A stretch of 64,000 nucleotides of DNA. It comes from Escherichia coli (lineage in GTDB: Bacteria > Pseudomonadota > Gammaproteobacteria > Enterobacterales > Enterobacteriaceae). This document shows positions 1 through 64,000 of this stretch, piece by piece (the first letter of the stretch is position 1; each line of letters starts with the position of its first letter). Position numbers and translations under genes: made by a program. The notes beneath the pieces were generated by a model, which saw only the letters and a program-made list of their open reading frames with translations, was not told the DNA's origin and did no database searches. The DNA lies in the NCBI RefSeq assembly GCF_041886205.1, contig NZ_CP169029.1. The stretch is one strand, 5' to 3'.

Positions 1-106
1 TCCAGAGGGGCAGAATAACCACACCGGAGTGTGGTTATGGTTAATCCCCTTCATATTTCAAGCCACAGATGCGATGACTCGAATTATTTTGGGGATACAT
101 ACTTTA

Positions 107-349
107 TTACTGGGTACTGGTGGTTGTGGTTGTGGTGGTCCCGGTATTAGAACCATCACCGCCACCGGTTGCCGCGAGCGCGACACCCACCGCCGAGCTT
201 ACGGTGCTGACGCTGGTCGCGGAGGAACTCCCCGCCGAAACCGACGTTGCTGCCGACCCTGCCGCTTCGCCCACCTGTACAGGTGCAGCCCACGCAGAAG
301 TCGCCGCAAGCGCAGATATGGCAAAAATGCCATACAGAACTTTTTTCAT
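107..349 (-). CDS. yjbE: YjbE, small secreted Ser/Ala/Thr-rich protein (first gene of the yjbEFGH exopolysaccharide locus)
   Basis: 80-aa ORF with signal-peptide-like N-terminus ([21 protein letters not shown]) and low-complexity S/A/T-rich tail ending in a poly-Thr run; sits downstream of pgi as in E. coli (recalled synteny). Confidence 0.75.
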
Positions 350-730
350 AACAATTTCCCTTCATTGAATGAATGGAGATTTACCCAAAAACATTTCGGG
401 CGGGATCGAGTATACACAACTAAAGCATGCGAATTACGGCGCGGGGAATTAGCGATGGTGTTTTAGGATAATTGGAATGAATATCAAATATAAGTTTCAA
501 CTTATATTTAAATAACAATAAAAATCATAAACTTAAAATAAAAACAAAAGTAATTAATCTGCGTATTCTCCGAAATAAACAACGATTAAAAATCTATTTT
601 AGGATTAACCTCACGGTATGATTTCCGTTAAATCACAGACAAGGGGATTTATCTGATAAAACAATACCGACTTATTGTCGGCATTGTTTTTAAGGTTATT
701 TAACTCCTCATACTATGCATTAATGTCGAT

Positions 731-800
<70 letters not shown>

Positions 801-810
801 CGCATGATGA

Positions 811-2460
811 TTAACCGCGCCACGCTTTATAGCGGTTAATCAGACCATTGGTCGAGCTATCGTGGCTGCTGATTTCTTTATCATCTTTCAGCTCTGGCAG
901 AATACGGTTCGCCAGCTGTTTACCCAGTTCCACGCCCCACTGGTCGAAGGTGAAGATGTTCAGGATCACGCCCTGAGTAAAGATTTTGTGCTCATACAGC
1001 GCAATCAACGCACCCAGGCTGAACGGAGTGATTTCGCGCAGCAGGATAGAGTTGGTCGGGCGGTTACCTTCGAACACTTTGAACGGCACCACGTAGTCAA
1101 GCGTTGCCGGATCTTTACCCTGATCGCGATATTCCTGCTCAACCACTTCGCGGGATTTACCAAACGCCAGCGCTTCGGTCTGAGCAAAGAAGTTAGACAG
1201 CAGTTTCTGGTGATGATCAGAGAGCGGGTTATGGGTGATAGCCGGAGCGATGAAATCGCACGGTACCATTTTGGTTCCCTGGTGGATCAGCTGGTAGAAC
1301 GCGTGCTGACCGTTAGTGCCTGGTTCACCCCAGATAATCGGGCCAGTCTGGTAATCCACAACGTTACCGTTACGGTCAACATACTTACCGTTGGACTCCA
1401 TATTGCCCTGCTGGAAGTACGCCGCGAAACGGTGCATATACTGGTCATACGGCAGAATCGCTTCAGTTTCCGCACCAAAGAAATTGTTGTACCAGATGCC
1501 AATCAGCGCCAGCAGGACAGGCAGGTTTTTCTCGGCAGGCGTGGTGGAGAAATGCTTGTCCATCGCGTGTGCGCCAGAAAGCAGTTCAACGAAGTTATCA
1601 AAGCCGATGGAGAGAACAATCGACAGGCCAATCGCTGACCACAAAGAGCAACGGCCGCCAACCCAGTCCCAGAACTCGAACATGTTGGCAGTATCAATAC
1701 CAAACTCGCCAACGGCTTTGGCATTGGTGGAAAGCGCCGCAAAGTGTTTTGCAACGTGTTTTTCATCACCTGCCGCTTTCAGGAACCAGTCACGCGCGCT
1801 ATGGGCGTTGGTCATGGTTTCCTGAGTGGTGAAGGTTTTAGATGCTACCAGGAACAGCGTGGTTTCCGGGTTTACTTTTTTCAGCACTTCCGCGATGTGA
1901 GTCCCATCGACGTTAGAAACAAAGTGCATGTTCAGGTGGTTTTTGTACGGACGCAGAGCTTCGGTCACCATGTATGGGCCGAGGTCAGAACCGCCGATCC
2001 CGATGTTCACTACGTCAGTGATTGCTTTGCCGGTATAACCCTTCCACTCACCGGAAATAATCGCTTCTGAGAAGGTTTTCATCTTCTCCAGCACCGCGTT
2101 GACTTCCGGCATTACGTCTTTGCCATCAACCAGAATCGGGGTATTGCTACGGTTACGCAGCGCTACGTGCAGCACGGCACGGTTTTCAGTGCGGTTGATC
2201 TTCTCGCCAGAGAACATCGACTTAATCGCGCCCGCCAGATCGCACTCTTTCGCCAGATCTTGTAATTTCGCCAGCGTCTCTTCAGTGATGCGGTTTTTGG
2301 AGTAATCCACCAGCATCTGATCGTCGAATGTTGCGGAGAACTTAGAAAAACGATCGCCGTCTTTAGCAAAAAGATCGGCGATCGTAACGTCTTTCATTTC
2401 ATCGAAGTGTTTCTGTAGTGCCTGCCAGGCAGCGGTCTGCGTTGGATTGATGTTTTTCAT
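811..2460 (-). CDS. pgi: Glucose-6-phosphate isomerase
   Basis: 549-aa product starting [19 protein letters not shown]..., full-length recognisable Pgi; ATG at 2458-2460 (the ORF track extends 2 codons upstream to a TTG). Confidence 0.97.
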
Positions 2461-2643
2461 TAGCAATACTCTTCTGATTTTGAGAATTGTGACTTTGGAA
2501 GATTGTAGCGCCAGTCACAGAAAAATGTGATGGTTTTAGTGCCGTTAGCGTAATGTTGAGTGTAAACCCTTAGCGCAGTGAAGCATTTATTAGCTGAACT
2601 ACTGATCGCCAGGAGTGGATGAAAAATCCGCATGACCCCATCG

Positions 2644-2672
2644 TTGACAACCGCCCCGCTCACCCTTTATTT
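2644..2672 (+). promoter_or_regulatory. Candidate lysC sigma-70 promoter
   Basis: TTGACA at 2644-2649, 17-bp spacer, TTTATT/TATAAA -10 region at 2667-2677, about 310 bp upstream of the lysC ATG. Confidence 0.5.
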
Positions 2673-2699
2673 ATAAATGTACTACCTGCGCTAGCGCAG

Positions 2700-2984
2700 G
2701 CCAGAAGAGGCGCGTTGCCCAAGTAACGGTGTTGGAGGAGCCAGTCCTGTGATAACACCTGAGGGGGTGCATCGCCGAGGTGATTGAACGGCTGGCCACG
2801 TTCATCATCGGCTACAGGGGCTGAATCCCCTGGGTTGTCACCAGAAGCGTTCGCAGTCGGGCGTTTCGCAAGTGGTGGAGCACTTCTGGGTGAAAATAGT
2901 AGCGAAGTATCGCTCTGCGCCCACCCGTCTTCCGCTCTTCCCTTGTGCCAAGGCTGAAAATGGATCCCCTGACACGAGGTAGTT
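2700..2984 (+). promoter_or_regulatory. Lysine riboswitch (L-box) in the lysC 5' leader
   Basis: Long structured GC-rich leader starting AGAGGCGCGTTGCCCAAGTAACGGTGTTGGAGGAGCCAG... directly upstream of lysC; matches the known position and approximate sequence of the E. coli lysC L-box (recalled, not folded). Confidence 0.7.
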
Positions 2985-4334
2985 ATGTCTGAAATTGTTG
3001 TCTCCAAATTTGGCGGTACCAGCGTAGCTGATTTTGACGCCATGAACCGCAGCGCTGATATTGTGCTTTCTGATGCCAACGTGCGTTTAGTAGTCCTCTC
3101 GGCTTCTGCTGGTATCACTAATCTGCTGGTCGCTTTAGCGGAAGGGCTGGAACCTGGCGAGCGATTCGAAAAACTCGACGCAATCCGCAATATCCAGTTT
3201 GCCATTCTGGAACGTCTGCGTTACCCGAACGTTATCCGTGAAGAGATTGAACGTCTGCTGGAGAACATTACTGTTCTGGCAGAAGCGGCGGCGCTGGCAA
3301 CGTCTCCGGCGCTGACAGATGAGCTGGTCAGCCACGGCGAGCTGATGTCGACCCTGCTGTTTGTCGAAATCCTGCGCGAACGCGATGTTCAGGCACAGTG
3401 GTTTGATGTACGTAAAGTGATGCGTACCAACGACCGATTTGGTCGTGCAGAGCCAGATGTAGCCGCGCTGGCGGAACTGGCCGCGCTGCAGCTGCTCCCA
3501 CGCCTCAATGAAGGCTTAGTGATCACCCAGGGATTTATCGGTAGCGAAAATAAAGGTCGTACAACGACGCTTGGCCGTGGAGGCAGCGATTATACGGCAG
3601 CCTTGCTGGCGGAGGCTTTACACGCATCTCGTGTTGATATCTGGACCGACGTCCCGGGCATCTACACCACCGATCCACGCGTGGTTTCCGCAGCAAAACG
3701 CATTGATGAAATCGCGTTTGCCGAAGCGGCAGAGATGGCAACTTTTGGTGCAAAAGTACTGCATCCGGCAACGTTGCTACCCGCAGTACGCAGCGATATC
3801 CCGGTCTTTGTCGGCTCCAGCAAAGACCCACGCGCAGGTGGTACGCTGGTGTGCAATAAAACTGAAAATCCGCCGCTGTTCCGCGCGCTGGCGCTTCGTC
3901 GCAATCAGACTCTGCTCACTTTGCACAGCCTGAATATGCTGCATTCTCGCGGCTTCCTCGCGGAAGTTTTCGGCATCCTCGCGCGGCATAACATTTCGGT
4001 AGACTTAATCACCACGTCAGAAGTGAGCGTGGCATTAACCCTTGATACCACCGGTTCAACCTCCACTGGCGATACGTTGCTGACGCAATCTCTGCTGATG
4101 GAGCTTTCCGCACTGTGCCGGGTGGAGGTGGAAGAAGGTCTGGCGCTGGTCGCGTTGATTGGCAATGACCTGTCAAAAGCCTGCGGCGTTGGCAAAGAGG
4201 TATTCGGCGTACTGGAACCGTTCAACATTCGCATGATTTGTTATGGCGCATCCAGCCATAACCTGTGCTTCCTGGTGCCCGGCGAAGATGCCGAGCAGGT
4301 GGTGCAGAAGCTGCATTTTAATTTGTTTGAGTAA
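2985..4334 (+). CDS. lysC: Lysine-sensitive aspartokinase III
   Basis: 449-aa ORF MSEIVVSKFGGTSVADFDAMNRSADIVLSD..., ATG at 2985. Confidence 0.97.
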   Translation: MSEIVVSKFGGTSVADFDAMNRSADIVLSDANVRLVVLSASAGITNLLVALAEGLEPGERFEKLDAIRNIQFAILERLRYPNVIREEIERLLENITVLAEAAALATSPALTDELVSHGELMSTLLFVEILRERDVQAQWFDVRKVMRTNDRFGRAEPDVAALAELAALQLLPRLNEGLVITQGFIGSENKGRTTTLGRGGSDYTAALLAEALHASRVDIWTDVPGIYTTDPRVVSAAKRIDEIAFAEAAEMATFGAKVLHPATLLPAVRSDIPVFVGSSKDPRAGGTLVCNKTENPPLFRALALRRNQTLLTLHSLNMLHSRGFLAEVFGILARHNISVDLITTSEVSVALTLDTTGSTSTGDTLLTQSLLMELSALCRVEVEEGLALVALIGNDLSKACGVGKEVFGVLEPFNIRMICYGASSHNLCFLVPGEDAEQVVQKLHFNLFE

Positions 4335-4478
4335 TATTTCCCTACTGGCGTATAACGCTCACCAATTGTTATACGCCATCCTCACTGAAAATATAGATTA
4401 AATAATATCTGAAAAATAAAATCACTCCTGTAGAACAGTATTATAATCACCGAAAAATATTATTTAACAGGAGTGTTA

Positions 4479-5405
4479 ATGGCTACTTTAATGGAAAAAG
4501 ATGCACTTTTAAATGGCACCAGTCAGTGCATCGCGTTTTTATCAAATATCGTTGATAATTGCTCAGTTTCGTCACGTCAGGATTCAGGCGATGATCTCAC
4601 ACGATTAGTCAGCTATCGCGATTATCTTTACTCTACCCCCGCTGAACTTGTTGATTTTACACAGGGAAAGAGTCACCTTCAGCAGATTAGAACTCAATAT
4701 CAGCATGAATTCAACAATACTACGCATTCAGAAAATAAAGCATCTTTTGATTCTATTTGGCAGCGTCTGACAAATCATGAAGTCACACCGCAACAGCATC
4801 CCATTGGTTTTGTTTTAGGTGGGCAACCCGGAGCAGGTAAATCATCTCTGATTGAATTAGCCAAAAGAGAGACAAAAGATAATATAATGATTATTAACGG
4901 TGATGATTTTCGATTTCTACACCCTGATTTTAATTATATCTACCAAAATTATGGGGATGATTTTGTTACCCATACAGCGAAATTTTCCGGCGAAACGGTC
5001 GAACGTGCAATTGAGAGAGCGATAGTCAGTAAACTCAACATTGTTGTCGAAGGAACATTTCGTAATGCCGCTACGCCGTTACAAACATTAAAAAAACTCA
5101 AAGATGCAGGCTACCAAACAGAAGTCATGATAAAAACAACCTCAGCGGCATTAAGCTGGGAAAGCACCAATGAACGGTATAATAAGGACAAAGAGGCGGG
5201 AAATATTGCCCGAAAAGTGGATAAAAACCACCATGATATCGTCACCGGTTTGCTGGCAGAAAATGCCCGCAAGGTGTTTGCTTCGAACCTGTCAGATAAG
5301 TTTGCGGTGTATTCGCGTGAGAAGATGATATTTAGTTCACAAGCGGCAACGAATGACGATATTGCAACGCTTATACAGAATGAAATCAGCGGGAATACAC
5401 AATAA
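4479..5405 (+). CDS. Zeta-toxin-family P-loop kinase with ~100-aa N-terminal extension (EzeT-like single-chain toxin-antitoxin candidate)
   Basis: ATG at 4479 preceded by AGGAG (4468-4472); the ORF track starts 2 codons earlier at a GTG (4473). Walker A GGQPGAGKS at 4818-4844 and GDDFR at 4899-4913, as in zeta/PezT UNAG kinases; gene is visibly AT-rich compared with its neighbours. Confidence 0.8.
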   Translation: MATLMEKDALLNGTSQCIAFLSNIVDNCSVSSRQDSGDDLTRLVSYRDYLYSTPAELVDFTQGKSHLQQIRTQYQHEFNNTTHSENKASFDSIWQRLTNHEVTPQQHPIGFVLGGQPGAGKSSLIELAKRETKDNIMIINGDDFRFLHPDFNYIYQNYGDDFVTHTAKFSGETVERAIERAIVSKLNIVVEGTFRNAATPLQTLKKLKDAGYQTEVMIKTTSAALSWESTNERYNKDKEAGNIARKVDKNHHDIVTGLLAENARKVFASNLSDKFAVYSREKMIFSSQAATNDDIATLIQNEISGNTQ

Positions 5406-5440
5406 TAATAAGAGCTGATGGCGTGAAATAACGCCGGGCA

Positions 5441-6241
5441 TCACGCCCGGCGCATTACCGTCTGGTACATTAAGCTATCCAGTTCCTTAACGTCCCCTTC
5501 TCTGCTATCCGGTAACAGCGGTGGAATTTCCCCACGCGCCAGTTCCGCACGAATAAACGCATGTAACAATGGACGGCGCGGACCATATTCCGCTTCTCCT
5601 GCGCGCTGTTTACGTCCCAGTAATTCGTCTATTTCTGCACGTAACGGCGCATCAAGTTCACTTCCCGCCAGTAGCTCAGCAAAGCGCATTGGCGGCACGC
5701 CTTTTCCCGCTTCGACCCAGCGCACGGCCAGCAGCGGACGCAGCACGTAAAAGTATTTTTTCAGTCGAACTTCATCGCCCTGCAAATATCCGCGGAAGTT
5801 TTTCTGCGCCATCGAATAGTAATGCCAGCGCGCACGCAGCGGAGAAAACCACATTGGGACCATTGCCTTAAGCGCCGTTATCGTTTCTTCATCTTGTTGA
5901 TAGACCACCGGAGAATCCAGCCATTCTATCAGCGTCGGGTTCGCGCCTTTCAATAATCCCAGCGCCTTACGCCACTCCCAACCGGAAACATCTAACTCGT
6001 CGTCGATGGGCAGCTCGATAACATCGCGCGGCGGCTCCACCCGCAGATACCATTCCAGCGGGTGAACATACAAAAACCGTACATCGTAGTCGCTGTCGGG
6101 CGAGGCAAACCCCCAGCCGCGGCTCCCGGATTCACAGGCATACAGCACTTTCACGCCGTAGCGCCGTTCTATTTCTTTTAACTGCTGCGATACCCGTTCG
6201 CGCATCGCAGCACTGACTCCATTTAATGGCATGTTACTCAC
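5441..6241 (-). CDS. Pol-beta-superfamily nucleotidyltransferase-fold protein of unknown specificity
   Basis: 266-aa ORF from a GTG at 6241 that overlaps the upstream SPFH stop; alternative in-frame ATG at 6232. Contains GS-x10-DYDV (coding 6083-6127), the classic hG[GS]...DhDh NTase signature, plus downstream acidic residues (IELPIDDELD). Confidence 0.75.
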   Translation of the reverse strand: MSNMPLNGVSAAMRERVSQQLKEIERRYGVKVLYACESGSRGWGFASPDSDYDVRFLYVHPLEWYLRVEPPRDVIELPIDDELDVSGWEWRKALGLLKGANPTLIEWLDSPVVYQQDEETITALKAMVPMWFSPLRARWHYYSMAQKNFRGYLQGDEVRLKKYFYVLRPLLAVRWVEAGKGVPPMRFAELLAGSELDAPLRAEIDELLGRKQRAGEAEYGPRRPLLHAFIRAELARGEIPPLLPDSREGDVKELDSLMYQTVMRRA

Positions 6242-7365
6242 CCTTTGATATTAACCAACCCATGCAGAACCTGATCCAGACCGCCAAATACAGAGATGTT
6301 ATCGATCCGCTCAGCCACTCTCTCCAGCGTTTCTAGCTCTTTTAAACGCAACGCTACCGGATTGTTCTCCATGACTTTGGCGGTGTTCAGTAACGAGCGC
6401 GTCGCTGCCGTTTCTTCACGTCGGCGAATCACATTCGCCTGCGCAGATTTCTCCGCCTCAACCAGCTGCGCAAGGATATTTTTCATATCGCCAGGCAGGA
6501 CGATATCTTTCACCCCTAATGAAGCAATCTCCATACCAAATGGCAACATGCGCGATTTCACCTGTTCGCTGACAACGTCATCAATGACCTGTTTATCTTC
6601 CAGCAGTTCATCCAGCGTACGAGTACCTACCGCTTCACGCAGGGCAAATTGCAATTCCCGATACAAATGATCAATCGGCTTCGTTAACTGACTAAATGCT
6701 AATAACACGTCGCTGTAGCGCCAGTTAGCCGCGAGGTTAATCCGCAGATTGACCTTATCTTTCGTTAAGATTTCTTGCCCGCTGACTTCCAGTACCTGCA
6801 AGCGGGTGTCAACCACTTCAGTTTCAACCAGATGGTTAATTTTCCAGTACGCGGTAAGCCCCGGCGGTAACAGCGCCTGCGTTTCACCATCGATTTTCAG
6901 CACGCCTACATGCCAGGCCGGAACCTGCACCGTCAGTATCGCATCGCGGCCTTTAACAACTCCTTTGCGCCGTGGCTGTAATACCGCATTCATCACCTCC
7001 GTTTGTACCGGGACTTGCTGCGTATTCATCCGCACCAGCGTCAAATCATCCTCTACACGCCAGTACAAACGACGCGTTGATGGCAGCAGGATCTCCAGCA
7101 AAATACCGTCCATATACAACGCCCCGGCTTCAGTCTCCGACAAGTCTGCCACCAGGCAATATTTCTCCACCCAATCAGGCTGAAAGCGGCGCAAATAGTC
7201 CGCCAGCACGTCGGGAACTTCGCTACCATCCAGCGTAATCAGCAACACTTCCGGGGTATTAAACCAGGGTAAAAAATGCTCGCCTGCATGTAGCACTTTG
7301 TAGTAATCGCCGTTTCTGGAGAGTAATGCCAGCTGATCTTTTCTTACGCTTATTTTTTTAATCAT
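6238..7365 (-). CDS. SPFH/band-7 (stomatin/prohibitin-like) domain protein with no predicted membrane anchor and a ~135-aa N-terminal domain of unknown function
   Basis: 375-aa ORF, ATG at 7363-7365 with AGGAA 7 nt upstream; SPFH hallmarks (PPGLTAYWK...TKDKVNLRINLAANWRY...GMEIASLGVKDIVLPGDMK) and C-terminal coiled-coil-like AEKSAQANVIRRREE...; no hydrophobic stretch of TM length seen by eye. Confidence 0.8.
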   Translation of the reverse strand: MIKKISVRKDQLALLSRNGDYYKVLHAGEHFLPWFNTPEVLLITLDGSEVPDVLADYLRRFQPDWVEKYCLVADLSETEAGALYMDGILLEILLPSTRRLYWRVEDDLTLVRMNTQQVPVQTEVMNAVLQPRRKGVVKGRDAILTVQVPAWHVGVLKIDGETQALLPPGLTAYWKINHLVETEVVDTRLQVLEVSGQEILTKDKVNLRINLAANWRYSDVLLAFSQLTKPIDHLYRELQFALREAVGTRTLDELLEDKQVIDDVVSEQVKSRMLPFGMEIASLGVKDIVLPGDMKNILAQLVEAEKSAQANVIRRREETAATRSLLNTAKVMENNPVALRLKELETLERVAERIDNISVFGGLDQVLHGLVNIKG

Positions 7366-7893
7366 TATCTATTCCTTGCTTAACAGCCGTCGCGGAAGCA
7401 GACACGAAGCGACAGGGGAATTCCCTTTTGCCTGTTACCCGGCGTCTTTATCGGCGACGTTATCGGGGATCGCTGACTGCGCAATCCCTCATTTTTTATT
7501 TAATAAGTTACAACCAGTATTCATTTCAGGAATGAATGTGGGAATCGAACCCATAATTGGCGTCAAAGGCTGACGGAACACGCCCGGAAAACAGCCTGAC
7601 CGTTCCTGGTGTGCCGACGGGGTTTAACCCCCTTTGAAATTCAGTTTCAACGCATAGGAGTTATTGCGAGAATCGTGCCAGAAGTAAAAAAAACACCTAA
7701 TCAAATGAAAAATAAAGATTTAATAAATTATTGTTTTTTATTGGGGGAAAACTTTTCGCTAAATTTGTATCTGTATTTATCATCAATTATCAAGAAAGAT
7801 AAATATTTCAGAAGAGAATAAAGGAATATTATCAGTTCTGCTTGCAAATGAATTCCCGTACACTGAATCCATCGGCTCACTGAGGGCACCATC

Positions 7894-8166
7894 ATGGCAC
7901 TCCCCCGTATTACCCAAAAAGAGATGACTGAACGCGAGCAGCGTGAACTTAAAACACTGCTGGATCGGGCGCGGATTGCGCATGGTCGCGTACTGACCAA
8001 CTCCGAAACCAACAGCATTAAGAAAGAGTACATCGATAAATTAATGGTTGAGCGTGAGGCTGAAGCAAAAAAAGCCCGCCAATTGAAGAAAAAGCAGGCT
8101 TATAAACCGGATCCTGAAGCGTCATTTAGCTGGTCAGCAAATACGTCGACGCGCGGCAGGCGCTGA
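7894..8166 (+). CDS. yjbD: YjbD (DUF3811 family small protein)
   Basis: 90-aa ORF MALPRITQKEMTEREQRELK..., convergent and abutting rluF as in E. coli. Confidence 0.85.
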   Translation: MALPRITQKEMTEREQRELKTLLDRARIAHGRVLTNSETNSIKKEYIDKLMVEREAEAKKARQLKKKQAYKPDPEASFSWSANTSTRGRR

Positions 8167-9039
8167 TTAGCGCCCCTTCTTTTTTCGCCCCGGCGAGGTA
8201 AAACGCTTACCGTTGGACGCCGGGCGACCGCCTTTTTCCGCCGTTTTTTCCATCTTAACGACTGGGCGTTTGATGCCCGCCGTTTTCGGTTTGGCCTTCG
8301 CTTTAGGTTTTGCCTCGGAAGAGGAATTTTCGATGAGTTTAAAGAGGTCGATTAACTCATCGTCAGTTAAATCGCGCCACTCACCCAGCGGAATGCCGCT
8401 TAAACTGACGTTCATAATGCGCGTACGTTCCAGCTTTTTCACTTCGTAACCAAAGTGCTCGCACATGCGACGGATCTGACGGTTCAGCCCCTGCACCAGG
8501 GTAATGCGGAAGACAAACGGCGCTTCTTTTTTGACTTTGCACTTTTTCGTCACCGTCCCGAGGATCGGCACTCCCGCCCCCATACCACGAATAAATTCAT
8601 CGGTAATCGGTTTATCGACCGTCACCAGATACTCTTTCTCATGATCGTTACCCGCACGGAGGATCTTATTCACCAGATCGCCGTGATTGGTGAGGAAAAT
8701 CAGCCCCTGGGAGTCTTTATCCAGGCGGCCAATCGGGAACACGCGTTTGCTGTGGTTAACGAAATCGACAATGTTATCGCGCTCGCCATCTTCGGTGGTG
8801 CTGACAATACCGACGGGCTTGTTCAGGGCGATAAGTACCAAATCTTCGGCTTCCCGAGGCTCAATCAACTGACCGTTTACTTTCACAACGTCGCCGGGTT
8901 TCACCTGATCGCCAATGGTGGCTCGCTTGCCATTAAGGAACACATTGCCTTGCTCGATATAGCGATCCGCTTCGCGGCGTGAGCAAATTCCGCTTTCGCT
9001 GATGTATTTATTTAAACGGACTGATGAGTCGGGCAGCAT
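8167..9039 (-). CDS. rluF: 23S rRNA pseudouridine synthase F
   Basis: 290-aa ORF with S4 domain N-terminus ([26 protein letters not shown]) and RsuA-type catalytic core, Lys/Ala/Pro-rich basic C-terminal tail. Confidence 0.93.
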
Positions 9040-9250
9040 AAATTCTCCTGTAAAAAACGGAATATACCGTACCTTTGGGTTGATAAAAAATAGTCATGAG
9101 CGAACTATTTGTTATTTCCATTGGCTTGAATTCGTTACCTGCTCAAATCACTTTCCAGAAGCAATGTGCGACATCGTGAGCCATGTCAGTAAGTGGTTAA
9201 ATTCGCAGTGGTAGCATGCCTTCCGTGATTTCTTACTAACCGGAGAAGTA

Positions 9251-9940
9251 ATGGAACTGCTTTTATTGAGTAACTCGACGCTGCCGGGTAAAGCCTGGCT
9301 GGAACATGCACTGCCGCTAATTGCTGAACAGTTGCAGGGTCGCCGCTCAGCGGTGTTTATCCCTTTCGCTGGCGTAACGCAGACCTGGGATGATTACACA
9401 GCGAAAACGGCTGCGGTTCTCGCTCCGCTGGGTGTTTCTGTCACCGGTATTCATAGCGTTGTCGATCCCGTTGCCGCGATTGAAAATGCTGAGATCGTGA
9501 TTGTCGGCGGCGGGAATACTTTCCAGTTGCTGAAACAGTGCCGCGAGCGCGGGCTGCTGGCACCAATTACTGACGTGGTTAAACGTGGCGCTCTGTATAT
9601 TGGCTGGAGCGCAGGCGCTAACCTTGCTTGCCCAACTATTCGTACCACCAACGATATGCCGATTGTCGATCCGCAAGGTTTCGATGCGCTAAATCTGTTC
9701 CCGCTGCAAATCAACCCGCACTTCACCAACGCGCTGCCGGAAGGCCATAAAGGTGAAACCCGTGAGCAGCGTATTCGCGAACTGCTGGTCGTCGCGCCAG
9801 AACTGACGATTATTGGTCTACCGGAAGGTAACTGGATCACAGTGAGTAAAGGTCACGCTACGCTGGGTGGCCCGAACACCACTTATGTGTTTAAGGCTGG
9901 TGAAGAAGCGGTTCCGCTGGAAGCTGGTCACCGTTTTTAA
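9251..9940 (+). CDS. pepE: Peptidase E (alpha-aspartyl dipeptidase)
   Basis: 229-aa [26 protein letters not shown]... Confidence 0.93.
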
Positions 9941-9946
9941 GTGAAT

Positions 9947-10018
9947 TGCCGGATGCATGATCCGGCATCTTGTTCATAGTGCCTGATGCGACGCTTGACG
10001 CGTCTTATCAGGCCTACA
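9947..10018. repeat. REP elements between pepE and yjbB
   Basis: GCCGGATGCATGATCCGGC hairpin followed by GCCTGATGCGACGCTTGACGCGTCTTATCAGGCCTAC REP unit. Confidence 0.75.
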
Positions 10019-10030
10019 GGATTCACAATA

Positions 10031-11662
10031 TTAATACTCGTCCCGTCCTTCATCTTCATCCGGCTGTTCCAGCACACTGTAAGCCACCGAACAAAACAGC
10101 GAGTTCAGGCGCTGCATATCTCCCAGTAAGCCTAAATGTAGCGAACTGGTTTCAATGCTCTGCACGTTTTGCTGATGCAGGCGATCGACGTGGGCGTGGG
10201 AATAGCGGCGATTAAGAATGCGAAAACGATGTTTGCTGCGACGCAAACGACGAGCGCTGGTGACATCGCCAGAGAAGAACACCGACATTGCCAGTTTTAA
10301 ATTACTGAGCAATTGCTCATAGAGCGCATCCAGTTCCTTCAAGCCATCAAGCGAAAATGCCCGCCGTGCTGCCAGCGATTTATCGGCAATTTCGCTGCCC
10401 ATGCGCTCGACGATATCGGAAGCCTGTTCAAGGTTGAGCGACATTTCGATGATCTCCGCCCAGCGGCGCGACTCTTCTTCTGCCAGTTCCTCTTTTGGCA
10501 TTCGCGCCAGATACAGCTTAATGGCGGTGTAGAGAACGTTGATATCATCTGCCAGCTTACGCAGCTCTTTCTCCTGCCGTGGCTCGCCGTGCATCACTTT
10601 ATTCAGCCCTTCCATCATCTGTTCCATGGCGTCGCCAATGCGCAGGGTTTCGCGCGCGGCGTTCGCCAGAGCAAGCGTGGGCGTATCCAGCGCGCTGACA
10701 TCCAGATGTTTAGGCCGTAGCTGGGTATCCAGTTCCGGTTCATCGCGAATAATCGTTTTGCAAAACCGTGCCATCGGGTCAACAAATGGCAGCATGACCA
10801 GGCAACGTACAAGGTTGTAGAAGACGTGGAAATAGATCACCAGTTCCGCTTTTGGCAATGACAACTTCCCCATTGTCTCTGCCAGCAAATGGACAAACGG
10901 CAGGATAATCAGGCTACCCACCAGCTTAAACAGCAGACTACCCAGCGCGACACGGCGGGCTGCGGCATTGGCGGCACTGTTGTTGAGCATCGCCAGCAGA
11001 CCGGAACCGAGGTTAGCACCAATCACCAGACAGAGCGCCACGGGGAAGGAGATAATGCCTGCGGCGGTCAGAGTCGCGGTCAGCAGTACAGCAGCAAGGC
11101 TGGAGTAGCTGATAATGGCGAACATCGCGCCAATCAGCGCATCCAGCAGAATATCGCCGGTCAGCGAGGCAAAGATCACCTGAACGCCGTTTGCCTGGGT
11201 GATCGGCGTTACGGCCTGCACAATCAACTCCAGCGCTAGCAAAATCAGCCCAAGACCAATACCGACGCGGCCCAGTTGCCCGGCGCGTGACTGTTTGCGT
11301 CCGAGGAAAAAAATCACGCCGATAAAAATAAGTAACGGTGACAGCCAGGATAAGTCGAAGGTGAGAATACGCGCCATTAGCGCCGTCCCGACATCTGCCC
11401 CCAGCACAATGACCAGAGCCGGTGCGAGGGCTACCAGATCCTGAGCGACGAACGAGGTCACCAGCATGGTGGTGGCATTACTGCTCTGTACAAGTGCGGT
11501 AACGCCGATCCCCGCGCAAAAGGCGAGCGGCTTTTTTTCGACGCTCCGGCTAAGGACAGTACGCAAACGCGCGCCGAAGACGCGCATTACGCCGGTTCGA
11601 ACAATATGAGTCCCCCAGACCAGCAGGGCGACGGCAGAAAGCAGGTGAAGCAGCGTTAACAC
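10031..11662 (-). CDS. yjbB: Na+/phosphate cotransporter family membrane protein
   Basis: 543-aa ORF, hydrophobic N-terminal half with multiple TM segments and PhoU-like C-terminal half; GTG start at 11660-11662. Confidence 0.9.
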   Translation of the reverse strand: MLTLLHLLSAVALLVWGTHIVRTGVMRVFGARLRTVLSRSVEKKPLAFCAGIGVTALVQSSNATTMLVTSFVAQDLVALAPALVIVLGADVGTALMARILTFDLSWLSPLLIFIGVIFFLGRKQSRAGQLGRVGIGLGLILLALELIVQAVTPITQANGVQVIFASLTGDILLDALIGAMFAIISYSSLAAVLLTATLTAAGIISFPVALCLVIGANLGSGLLAMLNNSAANAAARRVALGSLLFKLVGSLIILPFVHLLAETMGKLSLPKAELVIYFHVFYNLVRCLVMLPFVDPMARFCKTIIRDEPELDTQLRPKHLDVSALDTPTLALANAARETLRIGDAMEQMMEGLNKVMHGEPRQEKELRKLADDINVLYTAIKLYLARMPKEELAEEESRRWAEIIEMSLNLEQASDIVERMGSEIADKSLAARRAFSLDGLKELDALYEQLLSNLKLAMSVFFSGDVTSARRLRRSKHRFRILNRRYSHAHVDRLHQQNVQSIETSSLHLGLLGDMQRLNSLFCSVAYSVLEQPDEDEGRDEY

Positions 11663-11881
11663 GAGTTCAGGTTCTCCTTATCGTTATATGTTCCTGAAGC
11701 AATTGAATGACCAAAGGACCGGAAACACGCTGACTGGCATCTTTACTGTGCCTTTTGACATTCGTTTTTCCGGCTAAGATTATTCCAGCCTGTTTCCAGT
11801 ATAAGTGTTTCATATTAATAAAGAGACAGGGCACTCATTGAGCGCCCTGTTTGTTGTAAGGAAAAGTGACAGATTTGTGAA

Positions 11882-15565
<3,684 letters not shown>

Positions 15566-15764
15566 ACTTGCTCCCGACACGCTCAACCCAGATTTAATAA
15601 AAATTCAACAAACCATACTGGCATAAACGCATCTGTGGTAAAAGCGACCACCACGCAACATGAGATTTGTTCAACATTAACTCATCGGATCAGTTCAGCA
15701 ACTATTGCATTAGCTAACAATAAAAATGAAAATGATTTCCACGATACAGAAAAAGGAGACTGTC

Positions 15765-16589
15765 ATGGTCGCACCCATTCCCGCGAAACGCGGCAGAAAA
15801 CCCGCCGTTGCCACCGCACCAGCGACTGGACAGGTTCAGTCTTTAACGCGTGGCCTGAAATTACTGGAGTGGATTGCCGAATCCAATGGCAGTGTGGCAC
15901 TCACGGAACTGGCGCAACAAGCCGGGTTACCCAATTCCACGACCCACCGCCTGCTAACCACGATGCAACAGCAGGGTTTCGTGCGTCAGGTTGGCGAACT
16001 GGGACACTGGGCAATCGGCGCACATGCCTTTATGGTCGGCAGCAGCTTTCTCCAGAGCCGTAATTTGTTAGCAATTGTTCACCCTATCCTGCGCAATTTA
16101 ATGGAAGAGTCTGGCGAAACGGTCAATATGGCGGTGCTTGATCAAAGCGATCACGAAGCGATTATTATCGACCAGGTACAGTGTACGCATCTGATGCGAA
16201 TGTCCGCGCCTATCGGCGGTAAATTGCCGATGCACGCTTCCGGTGCGGGTAAAGCCTTTTTAGCCCAACTGAGCGAAGAACAGGTGACGAAGCTGCTGCA
16301 CCGCAAAGGGTTACATGCCTATACCCACGCAACGCTGGTGTCTCCTGTGCATTTAAAAGAAGATCTCGCCCAAACGCGCAAACGGGGCTATTCATTTGAC
16401 GATGAGGAACATGCACTGGGGCTACGTTGCCTTGCAGCGTGTATTTTCGATGAGCACCGTGAACCGTTTGCCGCAATTTCTATTTCCGGACCGATTTCAC
16501 GTATTACCGATGACCGCGTGACCGAGTTTGGCGCGATGGTGATTAAAGCGGCGAAGGAAGTGACGCTGGCGTACGGTGGAATGCGCTGA
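15765..16589 (+). CDS. iclR: IclR transcriptional repressor of the glyoxylate shunt
   Basis: 274-aa product MVAPIPAKRGRKPAV..., ATG at 15765 with AAGGAG at 15753-15758. Confidence 0.95.
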   Translation: MVAPIPAKRGRKPAVATAPATGQVQSLTRGLKLLEWIAESNGSVALTELAQQAGLPNSTTHRLLTTMQQQGFVRQVGELGHWAIGAHAFMVGSSFLQSRNLLAIVHPILRNLMEESGETVNMAVLDQSDHEAIIIDQVQCTHLMRMSAPIGGKLPMHASGAGKAFLAQLSEEQVTKLLHRKGLHAYTHATLVSPVHLKEDLAQTRKRGYSFDDEEHALGLRCLAACIFDEHREPFAAISISGPISRITDDRVTEFGAMVIKAAKEVTLAYGGMR

Positions 16590-16905
16590 CTTTTTCTGGC
16601 GGGCAGAGGCAATATTCTGCCCATCATACCTGAGTGGCAATAGAATAAGGGTGTCTGTTAATCGCATTGACGCCAAAATAACTTAATGTCATACACTTCA
16701 CACACTTTTATTAACTCAGCATTATTTTTAAACATCAAACCACTTAATTATTAACAAAATCGCAAGATCTCATTCCACCGAAACTTTTACGGCTGCATTA
16801 TGAGATTGAGCGATTTATGATATTTCTTTAGTTGTAATCATATTAAATTTTTTCACTGTTCTGATAGTTAAAATTCAAGACATCAATAAATAATGAGATA
16901 TTTAA

Positions 16906-20797
<3,892 letters not shown>

Positions 20798-20825
20798 TTA
20801 GCGCCCTCATCAGGAGCAGAGAATT

Positions 20826-20959
20826 GCCGGATGCGGCGTAAACGCCTTATCCAGCCTACGTTCGGCAACGGTTGTAGGCATGATAAGACGCGCAAGCGTC
20901 GCATCAGGCATCGTGCACCGATTGCCGGATGCGGCGTAAATGCCTTATCCGGCCTACAG
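20826..20959. repeat. BIME/REP cluster in the aceA-aceK intergenic region
   Basis: Three REP units (20826-20860, 20872-20912, 20924-20959) in alternating orientation. Confidence 0.85.
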
Positions 20960-20979
20960 TCAGCAACGGTTGTTGTTGC

Positions 20980-22284
20980 TTAGAACTGCGATTCTTCGGT
21001 GGAGCCGGTCAGCGCTGTAACCGACGACGTGCCGCCCTGAATAATAGTCGTCACTTTATCGAAGTAACCTGTACCCACTTCCTGCTGGTGAGATACGAAG
21101 GTATAGCCATCTTTCGCGGCGGCAAATTCCGGCTGCTGCACTTTCTCAACGTAGTGCTTCATACCCTCGCCCTGGGCATAGGCGTTTGCCAGGTCAAACA
21201 TGTTGAACCACATGCTGTGGATACCTGCCAGGGTGATGAACTGGAACTTGTAACCCATATCCGACAGCTGCTGCTGGAAGCTGGCAATAGTTTTGTCGTC
21301 GAGGTTTTTCTGCCAGTTGAACGACGGTGAGCAGTTATAAGCCAGCAGTTTGCCCGGATATTTCGCGTGGATGGCTTGTGCAAAGCGACGCGCCAGTTCC
21401 AGATCCGGCGTGGAGGTTTCACACCATACCAGGTCAGCATATGGCGCATACGCCAGGCCACGGCTGATCGCTTGCTCAATGCCCGCATGAGTACGGAAGA
21501 AGCCTTCACTGGTACGTTCGCCGGTAATAAATTCGCTGTCATACGGGTCGCAATCGGAGGTGATCAGATCCGCCGCATCAGCATCGGTACGTGCAACCAG
21601 CAGGGTTGGAACGCCCGTCACGTCAGCTGCCAGACGCGCCGCGACCAGTTTCTGAATAGCTTCCTGAGTTGGCACCAAAACTTTGCCGCCCATGTGACCG
21701 CATTTCTTCACTGATGCCAGCTGATCTTCGAAGTGAACTGCCGCTGCACCGGCTTCAATCATCGCTTTCATCAGTTCAAAGGCATTCAGGACACCGCCAA
21801 AACCGGCTTCCGCATCGGCAACGATCGGCAGGAAGTAATCGACATAGCGCGGATCGCCCGGCTCAATGCCCGCGGACCATTGGATCTGATCCGCACGGCG
21901 GAAAGTATTGTTGATCCGCTCCACCACAGCTGGCACCGAGTTTGCCGGATAGAGCGACTGATCCGGATACATGCTGGCCGCCAGGTTAGCGTCCGCCGCT
22001 ACCTGCCATCCCGACAGATAGACTGCTTCAATACCCGCTTTCGCCTGTTGCAGCGCCTGACCGCCAGTCAGTGCACCGAGGCTGTTGATGTAGCCTTTTT
22101 TCGACTCGCCGTGCAGCAGACGCCACATTTTCGCCGCGCCCAGTTGCGCCAGGGTGCATTCAGGATTGACTGAACCGCGTAATTTCACCACATCTTCCGC
22201 GCTGTATGGGCGAGTAATGCCTTCCCAACGCGGTTGAGTCCACTCTTTCTGTAATTCTTCAATTTGTTGTGTACGGGTTTTCAT
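20980..22284 (-). CDS. aceA: Isocitrate lyase
   Basis: 434-aa product [27 protein letters not shown]..., ATG at 22282-22284. Confidence 0.97.
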
Positions 22285-22313
22285 GTGCAGATGCTCCATA
22301 GTTATGTGGTGGT

Positions 22314-23915
22314 TTACGCTAACAGGCGGTAGCCTGGCAGGGTCAGGAAATCTATTAACTCATCGGAAGTGGTGATCTGTTCCATCAAGCGTGCGGCATC
22401 GTCAAAACGCCCCTGGGAGAAACGTTCTTCGCCCAATTCGCTAGCAATGACTTTCATCTCTTCGTCCAGCATCTGGCGGAACAAGGCTTTGGTAACCGGT
22501 TTGCCATTGCTCAACGTTTTTTGATGATGGATCCACTGCCAGATTGAGGTACGGGAAATTTCAGCCGTCGCCGCATCTTCCATCAGGCCATAAATCGGCA
22601 CACAGCCGTTGCCGGATATCCATGCTTCGATGTACTGCACAGCCACGCGAATGTTGGCGCGCATACCTTCTTCGGTGCGTTCACCATCACAAGGTGCCAG
22701 CAGCTGATCGGCAGTAATCGGCGCGTCTTGTTCGCGCATCACTTCAAGCTGATTTTTACGGGAGCCGAGAATGTCGTTGAATACCGCCATTGCCGTGTCC
22801 GCAAGGCCTGGGTGAGCGATCCATGTGCCATCGTGACCGTTATTGGCTTCCAGCGATTTATCCGCTTTTACTTTGTTGAGCACCTGGTTATTGCGCTCTT
22901 CATCTTTGCTCGGAATAAATGCCGCCATGCCGCCCATCGCAAAAGCACCGCGTTTATGACACGTTTTGATTAACAGGCGTGAGTAAGCATTCAGGAAGGG
23001 TTTATCCATCGTCACTGCCTGTCTGTCTGGCAGGACGCGATCGGGATAGTTTTTCAACGTTTTGATATAACTGAAGATGTAATCCCAACGACCGCAGTTC
23101 AGACCAACAATATGGTCACGCAGCGCGTGAAGGATTTCATCCATCTGGAACACGGCGGGCAGCGTTTCAATCAGCAACGTCGCCTTGATGGTGCCGCGCG
23201 GCAGATTAAAGCGATCTTCTGCATAGCTGAAGACTTCGCTCCACCAGGCCGCTTCCTGCCAGGACTGGGTTTTCGGCAAATAGAAATAGGGACCGCTGCC
23301 CTTTGCCAACAGTGCCTGATAGTTGTGGAAGAAATAGAGCGCAAAATCAAACAGGCTACCGGGGATTGCCTCACCACGCCAGGTGACATGTTTTTCCGGC
23401 AAGTGCAGACCGCGTACCCGACAAATCAAAACCGCTGGATTGGGCTTGAGCTGATAAATTTTGCCTGCTTCATTGGTATAGCTGATGGTGCCGTTAACTG
23501 CATCACGCAGGTTAATTTGCCCGTCGATCACTTTGTTCCAGTCCGGGGCCAGTGAATCTTCGAAATCGGCCATAAAGACTTTCACATTGGCGTTGAGCGC
23601 GTTGATCACCATCTTGCGCTCTACCGGGCCAGTTATCTCTACTCGACGATCTTCTAAGTCCGCAGGAATCCCGCGAACTTTCCAGTTAGCATCACGAATG
23701 GAAGCTGTTTCCGAAATAAAATCAGGCAACGTTCCGTTATCAATATCTTGCTGCTGCTGAATGCGCGCTGCCAGAAGTTTATTGCGTTGTGGCGTAAAAT
23801 GCGTCACCAGCTCAGTCAGAAATTCTACCGCTTCGGCAGTAAGAATTTGCTTCTCCTGTTCGCCATACGGCCTTGTGAAAGCCAGTTCATCGGTTGTTGT
23901 TGCCTGTTCAGTCAT
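22314..23915 (-). CDS. aceB: Malate synthase A
   Basis: 533-aa product [23 protein letters not shown]..., ATG at 23913-23915 with GAGGAG Shine-Dalgarno. Confidence 0.97.
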
Positions 23916-24114
23916 CGTGCAGCTCCTCGTCATGGATCCGAAAACTTCCCCACTGTGAACGAAGGATCGTTGTGCGCTTTTCGTTCAGCACAACTAAGAC
24001 TACTCATTTAAAAATCAAAATCAAAAACAATTTCCATTTTAATTAAAAATACTTAATAACTTATTGATAACAATATGAATAAAATTTATTCACCTGATGA
24101 GGTGCATTTCGGAA

Positions 24115-24138
24115 ATAAAAAAGGCACCCGAAGGTGCC
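24115..24138 (-). terminator. Rho-independent terminator downstream of metA
   Basis: GGCACC-CGAA-GGTGCC hairpin (24123-24138) followed on the minus strand by a T-run (A-run 24113-24122 on plus strand). Confidence 0.7.
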
Positions 24139-24183
24139 TGAGGTAAGGTGCTGAATCGCTTAACGATCGACTATCACAGAAGA

Positions 24184-25113
24184 TTAATCCAGCGTTGGAT
24201 TCATGTGCCGTAGATCGTATGGCGTAATCTGGTAGACGTAATAGTTGAGCCAGTTGGTAAATAGCAAATTACCGTGACTACGCCAGCTCGCTCGCGGTGT
24301 ATTTTGCGGATCATTGTGCGGGAAATAGTTATACGGTACATCCGGGTCTAGTCCAGCTTCCAAATCGCGGAAAAATTCCTGCGCCAGCGTTTGCGCATCA
24401 TATTCGGGATGGCCCGTCACAAAGGCAATGCGCTTATCTTTGCTGGCAAACAGATATGCATCCCCTTCTTCCGTCTCTGCCAGAATTTCCAGATCGGTGT
24501 AATCACGAATCAACGATGCCGGAAAGTCAGCATAGCGCGAATGCGGTGCCAGGAATGAATCATCAAAGCCACGCGTCAGAAGCGCATGAGGATGGAGAAT
24601 ATGATGCTCGTAAACGCCAGAGAGTTTGTCGGTGCGGGTTTGCTTAGGAATGCCGTAGAGGATATTGAGCGCGGCCTGTACCGCCCAGCAGACAAACAGC
24701 GTCGAGGTGACGTGATCTTTCGACCACTCCAGCACCTGTTTGATCTGCGGCCAGTAAGCGACATCATTAAACTCCACCAGGCCCAGCGGCGCGCCGGTAA
24801 CTATCAGACCGTCAAAGTTTTGTTCCTGAATATCTTCAAAGTTACAGTAGAAGTTGTTCAGATGCTCTGCGGGCGTGTTGCGCGATTCACGGGAATCGAT
24901 GCGCAACAGCTGAATATCGACCTGTAAGGGCGAGTTTGAAAGCAGGCGCAGAAACTGATTTTCAGTTTCAATCTTCTTCGGCATCAGGTTAAGGATCAGA
25001 ACCTTAAGTGGACGAATTTCCTGACCAGACGCACGAGAAGTTGTCATCACAAAGACGTTTTCTTCACGCAAGAAATTGACGGCGGGTAGCTCGTCCGGCA
25101 CACGAATAGGCAT
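24184..25113 (-). CDS. metA: Homoserine O-succinyltransferase
   Basis: 309-aa [31 protein letters not shown]... Confidence 0.95.
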
Positions 25114-25269
25114 AACCTGATTACCTCACTACATACGCTTATACGTTTAGACATCCAGATAGCTGAAGATAACCAGAAAATTTGCCAATGTCGAGCCTGC
25201 ATGTTGAAGGTGAGAAAGTTTCAAGGAAAAGACTACGTTAGAATATAAGAATGACTAAAAGGAGAGAAA

Positions 25270-25713
25270 ATGGTTATTAGTATTCGCCGCTCACGGCATG
25301 AGGAAGGGGAGGAACTCGTTGCGATTTGGTGTCGATCTGTCGATGCCACTCACGATTTTTTATCAGCAGAGTATCGGGCCGAGCTGGAGGAGCTGGTTCG
25401 TTCCTTTCTGCCGGAAGCACCGTTGTGGGTCGCGGTTAATGAGCGGGAACAGCCGGTTGGGTTTATGTTGTTAAGTGGGCAGCATATGGATGCGCTATTT
25501 ATCGATCCTGAGGTGCGCGGCTGCGGCGTGGGTCGGATGCTGGTGGAGCATGCGCTCTCGATGGCACCGGAACTGACAACCAACGTTAATGAGCAAAATG
25601 AGCAGGCGGTTGGGTTCTATAAGAAGGTGGGTTTTAAGGTTACGGGACGCTCTGAGGTGGACGATTTGGGGAAACCGTATCCGTTGCTGAATCTGGCGTA
25701 TGTGGAGGAATAA
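25270..25713 (+). CDS. yjaB: GNAT-family N-acetyltransferase
   Basis: 147-aa ORF with acetyl-CoA binding motif (RGCGVGRMLVEHAL). Confidence 0.85.
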   Translation: MVISIRRSRHEEGEELVAIWCRSVDATHDFLSAEYRAELEELVRSFLPEAPLWVAVNEREQPVGFMLLSGQHMDALFIDPEVRGCGVGRMLVEHALSMAPELTTNVNEQNEQAVGFYKKVGFKVTGRSEVDDLGKPYPLLNLAYVEE

Positions 25714-25786
25714 GCTGCCCCTGCCGTGCCTGCCCAAGCTGGAGAAGACGCGCCAGCGTCGCACCCGGCATTTTTTTCACCAACGC

Positions 25787-25812
25787 AAAAAGGCCATCCG
25801 TCAGGATGGCCT
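25787..25812 (-). terminator. rrnE operon terminator
   Basis: AGGCCATCC-GTCA-GGATGGCCT hairpin immediately 3' of 5S rRNA, followed on the minus strand by TTTTT. Confidence 0.8.
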
Positions 25813-25825
25813 TCTGCTTAATTTG

Positions 25826-25945
25826 ATGCCTGGCAGTTCCCTACTCTCGCATGGGGAGACCCCACACTACCATCGGCGCTACGGCGTTTCACTTCTGAGT
25901 TCGGCATGGGGTCAGGTGGGACCACCGCGCTACGGCCGCCAGGCA
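25826..25945 (-). rRNA. rrfE: 5S ribosomal RNA
   Basis: 120-nt exact-looking match to E. coli 5S (reverse complement starts ATGCCTGGCAGTTCCCTACTCTCGCATGGGGAGACC...). Confidence 0.98.
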
Positions 25946-26037
25946 AATTCTTTTTTATCAGACCGCTTCTGCGTTCTGATTTAATCTGTATCAGGCTGAA
26001 AATCTTCTCTCATCCGCCAAAACACCTTCGGCGTTGT

Positions 26038-28941
<2,904 letters not shown>

Positions 28942-29134
28942 TCACAACCCGAAGATGTTTCTTACGATTCATCATCGTGTTGCGAAAATTTGAGAGACTC
29001 ACGAACAACTTTCGTTGTTCAGTGTTTCAATTTTCAGCTTGATCCAGATTTTTAAAGAGCAAATATCTCAAACATCACCCGAAGATGAGTTTTGAGATAT
29101 TAAGGCAGGTGACTTTCACTCACAAACCAGCAAG

Positions 29135-29210
29135 TGGCGTCCCCTAGGGGATTCGAACCCCTGTTACCGCCGTGAAAGGGCGGTGTCCTGGGCCTCTAGA
29201 CGAAGGGGAC
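29135..29210 (-). tRNA. gltV: tRNA-Glu (UUC) in the 16S-23S spacer
   Basis: 76-nt match to GTCCCCTTCGTCTAGAGGCCCAGGACACCGCCCTTTCACGGCGGTAACAGGGGTTCGAATCCCCTAGGGGACGCCA (reverse complement). Confidence 0.97.
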
Positions 29211-29295
29211 GTATCAGTCTGCTTCGCAAGACGCCTTGCTTTTCACTTTCTATCAGACAATCTGTGTGAGCACTGCAAAGAACGCTTCTTTAAGG

Positions 29296-30837
<1,542 letters not shown>

Positions 30838-31018
30838 AAAAGTTTGATGCTCAAAGAATTAAACTTCGTAATGAATTACGTGTTCACTCTTGAGACTTGG
30901 TATTCATTTTTCGTCTTGCGACGTTAAGAATCCGTATCTTCGAGTGCCCACACAGATTGTCTGATAAATTGTTAAAGAGCAGTTGCGACGCGCTTTAGCG
31001 CACTGTCGCGAGGTGGCG

Positions 31019-31047
31019 TATATTACGCTTTCCTCTTTCAGAGTCAA
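31019..31047 (-). promoter_or_regulatory. rrnE P2 promoter
   Basis: On the minus strand TTGACT - 16 bp - TAATAT followed by GC-rich discriminator (ACGCCACC), about 185 bp upstream of the mature 16S 5' end. Confidence 0.6.
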
Positions 31048-31129
31048 CCCTGAATTTCAGGATTTTTCTCTTCAACCGAACCGGCTGTTTGTGTGAAGTG
31101 ATTCACATCCGCCGTGTCGATGGAGGCGC

Positions 31130-31200
31130 ATTATAGGGAGTTCTCCGCAGGCCGCAATAGAAAAATTGCAGAAAAATGACTGACTGCTGCATTCCCCAGC
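31130..31200 (-). promoter_or_regulatory. rrnE P1 promoter with AT-rich UP-element region
   Basis: On the minus strand TTGCGG - 16 bp - TATAAT then GCGCCTCC discriminator; AT-rich tract (CATTTTTCTGCAATTTTTCTAT) immediately upstream. Confidence 0.6.
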
Positions 31201-31328
31201 AAAAGCCCGCTTTATACCTTTTTACGCACAGAGTTATCCACAATCATCAATGTAATTTCTGTATTTTGCCCACGGTAACCACAGTCAAAATTGTGATCAC
31301 CATTGAAAGAGAAAAATTCGCGAGCGTT

Positions 31329-31344
31329 GCGCAAACGTTTTCGT
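31329..31344. promoter_or_regulatory. PurR operator upstream of purHD
   Basis: GCGCAAACGTTTTCGT matches the PurR box consensus (ACGCAAACGTTTTCNT-like palindrome). Confidence 0.6.
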
Positions 31345-31451
31345 TACAATGCGGGCGAAAAATAAGGATGCCCCGTTAGGGGCGTTAGCTGAGTTTTTCG
31401 CGAAAAATTCAGCTAACGCTCTCTGTAATAGTCAAATCCAGGGGATTTACC

Positions 31452-33041
31452 ATGCAACAACGTCGTCCAGTCCGCCGCGCTCTGCTCAGTGTTTCTGACA
31501 AAGCCGGTATCGTCGAATTCGCCCAGGCACTTTCCGCACGCGGTGTGGAGCTGCTGTCTACAGGGGGCACTGCCCGTCTGTTAGCAGAAAAAGGTCTGCC
31601 GGTAACCGAAGTTTCCGATTACACCGGTTTCCCGGAGATGATGGATGGACGCGTGAAGACCCTGCATCCGAAAGTACATGGTGGCATTCTGGGCCGTCGC
31701 GGCCAGGACGATGCCATTATGGAAGAACATCAGATCCAGCCTATCGATATGGTGGTTGTTAACCTGTATCCGTTCGCCCAGACCGTGGCCCGTGAAGGTT
31801 GCTCGCTGGAAGATGCGGTTGAGAACATCGATATCGGCGGCCCAACGATGGTGCGCTCCGCCGCCAAGAACCATAAAGATGTCGCAATCGTGGTGAAGAG
31901 CAGCGACTATGACGCCATTATTAAAGAGATGGATGACAACGAAGGATCGCTGACGCTTGCAACCCGTTTCGACCTCGCCATCAAAGCCTTCGAACACACT
32001 GCCGCCTACGACAGCATGATTGCCAACTACTTCGGCAGCATGGTTCCGGCTTACCACGGTGAAAGCAAAGAAGCCGCCGGTCGCTTCCCACGCACGCTGA
32101 ACCTGAACTTCATTAAGAAGCTGGATATGCGTTACGGCGAGAACAGCCACCAGCAGGCTGCCTTCTATATAGAAGAGAATGTGAAAGAAGCCTCCGTTGC
32201 TACCGCAACCCAGGTTCAGGGTAAAGCCCTCTCTTATAACAACATCGCCGATACCGATGCGGCGCTGGAGTGCGTGAAAGAGTTCGCCGAGCCGGCATGT
32301 GTGATTGTGAAGCACGCCAACCCTTGCGGCGTGGCTATCGGCAATTCCATTCTTGATGCTTACGATCGCGCGTACAAAACCGACCCAACCTCCGCATTCG
32401 GCGGCATCATTGCCTTTAACCGCGAGCTGGATGCGGAAACCGCACAGGCCATCATTTCTCGTCAGTTTGTCGAAGTGATTATTGCGCCGTCCGCCAGCGA
32501 AGAAGCCCTGAAAATCACCGCCGCCAAACAGAACGTACGCGTTCTGACCTGCGGTCAGTGGGGCGAGCGTGTTCCGGGCCTCGATTTCAAACGCGTGAAC
32601 GGCGGTCTGCTGGTTCAGGATCGTGACCTGGGGATGGTCGGTGCGGAAGAACTGCGCGTGGTGACCAAACGTCAGCCGAGCGAACAGGAACTGCGTGATG
32701 CGCTGTTCTGCTGGAAGGTGGCGAAGTTTGTGAAATCCAACGCTATCGTCTATGCCAAAAACAATATGACTATCGGCATTGGCGCGGGCCAGATGAGCCG
32801 CGTGTACTCCGCAAAAATCGCCGGTATTAAAGCGGCCGATGAAGGCCTGGAAGTGAAAGGTTCCTCGATGGCTTCTGACGCGTTCTTCCCGTTCCGCGAC
32901 GGTATTGATGCCGCCGCCGCTGCGGGCGTGACCTGCGTAATCCAGCCTGGCGGTTCTATCCGTGATGACGAAGTGATTGCCGCCGCCGACGAGCACGGTA
33001 TTGCGATGCTCTTCACCGACATGCGCCACTTCCGCCATTAA
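31452..33041 (+). CDS. purH: Bifunctional AICAR transformylase / IMP cyclohydrolase
   Basis: 529-aa [30 protein letters not shown]... Confidence 0.97.
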
Positions 33042-33052
33042 TGGAGCAATAG

Positions 33053-34342
33053 ATGAAAGTATTAGTGATTGGTAACGGCGGGCGCGAGCACGCGCTGGCC
33101 TGGAAAGCGGCCCAGTCGCCGCTGGTTGAGACTGTTTTTGTTGCTCCGGGTAATGCAGGCACTGCACTGGAACCCGCGCTGCAAAACGTTGCTATTGGCG
33201 TGACCGATATCCCGGCGCTGTTGGATTTCGCACAAAACGAAAAGATTGATCTGACCATCGTCGGCCCGGAAGCGCCGCTGGTGAAAGGCGTGGTCGATAC
33301 CTTCCGCGCCGCCGGGCTGAAAATCTTCGGCCCAACCGCAGGTGCGGCCCAACTGGAAGGCTCAAAAGCGTTTACCAAAGATTTCCTGGCCCGCCATAAG
33401 ATCCCTACGGCGGAATACCAGAACTTCACCGAGGTAGAACCTGCGCTGGCGTATCTGCGTGAGAAAGGCGCGCCAATCGTCATTAAAGCGGACGGTCTGG
33501 CTGCCGGGAAAGGCGTTATCGTGGCGATGACGCTGGAAGAAGCGGAAGCGGCTGTTCACGATATGCTGGCGGGCAACGCTTTTGGCGACGCGGGTCATCG
33601 CATCGTTATCGAAGAGTTCCTCGATGGCGAAGAAGCGAGCTTTATCGTGATGGTGGACGGCGAGCATGTGCTGCCGATGGCTACCAGCCAGGATCACAAA
33701 CGCGTAGGCGATAAAGATACCGGACCAAACACCGGCGGGATGGGCGCTTACTCCCCCGCGCCGGTAGTAACCGATGACGTTCATCAGCGCACCATGGAAC
33801 GTATTATCTGGCCAACCGTGAAAGGCATGGCGGCGGAAGGCAACACCTACACCGGTTTTCTCTACGCGGGCCTGATGATCGACAAACAGGGCAATCCGAA
33901 GGTTATTGAATTTAACTGCCGCTTTGGCGATCCGGAAACCCAGCCGATTATGCTGCGCATGAAGTCCGATCTGGTTGAGCTCTGCCTGGCGGCCTGTGAA
34001 AGCAAACTGGACGAGAAAACGTCCGAGTGGGATGAACGCGCTTCTCTCGGCGTGGTGATGGCTGCGGGTGGATATCCGGGTGATTACCGCACCGGTGACG
34101 TGATCCACGGCCTGCCGCTGGAAGAAGTGGCAGGCGGCAAAGTGTTCCACGCGGGCACAAAACTGGCGGATGACGAGCAGGTAGTGACCAACGGCGGGCG
34201 CGTACTGTGCGTCACCGCGCTGGGTCATACCGTGGCAGAAGCGCAGAAACGCGCCTATGCCTTAATGACCGATATCCACTGGGACGACTGCTTCTGCCGG
34301 AAAGATATCGGCTGGCGCGCTATCGAACGCGAGCAGAACTAA
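33053..34342 (+). CDS. purD: Phosphoribosylamine-glycine ligase
   Basis: 429-aa ORF MKVLVIGNGGREHALAWKAAQSPLVETVFVAPGNAG... Confidence 0.97.
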   Translation: MKVLVIGNGGREHALAWKAAQSPLVETVFVAPGNAGTALEPALQNVAIGVTDIPALLDFAQNEKIDLTIVGPEAPLVKGVVDTFRAAGLKIFGPTAGAAQLEGSKAFTKDFLARHKIPTAEYQNFTEVEPALAYLREKGAPIVIKADGLAAGKGVIVAMTLEEAEAAVHDMLAGNAFGDAGHRIVIEEFLDGEEASFIVMVDGEHVLPMATSQDHKRVGDKDTGPNTGGMGAYSPAPVVTDDVHQRTMERIIWPTVKGMAAEGNTYTGFLYAGLMIDKQGNPKVIEFNCRFGDPETQPIMLRMKSDLVELCLAACESKLDEKTSEWDERASLGVVMAAGGYPGDYRTGDVIHGLPLEEVAGGKVFHAGTKLADDEQVVTNGGRVLCVTALGHTVAEAQKRAYALMTDIHWDDCFCRKDIGWRAIEREQN

Positions 34343-35664
34343 CGCGACAGTTTTGCCAATAGCGTTTTGCGCGTGATCCCTAACTGACGGGCGGCTTCGG
34401 TTTTGTTGCCGCCCGTTTTCTCCAGCGCCGCCAGAATCACCTCTTTTTCCACTTCCACCAACGGCTGAATATCCTGACTTTGTCCCAGCGGGATCGGCGT
34501 ACTGGCAATCGCCAGCGGCAGCTCGCGTTCGGAAATATATTCCCCGGTCAGCAGCACCACTGCCCGTTCCACCGCGTTTTCCAGCTCACGAATATTTCCC
34601 GGCCAGTCGTAATGAATCAACAGATCCATCGCCTGGGGCGTAAAACCTTTTACCGCCTTGCGATTACGCTCGGCAAAGCGCTGCAGAAAATGGCCAGCCA
34701 GCAGAGGGATATCTTCCCGCCGTTGCCGCAGCGATGGTACTTCAATCGCCACCACATTCAGGCGATAGTAGAGATCCTGGCGAAAACGCCCGGCATTCAC
34801 CTCTGCGGCAAGATCGCGATGGGTCGCCGCAATCAGCCGGACATCAACCGAGATAATCTGGTTGCTACCGACACGCTGAACTTCGCGCTCCTGAATCGCA
34901 CGCAGCAGACGCACCTGCATCATCGGCGAGATATCGCCAATTTCATCGAGAAACAGCGTGCCGCCGTCCGCCTCAACAAAGCGCCCTTCCCGGCGTTTAT
35001 CGGCTCCAGTAAACGCCCCTTTTTCGTGACCGAACAATTCAGATTCCAGCAAGGATTCGTTGAGTGCCGCACAGTTGAGCGTTACCAGCGGTTTTTCGCT
35101 ACGTGCGCTACTGGCGTGAATCGCCCTGGCGACCAGCTCTTTACCGGTGCCGGAATCGCCGTGGATCAGTACCGTGGCTTCCGATGGCGCGACGAGGGCG
35201 ATTTCACTGAGCAGGTGTTGCATCGCCGGGCTTTTACCGACCATACCGAACTGGCTGGCAGTCACCGCAGGTGTTTCAGCATCAATACTGTGCGTATGCG
35301 CGAGCGCTTTTTCCAGCGTCGCCTGTAGGTTATCGAAATCCAGCGGCTTGATGAGATAATCCAGCGCCCCAGTTTTCAGTGCCTCTACCGCCGTCTCGAC
35401 GCTGGAGTACGCAGTCATAATCAGCACCGGAATTGCCGGGTTTAACGCTTTGATCTCTTTCAGCGTGGCGATGCCGTCCATCTCCGCCATTCGCACATCG
35501 CAAAGCACAAGATCAAAAACCTGTTCCCGCACCTGCTCCAACGCCTGTCGCCCGCTGTTCGCCAGCGCGACGTTATAGCCCCAGCCGCGCAGTAAAGCCT
35601 GCAAAATAGTGCAGTGGCTAATGTCATCATCCACCACCAGAATATCGATATTATCGTGCGTCAT
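34339..35664 (-). CDS. zraR: Sigma-54-dependent response regulator ZraR
   Basis: 441-aa ORF with receiver domain, AAA+ sigma-54 activator core (GESGTGKE, GAFTGA) and C-terminal HTH. Confidence 0.93.
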
Positions 35665-37058
35665 CCTTGTGGGTCCTTACGCGTAATATTGACCGGAAGC
35701 CAGAGGGTGAACGTTGAGCCTTTTCCCTCCTGGCTTGCGACCTGAATTGTACCACCGTGTTGTTCAACAATATTATGCACGACCGCCAGCCCCAATCCGG
35801 TGCCTTCGGCTTTAGTGGTGAAGTACGGAGTGAAGATGGCATCAAGCTGATCTGCCGCAATTCCCTTACCGCTGTCGGTAACGCTGATTTTCACGCCCGC
35901 GCCGCTTTCGCTGGCCGTCACGCTAATCACGCCATGCTGACCAATCGCCTGAATAGCATTGAGATAGAGATTCAACAGGACCTGAGTCAGCCTGTCCGGG
36001 TCGGCCTGAATTTCCGGTAATGTGTCGTTGGCGGTAAAGCGTAACTGGATCTCCCGGCTGTTTGCATCCTGACTTACCAGCTGTAATGAGTGGTTAATCA
36101 GCGTGTTGAGATCCACCGCCTGCAAAGCCAGATGCGTTGGCTTAACCAGTTCCAGCAACTCGCTTACCACGCGGTTTAAACGGTCGACCTCTTTCGCCAT
36201 CACCTGCGCCAGTTGATGCGCTTCTCCCCCTGCAGGCGCGCGCTCGGCAAAGTATTTCGCCAGTCCTTTAATCGAGGAAAGTGGGTTACGGATTTCGTGG
36301 GCAACGCCTGCCGCAAGATGCCCCAGCGCCACCAGCTTCTCTTTGCGCTTCATTTCATCTTGTAGAAGCTGGCGCGAGCGCAGATAGCGGCGATACCAGA
36401 AGAATGACAATACGCTTGCCAGCAAGACCGTCGCCAGGGCGAAGAGGATAATCAGGGTATTGCGCTTTTCCCCACTCTGGGTTGCAACCAGATCACTGGC
36501 ATCAACGGCGATAAAAATAGCCTGTTGTGCATCTACTTGTGGCACAGCTTTGCCGTTACAGCGCGGCATATTGTGCATTCCATGCCGCCAGGGCGCTGAC
36601 ATTGGCTGGAACAAACGATAGACCTCAAGTGCAGGCGTAGTTTCCGTTTTCCCAAGCAGCCGCCAGCGGGAGTTTTCCTCTGGCTTTAATTTCTGCATTT
36701 CATCCGGCGAATAGAGCGCACGCCCGACCTTATCGGGGTCGCTATGAAGAATAATGATGCCCTGCGCATCGGTGACTGCGAACCACAACACTCCCGGCTG
36801 TCCCGCCATCTCTTCCAGAAGCGCCTGTTGCTGTACATGGTGCATTCGCATCCCCATCCCTACGCGGCTTCCCGACTCCAGAGCGCGGATAAGCACATTA
36901 CCTTTTTCCAGTAATGCCTGGCGGTCTGCCTCGCTTGCCCGCCCATAATCACGAATCACAGTTACCGCAAACAATCCCACCAGCCCAACAATGACCACGG
37001 GGAGGATCGCGCTTAACCATTTAGCTAAGGAGTCTTTAGAACGTTGCATAAAATGCAT
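35661..37058 (-). CDS. zraS: Sensor histidine kinase ZraS
   Basis: 465-aa ORF with two TM segments, HAMP-like region and HisKA/HATPase domains (HEIRNPL...GTGLGL); stop overlaps zraR start by 4 nt. Confidence 0.93.
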   Translation of the reverse strand: MHFMQRSKDSLAKWLSAILPVVIVGLVGLFAVTVIRDYGRASEADRQALLEKGNVLIRALESGSRVGMGMRMHHVQQQALLEEMAGQPGVLWFAVTDAQGIIILHSDPDKVGRALYSPDEMQKLKPEENSRWRLLGKTETTPALEVYRLFQPMSAPWRHGMHNMPRCNGKAVPQVDAQQAIFIAVDASDLVATQSGEKRNTLIILFALATVLLASVLSFFWYRRYLRSRQLLQDEMKRKEKLVALGHLAAGVAHEIRNPLSSIKGLAKYFAERAPAGGEAHQLAQVMAKEVDRLNRVVSELLELVKPTHLALQAVDLNTLINHSLQLVSQDANSREIQLRFTANDTLPEIQADPDRLTQVLLNLYLNAIQAIGQHGVISVTASESGAGVKISVTDSGKGIAADQLDAIFTPYFTTKAEGTGLGLAVVHNIVEQHGGTIQVASQEGKGSTFTLWLPVNITRKDPQG

Positions 37059-37089
37059 CTTCTTCTTTGCCTGCTCATCCCTTTCTGAC

Positions 37090-37105
37090 AGCAGAAATCA
37101 TGCCA
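37090..37105 (-). promoter_or_regulatory. Sigma-54 promoter of zraSR
   Basis: Minus-strand TGGCATGATTTCTGCT (GG and GC spaced for -24/-12). Confidence 0.6.
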
Positions 37106-37155
37106 TCTTTTATCAGCGCTTACCCTGCGCTGTAACACAAAGGCTTAAGTTTCAA

Positions 37156-37203
37156 CGAGTAAAAATGACTCGCTACCCGCAGCAGGCGAGTCATTTTTAC
37201 TCG
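37156..37203. promoter_or_regulatory. Paired ZraR enhancer binding sites
   Basis: CGAGTAAAAATGACTCG (37156-37172) and its reverse complement CGAGTCATTTTTACTCG (37187-37203) between the divergent sigma-54 promoters. Confidence 0.65.
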
Positions 37204-37244
37204 TTTATCATGCCAGATTACCCGTCATATCAGCGTTTTATCGT

Positions 37245-37260
37245 TGGCACGGAAGATGCA
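37245..37260 (+). promoter_or_regulatory. Sigma-54 promoter of zraP
   Basis: TGGCACGGAAGATGCA with GG at 37246-37247 and GC at 37258-37259. Confidence 0.65.
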
Positions 37261-37295
37261 ATACCCGAAGTAAGACAACCACTGGAGGATTAACC

Positions 37296-37721
37296 ATGAA
37301 ACGGAACACGAAAATTGCCCTGGTAATGATGGCGCTTTCAGCAATGGCGATGGGATCGACATCTGCATTTGCTCACGGCGGACATGGTATGTGGCAGCAA
37401 AATATAGCGCCCTTGACCAGCGAACAACAAACTACGTGGCAAAAAATCCATAATGACTTTTACGCTCAAAGCAGCGCGCTGCAACAACAGCTAATGGCTA
37501 AGCGTTATGAATACAATGCCCTGTTAGCCGCGAACCCACCGGATAGCAGCAAAATTAACGCGGTCGCCAAAGAGATGGAGAATTTGCGTCAGTCGTTAGA
37601 TGAGTTACGGGTGAAACGGGATATTGCGATGGCTGAAGCGGGTATTCCGCGCGGAGCCGGAATGGGCATGGGCTACGGCGGCTGCGGTGGTGGCGGTCAT
37701 ATGGGTATGGGCCACTGGTAA
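37296..37721 (+). CDS. zraP: Periplasmic zinc-binding chaperone ZraP
   Basis: 141-aa ORF with signal peptide and Gly/Met/His-rich C-terminus (GMGMGYGGCGGGGHMGMGHW). Confidence 0.9.
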   Translation: MKRNTKIALVMMALSAMAMGSTSAFAHGGHGMWQQNIAPLTSEQQTTWQKIHNDFYAQSSALQQQLMAKRYEYNALLAANPPDSSKINAVAKEMENLRQSLDELRVKRDIAMAEAGIPRGAGMGMGYGGCGGGGHMGMGHW

Positions 37722-37722
37722 A

Positions 37723-38424
37723 TCAGAACGTTTTCTCGTTGGGTTGCCAGCGACAGAAATCAGAGTTTGCCACTAACAGTAATTGCGAACCTTCGGGCGC
37801 TTCCAGCCATGCCACGCTGACATCAACAGAAGAGCGGCTCTGGCGGCGCTCGATATGCGCTATCGCCTGCGAATCTAAATCAGGTTTAATGGTTTGCCCT
37901 TCGCAGGTGGTCACGGTCTGTTCCATCGCATGCCAGCGCCCCTGGCGCAGCACGACTCTCCCCTGACGTAAGGCATCGCTAATCTGGCGGATCTGATCAG
38001 CACGATAACGGTATAAATCGATTTGGTCGTTAGAAAGCTGCTGCTTTTCCCCATCGGATTCACGTTGCATAAAGCTCAGATCGCCGCGATCGTCAAAACG
38101 CGCGCGAATATTCACCGGCGGTTTGCTGTAAACATTGATGTTGATGAGCGTAAGGTTATCACCCTGCCAGCGATACTCTCGCGTCGTGGTATCGCCACTG
38201 CGCCACGGGCTAAACACGGCAAGCAGATGCACATTATCGCCGCTGTCTTTTCGCCAGATGCGTACCGCGCCCTGGTCTTCAGCAAATCCACTGGCGGTAA
38301 AGGGAGGAAGTGAAGAGTTGTGGCTACAGGCAGTGAGAAACAGCGCACCTGCCAGCATCAATGATCGACGCCAGAAAGACAAAAGGGGTGAAACCACCCC
38401 TTCGTTAAAACTGTTCACTGCCAC
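37723..38424 (-). CDS. yjaH: Predicted lipoprotein YjaH (DUF1481)
   Basis: ORF with lipobox-like LAGALFLTAC; true start codon uncertain (the ORF track starts at a GTG). Confidence 0.7.
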   Translation of the reverse strand: MAVNSFNEGVVSPLLSFWRRSLMLAGALFLTACSHNSSLPPFTASGFAEDQGAVRIWRKDSGDNVHLLAVFSPWRSGDTTTREYRWQGDNLTLININVYSKPPVNIRARFDDRGDLSFMQRESDGEKQQLSNDQIDLYRYRADQIRQISDALRQGRVVLRQGRWHAMEQTVTTCEGQTIKPDLDSQAIAHIERRQSRSSVDVSVAWLEAPEGSQLLLVANSDFCRWQPNEKTF

Positions 38425-38430
38425 GCAATC

Positions 38431-38703
38431 TTACTTAACTGCGTCTTTCAGTGCCTTGCCAGAAACAAATGCCGGTACGTTAGCTGCGGCAATTTTGATT
38501 TCTTTACCGGTCTGCGGGTTGCGGCCAGTACGCTCAGCGCGGTGGTTCACTTTGAAGGTACCGAAACCAACCAGTTGTACAGCATCGCCTTCTTTCAGAG
38601 ACTCAGTAATTGCAGCCAGAGTGGACTCCAGAGCAGCTTTAGCCTGGGTTTTGGACAGTTCTGCTTTCTCTGCAATTACATCAATCAGTTGAGTCTTGTT
38701 CAT
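38431..38703 (-). CDS. hupA: DNA-binding protein HU-alpha
   Basis: 90-aa [55 protein letters not shown]... Confidence 0.97.
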
Positions 38704-38889
38704 AAGTTATCCTTACAATGTGTTTATCGCTTGCTAAGCATCGAGTGCGACGGAAATGCCAGAATAGCACTCTCCTGCATACACGCACCGATAGCCACTT
38801 TTTTTCGCCCCCCAAATGTAGACCAGACGGGGGGCGAAAGGGAAGACTCCAGGTACGACAAATCAGGCGTTAAATCACGTTTTCTGGTC

Positions 38890-39480
38890 TTATTGCTGAA
38901 AAATTATACCAATATTGCTCTCACCCGCCTCACGCAGGTCTGCCCTAAGGCCTTTTATCAGCTCGATATCGCGTTCTTCGCACTCAGCTAAAAGTCGGAA
39001 TATTTCCCACTGAATGTCCCATTCTTGCTCTACAGCTGGGTTTTCTTTAAGCTCTTCATCGCTCATTTCGCGACCAGCCTGAGTCATTTCCAGCATCGCA
39101 ACGGTCGTGATGGAGGTCTTACTCACTTCCACCGCGTGTTCGAGCGTTTCACCACTCAAACGCGAATGGACCAGTTCACTTAACGCCACGCATGCATCGA
39201 TTGCCGGATAAACGCCGTACAGATCGAAATCGTCGGCTGAAGGAATCGCTTCTTCAAATTTCTCCAGTTGGCTGTCGAAATTTACTTTTGCGTCTTTAAC
39301 GGTCAGCGTTTCCCAGATGAGATCGAGAATGCGACGGTAAATTTGCCCATCACCAAAACCGGTTTGCTGGCAGAACATGGCGTAATTGGGGTACATGCGT
39401 TCGCATAAGCAAGCCATGAAAGTGACATGCTGCCAGCTTTCCAGGCGCTCCAGACGCAGATGAATTGGGTTTTGTAACAT
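38890..39480 (-). CDS. yjaG: YjaG (DUF416 family protein)
   Basis: 196-aa ORF at the conserved position between hupA and nfi. Confidence 0.85.
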   Translation of the reverse strand: MLQNPIHLRLERLESWQHVTFMACLCERMYPNYAMFCQQTGFGDGQIYRRILDLIWETLTVKDAKVNFDSQLEKFEEAIPSADDFDLYGVYPAIDACVALSELVHSRLSGETLEHAVEVSKTSITTVAMLEMTQAGREMSDEELKENPAVEQEWDIQWEIFRLLAECEERDIELIKGLRADLREAGESNIGIIFQQ

Positions 39481-39522
39481 GTTGAGTTCTCAAATACGGA
39501 AATTATCCGCAGTTTACCTGAA

Positions 39523-40194
39523 TTAGGGCTGATTTGCTGTATAGCGCACGAACGCCGGACGTTCCGAGGCCACCGCGTCCGCCCAGCGCGTTGGCTCCGG
39601 CAGACGATAGCCTTTCATGCAGCGTTGTACCCACGCCAGCGCGCTGTCCACGCTGACCCGATGGCCGGTAGCGATAAACAACGGGTTACAGCGCGCTTTG
39701 CTGCGCCAGACCCAGGCCAGCTGCTCGCCTTTATCCATCAGTGGGGCCAGCGCGCCCGGTTCGCTGGAGAGCGGTTCGAATTTACCGCAGAGCCGTTTTT
39801 TCGCCACGCCAATGGTCGGCACATCCACCAATAAGCCAAAATGGCTGGCGACGCCAAGACGGCGAGGATGCGAGATCCCATGACCATCGACAAACACTAA
39901 ATCCGGCTTTTGCGACAGCATCTCCCACGCTGCCAGCAGCGCAGGATATTCGCGGAAGGAAAGAAAACCTGGAATGTAAGGCATGGTGGTGGCGATGCGG
40001 GCAACTTTATACTCCACCAGCTCAAGCGAGGGATATTTCAGCAGCACCATCGCCGCTCGCGTCACTTCTCCGCCCTGCTCAAACCCGACATCGGCTCCGG
40101 CGATCAGATCCGGTGGATCTTTATCGAGTCGATCCTCGCGGATCACAGAAGAAGCCAGTTCGATTTGTTGAGCGCGTAATGACGCGAGATCCAT
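39523..40194 (-). CDS. nfi: Endonuclease V
   Basis: 223-aa product [21 protein letters not shown]..., ATG at 40192-40194, 3 nt after the hemE stop. Confidence 0.93.
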
Positions 40195-40203
40195 AATCAC
40201 TCC

Positions 40204-41268
40204 TTAGCGGTGATATTGTTCAGACAGTCGATGCACTGCCTCCACGAACACGCCAGCATGTTCTGGCGGCACATCCTGATGAATGCCGTGACCAAGGTTA
40301 AAGACATGACCTTCGCCGTGACCGAAACCTGCAAGTATAGTCGCTACTTCTTCTTCAATGCGGGCAGGCGGCGCGTACAGCATCGACGGATCCATATTAC
40401 CCTGCAACGCGACTTTATTGCCCACACGGCGGCGCGCATCGGCGATATCCGTTGTCCAGTCGAGGCCCAACGCATCGCAACCGGTTTCTGCCATCGCTTC
40501 CAGCCACTGTCCGCCGCCTTTGGTAAACAGCGTGACCGGTACGCGGCGACCGTCGTTTTCACGCAGTAAACCATCAACAATTTTATGCATGTAATAGAGC
40601 GAGAACTGTTGATAATCGCGCCCGGTAAGCACACCGCCCCAGGTGTCGAAAATCATCACTGCCTGAGCACCGGCTTTAATCTGCGCATTCAGATACAAAG
40701 TGACGCTTTTCGCCAGTTTATCGAGTAGAGCGTGCAGCGCCTGCGGATCGGCATACATCATTTTTTTGATCACGGTGAACGCTTTGCTGCTGCCGCCTTC
40801 CACCATGTAGGTCGCCAGCGTCCACGGGCTGCCGGAAAAACCAATCAGCGGCACTTCGCCTTTCAGTTCGCGACGAATGGTACGCACCGCGTTCATCACG
40901 TAACCCAGCTCATCTTCCGGGTCCGGAATTGGCAGTTTATCGACGTCGGCTTTGCAGGTGACTGGCGAGGTAAAACGCGGACCTTCTCCGGCTTCAAAAT
41001 AGAGCCCTAACCCCATCGCGTCCGGCACGGTGAGGATATCGGAAAAGAGGATCGCCGCATCCAGCGGGTAGCGACGCAGCGGTTGCAAAGTCACTTCGCA
41101 CGCCAGCTCGGCGTTTTTGCACAGCGACATAAAATCGCCCGCCTGGGCGCGCGTGGCTTTATATTCCGGTAGATAGCGACCCGCCTGGCGCATCATCCAT
41201 ACTGGAGTGACATCAACGGGCTGGCGCAGCAGCGCCCGCAGATAACGATCGTTTTTAAGTTCGGTCAT
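40204..41268 (-). CDS. hemE: Uroporphyrinogen decarboxylase
   Basis: 354-aa [39 protein letters not shown]... Confidence 0.95.
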
Positions 41269-41307
41269 TTTGGCTGTTCCTTAGTGCGTCAGGCGGTCAG
41301 TGTATCA

Positions 41308-42081
41308 TCACTCATACTCTGCCCGACACATCGCCACAGTATCTTCTATCAGACGGCGCGCTACGGTGCCGGGCGGCGGGAGTAACGGCAAATCGTCATA
41401 GCGATACCAGTTCGCCTCAAGCAATTCTTTCGGGTCGATCACGATGTCGCCGCTGTCATATTCCGCCATAAACGCGGTCATTAAAGACTGAGGAAACGGC
41501 CACGGCTGGGAAGTCACATAACGCAAGTTTTTAACTTTAATTCCGCTCTCTTCCATCACTTCCCGCGCGACCGCCTGCTCGAGGGTTTCGCCCACTTCGA
41601 CGAATCCGGCAAGTACCGTATGGACACCGTTACGATGGCGGGTATGCTGGGCGAGGAGGATCGAATCATCGCGACGGATGGCAACAATAATGCAGGGGGC
41701 GATTTGCGGGTAGTAACGCTCACGGCAATGGCTGCACAGCATCGCCCATTCGGTTTTGCTCGGATACATTTCATGCCCGCAGTAACCACAGTATTTATGC
41801 GATCGGTAAAACTCCGCCAGTTGTACGCCTCGTCCGGCCAGTTGAAACAGCCCAACATCGAGATCAATGACCTGACGTACCGACCCCATATCGTGACGCC
41901 GCTGCTGTTGTACTAACCAAACAGGTTCCCCCTGCCATTCGCCGATTTGTAGTGCGCGCTGACCCACAAGATCGAAATTTGCCGCTTCGCCATATGGCAA
42001 TTCTCCCTTCGGCAACCATAATTTTTGTTCATGGCTGACGACCCACCAGCCGTGATCTAATTTTTCAATTATACGATCCAT
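41308..42081 (-). CDS. nudC: NADH pyrophosphatase (Nudix hydrolase)
   Basis: 257-aa ORF with zinc-ribbon CGYCGH...CSHC and Nudix box ([22 protein letters not shown]). Confidence 0.93.
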
Positions 42082-42175
42082 AGCTCTTGCACTACCTTTG
42101 CATCACTGGCATGTTTAACATGGTTTTTACATTTCTCACTGAGCAGTTTTTGAATACAAACTTGCGGAGTCAATC

Positions 42176-42652
42176 ATGCTTAACCAGCTCGATAACCTGA
42201 CGGAGCGCGTCAGAGGAAGTAACAAACTGGTTGATCGCTGGCTACATGTACGTAAGCATCTGCTCGTGGCTTACTACAATCTGGTTGGCATTAAGCCTGG
42301 CAAAGAATCGTACATGAGGCTAAACGAAAAAGCCCTTGATGATTTTTGTCAGAGCCTGGTCGATTACTTGTCTGCCGGACATTTCAGTATTTATGAGCGC
42401 ATTCTTCATAAGCTGGAAGGCAACGGGCAACTCGCGCGCGCCGCGAAGATTTGGCCGCAACTCGAAGCCAATACTCAACAGATTATGGATTACTACGATT
42501 CCAGTCTGGAAACCGCCATCGATCATGATAATTACCTTGAGTTTCAACAGGTTTTATCTGACATCGGCGAGGCGCTGGAAGCGCGCTTTGTGCTGGAAGA
42601 TAAGCTGATTCTGCTGGTGCTTGACGCCGCCCGCGTCAAACATCCTGCTTGA
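42176..42652 (+). CDS. rsd: Regulator of sigma D (anti-sigma-70)
   Basis: 158-aa ORF MLNQLDNLTERVRGSNKLVDRWLHVRKHLLVAYYNLVG... Confidence 0.9.
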   Translation: MLNQLDNLTERVRGSNKLVDRWLHVRKHLLVAYYNLVGIKPGKESYMRLNEKALDDFCQSLVDYLSAGHFSIYERILHKLEGNGQLARAAKIWPQLEANTQQIMDYYDSSLETAIDHDNYLEFQQVLSDIGEALEARFVLEDKLILLVLDAARVKHPA

Positions 42653-42704
42653 GTTCTGCGCTGTTAACGCGTAATTTACATTCAATGCCCCATTTGCGGG
42701 GCTA

Positions 42705-42800
42705 ATTTCTTGTCGGAGTGCCTTAACTGGCTGAGACCGTTTATTCGGGATCCGCGGAACCTGATCAGGCTAATACCTGCGAAGGGAACAAGAGTTAATC
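42705..42800 (+). promoter_or_regulatory. TPP riboswitch (THI-box) in the thiC leader
   Basis: Conserved THI-box blocks CTGAGA...GGAACCTGATCAGGCTAATACCTGCGAAGGGAACA about 90-180 nt upstream of the thiC ATG. Confidence 0.85.
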
Positions 42801-42881
42801 TGCTATCGCATCGCCCCTGCGGCGATCGTCTCTTGCTTCATCCGTCGTCTGACAAGCCACGTCCTTAACTTTTTGGAATGA

Positions 42882-45407
<2,526 letters not shown>

Positions 45408-45415
<8 letters not shown>

Positions 45416-46163
45416 CCGTGACTTTATGCGTTATAGCCGCCAAATCCTGCTCGACGATATCGCTCTGGACGGGCAGCAAAAACTGCTCGACAGCCAGGTG
45501 CTGATTATCGGTCTGGGCGGGCTGGGTACACCTGCTGCGCTGTACCTGGCGGGCGCTGGCGTCGGGACGCTGGTACTGGCAGATGACGACGATGTGCATT
45601 TAAGCAATCTGCAACGACAAATCCTCTTTACCACTGAAGATATCGATCGCCCGAAATCGCAGGTCAGCCAACAGCGACTGGCACAGTTGAATCCCGACAT
45701 TCAACTGACAGCATTACAACAACGGTTAACGGGTGAGGCGTTAAAAGATGCGGTTGCACGGGCCGATGTGGTGCTCGACTGTACCGACAATATGGCGACT
45801 CGCCAGGAGATTAATGCCGCCTGCGTGGCACTCAACACGCCGCTTATCACCGCCAGCGCGGTCGGATTTGGCGGTCAGTTGATGGTACTGACGCCGCCCT
45901 GGGAGCAGGGGTGTTACCGCTGCCTGTGGCCAGATAACCAGGAGCCAGAACGCAACTGCCGCACGGCGGGCGTGGTTGGCCCGGTGGTCGGGGTTATGGG
46001 CACTTTGCAGGCACTGGAAGCCATTAAGTTATTAAGCGGTATAGAGACACCTGCGGGAGAACTCCGACTGTTCGACGGTAAATCGAGCCAGTGGCGCAGC
46101 CTGGCGTTGCGCCGCGCCAGTGGTTGCCCGGTATGCGGAGGAAGCAATGCAGATCCTGTTTAA
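45408..46163 (+). CDS. thiF: ThiS adenylyltransferase (E1-like)
   Basis: 251-aa product [17 protein letters not shown]... with GLGGLG nucleotide-binding motif and CxxC pairs; ATG at 45408 overlaps thiE stop (the ORF track extends upstream in frame). Confidence 0.95.
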
Positions 46164-46347
46164 CGATCAAGCGATGCAGTGCGCCGCCGGGCAAACTGTT
46201 CACGAACTACTGGAGCAACTCGACCAACGACAAGCGGGCGCGGCTCTGGCGATTAATCAGCAAATCGTCCCGCGTGAGCAGTGGGCGCAACATATCGTGC
46301 AGGATGGCGACCAGATCCTGCTTTTTCAGGTTATTGCAGGGGGTTGA
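46147..46347 (+). CDS. thiS: Sulfur carrier protein ThiS
   Basis: 66-aa product [22 protein letters not shown]... ending in GG; ATG at 46147 overlaps the thiF 3' end. Confidence 0.88.
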
Positions 46348-46348
46348 A

Positions 46349-47119
46349 ATGTTACGTATTGCGGACAAAACGTTTGATTCACATCTGTTTACCGGCACAG
46401 GGAAATTCGCTTCTTCACAACTGATGGTGGAGGCGATCCGCGCTTCCGGCAGCCAGCTGGTGACACTGGCGATGAAACGTGTCGACTTGCGCCAGCACAA
46501 CGACGCTATCCTCGAACCGCTTATCGCGGCGGGTGTGACCCTGCTGCCAAATACATCCGGGGCGAAAACAGCGGAAGAAGCCATTTTCGCCGCCCATCTG
46601 GCTCGTGAAGCGTTAGGCACAAACTGGTTAAAATTAGAGATTCACCCTGACGCCCGCTGGCTGTTGCCCGATCCCATCGAAACCCTGAAAGCCGCCGAAA
46701 CGCTGGTACAACAGGGATTTGTCGTGCTGCCTTACTGCGGGGCCGATCCGGTATTGTGTAAACGTCTGGAAGAAGTCGGCTGTGCAGCGGTGATGCCGCT
46801 CGGCGCGCCGATTGGCTCGAATCAGGGACTGGAAACCCGCGCCATGCTGGAGATTATTATCCAGCAGGCCACAGTGCCGGTGGTTGTCGATGCTGGCATC
46901 GGCGTTCCCAGCCATGCCGCGCAGGCGCTGGAAATGGGGGCCGACGCGGTGTTAGTGAATACGGCGATTGCCGTCGCGGACGATCCCGTCAACATGGCGA
47001 AGGCATTTCGTCTGGCGGTAGAAGCAGGCCTACTGGCACGTCAGTCCGGACCGGGCAGCCGCAGTTATTTTGCTCATGCCACCAGCCCGCTGACCGGATT
47101 TCTGGAGGCATCGGCATGA
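46349..47119 (+). CDS. thiG: Thiazole synthase
   Basis: 256-aa product [20 protein letters not shown]..., ATG at 46349 one nt after the thiS stop. Confidence 0.95.
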
Positions 47120-48249
47120 AAACCTTCAGCGATCGCTGGCGACAACTGGACTGGGACGACATCCGCCTGCGTATCAACGGCAAAACGGCTGCTGACGTAG
47201 AGCGGGCGCTAAATGCCTCGCAACTCACCCGCGACGACATGATGGCGCTGTTATCGCCTGCCGCCAGTGGCTATCTGGAACAACTGGCCCAACGGGCGCA
47301 GCGTCTGACCCGTCAGCGATTTGGCAACACAGTTAGTTTCTACGTCCCGCTTTATCTTTCCAATCTTTGCGCTAACGACTGCACGTACTGTGGATTTTCC
47401 ATGAGTAATCGCATCAAGCGCAAAACGCTGGATGAAGCGGATATTGCCAGGGAAAGTGCCGCTATACGGGAGATGGGCTTTGAACATCTGCTGTTAGTCA
47501 CTGGTGAACATCAGGCGAAAGTGGGGATGGATTACTTTCGTCGTCATCTCCCTGCCCTTCGTGAACAGTTCTCTTCACTACAGATGGAAGTACAACCGCT
47601 GGCGGAGACGGAATACGCCGAGTTAAAGCAACTTGGTCTGGATGGCGTGATGGTTTATCAGGAGACATATCACGAGGCGACTTATGCCCGCCATCATCTG
47701 AAAGGCAAAAAACAGGACTTCTTCTGGCGGCTGGAAACGCCGGATCGGCTGGGGCGTGCGGGGATTGATAAGATAGGCCTCGGCGCGCTAATTGGCCTTT
47801 CCGACAACTGGCGCGTTGACAGCTATATGGTTGCCGAACATTTGCTATGGCTGCAACAGCATTACTGGCAAAGCCGTTACTCTGTCTCCTTTCCGCGCCT
47901 GCGCCCGTGTACTGGCGGCATTGAGCCTGCGTCGATTATGGATGAACGCCAGTTAGTGCAAACCATCTGCGCCTTCCGACTGCTTGCACCGGAGATTGAA
48001 CTGTCACTCTCCACGCGGGAATCACCGTGGTTTCGCGATCGCGTTATTCCGCTGGCGATCAATAACGTCAGCGCCTTCTCGAAAACGCAGCCAGGTGGCT
48101 ATGCCGATAATCACCCCGAGTTGGAACAGTTCTCACCGCACGACGATCGCAGACCGGAAGCGGTTGCTGCCGCGTTAACCGCTCAGGGTTTGCAGCCGGT
48201 ATGGAAAGACTGGGACAGCTATCTGGGACGCGCCTCGCAAAGACTATGA
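47116..48249 (+). CDS. thiH: 2-iminoacetate synthase (radical SAM)
   Basis: 377-aa ORF with CANDCTYC radical-SAM cysteine motif; ATGA overlap with thiG. Confidence 0.95.
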
Positions 48250-48658
48250 GACGGAATGTAAGAACGTAAATTTATTCCGAGCCGCTACGGAAGATGAAAA
48301 ACGCAAGGTTGTTGAAAGCGTTGTGTTTTTTTATGGTAGTGCCGTCAGCAGGAATGTTGTCCAGGGCGAAAAGCTTCTTCCTCGTTTCGCCCTGCCTTTC
48401 TTAAAAATTCCGTAATGCAAAGTCTGAAGCCATCGCCTGTTGAGCAATGAAAGAGATCTGATTGTAAGAGAGTAAATACTCAACTATGATAGAGACGAAA
48501 ATAAGAACACATGTTCTCATCTTCCAGGATGCAGCAGACTGAAGAAATTCAGACATCCCGCAACCTGCGATTATCGCAAGGTCAAGGCAAAGTCCGGTAA
48601 TGGCGTTCTGAATACCAGAGATAATTCTCTGGCGAAACCCACCTTAAGGTGGGTTTTG

Positions 48659-49198
48659 TTATTTTGAGGGCTGAGGAAGCTGCTTATTTCTCAATAAGTT
48701 GTAGGCAATGGTGAAAAATTTCACTGATTTACCTTTCTGTTTTTCAGAAATGGGATAAGCGCTAGTTACATGCAAACGGAGTTTTTTCTTTTCCCTGAAA
48801 GCCCTGAACGCAACAAAGTAAAATGCCTTATCTCCTCCGTCTAAGTCCACCTCAATCACGGCATAGCTACCATACCCGGCATGAATAACGTTGCTTTCTG
48901 GCAGCGCCAAAATAGTTCTTTTTAAGTGTATGCGCGCTAAGTTATAACGGTGCTGGCAGAAGGGACGAGATTCTTTAGGCGCGTGGTACATTAACGATTG
49001 TTTTTCTTCGTTCGTCTGATGTTCATAATCTTTTGTGAAGCAGTGAAGAGAGTAGGTAACCCAAAAGCGATACTCTAAAGGCTCTTTGCCCTCATGATGC
49101 TGAACGTAGACAGCCTGATGAGCATCAAGAAATGATAAATCACGAATATCACCATCCGGATGTCCAAAAGGTCGCCACTTTTCCACTTCCTGTTTCAT
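48659..49198 (-). CDS. yjaZ: YjaZ / HtrC heat-shock protein
   Basis: 179-aa ORF at the conserved position between thiH and rpoC. Confidence 0.8.
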   Translation of the reverse strand: MKQEVEKWRPFGHPDGDIRDLSFLDAHQAVYVQHHEGKEPLEYRFWVTYSLHCFTKDYEHQTNEEKQSLMYHAPKESRPFCQHRYNLARIHLKRTILALPESNVIHAGYGSYAVIEVDLDGGDKAFYFVAFRAFREKKKLRLHVTSAYPISEKQKGKSVKFFTIAYNLLRNKQLPQPSK

Positions 49199-49363
49199 TC
49201 TCGTTCCTTAAGAAAGTTACACAGGAATAGTATCGAATCCTTGCCGAGTTTGACTCAATTAGTTCAGTCAGTTTCAGGATATTAGTCATCTCTACATTGA
49301 TTATGAGTATTCAGAAATTCCTTAAATATTCTGACAAATGCTCTTTCCCTAAACTCCCCCCAT

Positions 49364-49389
49364 AAAAAAACCCGCCGAAGCGGGTTTTT
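49364..49389 (-). terminator. Rho-independent terminator after rpoC
   Basis: CCCGC-CGAA-GCGGG hairpin (49371-49384) flanked by an A-run (49364-49370) and T-run (49385-49389); bidirectional in form. Confidence 0.85.
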
Positions 49390-49410
49390 ACGTTATTTGC
49401 GGATTAACGA

Positions 49411-52400
49411 TTACTCGTTATCAGAACCGCCCAGACCTGCGTTCAGCAGTTCTGCCAGGCTGGCAGATGCGTCTTCTGCAGTCATCTGCGGTGCAGCCGG
49501 AGCTTCACCCGCAGCACGGCGACGCATACGATCCTGGTGGTACGCGTAACCGGTACCTGCCGGGATCAGACGACCCACGATAACGTTCTCTTTCAGGCCG
49601 CGCAGTTCGTCGCGTTTGCCCGCAACGGCTGCTTCGGTCAGCACGCGAGTGGTCTCCTGGAACGATGCCGCGGAGATGAAGGACTCGGTTGCCAGAGACG
49701 CTTTGGTGATACCCAGCAGATCGCGGGAGTAAGTTGCACCCACTTTGCCGTTCGCTTCCAGTTCGCGGTTTGCGATCTTGACGCGAGAGTATTCAACCTG
49801 TTCGCCTTCCAGGAAGTCGGAGCTACCCGCGTTAACGATGGTAGCTTTACGCAGCATCTGACGAACGATAACTTCGATGTGTTTATCGTTAATCTTAACG
49901 CCCTGCAGACGGTATACGTCCTGTACTTCGTTAACGATGTAACGAGTAACAGCATGAACACCACGCAGACGCAGAATGTCGTGCGGCGCTTCCGGACCGT
50001 CGGAAATTACGTCACCACGTTCTACACGTTCACCTTCGAACACGTTGAGCTGACGCCATTTCGGAATCATCTCTTCGTACGGATCGCTACCGTCTACCGG
50101 GGTGATAACCAGACGACGTTTACCTTTGGTTTCTTTACCGAAGGAAACGATACCGCTGATTTCAGCCAGGATTGCCGGCTCTTTCGGACGACGTGCTTCG
50201 AACAGGTCCGCAACGCGCGGCAGACCACCGGTGATGTCCTTGGTACCGCCGGATTCCTGCGGAATACGCGCCAGGGTGTCACCAGAGCTGATCTGTACGC
50301 CATCTTCCAGCTGAACAATCGCTTTACCCGGCAGGAAGTACTGCGCAGGCATATCGGTACCCGGGATCAGAACGTCGTTACCCTGAGCATCAACGATTTT
50401 CAGTGCCGGACGCAGATCTTTACCACCTGCGGTACGTTCTGCGGAATCCAGAACCACCAGCGAAGACAGACCGGTCAATTCGTCTGTCTGACGAGTAATG
50501 GTCTGACCGTCGATCATGTCAGTAAAGCGTACAAAACCACTTACTTCGGTGATAACCGGCATGGTGTGCGGGTCCCAGTTTGCAACGGTTTCGCCGCCAG
50601 CAACCTGTTCGCCATCGCCTTTCGCCAGTACCGCACCGTAAGGCACTTTGTAGCTTTCTTTGGTACGACCGAATTCGTCGATCAGTTTCAGTTCAGTATT
50701 ACGGGAAGTGATAACCAGTTTACCGCTGGAGTTCACAACCGACTTCACGTTGCTGAGCTTGATGCTACCTTTGTTTTTCACTTGGATGCTGGATTCAGCA
50801 GCCGCACGAGATGCCGCACCACCGATGTGGAACGTACGCATGGTCAGCTGTGTACCCGGTTCACCGATGGACTGTGCCGCGATAACACCGATTGCTTCAC
50901 CCTTGTTGATGATGTGGCCACGCGCCAGGTCACGACCGTAGCAGTGCGCACATACACCAAAGTCGGTGTCACAAGATACAACAGAACGTACTTTAACCGC
51001 GTCGACAGAGTTCTCTTCCAGCAGGTCACACCACTGTTCGTGCAGCAGCGTGTTGCGCGGAACGAGGATATCAGCAGTACCCGGCTTCAGAACGTCTTCA
51101 GCAGTTACACGACCCAGTACGCGATCGCGCAGCGGCTCTTTAACGTCACCACCCTCGATAACCGGAGTCATCATGATACCTTCATGGGTACCACAATCGT
51201 CTTCGGTAACCACCAGGTCCTGCGCCACGTCAACCAGACGACGAGTCAGGTAACCGGAGTTCGCAGTTTTCAGTGCGGTATCCGCCAGACCTTTACGAGC
51301 ACCGTGGGTGGAGATGAAGTACTGGAGTACGTTCAGACCTTCACGGAAGTTCGCGGTGATTGGCGTTTCGATGATGGAGCCATCCGGCTTCGCCATCAGA
51401 CCACGCATACCAGCAAGCTGACGAATCTGTGCCGCAGAACCACGCGCACCGGAGTCGGCCATCATGTAGATGCTGTTGAAGGAAACCTGCTTCTCTTCCT
51501 GACCGTCACGGTTAATCACGGTTTCAGTTTGCAGGTTATCCATCATCGCTTTGGATACACGATCGTTCGCCGCAGCCCAGATATCGATAACTTTGTTGTA
51601 GCGTTCGCCCGCAGTTACCAGACCAGACTGGAACTGCTCCTGAATTTCAGCAACTTCTGCTTCTGCCTCGGAGATGATTTCGTGTTTCTTCTCCGGGATG
51701 ACCATGTCATCGATACCAACAGATGCACCAGAACGCGCTGCATAGGCGAAGCCGGTGTACATGATCTGGTCCGCAAAAATAACGGTCGGTTTCAGACCGA
51801 GAATGCGGTAGCAGGTGTTCAGCATTTTGGAGATTGCTTTTTTACCCAGCGCCTGGTTGACGATGGAGTAAGGCAGACCTTTCGGTACAATCATCCACAG
51901 AATGGCACGGCCAACAGTCGTGTCTTTCAGGCTGGTTTTCGCTACTAATTCACCGTTAGCATCTTTTTCATACTCGGTGATACGCACTTTAACGCGCGCA
52001 TGCAGAGAAGCCAGACCAGAGCGATACAGACGTTCTGCTTCTTTCGGGCCAGTCAGCACCATGCCTTCGCCTTTGGCGTTAACACAGTCACGGGTCATGT
52101 AGTACAGACCCAGTACAACGTCCTGAGACGGAACGATGATTGGTTCGCCGTTCGCCGGGGACAGGATGTTGTTGGTAGACATCATCAGCGCACGCGCTTC
52201 CAGCTGGGCTTCCAGCGTCAGCGGTACGTGAACAGCCATCTGGTCACCATCGAAGTCGGCGTTATATGCCGCACAAACCAGCGGGTGCAGCTGGATAGCT
52301 TTACCTTCGATCAGTACCGGTTCAAATGCCTGGATACCCAGACGGTGCAGAGTCGGTGCACGGTTCAGCAGTACCGGGTGTTCGCGGATAACTTCGTCCA

Positions 52401-53634
52401 GGATATCCCAAACGACAGCTTCTTCGCGCTCAACCATTTTCTTCGCAGCTTTAATGGTGGTAGCAAGACCACGCAGTTCCAGCTTGCCGTAGATGAACGG
52501 TTTGAACAGCTCCAGTGCCATTTTCTTCGGCAGACCGCACTGATGCAGACGCAGGTATGGACCTACGGTGATTACAGAACGACCGGAGTAGTCAACACGC
52601 TTACCGAGCAGGTTCTGACGGAAACGACCCTGTTTACCTTTGATCATGTCGGCCAAAGATTTCAGAGGACGCTTGTTAGAACCGGTGATCGCACGACCGC
52701 GACGACCGTTATCCAGCAGGGCGTCTACCGCTTCCTGCAGCATACGTTTTTCGTTACGTACGATGATGTCCGGCGCAGCCAGATCCAGCAGACGTTTCAG
52801 ACGGTTGTTACGGTTAATGACGCGACGATACAGATCGTTCAGGTCAGAAGTCGCGAAACGACCACCATCCAGCGGAACCAGCGGACGCAGATCTGGCGGC
52901 AGTACCGGCAGAACGGTCAGGATCATCCACTCTGGTTTGTTACCAGACTGAACGAACGCTTCCAGCAGTTTGATACGCTTGGTCAGCTTTTTACGCTTGG
53001 TTTCGGAGTTGGTTTCGTTCAGCTCTTCACGCAGCTGTTCGCACTCTTGCTCCAGATCCATGCTCTTCAGCAGAGCCTGGATTGCTTCCGCCCCCATCTT
53101 CGCGTCGAATTCGTCACCGAACTCTTCCAGCGCGTCCAGATACTGCTCTTCAGTCAGGATCTGCTGACGTTCCAGGTTGGTCATACCGCCTTCGATAACC
53201 ACATAGGATTCAAAGTACAGTACGCGTTCGATATCGCGCAGCGGCATATCGAGCAGCAGACCGATACGGGACGGCAGCGATTTCAGGAACCAGATGTGCG
53301 CAGTCGGGGAAGCCAGTTCGATGTGGCCCATACGCTCACGGCGTACTTTAGTCTGGGTCACTTCAACGCCGCACTTCTCACAGATGACGCCACGGTGTTT
53401 CAGGCGCTTGTACTTACCGCACAGGCACTCGTAATCTTTTACCGGCCCAAAGATACGGGCGCAGAAAAGGCCGTCACGTTCTGGTTTGAACGTACGGTAG
53501 TTGATGGTTTCCGGCTTTTTAACTTCACCGAAAGACCATGAACGGATCATGTCTGGCGAAGCCAGAGCAATTTTGATCGCATCAAACTCTTCGGTTTTAG
53601 TCTGCGCTTTCAGAAACTTTAATAAATCTTTCAC
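49411..53634 (-). CDS. rpoC: RNA polymerase beta' subunit
   Basis: 1407-aa ORF ([33 protein letters not shown]...), GTG start. Confidence 0.99.
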
Positions 53635-53710
53635 GGATTTGCTCCCGTCGGAGTTAGCACAATCCGCTGCCGGGTTTTAACCCGACAGCAGTGACCTGTT
53701 TGAGCGAGAA

Positions 53711-56700
53711 TTACTCGTCTTCCAGTTCGATGTTGATACCCAGCGAACGAATCTCTTTCAACAATACGTTGAAGGATTCTGGCATGCCCGGCTCCATCTG
53801 ATGGTTGCCGTCCACGATGTTTTTATACATCTTGGTACGACCGTTCACGTCATCAGACTTAACGGTGAGCATTTCCTGCAGGGTGTATGCTGCGCCGTAT
53901 GCTTCCAGCGCCCACACTTCCATCTCCCCGAAACGCTGACCACCGAACTGTGCCTTACCACCCAGCGGCTGCTGAGTAACCAGGCTGTAAGAACCGGTGG
54001 AACGCGCGTGCATCTTGTCGTCGACCAGGTGGTTCAGTTTCAGCATGTACATGTAACCAACGGTTACCGGACGCTCGAACTGTTCACCAGTGCGACCATC
54101 GTACAGGCGGATCTGACCAGAAGTCGGCAGGTCGCCAAGTTTCAGCAGCTCTTTAATTTCTGCTTCTTTCGCACCGTCGAACACCGGCGTTGCGATTGGC
54201 ATACCTTTGCGCAGGTTTTCAGCCAGACGCATAACTTCTTCATCGCTGAAGGTACTCAGGTCAACTTTCTGACGAACGTCAGCGCCCAGATCGTACGCAC
54301 GCTGGATGAATTCGCGCAGTTTCGCGACTTCCTGCTGCTGTTTCAGCATGGCGTTGATCTTGTCGCCGATACCTTTCGCAGCCATACCCAAGTGGGTTTC
54401 GAGGATCTGACCGATGTTCATACGAGACGGTACGCCCAGCGGGTTCAGTACGATGTCTACCGGCGTACCGTTTTCATCGTAAGGCATATCTTCGATCGGG
54501 TTGATCTTAGAAATTACACCCTTGTTACCGTGACGACCTGCCATCTTGTCACCAGGCTGGATACGGCGTTTAACCGCCAGATATACCTTAACAATCTTCA
54601 GCACGCCCGGTGCCAGATCGTCGCCCTGGGTGATTTTGCGGCGTTTCGCTTCGAGTTTCTTCTCGAACTCGTGTTTCAGTTCGTCATACTGCTCAGCCAG
54701 CTGTTCCAGCTGATTTTGTTTCTCTTCGTCGGTCAGACCCAGCTCCAGCCAGCGATCGCGCGGCAGTTTGTCGAGCTTCTCAGCTTCAACGCCACCGGCT
54801 ACCAGCACAGCACGGATACGGCTGAACAGACCCGCTTCGAGGATCTGCAGTTCTTCAGACAGGTCTTTCTTCGCCTGTTTGAGCTGCATTTCTTCGATTT
54901 CCAGCGCACGTTTGTCTTTTTCTACGCCATCGCGAGTAAAGACCTGAACGTCGATAACCGTACCGGATACACCGTTTGGTACGCGCAGAGAAGAGTCTTT
55001 AACGTCAGACGCTTTCTCACCGAAGATCGCACGCAGCAGTTTTTCTTCTGGGGTCAGCTGGGTTTCACCTTTCGGCGTTACCTTACCAACCAGAATGTCG
55101 CCACCGGTTACTTCCGCACCAATGTAAACGATACCGGATTCATCCAGTTTGGAGAGCGCAGCTTCACCCACGTTCGGGATGTCAGCGGTGATCTCTTCTG
55201 GCCCCAGCTTGGTGTCACGGGACACACACGCCAGTTCCTGAATGTGGATGGTGGTGAAACGGTCTTCCTGAACAACACGCTCGGATACGAGGATGGAGTC
55301 TTCGAAGTTGTAACCATTCCACGGCATGAACGCTACGCGCATGTTCTGACCAAGCGCCAGTTCACCGAGGTCGGTGGACGGACCGTCTGCCAGCACGTCG
55401 CCACGTTCAACCGGTTCACCCAGAGACACACACGGCATCTGGTTGATACAGGTGTTCTGGTTAGAACGGGTGTATTTGGTCAGGTTGTAGATGTCGATAC
55501 CTGCTTCACCCGGATACATCTCGTCCTCGTTAACTTTGATAACGATACGGGAAGCATCCACGTACTGAACGACACCACCACGTTTAGCTACCGCAGTTAC
55601 ACCGGAGTCAACGGCAACAGCACGTTCCATACCAGTACCAACCAGCGGCTTATCAGCGCGCAGAGTCGGAACGGCCTGACGTTGCATGTTCGCACCCATC
55701 AATGCACGGTTGGCGTCATCGTGTTCCAGGAACGGGATCAGGGACGCACCGACGGATACCACCTGCTGGGTGGATACGTCCATGTAGTCAACCTGGTCGC
55801 GGCTGAACAAGCTGGATTCGCCTTTGCTACGGCAAGTTACCAGGTCTTCTACGAAGTGGCCTTCTTCATCCAGGTTGGAGTTCGCCTGGGCGATAACGTA
55901 GTTGCCTTCTTCGATAGCAGACAGGTAGTGAATTTCGTCAGTTACAACACCGTCGGTCACTTTACGATACGGAGTCTCAAGGAAGCCGTATTCGTTAGTC
56001 TGTGCGTACACGGACAGAGAGTTGATCAGACCGATGTTCGGACCTTCAGGGGTTTCGATTGGACATACGCGACCGTAGTGAGTCGGGTGTACGTCTCGAA
56101 CTTCGAAGCCTGCACGTTCACGGGTCAGACCACCTGGGCCGAGTGCGGAGATACGACGTTTGTGCGTAATCTCAGACAGCGGGTTGTTCTGGTCCATAAA
56201 CTGAGACAGCTGGCTGGAACCGAAGAACTCTTTCACTGCTGCGGAAATCGGCTTGGCGTTGATCATATCCTGAGGCATCAGGGTATCCAGATCGCCCAGA
56301 GACAGACGCTCTTTCACCGCACGCTCTACACGTACCAGGCCAACGCGGAACTGGTTTTCCGCCATTTCGCCAACGGAACGGATACGACGGTTGCCGAGGT
56401 GGTCGATATCATCGACTTCGCCTTTACCGTTACGGATATCGATGAGCTTTTTCATAACATCAATGATGTCGTCTTTGCTCAGGATACCGGAACCTTCGAT
56501 TTCTTCGCGCAGCAGAGAACGGTTGAACTTCATACGACCAACCGCAGACAGGTCATAACGGTCTTCGGAGAAGAACAGGTTCTCGAACAGGCTTTCCGCT
56601 GCTTCACGAGTCGGCGGCTCGCCAGGGCGCATCATGCGGTAGATTTCTACCAGTGCGCTCAGACGGTCGTTAGTTGGGTCGACACGTAAGGTTTCAGAGA

Positions 56701-57739
56701 TATATGGGCCGTGATCCAGATCGTTGGTGAACAGCGTTTCGATACGCTTGTGACCAGACTGGCTCAGCTTAGCCAGCAGATCCAGGCTCAGCTCCATGTT
56801 CGCTGCGCAGATCAGCTCGCCGGTAGACTCATCAATATAGTCTTTAGCAACCACTTTACCTGCGATGTACTCAACCGGGACTTCGATCAGTTTGACGTCG
56901 TCTTTTTCCAGCTGGCGAATGTGGCGCGCAGTGATACGGCGGCCTTTTTCTACGTACACTTTACCGTTAGCTTCGATGTCAAAAGATGCGGTTTCACCAC
57001 GCAGGCGTTCCGGCACCAGTTCCATCTGCAGCTTGTTATCACGGATTTCAAAGATAACTTTTTCAAAGAACAGGTCGAGGATCTGCTCTGTGGTGTAGTT
57101 CAGGGCACGCAGAATGATGGTCGCAGGCAGTTTACGGCGACGGTCGATACGTACGAACAGGTTGTCCTTCGGATCGAATTCGAAGTCCAGCCAGGAACCA
57201 CGGTAAGGGATGATGCGCGCGTTATACAGCACTTTACCCGAAGAGTGGGTTTTACCTTTGTCGGAGTCAAAGAAGACGCCCGGACTACGGTGCAGCTGGG
57301 AAACGATAACACGCTCAGTACCGTTGATAACAAAGGTACCGTTGTCTGTCATGAGCGGAATTTCGCCCATGTAGACTTCTTGTTCTTTAATGTCTTTTAC
57401 GGTGCCTTCCGGCGCTTCGCGCTCATAGATCACCAGACGCAGTTTAACGCGCAGCGGTGCGGAATAGGTCACGCCACGGATTTGACATTCCTGGACGTCA
57501 AACACCGGTTCGCCAAGGCGGTAGCTGACGTATTGCAGCTCGGAATTACCGCTGTAGCTCTGAATCGGGAATACGGAACGGAAAGCAGCTTCCAGACCAT
57601 ACTGCCCTTCAGGATCTTGCTCGATAAATTTCTGAAACGAGTCAAGCTGGATAGAAAGGAGATAAGGTACATCCAGAACTTGTGGACGTTTACCAAAATC
57701 CTTACGAATACGTTTTTTCTCGGTATAGGAGTAAACCAT
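53711..57739 (-). CDS. rpoB: RNA polymerase beta subunit
   Basis: 1342-aa product [31 protein letters not shown]..., ATG at 57737-57739 (the ORF track extends 11 codons upstream). Confidence 0.99.
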
Positions 57740-57988
57740 AGGGTTCCTCAGCTCGCTGACAAGTCGACCCATCTGTCCATTGAGCGGACAGTTTGTGCAA
57801 CACTATTTTGTTGACCGGAAAATGGAACACTTTCCGCAATGCCTGTTGCTATCACGCTTAAACCATTTCATTGCGATTTACACAGAACGGGCGTCCTGTC
57901 GCAGTATATTAAGTCGTCGATAGAAACAAGCATTGAAAGGCACAGCAGTAGTCAAACAGTGTGAAACGCTACTGGCGCCTTACAGCGC

Positions 57989-58019
57989 AAAAAGGCTGGT
58001 GACCAAAAAGTCACCAGCC
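57989..58019 (-). terminator. rplL-rpoB intergenic attenuator (partial terminator)
   Basis: GGCTGGTGAC-CAAAAA-GTCACCAGCC hairpin (57994-58019) followed on the minus strand by a T-run; position matches the known rpoB attenuator. Confidence 0.75.
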
Positions 58020-58058
58020 ATCAGCCTGATTTCTCAGGCTGCAACCGGAAGGGTTGGC

Positions 58059-58424
<366 letters not shown>

Positions 58425-58490
58425 TTAAATTGTTCCTGAATATCAGAATAAGTTTATACGTAAGCGAATGCGTTAAAAAGATAACTGCGA

Positions 58491-58988
58491 TTAAGCAGCT
58501 TCTTTCGCATCGCGTACAGCAGCCAGAGTACGAACCAGTTTGCCAGCCGAAGCTTCTTTCATGGTTGCCATCAGGCGTGCAATTGCTTCTTCGTAGGTCG
58601 GCAGAGTTGCCAGGCGGTCGATCTGAGACGCCGGGATCAGCTCACCTTCAAAGGCAGCGGCTTTGACCTCAAATTTTGCATTCGCTTTCGCGAACTCTTT
58701 GAACAGACGAGCAGCAGCGCCCGGGTGTTCCATAGAGTATGCAATCAGGGTCGGACCAACAAACGCGTCTTTCAGGCACTCGAACGGAGTACCTTCAACA
58801 GCACGGCGCAGCAGGGTGTTACGAACAACACGCATGTATACGCCAGCTTCGCGACCTGCTTTACGCAGTTCAGTCATTTTATCTACAGTTACGCCACGGG
58901 AATCCGCAACTACTGCAGACAGCGCGCCTTTGGCTACTTCGCTGACTTCAGCAACAATCGCTTGTTTGTCTTGAAGATTTAAAGCCAT
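58491..58988 (-). CDS. rplJ: Ribosomal protein L10
   Basis: 165-aa [38 protein letters not shown]... Confidence 0.98.
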
Positions 58989-59400
58989 TAGCTTTGCTCC
59001 TGGATGTTTGCCAGAGAAAATCTCTGGAACTCACTTCACTCCTCCAAACGGAGAGAGCGTCTTAATTACGGTGAGCAGAAACAAGCCAGAATATAAAAGA
59101 ATAATCTTAGCGTTCTGTCACCGTCTACGCAGGGGATTAAGTTTCTTGCGAAACTCCTGCGGTCTTCGACGGAGGCCTGGATAGGCCAGGCTCCAACGAA
59201 CAAATCTTTTCTATCCGTCGCTATTCAACTTGTGGCGGCGTTGGCTTCCTTCATTCGCACCAGTCACATAGTTAGCTATGCTCCTGGCGACTCACTCAGT
59301 TGCCGCCTTGCCACAACCCGAATATCTCGGATATACGTCTGCATTAAGCATTATACGTGGGGGTAAGATTGTAGACAAAATCACCGCCCACGTAAAGGCA

Positions 59401-60600
<1,200 letters not shown>

Positions 60601-60695
60601 TTACGGGCAAGGCCCATAAAAACAAAAGGCGCGAAATTGTATTCCAATCTCACGCCTTGTGCAACGATTAAATCGCCGCTTTTTTGATCGCTGGG

Positions 60696-61241
60696 TTAGG
60701 CTTTTTCAACCTGGCTGAAGTCCAGCTCTACCGGGGTCGCACGACCGAAGATAGAAACAGACACTTTCAGACGAGATTTCTCGTAATCCACTTCTTCAAC
60801 AACACCGTTGAAGTCAGCGAACGGACCATCATTAACACGGACCATTTCACCCGGTTCAAACAGCGTTTTCGGACGCGGCTTATCACCAACCTGCTGCAGG
60901 CGGTTCATAATCGCATCGACTTCTTTATCGCTGATTGGCGCAGGACGATCGGAAGTACCGCCGATGAAGCCCATCACACGCGGTACGCTGCGCACCAGGT
61001 GCCAGCTCGCGTCGTTCATCACCATCTGAACGAGGACGTAGCCAGGGAAGAATTTACGTTCGCTTTTGCGACGCTGACCGCCACGGATTTCAACCACTTC
61101 TTCGGTTGGTACCATGACTTCACCAAACAAATCTTCCATGTTGTGTAATTTGATATGCTCACGCAGCGACGTTGCTACGCGGCCTTCAAAACCGGAAAAC
61201 GCCTGAACGACGTACCAGCGCTTTTTAGGAGCTTCAGACAT
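60696..61241 (-). CDS. nusG: Transcription antitermination factor NusG
   Basis: 181-aa [45 protein letters not shown]... Confidence 0.98.
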
Positions 61242-61242
61242 C

Positions 61243-61626
61243 TCAGAACCTCAGGCCAGTGATAAAGGATACCAGGCGAACCAGAATACCATCCAGTCCC
61301 CACAGGATCAGTGACATTACTGCGGTAACCGCAGCCACAATCAGCGTGGTGTGCAATGTTTCCTGGCGAGTCGGCCAAATGACCTTACGGACTTCGGTAC
61401 GCGCTTCACGGGCAAAAGCAACGGTAGCTTTACCTTTTGTCGTTAACAGCGCGACACCACCCGCTGCAGCAATCAGAATTACTACGGCCAGCGCACGCAG
61501 CGGCAGCATAATGTCGCGATAAAGATAGTTGCCGACAATCGCCACCAGGAGCAATGCCACCACAACGACCCACTTCATCGCTTCCAGGCCGCGCCCGCTT
61601 CCTTGAGCTTCGGTATTCGCACTCAT
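61243..61626 (-). CDS. secE: Preprotein translocase subunit SecE
   Basis: 127-aa ORF with three hydrophobic segments; stop 1 nt before the nusG start. Confidence 0.95.
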
Positions 61627-61797
61627 AAACCAACCTGTCAGAAGTTTTCTACAAACATTTTCACCCCGCGATCGCGAGGCAAACCAAATCGAAACGCGTA
61701 TTAGCTTTTCGGATTATACGCCCTCAACAGAGCCTGTCTCAGCAATGATTATGACAAAGAAAATCACTGATGAGCCAGGTTCTGGTACGAAAGCGTG

Positions 61798-61825
61798 CAA
61801 AAAGGGCATCAAATGATGCCCTTTT
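61798..61825 (-). terminator. Rho-independent terminator after tufB
   Basis: GGGCATC-AAAT-GATGCCC hairpin (61804-61821) with A-run upstream and T-run downstream on the plus strand, i.e. a T-run after the hairpin on the minus strand. Confidence 0.8.
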
Positions 61826-61855
61826 AGTGCGCATTGCGTCAAATGTTATCGGCAA

Positions 61856-63076
<1,221 letters not shown>

Positions 63077-63154
63077 TCACCACATCAACCAGGCAACATG
63101 CCCGACTTGTTGAATGCAATAAACAGAAGGAAAAAACAGGGAGGAGAAAAGAAG

Positions 63155-63230
63155 TGGTGCTGATAGGCAGATTCGAACTGCCGACCTCACCCTTACCAAG
63201 GGTGCGCTCTACCAACTGAGCTATATCAGC
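63155..63230 (-). tRNA. thrT: tRNA-Thr (GGU)
   Basis: Reverse complement reads GCTGATATAGCTCAGTTGGTAGAGCGCACCCTTGGTAAGGGTGAGGTCGGCAGTTCGAATCTGCCTATCAGCACCA. Confidence 0.97.
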
Positions 63231-63236
63231 ACATCT

Positions 63237-63311
<75 letters not shown>

Positions 63312-63427
63312 ATCCTGGAACTCGGCTACCTGATTTTCATTCTGCACTGAATATCGAGAGAAGCTCTCTTTATTCGAGCCGGTAAGCGAACTTATCGTCT
63401 CGGGCTACGCCATCGCGTGGCCGAAAT

Positions 63428-63512
<85 letters not shown>

Positions 63513-63520
63513 GGACTTGA

Positions 63521-63596
<76 letters not shown>

Positions 63597-63957
63597 ATCA
63601 AGTAGCGCGCATTCTATGGAGACATGCGAGTTCATGCAACTAAAAAATTGCATAATTTGTTTTATTGGTCACATTTTATGCGACACGATGAAGAAACAGC
63701 CGAACGGAGGGCAGATTAGCACACTTTTTCAACATCATTGTGCTCAACAATGCGCTCCTGCTAAACCATAATTCTTTTTATCAGATGGAATATCTGTCAC
63801 ATTGCTTTTCAACGATAGCTTCCTGGCAGAGATTTTTTCTTATTATTCCTCCCCATCTGGTGTTACCCTCCTGCCCATTAACCCATTCAACAGAACTGTG
63901 ACGCGCCATGGCAAATATCGCTTTGCCGATAGAGCTATGACCGCCAGAAACATGCTT

Positions 63958-64000
63958 ATGAGTATAAAAGAGCAAACGTTAATGACGCCTTACCTACAGT
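63958..64000 (+). CDS. coaA: Pantothenate kinase, 5' end only (truncated by the window edge)
   Basis: ATG at 63958 followed by codons for SIKEQTLMTPYLQ, the CoaA N-terminus; divergent from the tRNA-tufB operon as in E. coli. Confidence 0.8.
   Translation, partial: MSIKEQTLMTPYLQ

What the first reader, a model, noticed from the sequence alone, without database searches (positions are those of the whole stretch)
25714..25825. yjaA is absent: only 112 bp separate yjaB from the 5S rRNA gene
In K-12 the small gene yjaA lies between rrfE and yjaB, and its presence or absence is one of the Clermont phylotyping markers. Here the interval contains only the rrnE terminator hairpin. Together with the presence of arpA this points to a non-K-12, non-B2 background (B1-like or another yjaA-negative lineage), consistent with the strain carrying extra cargo at lysC-yjbD.
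Basis: partly seen in the sequence, partly recalled or inferred. Interest (0 to 1): 0.4.

Follow-up and report, generated by a model that had tools for sequence, protein, structure and literature searches.

The report
Common yjaA-less rrnE–yjaB junction

Summary
yjaB ends at 25713 and the 120-nt 5S rRNA gene (rrfE, minus strand) starts at 25826, leaving 112 bp. No yjaA gene, remnant or Clermont yjaA primer site exists anywhere in the window. K-12 does carry yjaA (b4011) at this spot.

This is not a simple deletion. 110 bp here (25709–25818) replace 518 unrelated bp in K-12. The 110 bp hold a rrnB/rrnA T2-type terminator hairpin and a decayed REP element that folds as a likely yjaB terminator.

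The allele is ordinary. 2,808 of 5,426 complete E. coli genomes carry it and 2,594 carry yjaA. Escherichia cryptic-clade genomes, Klebsiella, Citrobacter and most Salmonella also have yjaB next to the 5S gene. Pectobacterium, Kosakonia, Phytobacter, Superficieibacter and Salmonella salamae keep yjaA at the same site, so the polymorphism is old.

The phylogroup reading is only partly right. arpA+ and yjaA− exclude B2, F and C. But everything right of the junction (38 kb) is 99.72% identical to K-12, while the left flank is only 98.3%. The junction is therefore a haplotype boundary in an apparently phylogroup-A-like genome, not evidence for B1. Interest is low.

The parts
25270..25713 (+). yjaB (GNAT peptidyl-lysine acetyltransferase), convergent with rrnE. 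The last codon and the stop codon (GAA TAA) belong to the allele-specific segment.
   Evidence: ORF. NCBIfam PRK10514 at 275 bits and Pfam GNAT domains. 96.8% identical to K-12 yjaB. The allele-specific ends GAATAA versus GCGTAG are shown.
25709..25818 (.). Allele-specific segment of the yjaA-less haplotype: 110 bp, 59% GC. It replaces 518 unrelated bp (45.8% GC) in K-12, which hold the rrnE terminator, yjaA and a spacer.
   Evidence: blastn homology to K-12 stops at 25705 and resumes at 25819.
25729..25777 (-). Decayed REP (Z2-like) element. On the + strand it folds into a hairpin (25738-25769) followed by T7 (25771-25777), which is a likely intrinsic terminator for yjaB.
   Evidence: The REP core consensus matches 25742-25765 (-) with 2 mismatches; 0 matches are expected by chance, and the only other copy in the window lies inside the Rfam naRNA4/REP hit at 20882-20905. 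A better-preserved REP sits at the same place in Escherichia sp. E1V33 and at K-12 rrnA-mobB.
25784..25819 (-). rrn T2-type intrinsic terminator of rrnE. Stems are 25792-25799 and 25804-25811, the loop is 25800-25803, and a U-run follows on the transcribed strand. The T1 terminator is missing.
   Evidence: The RNA fold of the minus strand shows the hairpin. The sequence is identical to the K-12 rrnA distal T2 region. The long allele (strain 503025) carries T1 plus T2, with 168 extra bp between 18-bp direct repeats.
25826..25945 (-). rrfE, the 5S rRNA and last gene of the rrnE operon.
   Evidence: Rfam RF00001 at 92.8 bits, 25828-25943. The 120-nt comparison with K-12 rrfE shows 1 mismatch.
16906..19092 (+). 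arpA (annotated espL4 by PGAP), the second Clermont marker in the window. The aceK-arpA amplicon is 19072-19471.
   Evidence: 728-aa ORF. Annotation of the identical region in wlxctx60. Perfect primer matches giving 400 bp.
1..25705 (.). Divergent haplotype block to the left of the junction: about 98.3% identical to K-12 and to B1 genomes. It is shared at 100.0% only with strains wlxctx60 and 6EVA.
   Evidence: In wlxctx60 the block extends at least 50 kb.
25819..64000 (.). K-12-like block to the right of the junction: 99.72% identical to MG1655.
   Evidence: At least 99% identity to 1,769 genomes.

Best explanation
The 112-bp interval is the widespread yjaA-less haplotype of the junction between the distal end of rrnE and the convergent gene yjaB.

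It holds two back-to-back terminator-like elements. One is a T2-type rrn hairpin with a U-run that ends rrnE transcription. The other is a decayed REP element whose hairpin plus T7, read on the other strand, probably ends yjaB transcription.

It is an old allele, not a recent deletion in this strain. It shares no sequence with the K-12 allele between the last codon of yjaB and 7 nt beyond the 5S gene. It segregates at about 50% in E. coli and also occurs in other Escherichia species.

yjaA occupies the same site in distant Enterobacterales. The yjaA-less state is therefore most likely an ancient loss allele that has since been passed around by homologous recombination.

In this strain the junction coincides with a sharp change in ancestry. 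Sequence is K-12-like from rrnE onward and belongs to a rare divergent haplotype from yjaB leftward for at least 50 kb. The yjaA status was therefore probably set by a recombination tract that ended in or at the highly conserved rRNA operon.

Shown: the anatomy, the allele frequencies, the synteny in other genera and the divergence switch. Inferred: terminator function, the direction of the ancient change (loss), and recombination as the cause of the switch.
For: Anatomy.

Replacement rather than deletion: 110 bp versus 518 bp with no homology.

Frequency in 5,426 complete E. coli genomes:
- yjaA is present in 2,594.
- The window-type spacer is present in 2,808.
- 832 of those carry the long T1+T2 form.

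Same architecture elsewhere: Escherichia sp. E1V33 and MOD1-EC7003, Klebsiella, Citrobacter koseri, Pseudocitrobacter, and Salmonella arizonae and diarizonae.

yjaA at the same site in other genera:
- Kosakonia: 65% amino-acid identity, NCBIfam YjaA at 157 bits against a cut-off of 125.
- Phytobacter diazotrophicus.
- S. enterica salamae and Superficieibacter.
- Pectobacterium versatile, with the order 23S-5S-hairpin-yjaA-metA.
- Citrobacter youngae.

Divergence switch:
- Left flank 98.26% and right flank 99.72% to K-12, with 0 mismatches across 28679-36186 but 14 in yjaB.
- USML2 is 99.99% identical to K-12 on both sides and carries yjaA.
- The left block extends at least 50 kb in wlxctx60.
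- An unlinked region of wlxctx60 is 99.3-99.4% identical to K-12.
Against: - The direction of change is not settled. The yjaB-REP-T2-5S layout is shared by several genera and is paralogous to the K-12 rrnA-mobB distal region. That pattern would also fit an ancestral yjaA-less state with later gain or transfer of yjaA.
- The simple terminator scan called neither hairpin, and no transcript data were available.
- The genome-wide background was judged from one proxy genome and three regions only.
- The divergent left block could be the native background and the K-12-like right block the import.
Confidence: 0.75

Rival explanations
1. The yjaA-less layout is ancestral, and yjaA with its own terminator was inserted or swapped in later in K-12, B2 and related lineages. 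On this reading the window simply never had yjaA.
For: - yjaB lies directly next to a T2-type hairpin and the 5S gene in Klebsiella, Citrobacter, Pseudocitrobacter, Salmonella arizonae and diarizonae, and cryptic Escherichia.
- The long yjaA-less allele is paralogous to the K-12 rrnA-mobB distal region, with T1, T2 and REP.
- The yjaA segment has lower GC: 45% against 50-54% for its neighbours.
- The YjaA family is small and patchy.
Against: - yjaA occupies exactly this site next to the 5S gene and metA in Pectobacterium, Kosakonia, Phytobacter, Superficieibacter, Salmonella salamae and Citrobacter youngae.
- Its identity levels (47-69%) are in line with those of YjaB (about 77-80%). That is hard to obtain by independent insertions.
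Confidence: 0.2
2. yjaA was deleted recently in this strain or its clone, starting from a K-12-like allele.
For: The right flank is almost identical to K-12, so a K-12-like ancestor is conceivable.
Against: - The interval carries 110 bp (REP plus T2 hairpin) that are absent from the K-12 allele, and it keeps no K-12 allele remnant.
- The identical layout is found in 2,808 genomes.
- yjaB and everything to its left are 2-3% diverged from K-12.
Confidence: 0.03
3. The strain belongs to phylogroup B1, or another non-A lineage. On this reading the K-12-like right flank is the imported part.
For: - arpA+ with yjaA- fits B1.
- The left flank, at least 50 kb long, is as far from K-12 (98.3-98.7%) as from B1 (98.4%).
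Against: - The right flank is 99.7% identical to K-12, against about 98.9% to the B1 strain B7A.
- An unlinked 45-kb region of the proxy genome is 99.3-99.4% identical to K-12.
- The left flank is no closer to B1 than to A.
- TspE4.C2 could not be tested.
Confidence: 0.2
4. The short interval is an assembly artefact, a collapse next to the repeated rRNA operon.
For: The only differences from the otherwise identical genomes wlxctx60 and 6EVA are 6 nt in the terminator hairpin. That could reflect mis-polishing with reads from another rrn operon.
Against: The same 112-114-bp layout is present in thousands of independent complete genomes and in other species.
Confidence: 0.02

Closest known systems
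yjaA presence/absence marker of the Clermont triplex and quadruplex E. coli phylotyping PCR
   Same: It is the same locus and the same negative state. There are no yjaA primer sites, and arpA is positive with the expected 400-bp product. The genotype logic follows ClermonTyping, PMC6113867.
   Different: Nothing differs in kind. The added detail is that the negative allele is a replacement haplotype (REP plus T2 terminator) rather than an empty site. In this strain it also lies on a haplotype boundary, so it reports local ancestry rather than genome-wide ancestry.
Distal terminator region of E. coli rrn operons (rrnB T1-T2; K-12 rrnA-mobB interval)
   Same: The hairpin and its flanks are identical to the K-12 rrnA T2 region. 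A REP follows it, as at rrnA-mobB, and the downstream gene is convergent in both cases.
   Different: T1 and the 168-bp T1-T2 spacer are missing. They are present in 832 other yjaA-less genomes. K-12 rrnE itself uses an unrelated terminator followed by yjaA.
REP (repetitive extragenic palindromic) elements, Z2-like type
   Same: The position is extragenic between convergent genes. The central 24 nt match the consensus with 2 mismatches. Orthologous positions in other strains carry a canonical REP.
   Different: The outer arms are degenerate (GCCGGGT... and ...CTCCAGCTTGG), so it is a decayed single copy rather than a BIME cluster.

Membership tests
Clermont yjaA-negative genotype | No product with primers yjaA.1b/yjaA.2b (211 bp in positive strains) | tested here: met
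   The window has no primer site with up to 4 mismatches. The same primers give 211 bp on K-12. The primer sequences were recalled from memory and validated by that K-12 result.
Clermont yjaA-negative genotype | No YjaA coding sequence at the rrfE-yjaB site or elsewhere | tested here: met
   tblastn best E-value 0.63 across the 64-kb window. yjaB and the 5S gene are adjacent. The rest of the genome was not available.
E. coli phylogroup B1 (quadruplex + - - +) | arpA positive (400-bp aceK-arpA product) | tested here: met
   Perfect primer matches at 19072-19471.
E. coli phylogroup B1 (quadruplex + - - +) | chuA negative | tested here: inconclusive
   chuA lies outside the window. The proxy genome wlxctx60 (100.0% identical over window 1-25000) has a 13.6-kb K-12-type acid fitness island with no chu genes (PMC9144400).
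E. coli phylogroup B1 (quadruplex + - - +) | TspE4.C2 positive | not testable with these tools
   The fragment lies outside the window, and no reference sequence for it was at hand.
E. coli phylogroup B1 (quadruplex + - - +) | Closest genome-wide relatives are B1 strains | tested here: not met
   The right flank is 99.7% identical to K-12 (A) against about 98.9% to B7A (B1). The left flank is equidistant, 98.3% versus 98.4%. This rests on regional data only.
E. coli phylogroup A (quadruplex + - - - or + - + -) | arpA+, chuA-, TspE4.C2-, and close relatedness to group A reference strains | tested here: inconclusive
   arpA+. chuA- by proxy. TspE4.C2 untested. Identity to K-12 is 99.72% over 38 kb and 99.3-99.4% over an unlinked 45 kb of the proxy genome, but the left block is only 98.3-98.7%.
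Phylogroup E (arpA group-E allele) | Perfect match to the allele-specific primers ArpAgpE.f and ArpAgpE.r (301 bp) | tested here: not met
   Each primer has one mismatch, and for ArpAgpE.r it is the 3'-terminal base (17291-17591). Identity to O157:H7 is 97.8%.
rrn T2-type intrinsic terminator | GC-rich hairpin plus U-run just 3' of the 5S gene on the transcribed strand, with sequence matching rrnA/rrnB T2 | tested here: met
   Fold. Identical to K-12 rrnA T2. The simple consensus scan missed it, and termination activity cannot be tested here.
REP element | Roughly 35-bp imperfect palindrome matching the REP consensus, in an extragenic position | tested here: inconclusive
   The core matches with 2 of 24 mismatches and 0 matches expected by chance. 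The palindrome folds. The outer arms are degenerate compared with orthologous copies.

The most novel reading that the evidence does not exclude
The rrnE-distal site holds a very long-lived presence/absence polymorphism of yjaA. It recurs within several genera: Escherichia, Salmonella, Phytobacter and Citrobacter. It is shuffled between lineages by recombination tracts anchored in the ultra-conserved rRNA operon. On this reading a classic phylotyping marker sits on a recombination boundary and can be uncoupled from genome ancestry, as it appears to be in this strain.
Probability: 0.3. Interest if true: 0.35.

Novelty: already known. Interest (0 to 1): 0.15.

Why it matters
Practically, it matters little. 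yjaA absence is a routine typing result shared by about half of sequenced E. coli.

The useful lessons are cautionary:
- A single marker next to an rRNA operon reports only local ancestry. Here it lies exactly on a switch between a K-12-like block and a rare divergent block.
- "Absent" is in fact an alternative haplotype with its own terminators, not an empty site.
- yjaA's position beside the rrnE-equivalent operon is conserved as far out as Pectobacterium. That makes repeated loss and exchange at this site a small but clean example of a trans-lineage gene-content polymorphism.

Tried and rejected
- A literature search for the closest strains (wlxctx60, 6EVA) returned only irrelevant papers. 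A search for yjaA together with yjaB found nothing on the origin of the polymorphism.
- The consensus terminator scan did not call either hairpin. I rely on the folds and on identity to known rrn T2 sequence instead.
- I considered the 99% identity between E. whittamii and K-12 across yjaA as evidence for recent interspecies transfer. I dropped it because yjaB is equally conserved across Escherichia, so the comparison is not informative.
- I looked for a yjaA remnant or a relocated copy in the window and found none.
- I tested whether Pseudomonas YjaA homologues also lie next to rRNA. They do not; they sit in a TauE-lgt-thyA / TANGO2-ptsP context. Two other look-ups found no record.
- Most fetched loci were not exported to the scripting machine. 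Several comparisons therefore had to be done with the alignment tool or after re-fetching.

Full report
**Observation**

The window is an E. coli chromosome segment running pgi-lysC ... metH-iclR-arpA-aceKAB-metA-yjaB, then rrnE on the minus strand, then purHD ... thiC-H, rpoCB and tufB.
- yjaB is 25270-25713 (+).
- Rfam places the 5S rRNA at 25828-25943 (-).
- The 120-nt mature 5S as annotated in K-12 is 25826-25945, with one difference from K-12 rrfE.

K-12 MG1655 has yjaA (b4011) between rrfE and yjaB, and its interval is 520 bp. The window has no yjaA:
- tblastn with YjaA gives only noise (best E-value 0.63).
- blastn with the K-12 interval finds no remnant.
- The Clermont yjaA primers have no site with up to 4 mismatches. 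On K-12 they give the expected 211 bp.

**What the interval is**

Homology to K-12 stops one base into the last sense codon of yjaB and resumes 7 nt before the 5S 3' end. Window 25709-25818 (110 bp, 59% GC) stands in place of 518 unrelated bp in K-12 (45.8% GC). This is an alternative haplotype, not a deletion scar.

It contains two elements.
- *A rrn T2-type terminator.* The stems are 25792-25799 and 25804-25811, and a U-run follows on the rrnE strand. It is identical to the T2 region downstream of K-12 rrnA.
- *A decayed REP element.* Its core is 25742-25765 (-), with 2 mismatches to the Z2-type consensus and none expected by chance. On the yjaB strand it folds into a hairpin followed by T7, a plausible yjaB terminator.

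A longer version of the same allele (282 bp, for example strain 503025) also carries T1 and the T1-T2 spacer. The short form equals the long form minus 168 bp that lie between two 18-bp direct repeats, ATTTGATGCCTGGCAGTT. The long form is paralogous to the whole K-12 rrnA-mobB interval.

**How common the allele is**

Among 5,426 complete E. coli genomes:
- 2,594 carry yjaA.
- 2,808 carry the window-type yjaB-REP junction.
- 832 of those have the long T1+T2 form.

The two alleles are roughly complementary and close to 50:50 in this (biased) collection. The feature is ordinary.

**Depth of the polymorphism**

A scan of species-representative genomes with YjaB shows the yjaA-less layout, with yjaB followed by a REP-like sequence, a T2-type hairpin and the 5S gene, in:
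- Escherichia sp. E1V33 and MOD1-EC7003
- Klebsiella
- Citrobacter koseri
- Pseudocitrobacter
- Salmonella arizonae and diarizonae
- Phytobacter massiliensis

.

yjaA lies at the very same site in:
- E. whittamii
- Kosakonia sp. S29, at 65% amino-acid identity and passing the NCBIfam YjaA cut-off
- Phytobacter diazotrophicus
- Salmonella enterica subsp. salamae and Superficieibacter electus

In Pectobacterium versatile the order is 23S-5S-hairpin-yjaA-metA-aceBA, with no yjaB. Citrobacter youngae also has yjaA directly upstream of metA.

This synteny beyond the Enterobacteriaceae makes it more likely that yjaA is an old resident lost repeatedly than that it was inserted independently. I hold that at about 0.6-0.7, because the yjaA-less layout is itself widely shared. 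Pseudomonas homologues lie elsewhere in the genome. YjaA has no Pfam domain.

**Strain background**

The first 25 kb of the window are 100.0% identical to two complete genomes: wlxctx60 (bear, Japan) and 6EVA (human, Singapore). Strain C9 follows at 98.7%, and all other genomes are at about 97-98.4%.

Against K-12 there is a sharp switch exactly at the junction.
- 8158-25705 is 98.26% identical, with 306 mismatches. yjaB is 96.8% and metA 97.9%.
- 25819-64000 is 99.72% identical, with no difference at all across 28679-36186.

Further comparisons:
- Strain USML2 is 99.99% identical to K-12 on both sides and carries yjaA.
- In wlxctx60 the divergent state continues for at least 50 kb to the left.
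- An unlinked 45-kb region of wlxctx60 is 99.3-99.4% identical to K-12.
- On the right flank the B1 strain B7A is about 98.9% identical and O157:H7 is 98.1%.
- On the left flank A, B1 and E strains are 98.3%, 98.4% and 97.8% identical.

The simplest reading is a phylogroup-A-like genome in which a large divergent tract ends in or at rrnE and carries the yjaA-less allele with it. The ClermonTyping paper explicitly warns that horizontal transfer covering a marker changes the typing result (PMC6113867).

**Typing**

- arpA is positive, with a 400-bp product at 19072-19471.
- The group-E arpA primers each have one mismatch, and one of these is at the 3' terminal base.
- By proxy chuA is negative. 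wlxctx60 has the short acid fitness island without chu genes. The chu genes lie inside that island in chuA+ strains (PMC9144400).
- The profile is + - - ?, meaning A or B1.
- "Non-K-12, B1-like" is not supported.

**Small details**

The window differs from wlxctx60 and 6EVA in this region only by a flipped hairpin loop (GTCA versus TGAC) and an adjacent CT/TC swap, 6 nt within 16 bp. The window's version equals the K-12 rrnA T2 sequence. This could be a gene-conversion patch from another rrn operon or a polishing artefact. Both loop orientations occur among other E. coli alleles.

**Verdict**

The feature is a known and very common typing polymorphism. The phylogroup inference is only partly right. 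Interest is low.

Noticed in passing
window 25705/25819 boundary; blocks 1-25705 and 25819-64000: Identity to K-12 jumps from 98.26% on the left to 99.72% on the right, exactly at the yjaB/rrnE junction. There are zero differences across 28679-36186. In the near-identical genome wlxctx60 the divergent block runs at least 50 kb further left.
   Followed up: yes
window 25800-25815: The terminator hairpin loop is flipped (GTCA versus TGAC) and the adjacent CT/TC is swapped relative to the otherwise identical genomes wlxctx60 and 6EVA. The window's version equals K-12 rrnA T2. This is either gene conversion between rrn terminators or a polishing artefact.
   Followed up: partly
window ~4335-7763 (between lysC and yjbD): About 3.4 kb absent from K-12 carries three genes annotated in wlxctx60: a zeta-toxin family protein (4473-5405 +), a nucleotidyltransferase-domain protein (5441-6241 -) and a slipin family protein (6238-7365 -).
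   Followed up: no
window 27207-27219 and 28390-28402 (23S rRNA): There are two tight clusters of differences from K-12 rrlE in an otherwise identical 23S gene. This is typical of heterogeneity and gene conversion between rrn operons.
   Followed up: no
window 37054-38350 (yjaH-zraP-start of zraS): A 1.3-kb patch with about 35 differences from K-12 sits inside the otherwise K-12-identical right flank. It looks like a small separate recombination patch.
   Followed up: no
window 17291-17591 (arpA): The group-E-specific arpA primers match with one mismatch each, including the 3'-terminal base of ArpAgpE.r. The arpA allele is therefore close to, but not the same as, the E-type target.
   Followed up: partly
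L055 2753-3372 (Pectobacterium versatile CP063380.2); L058 (Citrobacter youngae): yjaA lies directly between the 5S gene of an rRNA operon and metA, with no yjaB. The rrn-yjaA-metA-aceBA synteny is therefore older than the Enterobacteriaceae, and yjaB itself is variably present.
   Followed up: partly
L059 4001-4366, L060 4001-4423 (Pseudomonas-type contigs): Distant YjaA homologues (38-41% identity) sit in a conserved TauE-lgt-thyA / TANGO2-ptsP-NUDIX neighbourhood, not next to rRNA. The family is broader than its name suggests, and it has no Pfam model.
   Followed up: no
yjaB is equally conserved, so this was not interpreted further.
   Followed up: partly

Follow-up and report, generated by a model that had tools for sequence, protein, structure and literature searches.

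The near-perfect palindrome at positions 31382 to 31419, between the promoter and the start codon of purH, is confirmed; it is no product of chance and has biological meaning as a stem-loop conserved in the leader. Comparison of purH loci indicates that the E. coli palindrome is one version of an RNA structure kept in the purHD leader by four enteric families, and it would be the DNA image of a stem-loop, here called P2, in the 5′ untranslated leader of about 95 nt of the purHD mRNA. Most likely, P2 tunes the stability or the translation of this message, as opposed to serving as a DNA operator or being a mobile repeat, and a constitutive tuning or stability role appears more likely than that of a switch responding to a ligand or signal. 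For a conserved sense-strand stem-loop that acts in cis by constitutive tuning of stability or translation, we estimate a probability of about one half. The element is a new, unannotated and uncurated instance of a familiar type and not a new system. purHD is a textbook PurR-regulated operon of the best-studied bacterium, and the leader structure is clearly under both purifying and compensatory selection in four families. If decay or translation is affected, P2 would bring post-transcriptional control to the reaction consuming AICAR (ZMP), a metabolite with alarmone-like roles; if it is only a structural stabilizer, it would be an ordinary though unusually clean conserved 5′-UTR stem-loop. The finding also has a practical bearing on purine, histidine, riboflavin and AICAR engineering, in which native purH leaders are often kept or swapped.

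The window, which is the whole 64-kb stretch of E. coli DNA that was analyzed, reads GCGTTAGCTGAGTTTTTCGCGAAAAATTCAGCTAACGC at 31382 to 31419. This is exactly what the original prediction had reported from the sequence alone, namely a 38-bp near-perfect palindrome with two arms of 19 nt that are complementary at 18 of 19 positions (95% for the arms in a repeat search). It ranked first among the hairpin-type inverted repeats of the entire window. By simple arithmetic that assumes uniform base composition, a palindrome with 19-nt arms and at most one mismatch is expected by chance at about 58/4^19 per position, or about 1e-5 per 64 kb. The single mismatch, between G31393 and T31408, becomes a G·U wobble when the plus (purH-sense) strand is read as RNA, and an A/C mismatch when the opposite strand is read. 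RNA folding of the leader (31352 to 31470) gave a minimum free energy of −44.4 kcal/mol versus −26.9 ± 3.5 kcal/mol for shuffled sequences (z = −5.05), and none of 200 dinucleotide shuffles was as good as the real sequence. The promoter and leader are identical in K-12 MG1655, in which the palindrome occupies 4,207,565 to 4,207,602 of the minus strand, with the start codon of purH at 4,207,532. The original prediction had also suggested that the palindrome may be an unannotated element, and this holds, as it carries no RefSeq annotation and has no match in Rfam 15. Searches of 31190 to 31452 against Rfam at E ≤ 10, with the ZTP riboswitch included, yielded no match, and those of 14 related loci at E ≤ 1 yielded nothing beyond chance matches of miRNA models to the hairpins.

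The elements of the promoter, leader and operon are the following.

31329 to 31344, plus strand: PurR operator (PUR box) of the purHD promoter, GCGCAAACGTTTTCGT, the reverse complement of which, ACGAAAACGTTTGCGC, is found in PMC3159470.
31345 to 31350, plus strand: −10 hexamer TACAAT, which directly abuts the PurR box.
31370 to 31383, plus strand: predicted hairpin P1, GCCCC-GUUA-GGGGC, the 3′ arm of which shares G31382 and C31383 with the palindrome.
31382 to 31419, plus strand: predicted hairpin P2 (the palindrome), of about 17 bp, with the loop CGCG at 31399 to 31402 and the wobble pair G31393·U31408.
31379 to 31422, plus strand: possible extended P2 helix, in which the G-run 31379 to 31382 pairs with CUCU at 31419 to 31422 and which excludes P1.
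31419 to 31424, plus strand: pyrimidine run CUCUCU, immediately 3′ of P2, with GCUCU nearly invariant.
31441 to 31445, plus strand: purH Shine-Dalgarno sequence GGGGA, 21 nt beyond the end of P2, with (C)CA(G/A)GGGAU conserved across families.
31452 to 33041, plus strand: purH coding sequence, from the list of open reading frames and the RefSeq annotation of the identical E. coli region.
33053 to 34342: purD, after purH.

The two landmarks given in the original prediction, the PurR box and the purH ATG, were both correct. A PurR ChIP-chip study (PMC3159470) lists ACGAAAACGTTTGCGC as the PurR site of purH-purD, and for this promoter it reports the upstream PUR box only. Of 49 Enterobacterales loci examined, 47 have the PurR box and −10 module ahead of purH, with TA(C/A/G)AAT right after the PurR box in nearly all of them and TTATTAT in a Proteus locus as the exception. 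The conservation of this module, combined with the usual spacing of 6 to 7 nt from the −10 hexamer, places the transcription start near 31357 (about 4,207,627 in K-12) and suggests that the leader measures about 95 nt. With its first base 32 nt past the TACAAT hexamer that follows the PurR box, the palindrome should lie inside the purHD leader, and it ends 33 nt before the purH ATG. Neither purH nor its coordinates appeared in the accessible portions of the 3′-end and transcription start supplements of PMC7815308 and PMC4782308. A search for an internal sigma-70 promoter past the hairpin gave none in E. coli, and the sole match, in Serratia oryzae, was at chance level. The minus strand upstream of purH carries rrsE and the rrsE leader (Rfam SSU match to 30837 and a sub-threshold Ysr197 match at 30959 to 31190). 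An rrn operon next to purH is apparently widespread among Enterobacterales, as judged from the contigs, most of which break off a short way upstream of the gene, and from a match to the rrn leader (Ysr197) upstream in three loci.

The comparison with other Enterobacterales that the original prediction had proposed revealed both conservation and compensatory changes across families. A scan for purH with one genome per species returned 80 loci, of which 37 carry the same module of two hairpins, P1 and P2 (20 Enterobacteriaceae, 7 Erwiniaceae, 8 Yersiniaceae and 2 Pectobacteriaceae). These 37 loci share a conserved P2 base, CGUUAnCUGA…UCAnnUAACG, with CUCU directly after it, and an apex that ranges from the 4-nt loop of E. 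coli to about 60 inserted nucleotides in Serratia and Rahnella, which still fold back on themselves. Covariation was assessed for 15 basal pairs of P2 in a MAFFT alignment of 35 leaders. The basal helix was paired in 90.7% of cells, and 8 of the 15 pairs showed changes on both sides; for example, the column pair 31–131 is GC in 19 leaders, CG in 9, UA in 4 and UG in 2. None of 500 shuffles reached any of these measures, and sliding the partners by 1 to 3 columns reduced pairing to 29 to 49%. Similarly, all four tested pairs of P1 carried double-sided changes (CG/UG/UA/GU/AU) with 87% of cells paired, and RNAalifold predicted P1 for the 20 Enterobacteriaceae. The columns of the CUCU run (137 to 140) were invariant or nearly so in the 35 sequences. 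With a covariance model built from the alignment, both of the held-out leaders were found (E = 1e-11 and 3e-4), no second site was detected in the 64-kb window, and the other 44 loci searched gave no match.

Three aspects of these data favor an RNA helix on the purH-sense strand over an element acting as DNA. First, the sense strand folds more stably than the antisense strand in 30 of the 35 loci, an advantage seen in nearly all Enterobacteriaceae and all 7 Erwiniaceae. G·U pairs number 58 in the sense strand versus 27 (Wilcoxon p = 7e-5, with phylogeny ignored), and the E. coli leader scores 75.3 bits on the plus strand versus 27.1 on the minus strand with the covariance model. Second, the distance between the conserved arms of P2 ranges from 34 nt in the E. 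coli hairpin to 98 nt in Rahnella. Variable arm spacing is fatal for an operator bound by a dimeric regulator but harmless for a hairpin. Third, the near-perfect palindrome is peculiar to Escherichia and a few neighbours, and most other lineages have a conserved internal mismatch (19 of 35). Collectively, the variable spacing and the preference for the sense strand argue for an RNA structure and not for a fixed-spacing operator, a cruciform or a REP-like insertion. The original prediction had offered a long RNA hairpin in the purH 5′ leader as one possibility, and it is this possibility that the sense-strand fold, the compensatory changes and the position downstream of the −10 hexamer favor.

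It had offered a second operator, or dyad-symmetric protein-binding site, as another, and an element of this kind might be the site of a second dimeric regulator or a cruciform that absorbs supercoiling beside the divergent rrnE promoters. The dyad symmetry is near-perfect in E. coli, the adjacency of purH and rrn is apparently widespread, and the half-sites GCTGAG/TTCAGC bear what we take to be a resemblance to those of the LacI/GalR family (Cra-like). However, the P2 arms do not keep the fixed spacing of a site for dimers such as PurR or Cra of the LacI/GalR family, as relatives have anywhere from about 4 to about 60 additional nucleotides between the two half-sites, and the spacing differs by tens of base pairs among species. 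In addition, a G·U pair corresponds to G/T on one DNA strand and A/C on the other, and such pairs are tolerated in the sense only, the strand favored in 30 of 35 loci. The palindromes of Citrobacter, Enterobacter and most other lineages are imperfect, and a purH leader hairpin also occurs in Gammaproteobacteria in which no rrn operon lies next to the gene. A role at the DNA level is therefore very unlikely. Compared to the PurR operator, a 16-bp dyad, the palindrome is likewise a dyad at a pur promoter, and its outer arms GCGTTAGC/GCTAACGC loosely resemble PUR half-sites. It differs in being 38 bp long, in having half-sites that face outward about 22 bp apart without the central CpG hinge step, and in a spacing that varies in relatives; the true PUR box lies 38 nt upstream.

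The third possibility, an insertion of the REP type, can be judged from the copy number within E. coli. The 451 nt around the palindrome (31150 to 31600) matched 5,419 of 5,426 complete E. coli genomes at 95 to 100% identity, and a 61-nt query spanning P1 and P2 identified exactly one locus in each of the 5,419 genomes; the two places per genome returned by BLAST are the two strands of the same palindromic site. This 61-nt region was at least 99% identical in 5,381 of the 5,419 genomes. Five diverse strains differ at 3 to 19 positions of the 451 nt, nearly all of them within 31178 to 31311; two of the differences affect the coding part of purH, and the 140-nt stretch of promoter and leader (31312 to 31451) is free of them. 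One rare E. coli variant alters a loop base (C31399U) together with G31366. The single locus per genome and the near-invariance thus argue that the palindrome is not REP-like and that, as judged from this pattern of variation, the palindrome and its leader are evidently under purifying selection in E. coli. A REP-, BIME- or ERIC-like element, or another mobile palindromic insertion without a gene-specific role, would also be palindromic and lie in an enterobacterial intergenic region. In contrast to such elements, the purH element is single-copy, gene-specific and conserved at an orthologous position in 37 species of four families, and the covariance model matched no further copy in the window. 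The single copy and the orthologous position effectively refute a REP-like repeat, and the chance that a mobile insertion accounts for the palindrome is close to nil. In the purH-leader hairpin of Photorhabdus caribbeanensis, what we take to be an ERIC-like element is inserted in the apex, which indicates that ERIC and the purH hairpin are distinct things.

From 5′ to 3′, the architecture conserved in the four families consists of the PurR-controlled promoter, a short single strand, the GC hairpin P1, the abutting long hairpin P2 and the CUCU run, with about 20 to 50 nt between CUCU and the Shine-Dalgarno sequence. P2 would act in cis after transcription and set the yield of PurH and PurD per transcript, most likely by one or both of two routes. 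First, P2 may slow decay that depends on the 5′ end, as a stable barrier ahead of the coding sequence. Second, the structure may shape access to the ribosome-binding site; the choice of partner for the G-run would determine which pyrimidine-rich, anti-Shine-Dalgarno-like segment stays free, and a constitutive structure may also insulate or position the region of the ribosome-binding site. When 34 leaders were folded under constraint to either pairing, the accessibility of the Shine-Dalgarno sequence did not differ consistently, and the part of the proposal that concerns ribosome access is therefore without comparative support. With respect to the first route, which matches the RNA stability named as an option in the original prediction, stabilizers of the ompA type and other obstacles to RNase E scanning resemble the purH leader in that a fairly long-lived mRNA has a stable stem-loop ahead of its coding sequence. 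A 5′ stabilizer hairpin of the ompA type sits within a few nucleotides of the 5′ end, in contrast to the purH leader, in which about 13 unpaired nucleotides would precede P1 given the inferred start. P1 and P2 do not, therefore, form a classical 5′-terminal protective hairpin of the ompA type.

A different way to set the rate of decay or translation would be entry by RNase III, with cleavage removing the 5′ part of the leader. About 21 contiguous base pairs, roughly the minimal substrate of RNase III, would result from P2 lengthened by the G·U extension or from coaxial stacking of P1 on P2. Leaders processed by this enzyme are known from rnc, pnp, adhE and proU, and the purH 5′ UTR resembles them in having an uninterrupted helix of at least about 20 bp (17 + 4 bp in E. 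coli and longer in other families). Conservation of a long double-stranded helix while the sequence of the apex varies also speaks for this reading. However, the helix contains mismatches or bulges in many relatives. Unlike for those leaders, no cleavage at the purH site is listed in the accessible part of the RNase III map of PMC5371410, in which the sole site in the purH-rrsE intergenic region is 4,207,874, within the rrsE leader and outside the palindrome at 4,207,565 to 602; the available text of a second global map (Altuvia et al.) makes no mention of purH. Processing by RNase III is possible but unlikely.

The pairing options of the leader also recall the 1:2 and 2:3 pairings of attenuators. 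P2 with the GGGG:CUCU base could terminate transcription intrinsically, with P1 in the role of antiterminator, and Serratia grimesii has a U-rich tail after the helix (T-tail score 3.8). In contrast, the tail that follows the helix in E. coli, CUGUAAUAG, scores only 0.9 to 1.1, and 34 of 35 relatives score at most 2.8, most of them between 1 and 2.6. A terminator scanner called no terminator on the plus strand, and the portions of the 3′-end data that were covered contain no purH entry. The weak U-tail speaks against an intrinsic terminator or attenuator, and we regard this reading as extremely improbable.

Binding of CsrA was considered as well, as GGA motifs occur in the leader (AAGGAUG at 31364 to 70 and the Shine-Dalgarno sequence). 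Supplementary Data 2 of Potts et al. 2017 gives "No" for purH in CLIP-seq and in three other lists of CsrA targets, and regulation of the leader by CsrA is unlikely despite these motifs. In the same study, the half-life of purH mRNA was about 10 min in the wild type and was halved in a csrA mutant, as it was for many genes; the wild-type value is weakly consistent with a role of the leader in stability.

The overlap of P1 and the extended P2 helix raises the question of a translational switch. The G-run 31379 to 31382 can pair either with the CCCC of P1 or with CUCU at 31419 to 31422 (G-C, G·U, G-C, G·U), and both pyrimidine runs are complementary to the G-rich Shine-Dalgarno sequence, which invites a model in which the freed run can mask the latter. 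A trans factor, processing at the 5′ end, or ribosomes on a small upstream open reading frame could drive the exchange. This frame, AUG-CCC-CGU-UAG at 31368 to 31379, overlaps P1. In E. coli, the two local states are predicted to be nearly equal in energy (−29.7 versus −28.4 kcal/mol, a difference of 1.3), and the difference across 34 species is 1.6 ± 2.5 kcal/mol on average. GGGG and CUCU are nearly invariant, and the extension is part of the minimum free energy structure in many species. An AUG at the equivalent position opens frames of 3 to 7 codons in 13 of the 20 Enterobacteriaceae. For E. coli and the species nearest to it, modelling gives an accessibility of the Shine-Dalgarno sequence that is doubled in the extended state (0.36 versus 0.18).

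Several observations speak against such a switch. Across the 34 leaders, the accessibility of the Shine-Dalgarno sequence is 0.33 versus 0.32 between the two states, with state B above state A in 18 of 34. The extension pairs are compatible in 27 to 35 of the 35 sequences but hardly vary, and because the G-run and CUCU are both nearly invariant, the extension is beyond the reach of covariation; where P1 does covary (GAGG, GGUG), the GGGG:CUCU extension is broken. The upstream frame is missing from several Enterobacteriaceae and from the other families, and the SD-like AAGGA abuts its AUG with zero spacing. Lacking a consistent effect on accessibility, covariation of the extension and a universal upstream frame, the switch is kept as a minority hypothesis, and an improbable one. 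RNAfold and RNAalifold also predicted long-range pairs of the Shine-Dalgarno sequence with codons 8 to 10 and of the 5′ GGAUG with codons 5 to 7; the sequences involved are invariant and no covariation was found in these pairings between leader and coding sequence.

The constitutive reading leaves one property of P2 without an obvious reason. In the 35 leaders, columns U28, U29, A30, U132, A133 and A134 and the pair A35–U127 are invariant, and G27–C135 and U33–A129 are each kept in 34 of 35, while the adjoining pair 31–131 covaries freely. Five basal pairs that never vary are not explained by plain stability and hint at sequence-specific recognition. P2 might then be an RNA operator, in which a sequence-specific RNA-binding protein, as a regulator or in autoregulation, reads the invariant GUUA/UAAC base together with an internal mismatch at 32–130. 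This mismatch is kept in 19 of 35 leaders, including Citrobacter, Kluyvera, Enterobacter and most other lineages, and even the hairpin of Photorhabdus, which is otherwise unlike P2, contains GUUA…UAAC. An RNA operator is the only reading that naturally explains unvarying basal pairs next to a covarying one. On the other hand, there is no candidate protein, CLIP-seq for CsrA was negative for purH, and E. coli has no internal mismatch. The invariance may also reflect slow evolution of paired sites in a limited sample. We consider an RNA operator a distinctly improbable explanation of P2.

It is improbable that P1, P2 and CUCU together make up a genuine regulatory switch, or an RNA operator bound by a trans factor, through which enteric bacteria control purH post-transcriptionally and independently of PurR. 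If they did, the leader would play the part that the ZTP riboswitch plays at purH in other phyla and might respond, for example, to AICAR/ZMP, folate or translation status, and the hairpins of Vibrionales, Aeromonadales and Alteromonadales described below would be diverged versions of the same ancient device. In many other bacteria, purH and genes of folate metabolism are under the control of the ZTP riboswitch (pfl motif, RF01750). The purH leader of E. coli resembles it as a cis-acting structured RNA in a purH 5′ leader that may add a post-transcriptional layer to a purine gene. The two differ in that there is no match in sequence or structure, and the purH hairpin is simple, with a variable apex and with neither a pseudoknot nor conserved loops, so that no ligand pocket is apparent. 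No paper on the function of the leader hairpin was found in the searchable literature. Early papers on pur genes may have remarked on dyad symmetries in leaders, possibly including the purHD palindrome.

Beyond the four families, other leaders occur in Morganellaceae, Budviciaceae, Hafniaceae, Tatumella, Mangrovibacter and Rosenbergiella, several of them with a long hairpin; that of Photorhabdus retains GUUA…UAAC. Twelve purH leaders of Vibrionaceae, Aeromonas, Shewanella and Ferrimonas contain a different long hairpin with the base GGGUAUUUnCCAAA…UUUGGCAAAUAUCUU, which ends 23 to 41 nt before the purH ATG in 10 of the 12 loci. Like P2, these hairpins are long helices of which the apex varies, the 5′ foot is rich in G and the 3′ foot is rich in C and U. 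They differ in the sequence of the base and in a mixed strand asymmetry, are undetected by the Enterobacterales model and are absent from Rfam. No such hairpin was found in the purH leaders of Vibrio salinus or Pasteurellaceae. The shared architecture suggests an old and recurrent solution at purH, with a likeness of the Vibrio type that is architectural and without demonstrated homology. In K-12, the leaders of purM, purC and guaB contain nothing similar to the purH hairpin; that of purC carries what appears to be an ordinary REP.

The sequence upstream of the purH promoter contains a perfect consensus DnaA box, TTATCCACA, at window positions 31234-31242 on the plus strand, about 95 nt 5' of the PurR box, with the rrnE promoters on one side and the purH promoter on the other. 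Of 49 Enterobacterales loci, 47 carry the identical 9-mer 5' of purH in the same orientation, which suggests that the purH promoter region has a conserved DnaA site.

Differences among the five E. coli strains compared are concentrated in window positions 31178-31311; strain 28RC1, for example, has 19 differences, 18 of which fall inside 31250-31311. None of the differences among the compared strains falls in the adjoining 140 nt, which comprise the purH promoter and leader. The edge of the variable segment reflects either a sharp constraint boundary or a recombination patch.

Two features were found on the minus strand. First, the small GC hairpin P1, which adjoins the leader palindrome, scores as terminator-like when read on this strand (GCCCCUAACGGGGC followed by AUCCUUAUUUUU, window positions 31383-31360), and such an element could stop antisense transcription entering from purH. 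The U-tract does not directly follow the stem, and it is conserved only in part. Second, window positions 30959-31190, between the rrnE promoters and the 16S gene, match the Rfam family "Yersinia sRNA 197" below threshold (117 bits vs a gathering score of 167). Loci from Serratia, Pantoea and Yersinia show this match 5' of purH as well. The family probably represents the leader of the rrn operon and not an sRNA in its own right.

On the plus strand, P1 overlaps a very short open reading frame in the purH leader.

31368-31379, plus strand: tiny upstream ORF, AUG-CCC-CGU-UAG (MPR*), overlapping hairpin P1

An AUG is present at the equivalent leader position in 13 of 20 Enterobacteriaceae, giving ORFs of three to seven codons, most of which end at the UAG within the conserved CGUUAGC. 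The ORFs of E. coli and E. albertii instead stop at a UAG that spans the loop and 3' arm of P1. Translation is doubtful because the SD-like AAGGA directly abuts the AUG. Another upstream AUG is found in several Enterobacteriaceae (loci L012, L015, L016 and L017), in which GUAAUGUUC takes the place of E. coli's GUAAUAGUC about 27 nt 5' of the purH ATG. This AUG is in frame with purH and gives a nine-codon N-terminal extension (e.g., MFKSWGFIT-MQQRRP, or MSKSWGFNT- in L015); the equivalent AUG of Escherichia sp. ESNIH1 (L018) is out of frame.

Just 3' of the palindrome, the leader segment TAACGCTCTCTGTAATAG (window positions 31414-31432) resembles TTACGCTCTGTATAATG of the K-12 guaB promoter (L088, the guaB region, 42100-42130). 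This likeness is probably a coincidence, and a promoter scan predicted no usable sigma-70 promoter in the purH leader.

Vibrionaceae, Aeromonas, Shewanella and Ferrimonas (loci L050-L078) have a different conserved long hairpin in their purH leaders, as in the following examples.

L050, 1425-1472: long purH-leader hairpin
L058, 1417-1471: long purH-leader hairpin
L078, 1407-1471: long purH-leader hairpin

The base of this hairpin reads GG(G)UAUUUnCCAAA…UUUGGCAAAUAUCUU, whereas the apex varies. In 10 of 12 loci, 23-41 nt separate the 3' end of the hairpin from the purH ATG downstream. The better-folding strand is mixed among loci, the hairpin has no Rfam match, and the purH leader of V. salinus (L057) is without it.

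Within Enterobacterales, the purH leader hairpin of Photorhabdus caribbeanensis has an element of about 120 nt inserted at its apex (L039, approximately 440-560) that is absent from other Photorhabdus species. The ends of the element read TATAC…GGGTATA, and it resembles the consensus of the ERIC/IRU repeat.

What the first reader, a model, noticed from the sequence alone, without database searches (positions are those of the whole stretch)
37090..37260. Compact divergent sigma-54 control region with paired ZraR palindromes
Two sigma-54 -24/-12 elements on opposite strands (37090-37105 and 37245-37260) flank a pair of 17-bp inverted-repeat sites (37156-37203) that are exact reverse complements of each other. 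This is a textbook bidirectional enhancer architecture and fully intact here. It is not novel, but it is a clean internal control for motif calling in this window.
Basis: partly seen in the sequence, partly recalled or inferred. Interest (0 to 1): 0.15.

Follow-up and report, generated by a model that had tools for sequence, protein, structure and literature searches.

The report
Known zraP–zraSR sigma-54 control region
This is the well-known E. coli switch between the zraP gene and the zraSR operon, in which one activator-binding site (for ZraR) sits between two outward-facing sigma-54 promoters; it is intact and ordinary, apart from one rare base change that makes the binding site perfectly symmetric.

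Summary
Window 37059-37295 is the E. coli zraP / zraSR intergenic region. It holds two outward-facing sigma-54 -24/-12 elements: TGGCATGATTTCTGCT on the minus strand at 37105..37090, and TGGCACGGAAGATGCA on the plus strand at 37245-37260. Both are identical to motifs mapped by sigma-54 ChIP-seq in K-12. Between them lie two 17-bp sites, 37156-37172 and 37187-37203. The strongest ZraR ChIP-exo peak in the K-12 genome maps to window 37166-37198, inside this pair. In an alignment of nine sequences from five genera, these four elements are conserved (column identity 0.92-1.00) and the DNA between them is not (0.56-0.62). The two sites are 31 bp apart centre to centre in all nine. Three corrections apply. 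The loose -24/-12 pattern alone is not above chance (5 matches found, 3.3 expected), so context carries the call. Each 17-mer is only an imperfect palindrome, and the invariant part is the 11-bp core GTCATTTTTAC. The "exact reverse complement" comes from a C at 37156 found in 1 of 5426 complete E. coli genomes; K-12 has T. The feature is already known and of low interest, but it is a valid positive control.

The parts
34339..35664 (-). zraR: sigma-54-dependent response regulator (enhancer-binding protein)
   Evidence: NCBIfam equivalog NF007689, 994.8 bits against a cut-off of 760. Pfam domains Response_reg, Sigma54_activat, AAA_lid_14 and HTH_8. The GAFTGA motif is visible in the translation.
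35661..37058 (-). zraS: sensor histidine kinase
   Evidence: NCBIfam equivalog NF007688, 840.6 bits against a cut-off of 479. Annotated zraS in RefSeq genomes.
37079..37079 (-). Predicted zraSR transcription start, 21 nt upstream of the ATG
   Evidence: Bonocora's rule (19 bp downstream of the motif centre) applied to the motif at 37106..37090 reproduces their listed distance of 21. This is a prediction; no mapped 5' end was available to me.
37090..37105 (-). zraSR sigma-54 promoter, TGGCATGATTTCTGCT (GG at 37104-37103, GC at 37092-37091)
   Evidence: Identical to ChIP-seq motif OS39. Column identity 0.96 across five genera, 12 of 16 columns invariant.
37156..37172 (.). Left ZraR site CGAGTAAAAATGACTCG, centred at 37164: -85 from the zraS start and -107 from the zraP start
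   Evidence: Column identity 0.92, and 0.98 for the core GTAAAAATGAC. Its inner half lies under ChIP-exo peak_9.
37173..37186 (.). 14-bp spacer, fixed in length but not conserved in sequence
   Evidence: No invariant column and identity 0.56, yet no indel in any of the nine sequences. It also varies within E. coli.
37187..37203 (.). Right ZraR site CGAGTCATTTTTACTCG, centred at 37195: -76 from the zraP start and -116 from the zraS start
   Evidence: Column identity 0.97, and the core GTCATTTTTAC is invariant at all 11 positions. It lies under ChIP-exo peak_9.
37166..37198 (.). Window equivalent of ZraR ChIP-exo peak_9 (NC_000913.3 4201786-4201818, S/N 72.97)
   Evidence: PMC7657598 supplementary file 2. 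The coordinates were checked against the K-12 sequence, where the interval reads TGACTCGCTACCCGCAGCAGGCGAGTCATTTT.
37245..37260 (+). zraP sigma-54 promoter, TGGCACGGAAGATGCA (GG at 37246-37247, GC at 37258-37259)
   Evidence: Identical to ChIP-seq motif OS38, PSSM 12.3, FAT 39. Same sequence at the Salmonella ChIP-chip site. Column identity 0.96.
37271..37271 (+). Predicted zraP transcription start, 25 nt upstream of the ATG
   Evidence: Bonocora's rule reproduces their listed distance of 25. This is a prediction.
37296..37721 (+). zraP: periplasmic CpxP-like chaperone and modulator
   Evidence: NCBIfam equivalog NF008584, 271.8 bits against a cut-off of 200. Pfam Metal_resist.

Best explanation
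This is the shared enhancer and promoter region of the ZraPSR envelope-stress and zinc-responsive system. RNA polymerase carrying sigma-54 sits in inactive closed complexes at two divergent -24/-12 promoters, one for zraP (predicted start about 37271) and one for zraSR (predicted start about 37079). When ZraS phosphorylates ZraR, ZraR dimers bound through their Fis-type HTH domains to the two dyad-symmetric sites assemble into an AAA+ ring. The sites are 31 bp apart centre to centre, about three helical turns, so they lie on the same face of the DNA. The ring reaches either promoter by looping the roughly 75-115 bp of DNA in between, and uses ATP hydrolysis and its GAFTGA loop to remodel sigma-54 and open the promoter. 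One enhancer therefore drives strong induction of zraP and positive autoregulation of zraSR. Shown here or in the cited data: the sequences, locus identity, sigma-54 occupancy, ZraR occupancy on the palindromes, ZraR-dependent expression, and cross-genus conservation with fixed spacing. Inferred from general knowledge of NtrC-family activators: dimer-per-site binding, ring assembly and looping.
For: Locus identity is settled by NCBIfam equivalogs, RefSeq annotation and the ZraR domain set REC + AAA+ sigma-54 interaction + HTH_8. Sigma-54 ChIP-seq motifs OS38 and OS39 are identical to the window sequences, and the predicted starts reproduce the published distances of 25 and 21 bp. The orthologous Salmonella promoters were mapped by ChIP-chip. 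RpoN holoenzyme gSELEX also gives a peak in this spacer. ZraR ChIP-exo peak_9 is the strongest in the genome (S/N 73) and lies entirely inside the palindrome pair. In ZraR gSELEX, 81 of 86 clones came from this spacer. In the zraR knockout with zinc, log2 expression falls by 12.7 for zraP and 3.2 for zraS. The phylogenetic footprint used loci selected through ZraP protein homology rather than through the motif: the four elements score 0.92-1.00 identity against 0.56-0.62 between them, with 31-bp site spacing in 9 of 9. The simple scan found no sigma-70-like promoter and no terminator in 36950-37400.
Against: I could not read the original footprinting paper (Leonhartsberger et al. 2001, J Mol Biol 307:93), which is not held. 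My recollection that it describes two inverted repeats separated by 14 bp is therefore unverified. EcoCyc listed both promoters as 'predicted' in 2015, and I have no mapped 5' ends. A 2016 review lists the ZraR enhancer sequence as 'not known'. zraS expression does not change in a zraR knockout in plain LB (log2 -0.02), so a basal promoter independent of ZraR must exist, and I did not find it. A second ChIP-exo peak over the zraP ribosome-binding site and start codon (window 37286-37311) is not explained by a direct binding site.
Confidence: 0.95

Rival explanations
1. The 20-nt-arm inverted repeat is a structural element (DNA cruciform, RNA hairpin or terminator, or a REP-like repeat) rather than a pair of protein-binding sites.
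For: In this window the arms are 100% complementary over 20 nt with a 12-nt loop, so a stable hairpin could form on either strand.
Against: Complementarity between the two arms is not conserved: 13-16 of 17 in other genera, and 17 of 17 only here. What is conserved is the base sequence of the cores, not their ability to pair. There is no T-run and no terminator call. The repeat lies upstream of both predicted start sites, so it should not be transcribed. The ZraR ChIP-exo peak sits on it.
Confidence: 0.02
2. The palindromes are bound mainly by a regulator other than ZraR, for example another enhancer-binding protein cross-activating zraP, and the ZraR signal is secondary.
For: zraP rises under nitrogen limitation. 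The ZraR iModulon is active in ethanol and in phosphate starvation, and baeR knockouts change zraP expression.
Against: No NtrC binding upstream of zraP was detected by ChIP-seq. Purified ZraR selects this spacer in vitro. ZraR ChIP-exo peaks on the palindromes. Loss of zraR abolishes zraP expression (log2 -12.7). The other stimuli can act through ZraS.
Confidence: 0.02
3. The enhancer serves only zraP. The minus-strand -24/-12 element is a bound but non-productive sigma-54 site, and zraSR is transcribed from another promoter.
For: The sigma-54 ChIP signal is weaker at zraS (FAT 9 against 39). zraS does not depend on ZraR in unstimulated LB. ICA did not place zraS in the ZraR iModulon.
Against: With zinc, zraS falls by log2 3.18 in the zraR knockout. 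The zraS -24/-12 core is as conserved as the zraP one (0.96). Its distance to the enhancer is held to 73-76 bp across genera. hydHG was sigma-54-dependent in Salmonella microarrays. No sigma-70-like promoter was found.
Confidence: 0.04

Closest known systems
E. coli K-12 zraP-zraSR (hydHG) intergenic region, b4002/b4003
   Same: It is the same locus. In the 271-bp alignment spanning the spacer, the window differs from K-12 at three positions. Both sigma-54 motifs, both 16-bp site cores, the 14-bp spacer and all distances are identical.
   Different: The window has C at 37156 where K-12 has T. This base is the outermost position of the left site and is what makes the two 17-mers exact reverse complements. 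The other two differences are T for C at 37239 in the spacer, and T for C at 37054, which lies in the second codon of zraS (His in the window translation).
NtrC enhancer at glnAp2 (two strong NtrC sites about three helical turns apart, upstream of a sigma-54 promoter); from my general knowledge, not tested here
   Same: Paired dyad-symmetric sites on one helical face, about 80-140 bp upstream, bound by a REC-AAA+-HTH response regulator that activates by looping.
   Different: The ZraR enhancer lies between two divergent sigma-54 promoters and serves both. It sits closer to them (site centres -76 to -116). It has a different recognition sequence, with core GTCATTTTTAC.
norR-norVW control region (NorR enhancer sites in a divergent spacer; PMC2831303 listed, consensus GT-N7-AC)
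   Same: A compact divergent spacer next to the activator gene. The activator-binding sites are short inverted repeats with a 7-bp centre.
   Different: According to its abstract, norVW has three enhancer sites, all required, associated with a single sigma-54-RNA polymerase binding site. Here there are two sites and both divergent promoters are sigma-54 dependent.

Membership tests
Sigma-54 (-24/-12) promoter | GG and GC dinucleotides with GG-N10-GC spacing, within a TGGCAC-N5-TTGCW-like context | tested here: met
   TGGCATGATTTCTGCT (minus strand) and TGGCACGGAAGATGCA (plus strand). Published PSSM scores for the identical K-12 motifs are 11.4 and 12.3.
Sigma-54 (-24/-12) promoter | Correct orientation and a short distance to a downstream gene | tested here: met
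   Both elements face outward. The predicted starts lie 21 nt (zraS) and 25 nt (zraP) upstream of the ATGs.
Sigma-54 (-24/-12) promoter | Occupied by sigma-54 in vivo | tested here: met
   This rests on sequence identity with mapped sites, not on an experiment with this strain. Sources: ChIP-seq OS38 and OS39 in K-12, Salmonella ChIP-chip and RpoN gSELEX.
Sigma-54 (-24/-12) promoter | Transcription requires rpoN and an enhancer-binding protein | not testable with these tools
   Literature only: the zraR knockout abolishes zraP expression, and the genes are sigma-54 dependent in Salmonella microarrays.
Enhancer (UAS) for an NtrC-family activator, specifically ZraR | The cognate activator is encoded nearby and has REC, AAA+ sigma-54-interaction (GAFTGA) and HTH_8 domains | tested here: met
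   ZraR equivalog, 994.8 bits. Pfam domains. GAFTGA seen in the translation.
Enhancer (UAS) for an NtrC-family activator, specifically ZraR | Paired dyad-symmetric sites upstream of the promoter, in helical phase with each other | tested here: met
   Two 17-bp imperfect palindromes (6 of 8 symmetric positions) with centres 31 bp apart in 9 of 9 sequences. Centres lie -76 and -107 from the zraP start, and -85 and -116 from the zraS start.
Enhancer (UAS) for an NtrC-family activator, specifically ZraR | The activator occupies these bases | tested here: met
   ChIP-exo peak_9 at 4201786-4201818 maps inside the palindrome pair at 4201781-4201828. gSELEX gives this spacer as the single high-affinity target. 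The classical footprint paper could not be read.
Enhancer (UAS) for an NtrC-family activator, specifically ZraR | Conserved by selection across species while the flanking DNA diverges | tested here: met
   Site identity 0.92-0.97 and core identity 0.98-1.00, against 0.56-0.62 for the flanks and spacer, in Escherichia, Salmonella, Citrobacter, Kosakonia and Pluralibacter.
Enhancer (UAS) for an NtrC-family activator, specifically ZraR | The sites are required for activation (mutational proof) | not testable with these tools
   This needs reporter assays with mutated cores.
IHF-assisted sigma-54 promoter | A conserved IHF site (WATCAANNNNTTR) between enhancer and promoter | tested here: not met
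   The only match is a one-mismatch hit at 37228-37240. Matches across the window are at chance frequency (51 found, 48 expected). K-12 carries a further mismatch at that position, and the interval is not conserved (0.59).

The most novel reading that the evidence does not exclude
A single ZraR ring assembled on one fixed-geometry enhancer can engage only one of the two divergent closed complexes at a time. Competition between the promoters, tuned by helical phasing, would then set the ratio of ZraP to ZraSR. The phasing evidence is that the enhancer-to-zraP distance differs by exactly 11 bp, about one helical turn, between Escherichia and the other genera. The private C at 37156, which perfects the left site's outer half, might shift that balance in this lineage.
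Probability: 0.15. Interest if true: 0.25.

Novelty: already known. Interest (0 to 1): 0.07.

Why it matters
It adds nothing to biology, because the ZraPSR control region has been characterised since 2001 and mapped again by ChIP-seq, ChIP-exo and gSELEX. Its value is methodological. It is a verified positive control for calling sigma-54 promoters and enhancers in this window. It also carries a caution: the loose -24/-12 pattern alone occurs at chance frequency, and the three other matches in the window are not among the published high-stringency ChIP-seq sites. The cross-genus footprint also gives a sharper description of the ZraR site than the open literature I could read. That description is two inverted copies of an invariant GTCATTTTTAC core, 31 bp apart, with R/Y-tolerant outer arms.

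Tried and rejected
- **Original footprint paper.** I tried to read Leonhartsberger et al. 2001 by PubMed id, but it is not held. Full-text searches for the site sequence, and for 'HydG / inverted repeats / spacer', found nothing relevant.
- **Motif scan of genomes.** I scanned one genome per species for GAGT-N7-ACTCG-N10-14-CGAGT-N7-ACTC. Only four enterobacterial hits appeared (E. coli, E. whittamii, Escherichia sp. MOD1, a Pluralibacter MAG). The rest were unrelated matches in GC-rich Actinobacteria and assorted MAGs, including a repeat family in Nesterenkonia. The pattern was too strict because arm positions 3 and 15 vary (A/G and T/C). I therefore switched to selecting loci through ZraP homologues, independent of the motif.
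- **IHF site.** None was found above chance or conserved.
- **Sigma-70 promoters and terminators in the spacer.** None were found.
- **Hairpin or cruciform reading of the inverted repeat.** Rejected, because arm-to-arm complementarity is not conserved while the core sequence is.
- **Other copies of the ZraR core in the window.** None, even with one mismatch allowed.

Full report
**Observation.**
- The minus strand at 37105..37090 reads TGGCATGATTTCTGCT. The plus strand at 37245-37260 reads TGGCACGGAAGATGCA.
- Both have the GG-N10-GC spacing of sigma-54 promoters. They point outward towards the flanking genes, whose start codons are at 37058 (minus strand) and 37296 (plus strand).
- Between them lie CGAGTAAAAATGACTCG (37156-37172) and CGAGTCATTTTTACTCG (37187-37203), which are exact reverse complements.
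- The perfect inverted repeat is actually longer: 20-nt arms at 37154-37173 and 37186-37205.

**Is it more than chance?**
- The loose pattern TGGCA-N7-TGC is not significant by itself. It gives 5 matches in the window against 3.26 expected, and 21 of 100 shuffles reach 5.
- The other three matches (21931, 41679, 54601) are intragenic and are absent from the published sigma-54 ChIP-seq tables.
- The palindromes are clearly non-random. Exact CGAGT-N7-ACTCG occurs only at these two sites. With one mismatch allowed there are 6 matches against 1.85 expected, and no shuffle reaches 6.
- The repeat is the only perfect inverted repeat with separate arms in the 64 kb.
- From the rate, I estimate roughly 4e-5 for two correctly oriented loose sigma-54 matches in one 237-bp spacer.
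- The significance therefore lies in the architecture and context, not in the promoter motif alone.

**Identity of the locus.**
- The flanking ORFs pass the NCBIfam equivalog models: ZraP 271.8 bits (cut-off 200), ZraS 840.6 bits (cut-off 479), ZraR 994.8 bits (cut-off 760).
- ZraR has Response_reg, Sigma54_activat, AAA_lid_14 and HTH_8 domains, and its translation contains GAFTGA.
- The region is present in 5420 of 5426 complete E. coli genomes and is annotated zraP / zraS.
- Gene order is purD, zraR, zraS | zraP, yjaH, hupA, yjaG, nfi, hemE, nudC, as in K-12.

**Published occupancy data.**
- *Sigma-54.* Bonocora et al. 2015 (PMC4591121) list ChIP-seq peaks OS38 (TTGGCACGGAAGATGCA, zraP, FAT 39, PSSM 12.3) and OS39 (ATGGCATGATTTCTGCT, zraS, FAT 9, PSSM 11.4). 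Both are identical to the window.
- *Predicted starts.* Their rule places the start 19 bp downstream of the motif centre. That gives window 37271 and 37079 and reproduces their tabulated distances of 25 and 21 bp to the start codons. EcoCyc then listed both promoters as "predicted".
- *Other sigma-54 data.* Samuels et al. 2013 (PMC3844500) mapped the orthologous Salmonella sites by ChIP-chip. RpoN holoenzyme gSELEX also peaks in this spacer.
- *ZraR in vitro.* In gSELEX, 81 of 86 clones came from this spacer, the single high-affinity target (PMC8249747).
- *ZraR in vivo.* The ChIP-exo supplement of Choudhary et al. 2020 (PMC7657598) gives peak_9, the strongest peak (S/N 72.97), at NC_000913.3 4201786-4201818. 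On the K-12 sequence this interval reads TGACTCGCTACCCGCAGCAGGCGAGTCATTTT. That is the inner halves of both palindromes plus the spacer, equivalent to window 37166-37198.
- *Expression.* In the same study the zraR knockout lowered zraP by log2 12.7 and zraS by log2 3.2 in zinc.
- I could not read the original footprinting paper by Leonhartsberger et al. 2001. My recollection that it reports two inverted repeats separated by a 14-bp spacer fits the 14 bp at 37173-37186, but it is unverified.

**Phylogenetic footprint.**
- A strict motif scan of one genome per species found the pattern in only four enterobacterial genomes, because the outer arm positions vary.
- I therefore chose loci through ZraP protein homologues. 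I fetched their upstream DNA from Salmonella, Citrobacter farmeri, C. freundii, C. rodentium, Kosakonia and Pluralibacter. All share the same gene order.
- I aligned these with E. whittamii and a Pluralibacter MAG and measured mean column identity:

| Element | Column identity |
|---|---|
| zraS -24/-12 core | 0.96 |
| Left site | 0.92 (core 0.98) |
| Right site | 0.97 (core 1.00) |
| zraP -24/-12 core | 0.96 |
| DNA between the elements and the 14-bp spacer | 0.56-0.62 |

- The site centres are 31 bp apart in all nine sequences, although the spacer has no invariant column.
- The distance from the dyad to the zraS -24 element is 73-76 bp.
- The distance from the dyad to the zraP -24 element is 67 bp in Escherichia, 78 bp in six of the other sequences and 75 bp in the MAG. 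The 11-bp difference is about one helical turn.
- Within E. coli, the 16-bp cores of both sites are invariant in a sample that spans the ranking from best to weakest match. So are both -24/-12 cores, apart from one substitution in the unconserved stretch between -24 and -12 of the zraP promoter (strain 4/0). The remaining substitutions fall in the spacer and flanks.

- Each 17-mer is only an imperfect palindrome, with 6 of 8 symmetric positions. The part under strongest constraint is the asymmetric 11-bp core GTCATTTTTAC, present as an inverted pair. Arm positions 3 and 15 tolerate A/G and T/C.
- The exact reverse-complement relation is not a property of the system. It is 17 of 17 only here and 13-16 of 17 elsewhere.
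- That relation depends on C at 37156. K-12 and six other diverse strains have T there.
- The 44-mer carrying C matches only one of 5426 genomes, strain wlxctx60, which was isolated from an Asian black bear in Japan. That strain is also the best match to the region.

**Mechanism.**
- Shown: sigma-54 and ZraR occupy the named elements, expression depends on ZraR, and the elements and their spacing are under purifying selection.
- Inferred from what is established for NtrC-family activators: ZraR dimers bind each site through HTH_8, phosphorylation by ZraS promotes assembly of an AAA+ ring on the two in-phase sites, and the ring loops to either closed complex and uses ATP hydrolysis to open it.
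- No conserved IHF site lies between enhancer and promoters. The simple scan found no sigma-70-like promoter or terminator.

**Rivals.**
- A hairpin or cruciform role for the inverted repeat is rejected. Arm-to-arm pairing is not conserved while the base sequence is, the repeat lies upstream of both starts, and ZraR sits on it.
- Binding by a different regulator is unlikely, given in vitro selection by purified ZraR and the knockout phenotype.
- The idea that the zraS element is non-productive is contradicted by its conservation, its fixed distance from the enhancer, and the ZraR-dependent induction of zraS in zinc.

**Verdict.** The feature is already known and of low interest. It remains a valid positive control, with the caveat that only context distinguishes the true sigma-54 sites from chance matches in this window.

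Noticed in passing
window 37156: C here is a near-private allele. The 44-mer 37135-37178 matches only strain wlxctx60 among 5426 complete E. coli genomes, and K-12 plus six diverse strains have T. This single base makes the two 17-mers exact reverse complements and extends the perfect inverted repeat to 20-nt arms.
   Followed up: yes
window 37204-37244, against L049-L054 about 1400-1470: The distance from the enhancer dyad to the zraP -24 GG is 67 bp in Escherichia but 78 bp in Salmonella, Citrobacter, Kosakonia and Pluralibacter. The difference is 11 bp, about one helical turn, which suggests the face-of-helix phasing is preserved.
   Followed up: partly
window 37286-37311 (NC_000913.3 4201673-4201698): A second ZraR ChIP-exo peak (peak_8, S/N 34) lies over the zraP ribosome-binding site and start codon, where there is no palindrome. 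It may be a cross-link to promoter-bound polymerase through the loop, but it is unexplained.
   Followed up: no
window 36950-37100 (upstream of zraS): zraS expression does not change in a zraR knockout in plain LB (log2 -0.02) but drops by 3.2 in zinc. A basal promoter independent of ZraR must therefore exist, yet the simple scan finds no sigma-70-like site in 36950-37400.
   Followed up: partly
window 37097-37105 and 37207-37215: The 9-mer ATCATGCCA is repeated. The second copy gives a minus-strand TGGCAT right next to the right ZraR site, but it has no GC at the -12 position and is not conserved outside E. coli. It is probably incidental.
   Followed up: partly
L004 141-269 (strain CLSC36), equivalent to window about 37165-37293: RefSeq annotates a 42-aa 'hypothetical protein' CDS inside the intergenic control region, overlapping the right ZraR site and the zraP promoter. 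It is very likely a spurious gene call.
   Followed up: no
L008 (strain 2018-05-2CC): zraS is annotated as an incomplete pseudogene in this strain, while the control region and zraP remain intact.
   Followed up: no
L035-L041 (Nesterenkonia sp. PF2B19): The search pattern GAGT-N7-ACTCG...CGAGT-N7-ACTC occurs on seven different contigs of one actinobacterial genome, always as a 44-bp match. This points to an unrelated dispersed repeat family.
   Followed up: no
window 21931-21945 (+), 41679-41693 (+), 54601-54615 (-): Three more loose TGGCA-N7-TGC matches. All lie inside long ORFs, and none appears in the published sigma-54 ChIP-seq tables. They are useful negative controls for motif calling.
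   Followed up: partly
window 31382-31419: A 38-bp near-perfect palindrome (GCGTTAGCTGAGTTTTTCGCGAAAAATTCAGCTAACGC, 96% complementary) is the longest inverted repeat in the window. I did not examine it.
   Followed up: no
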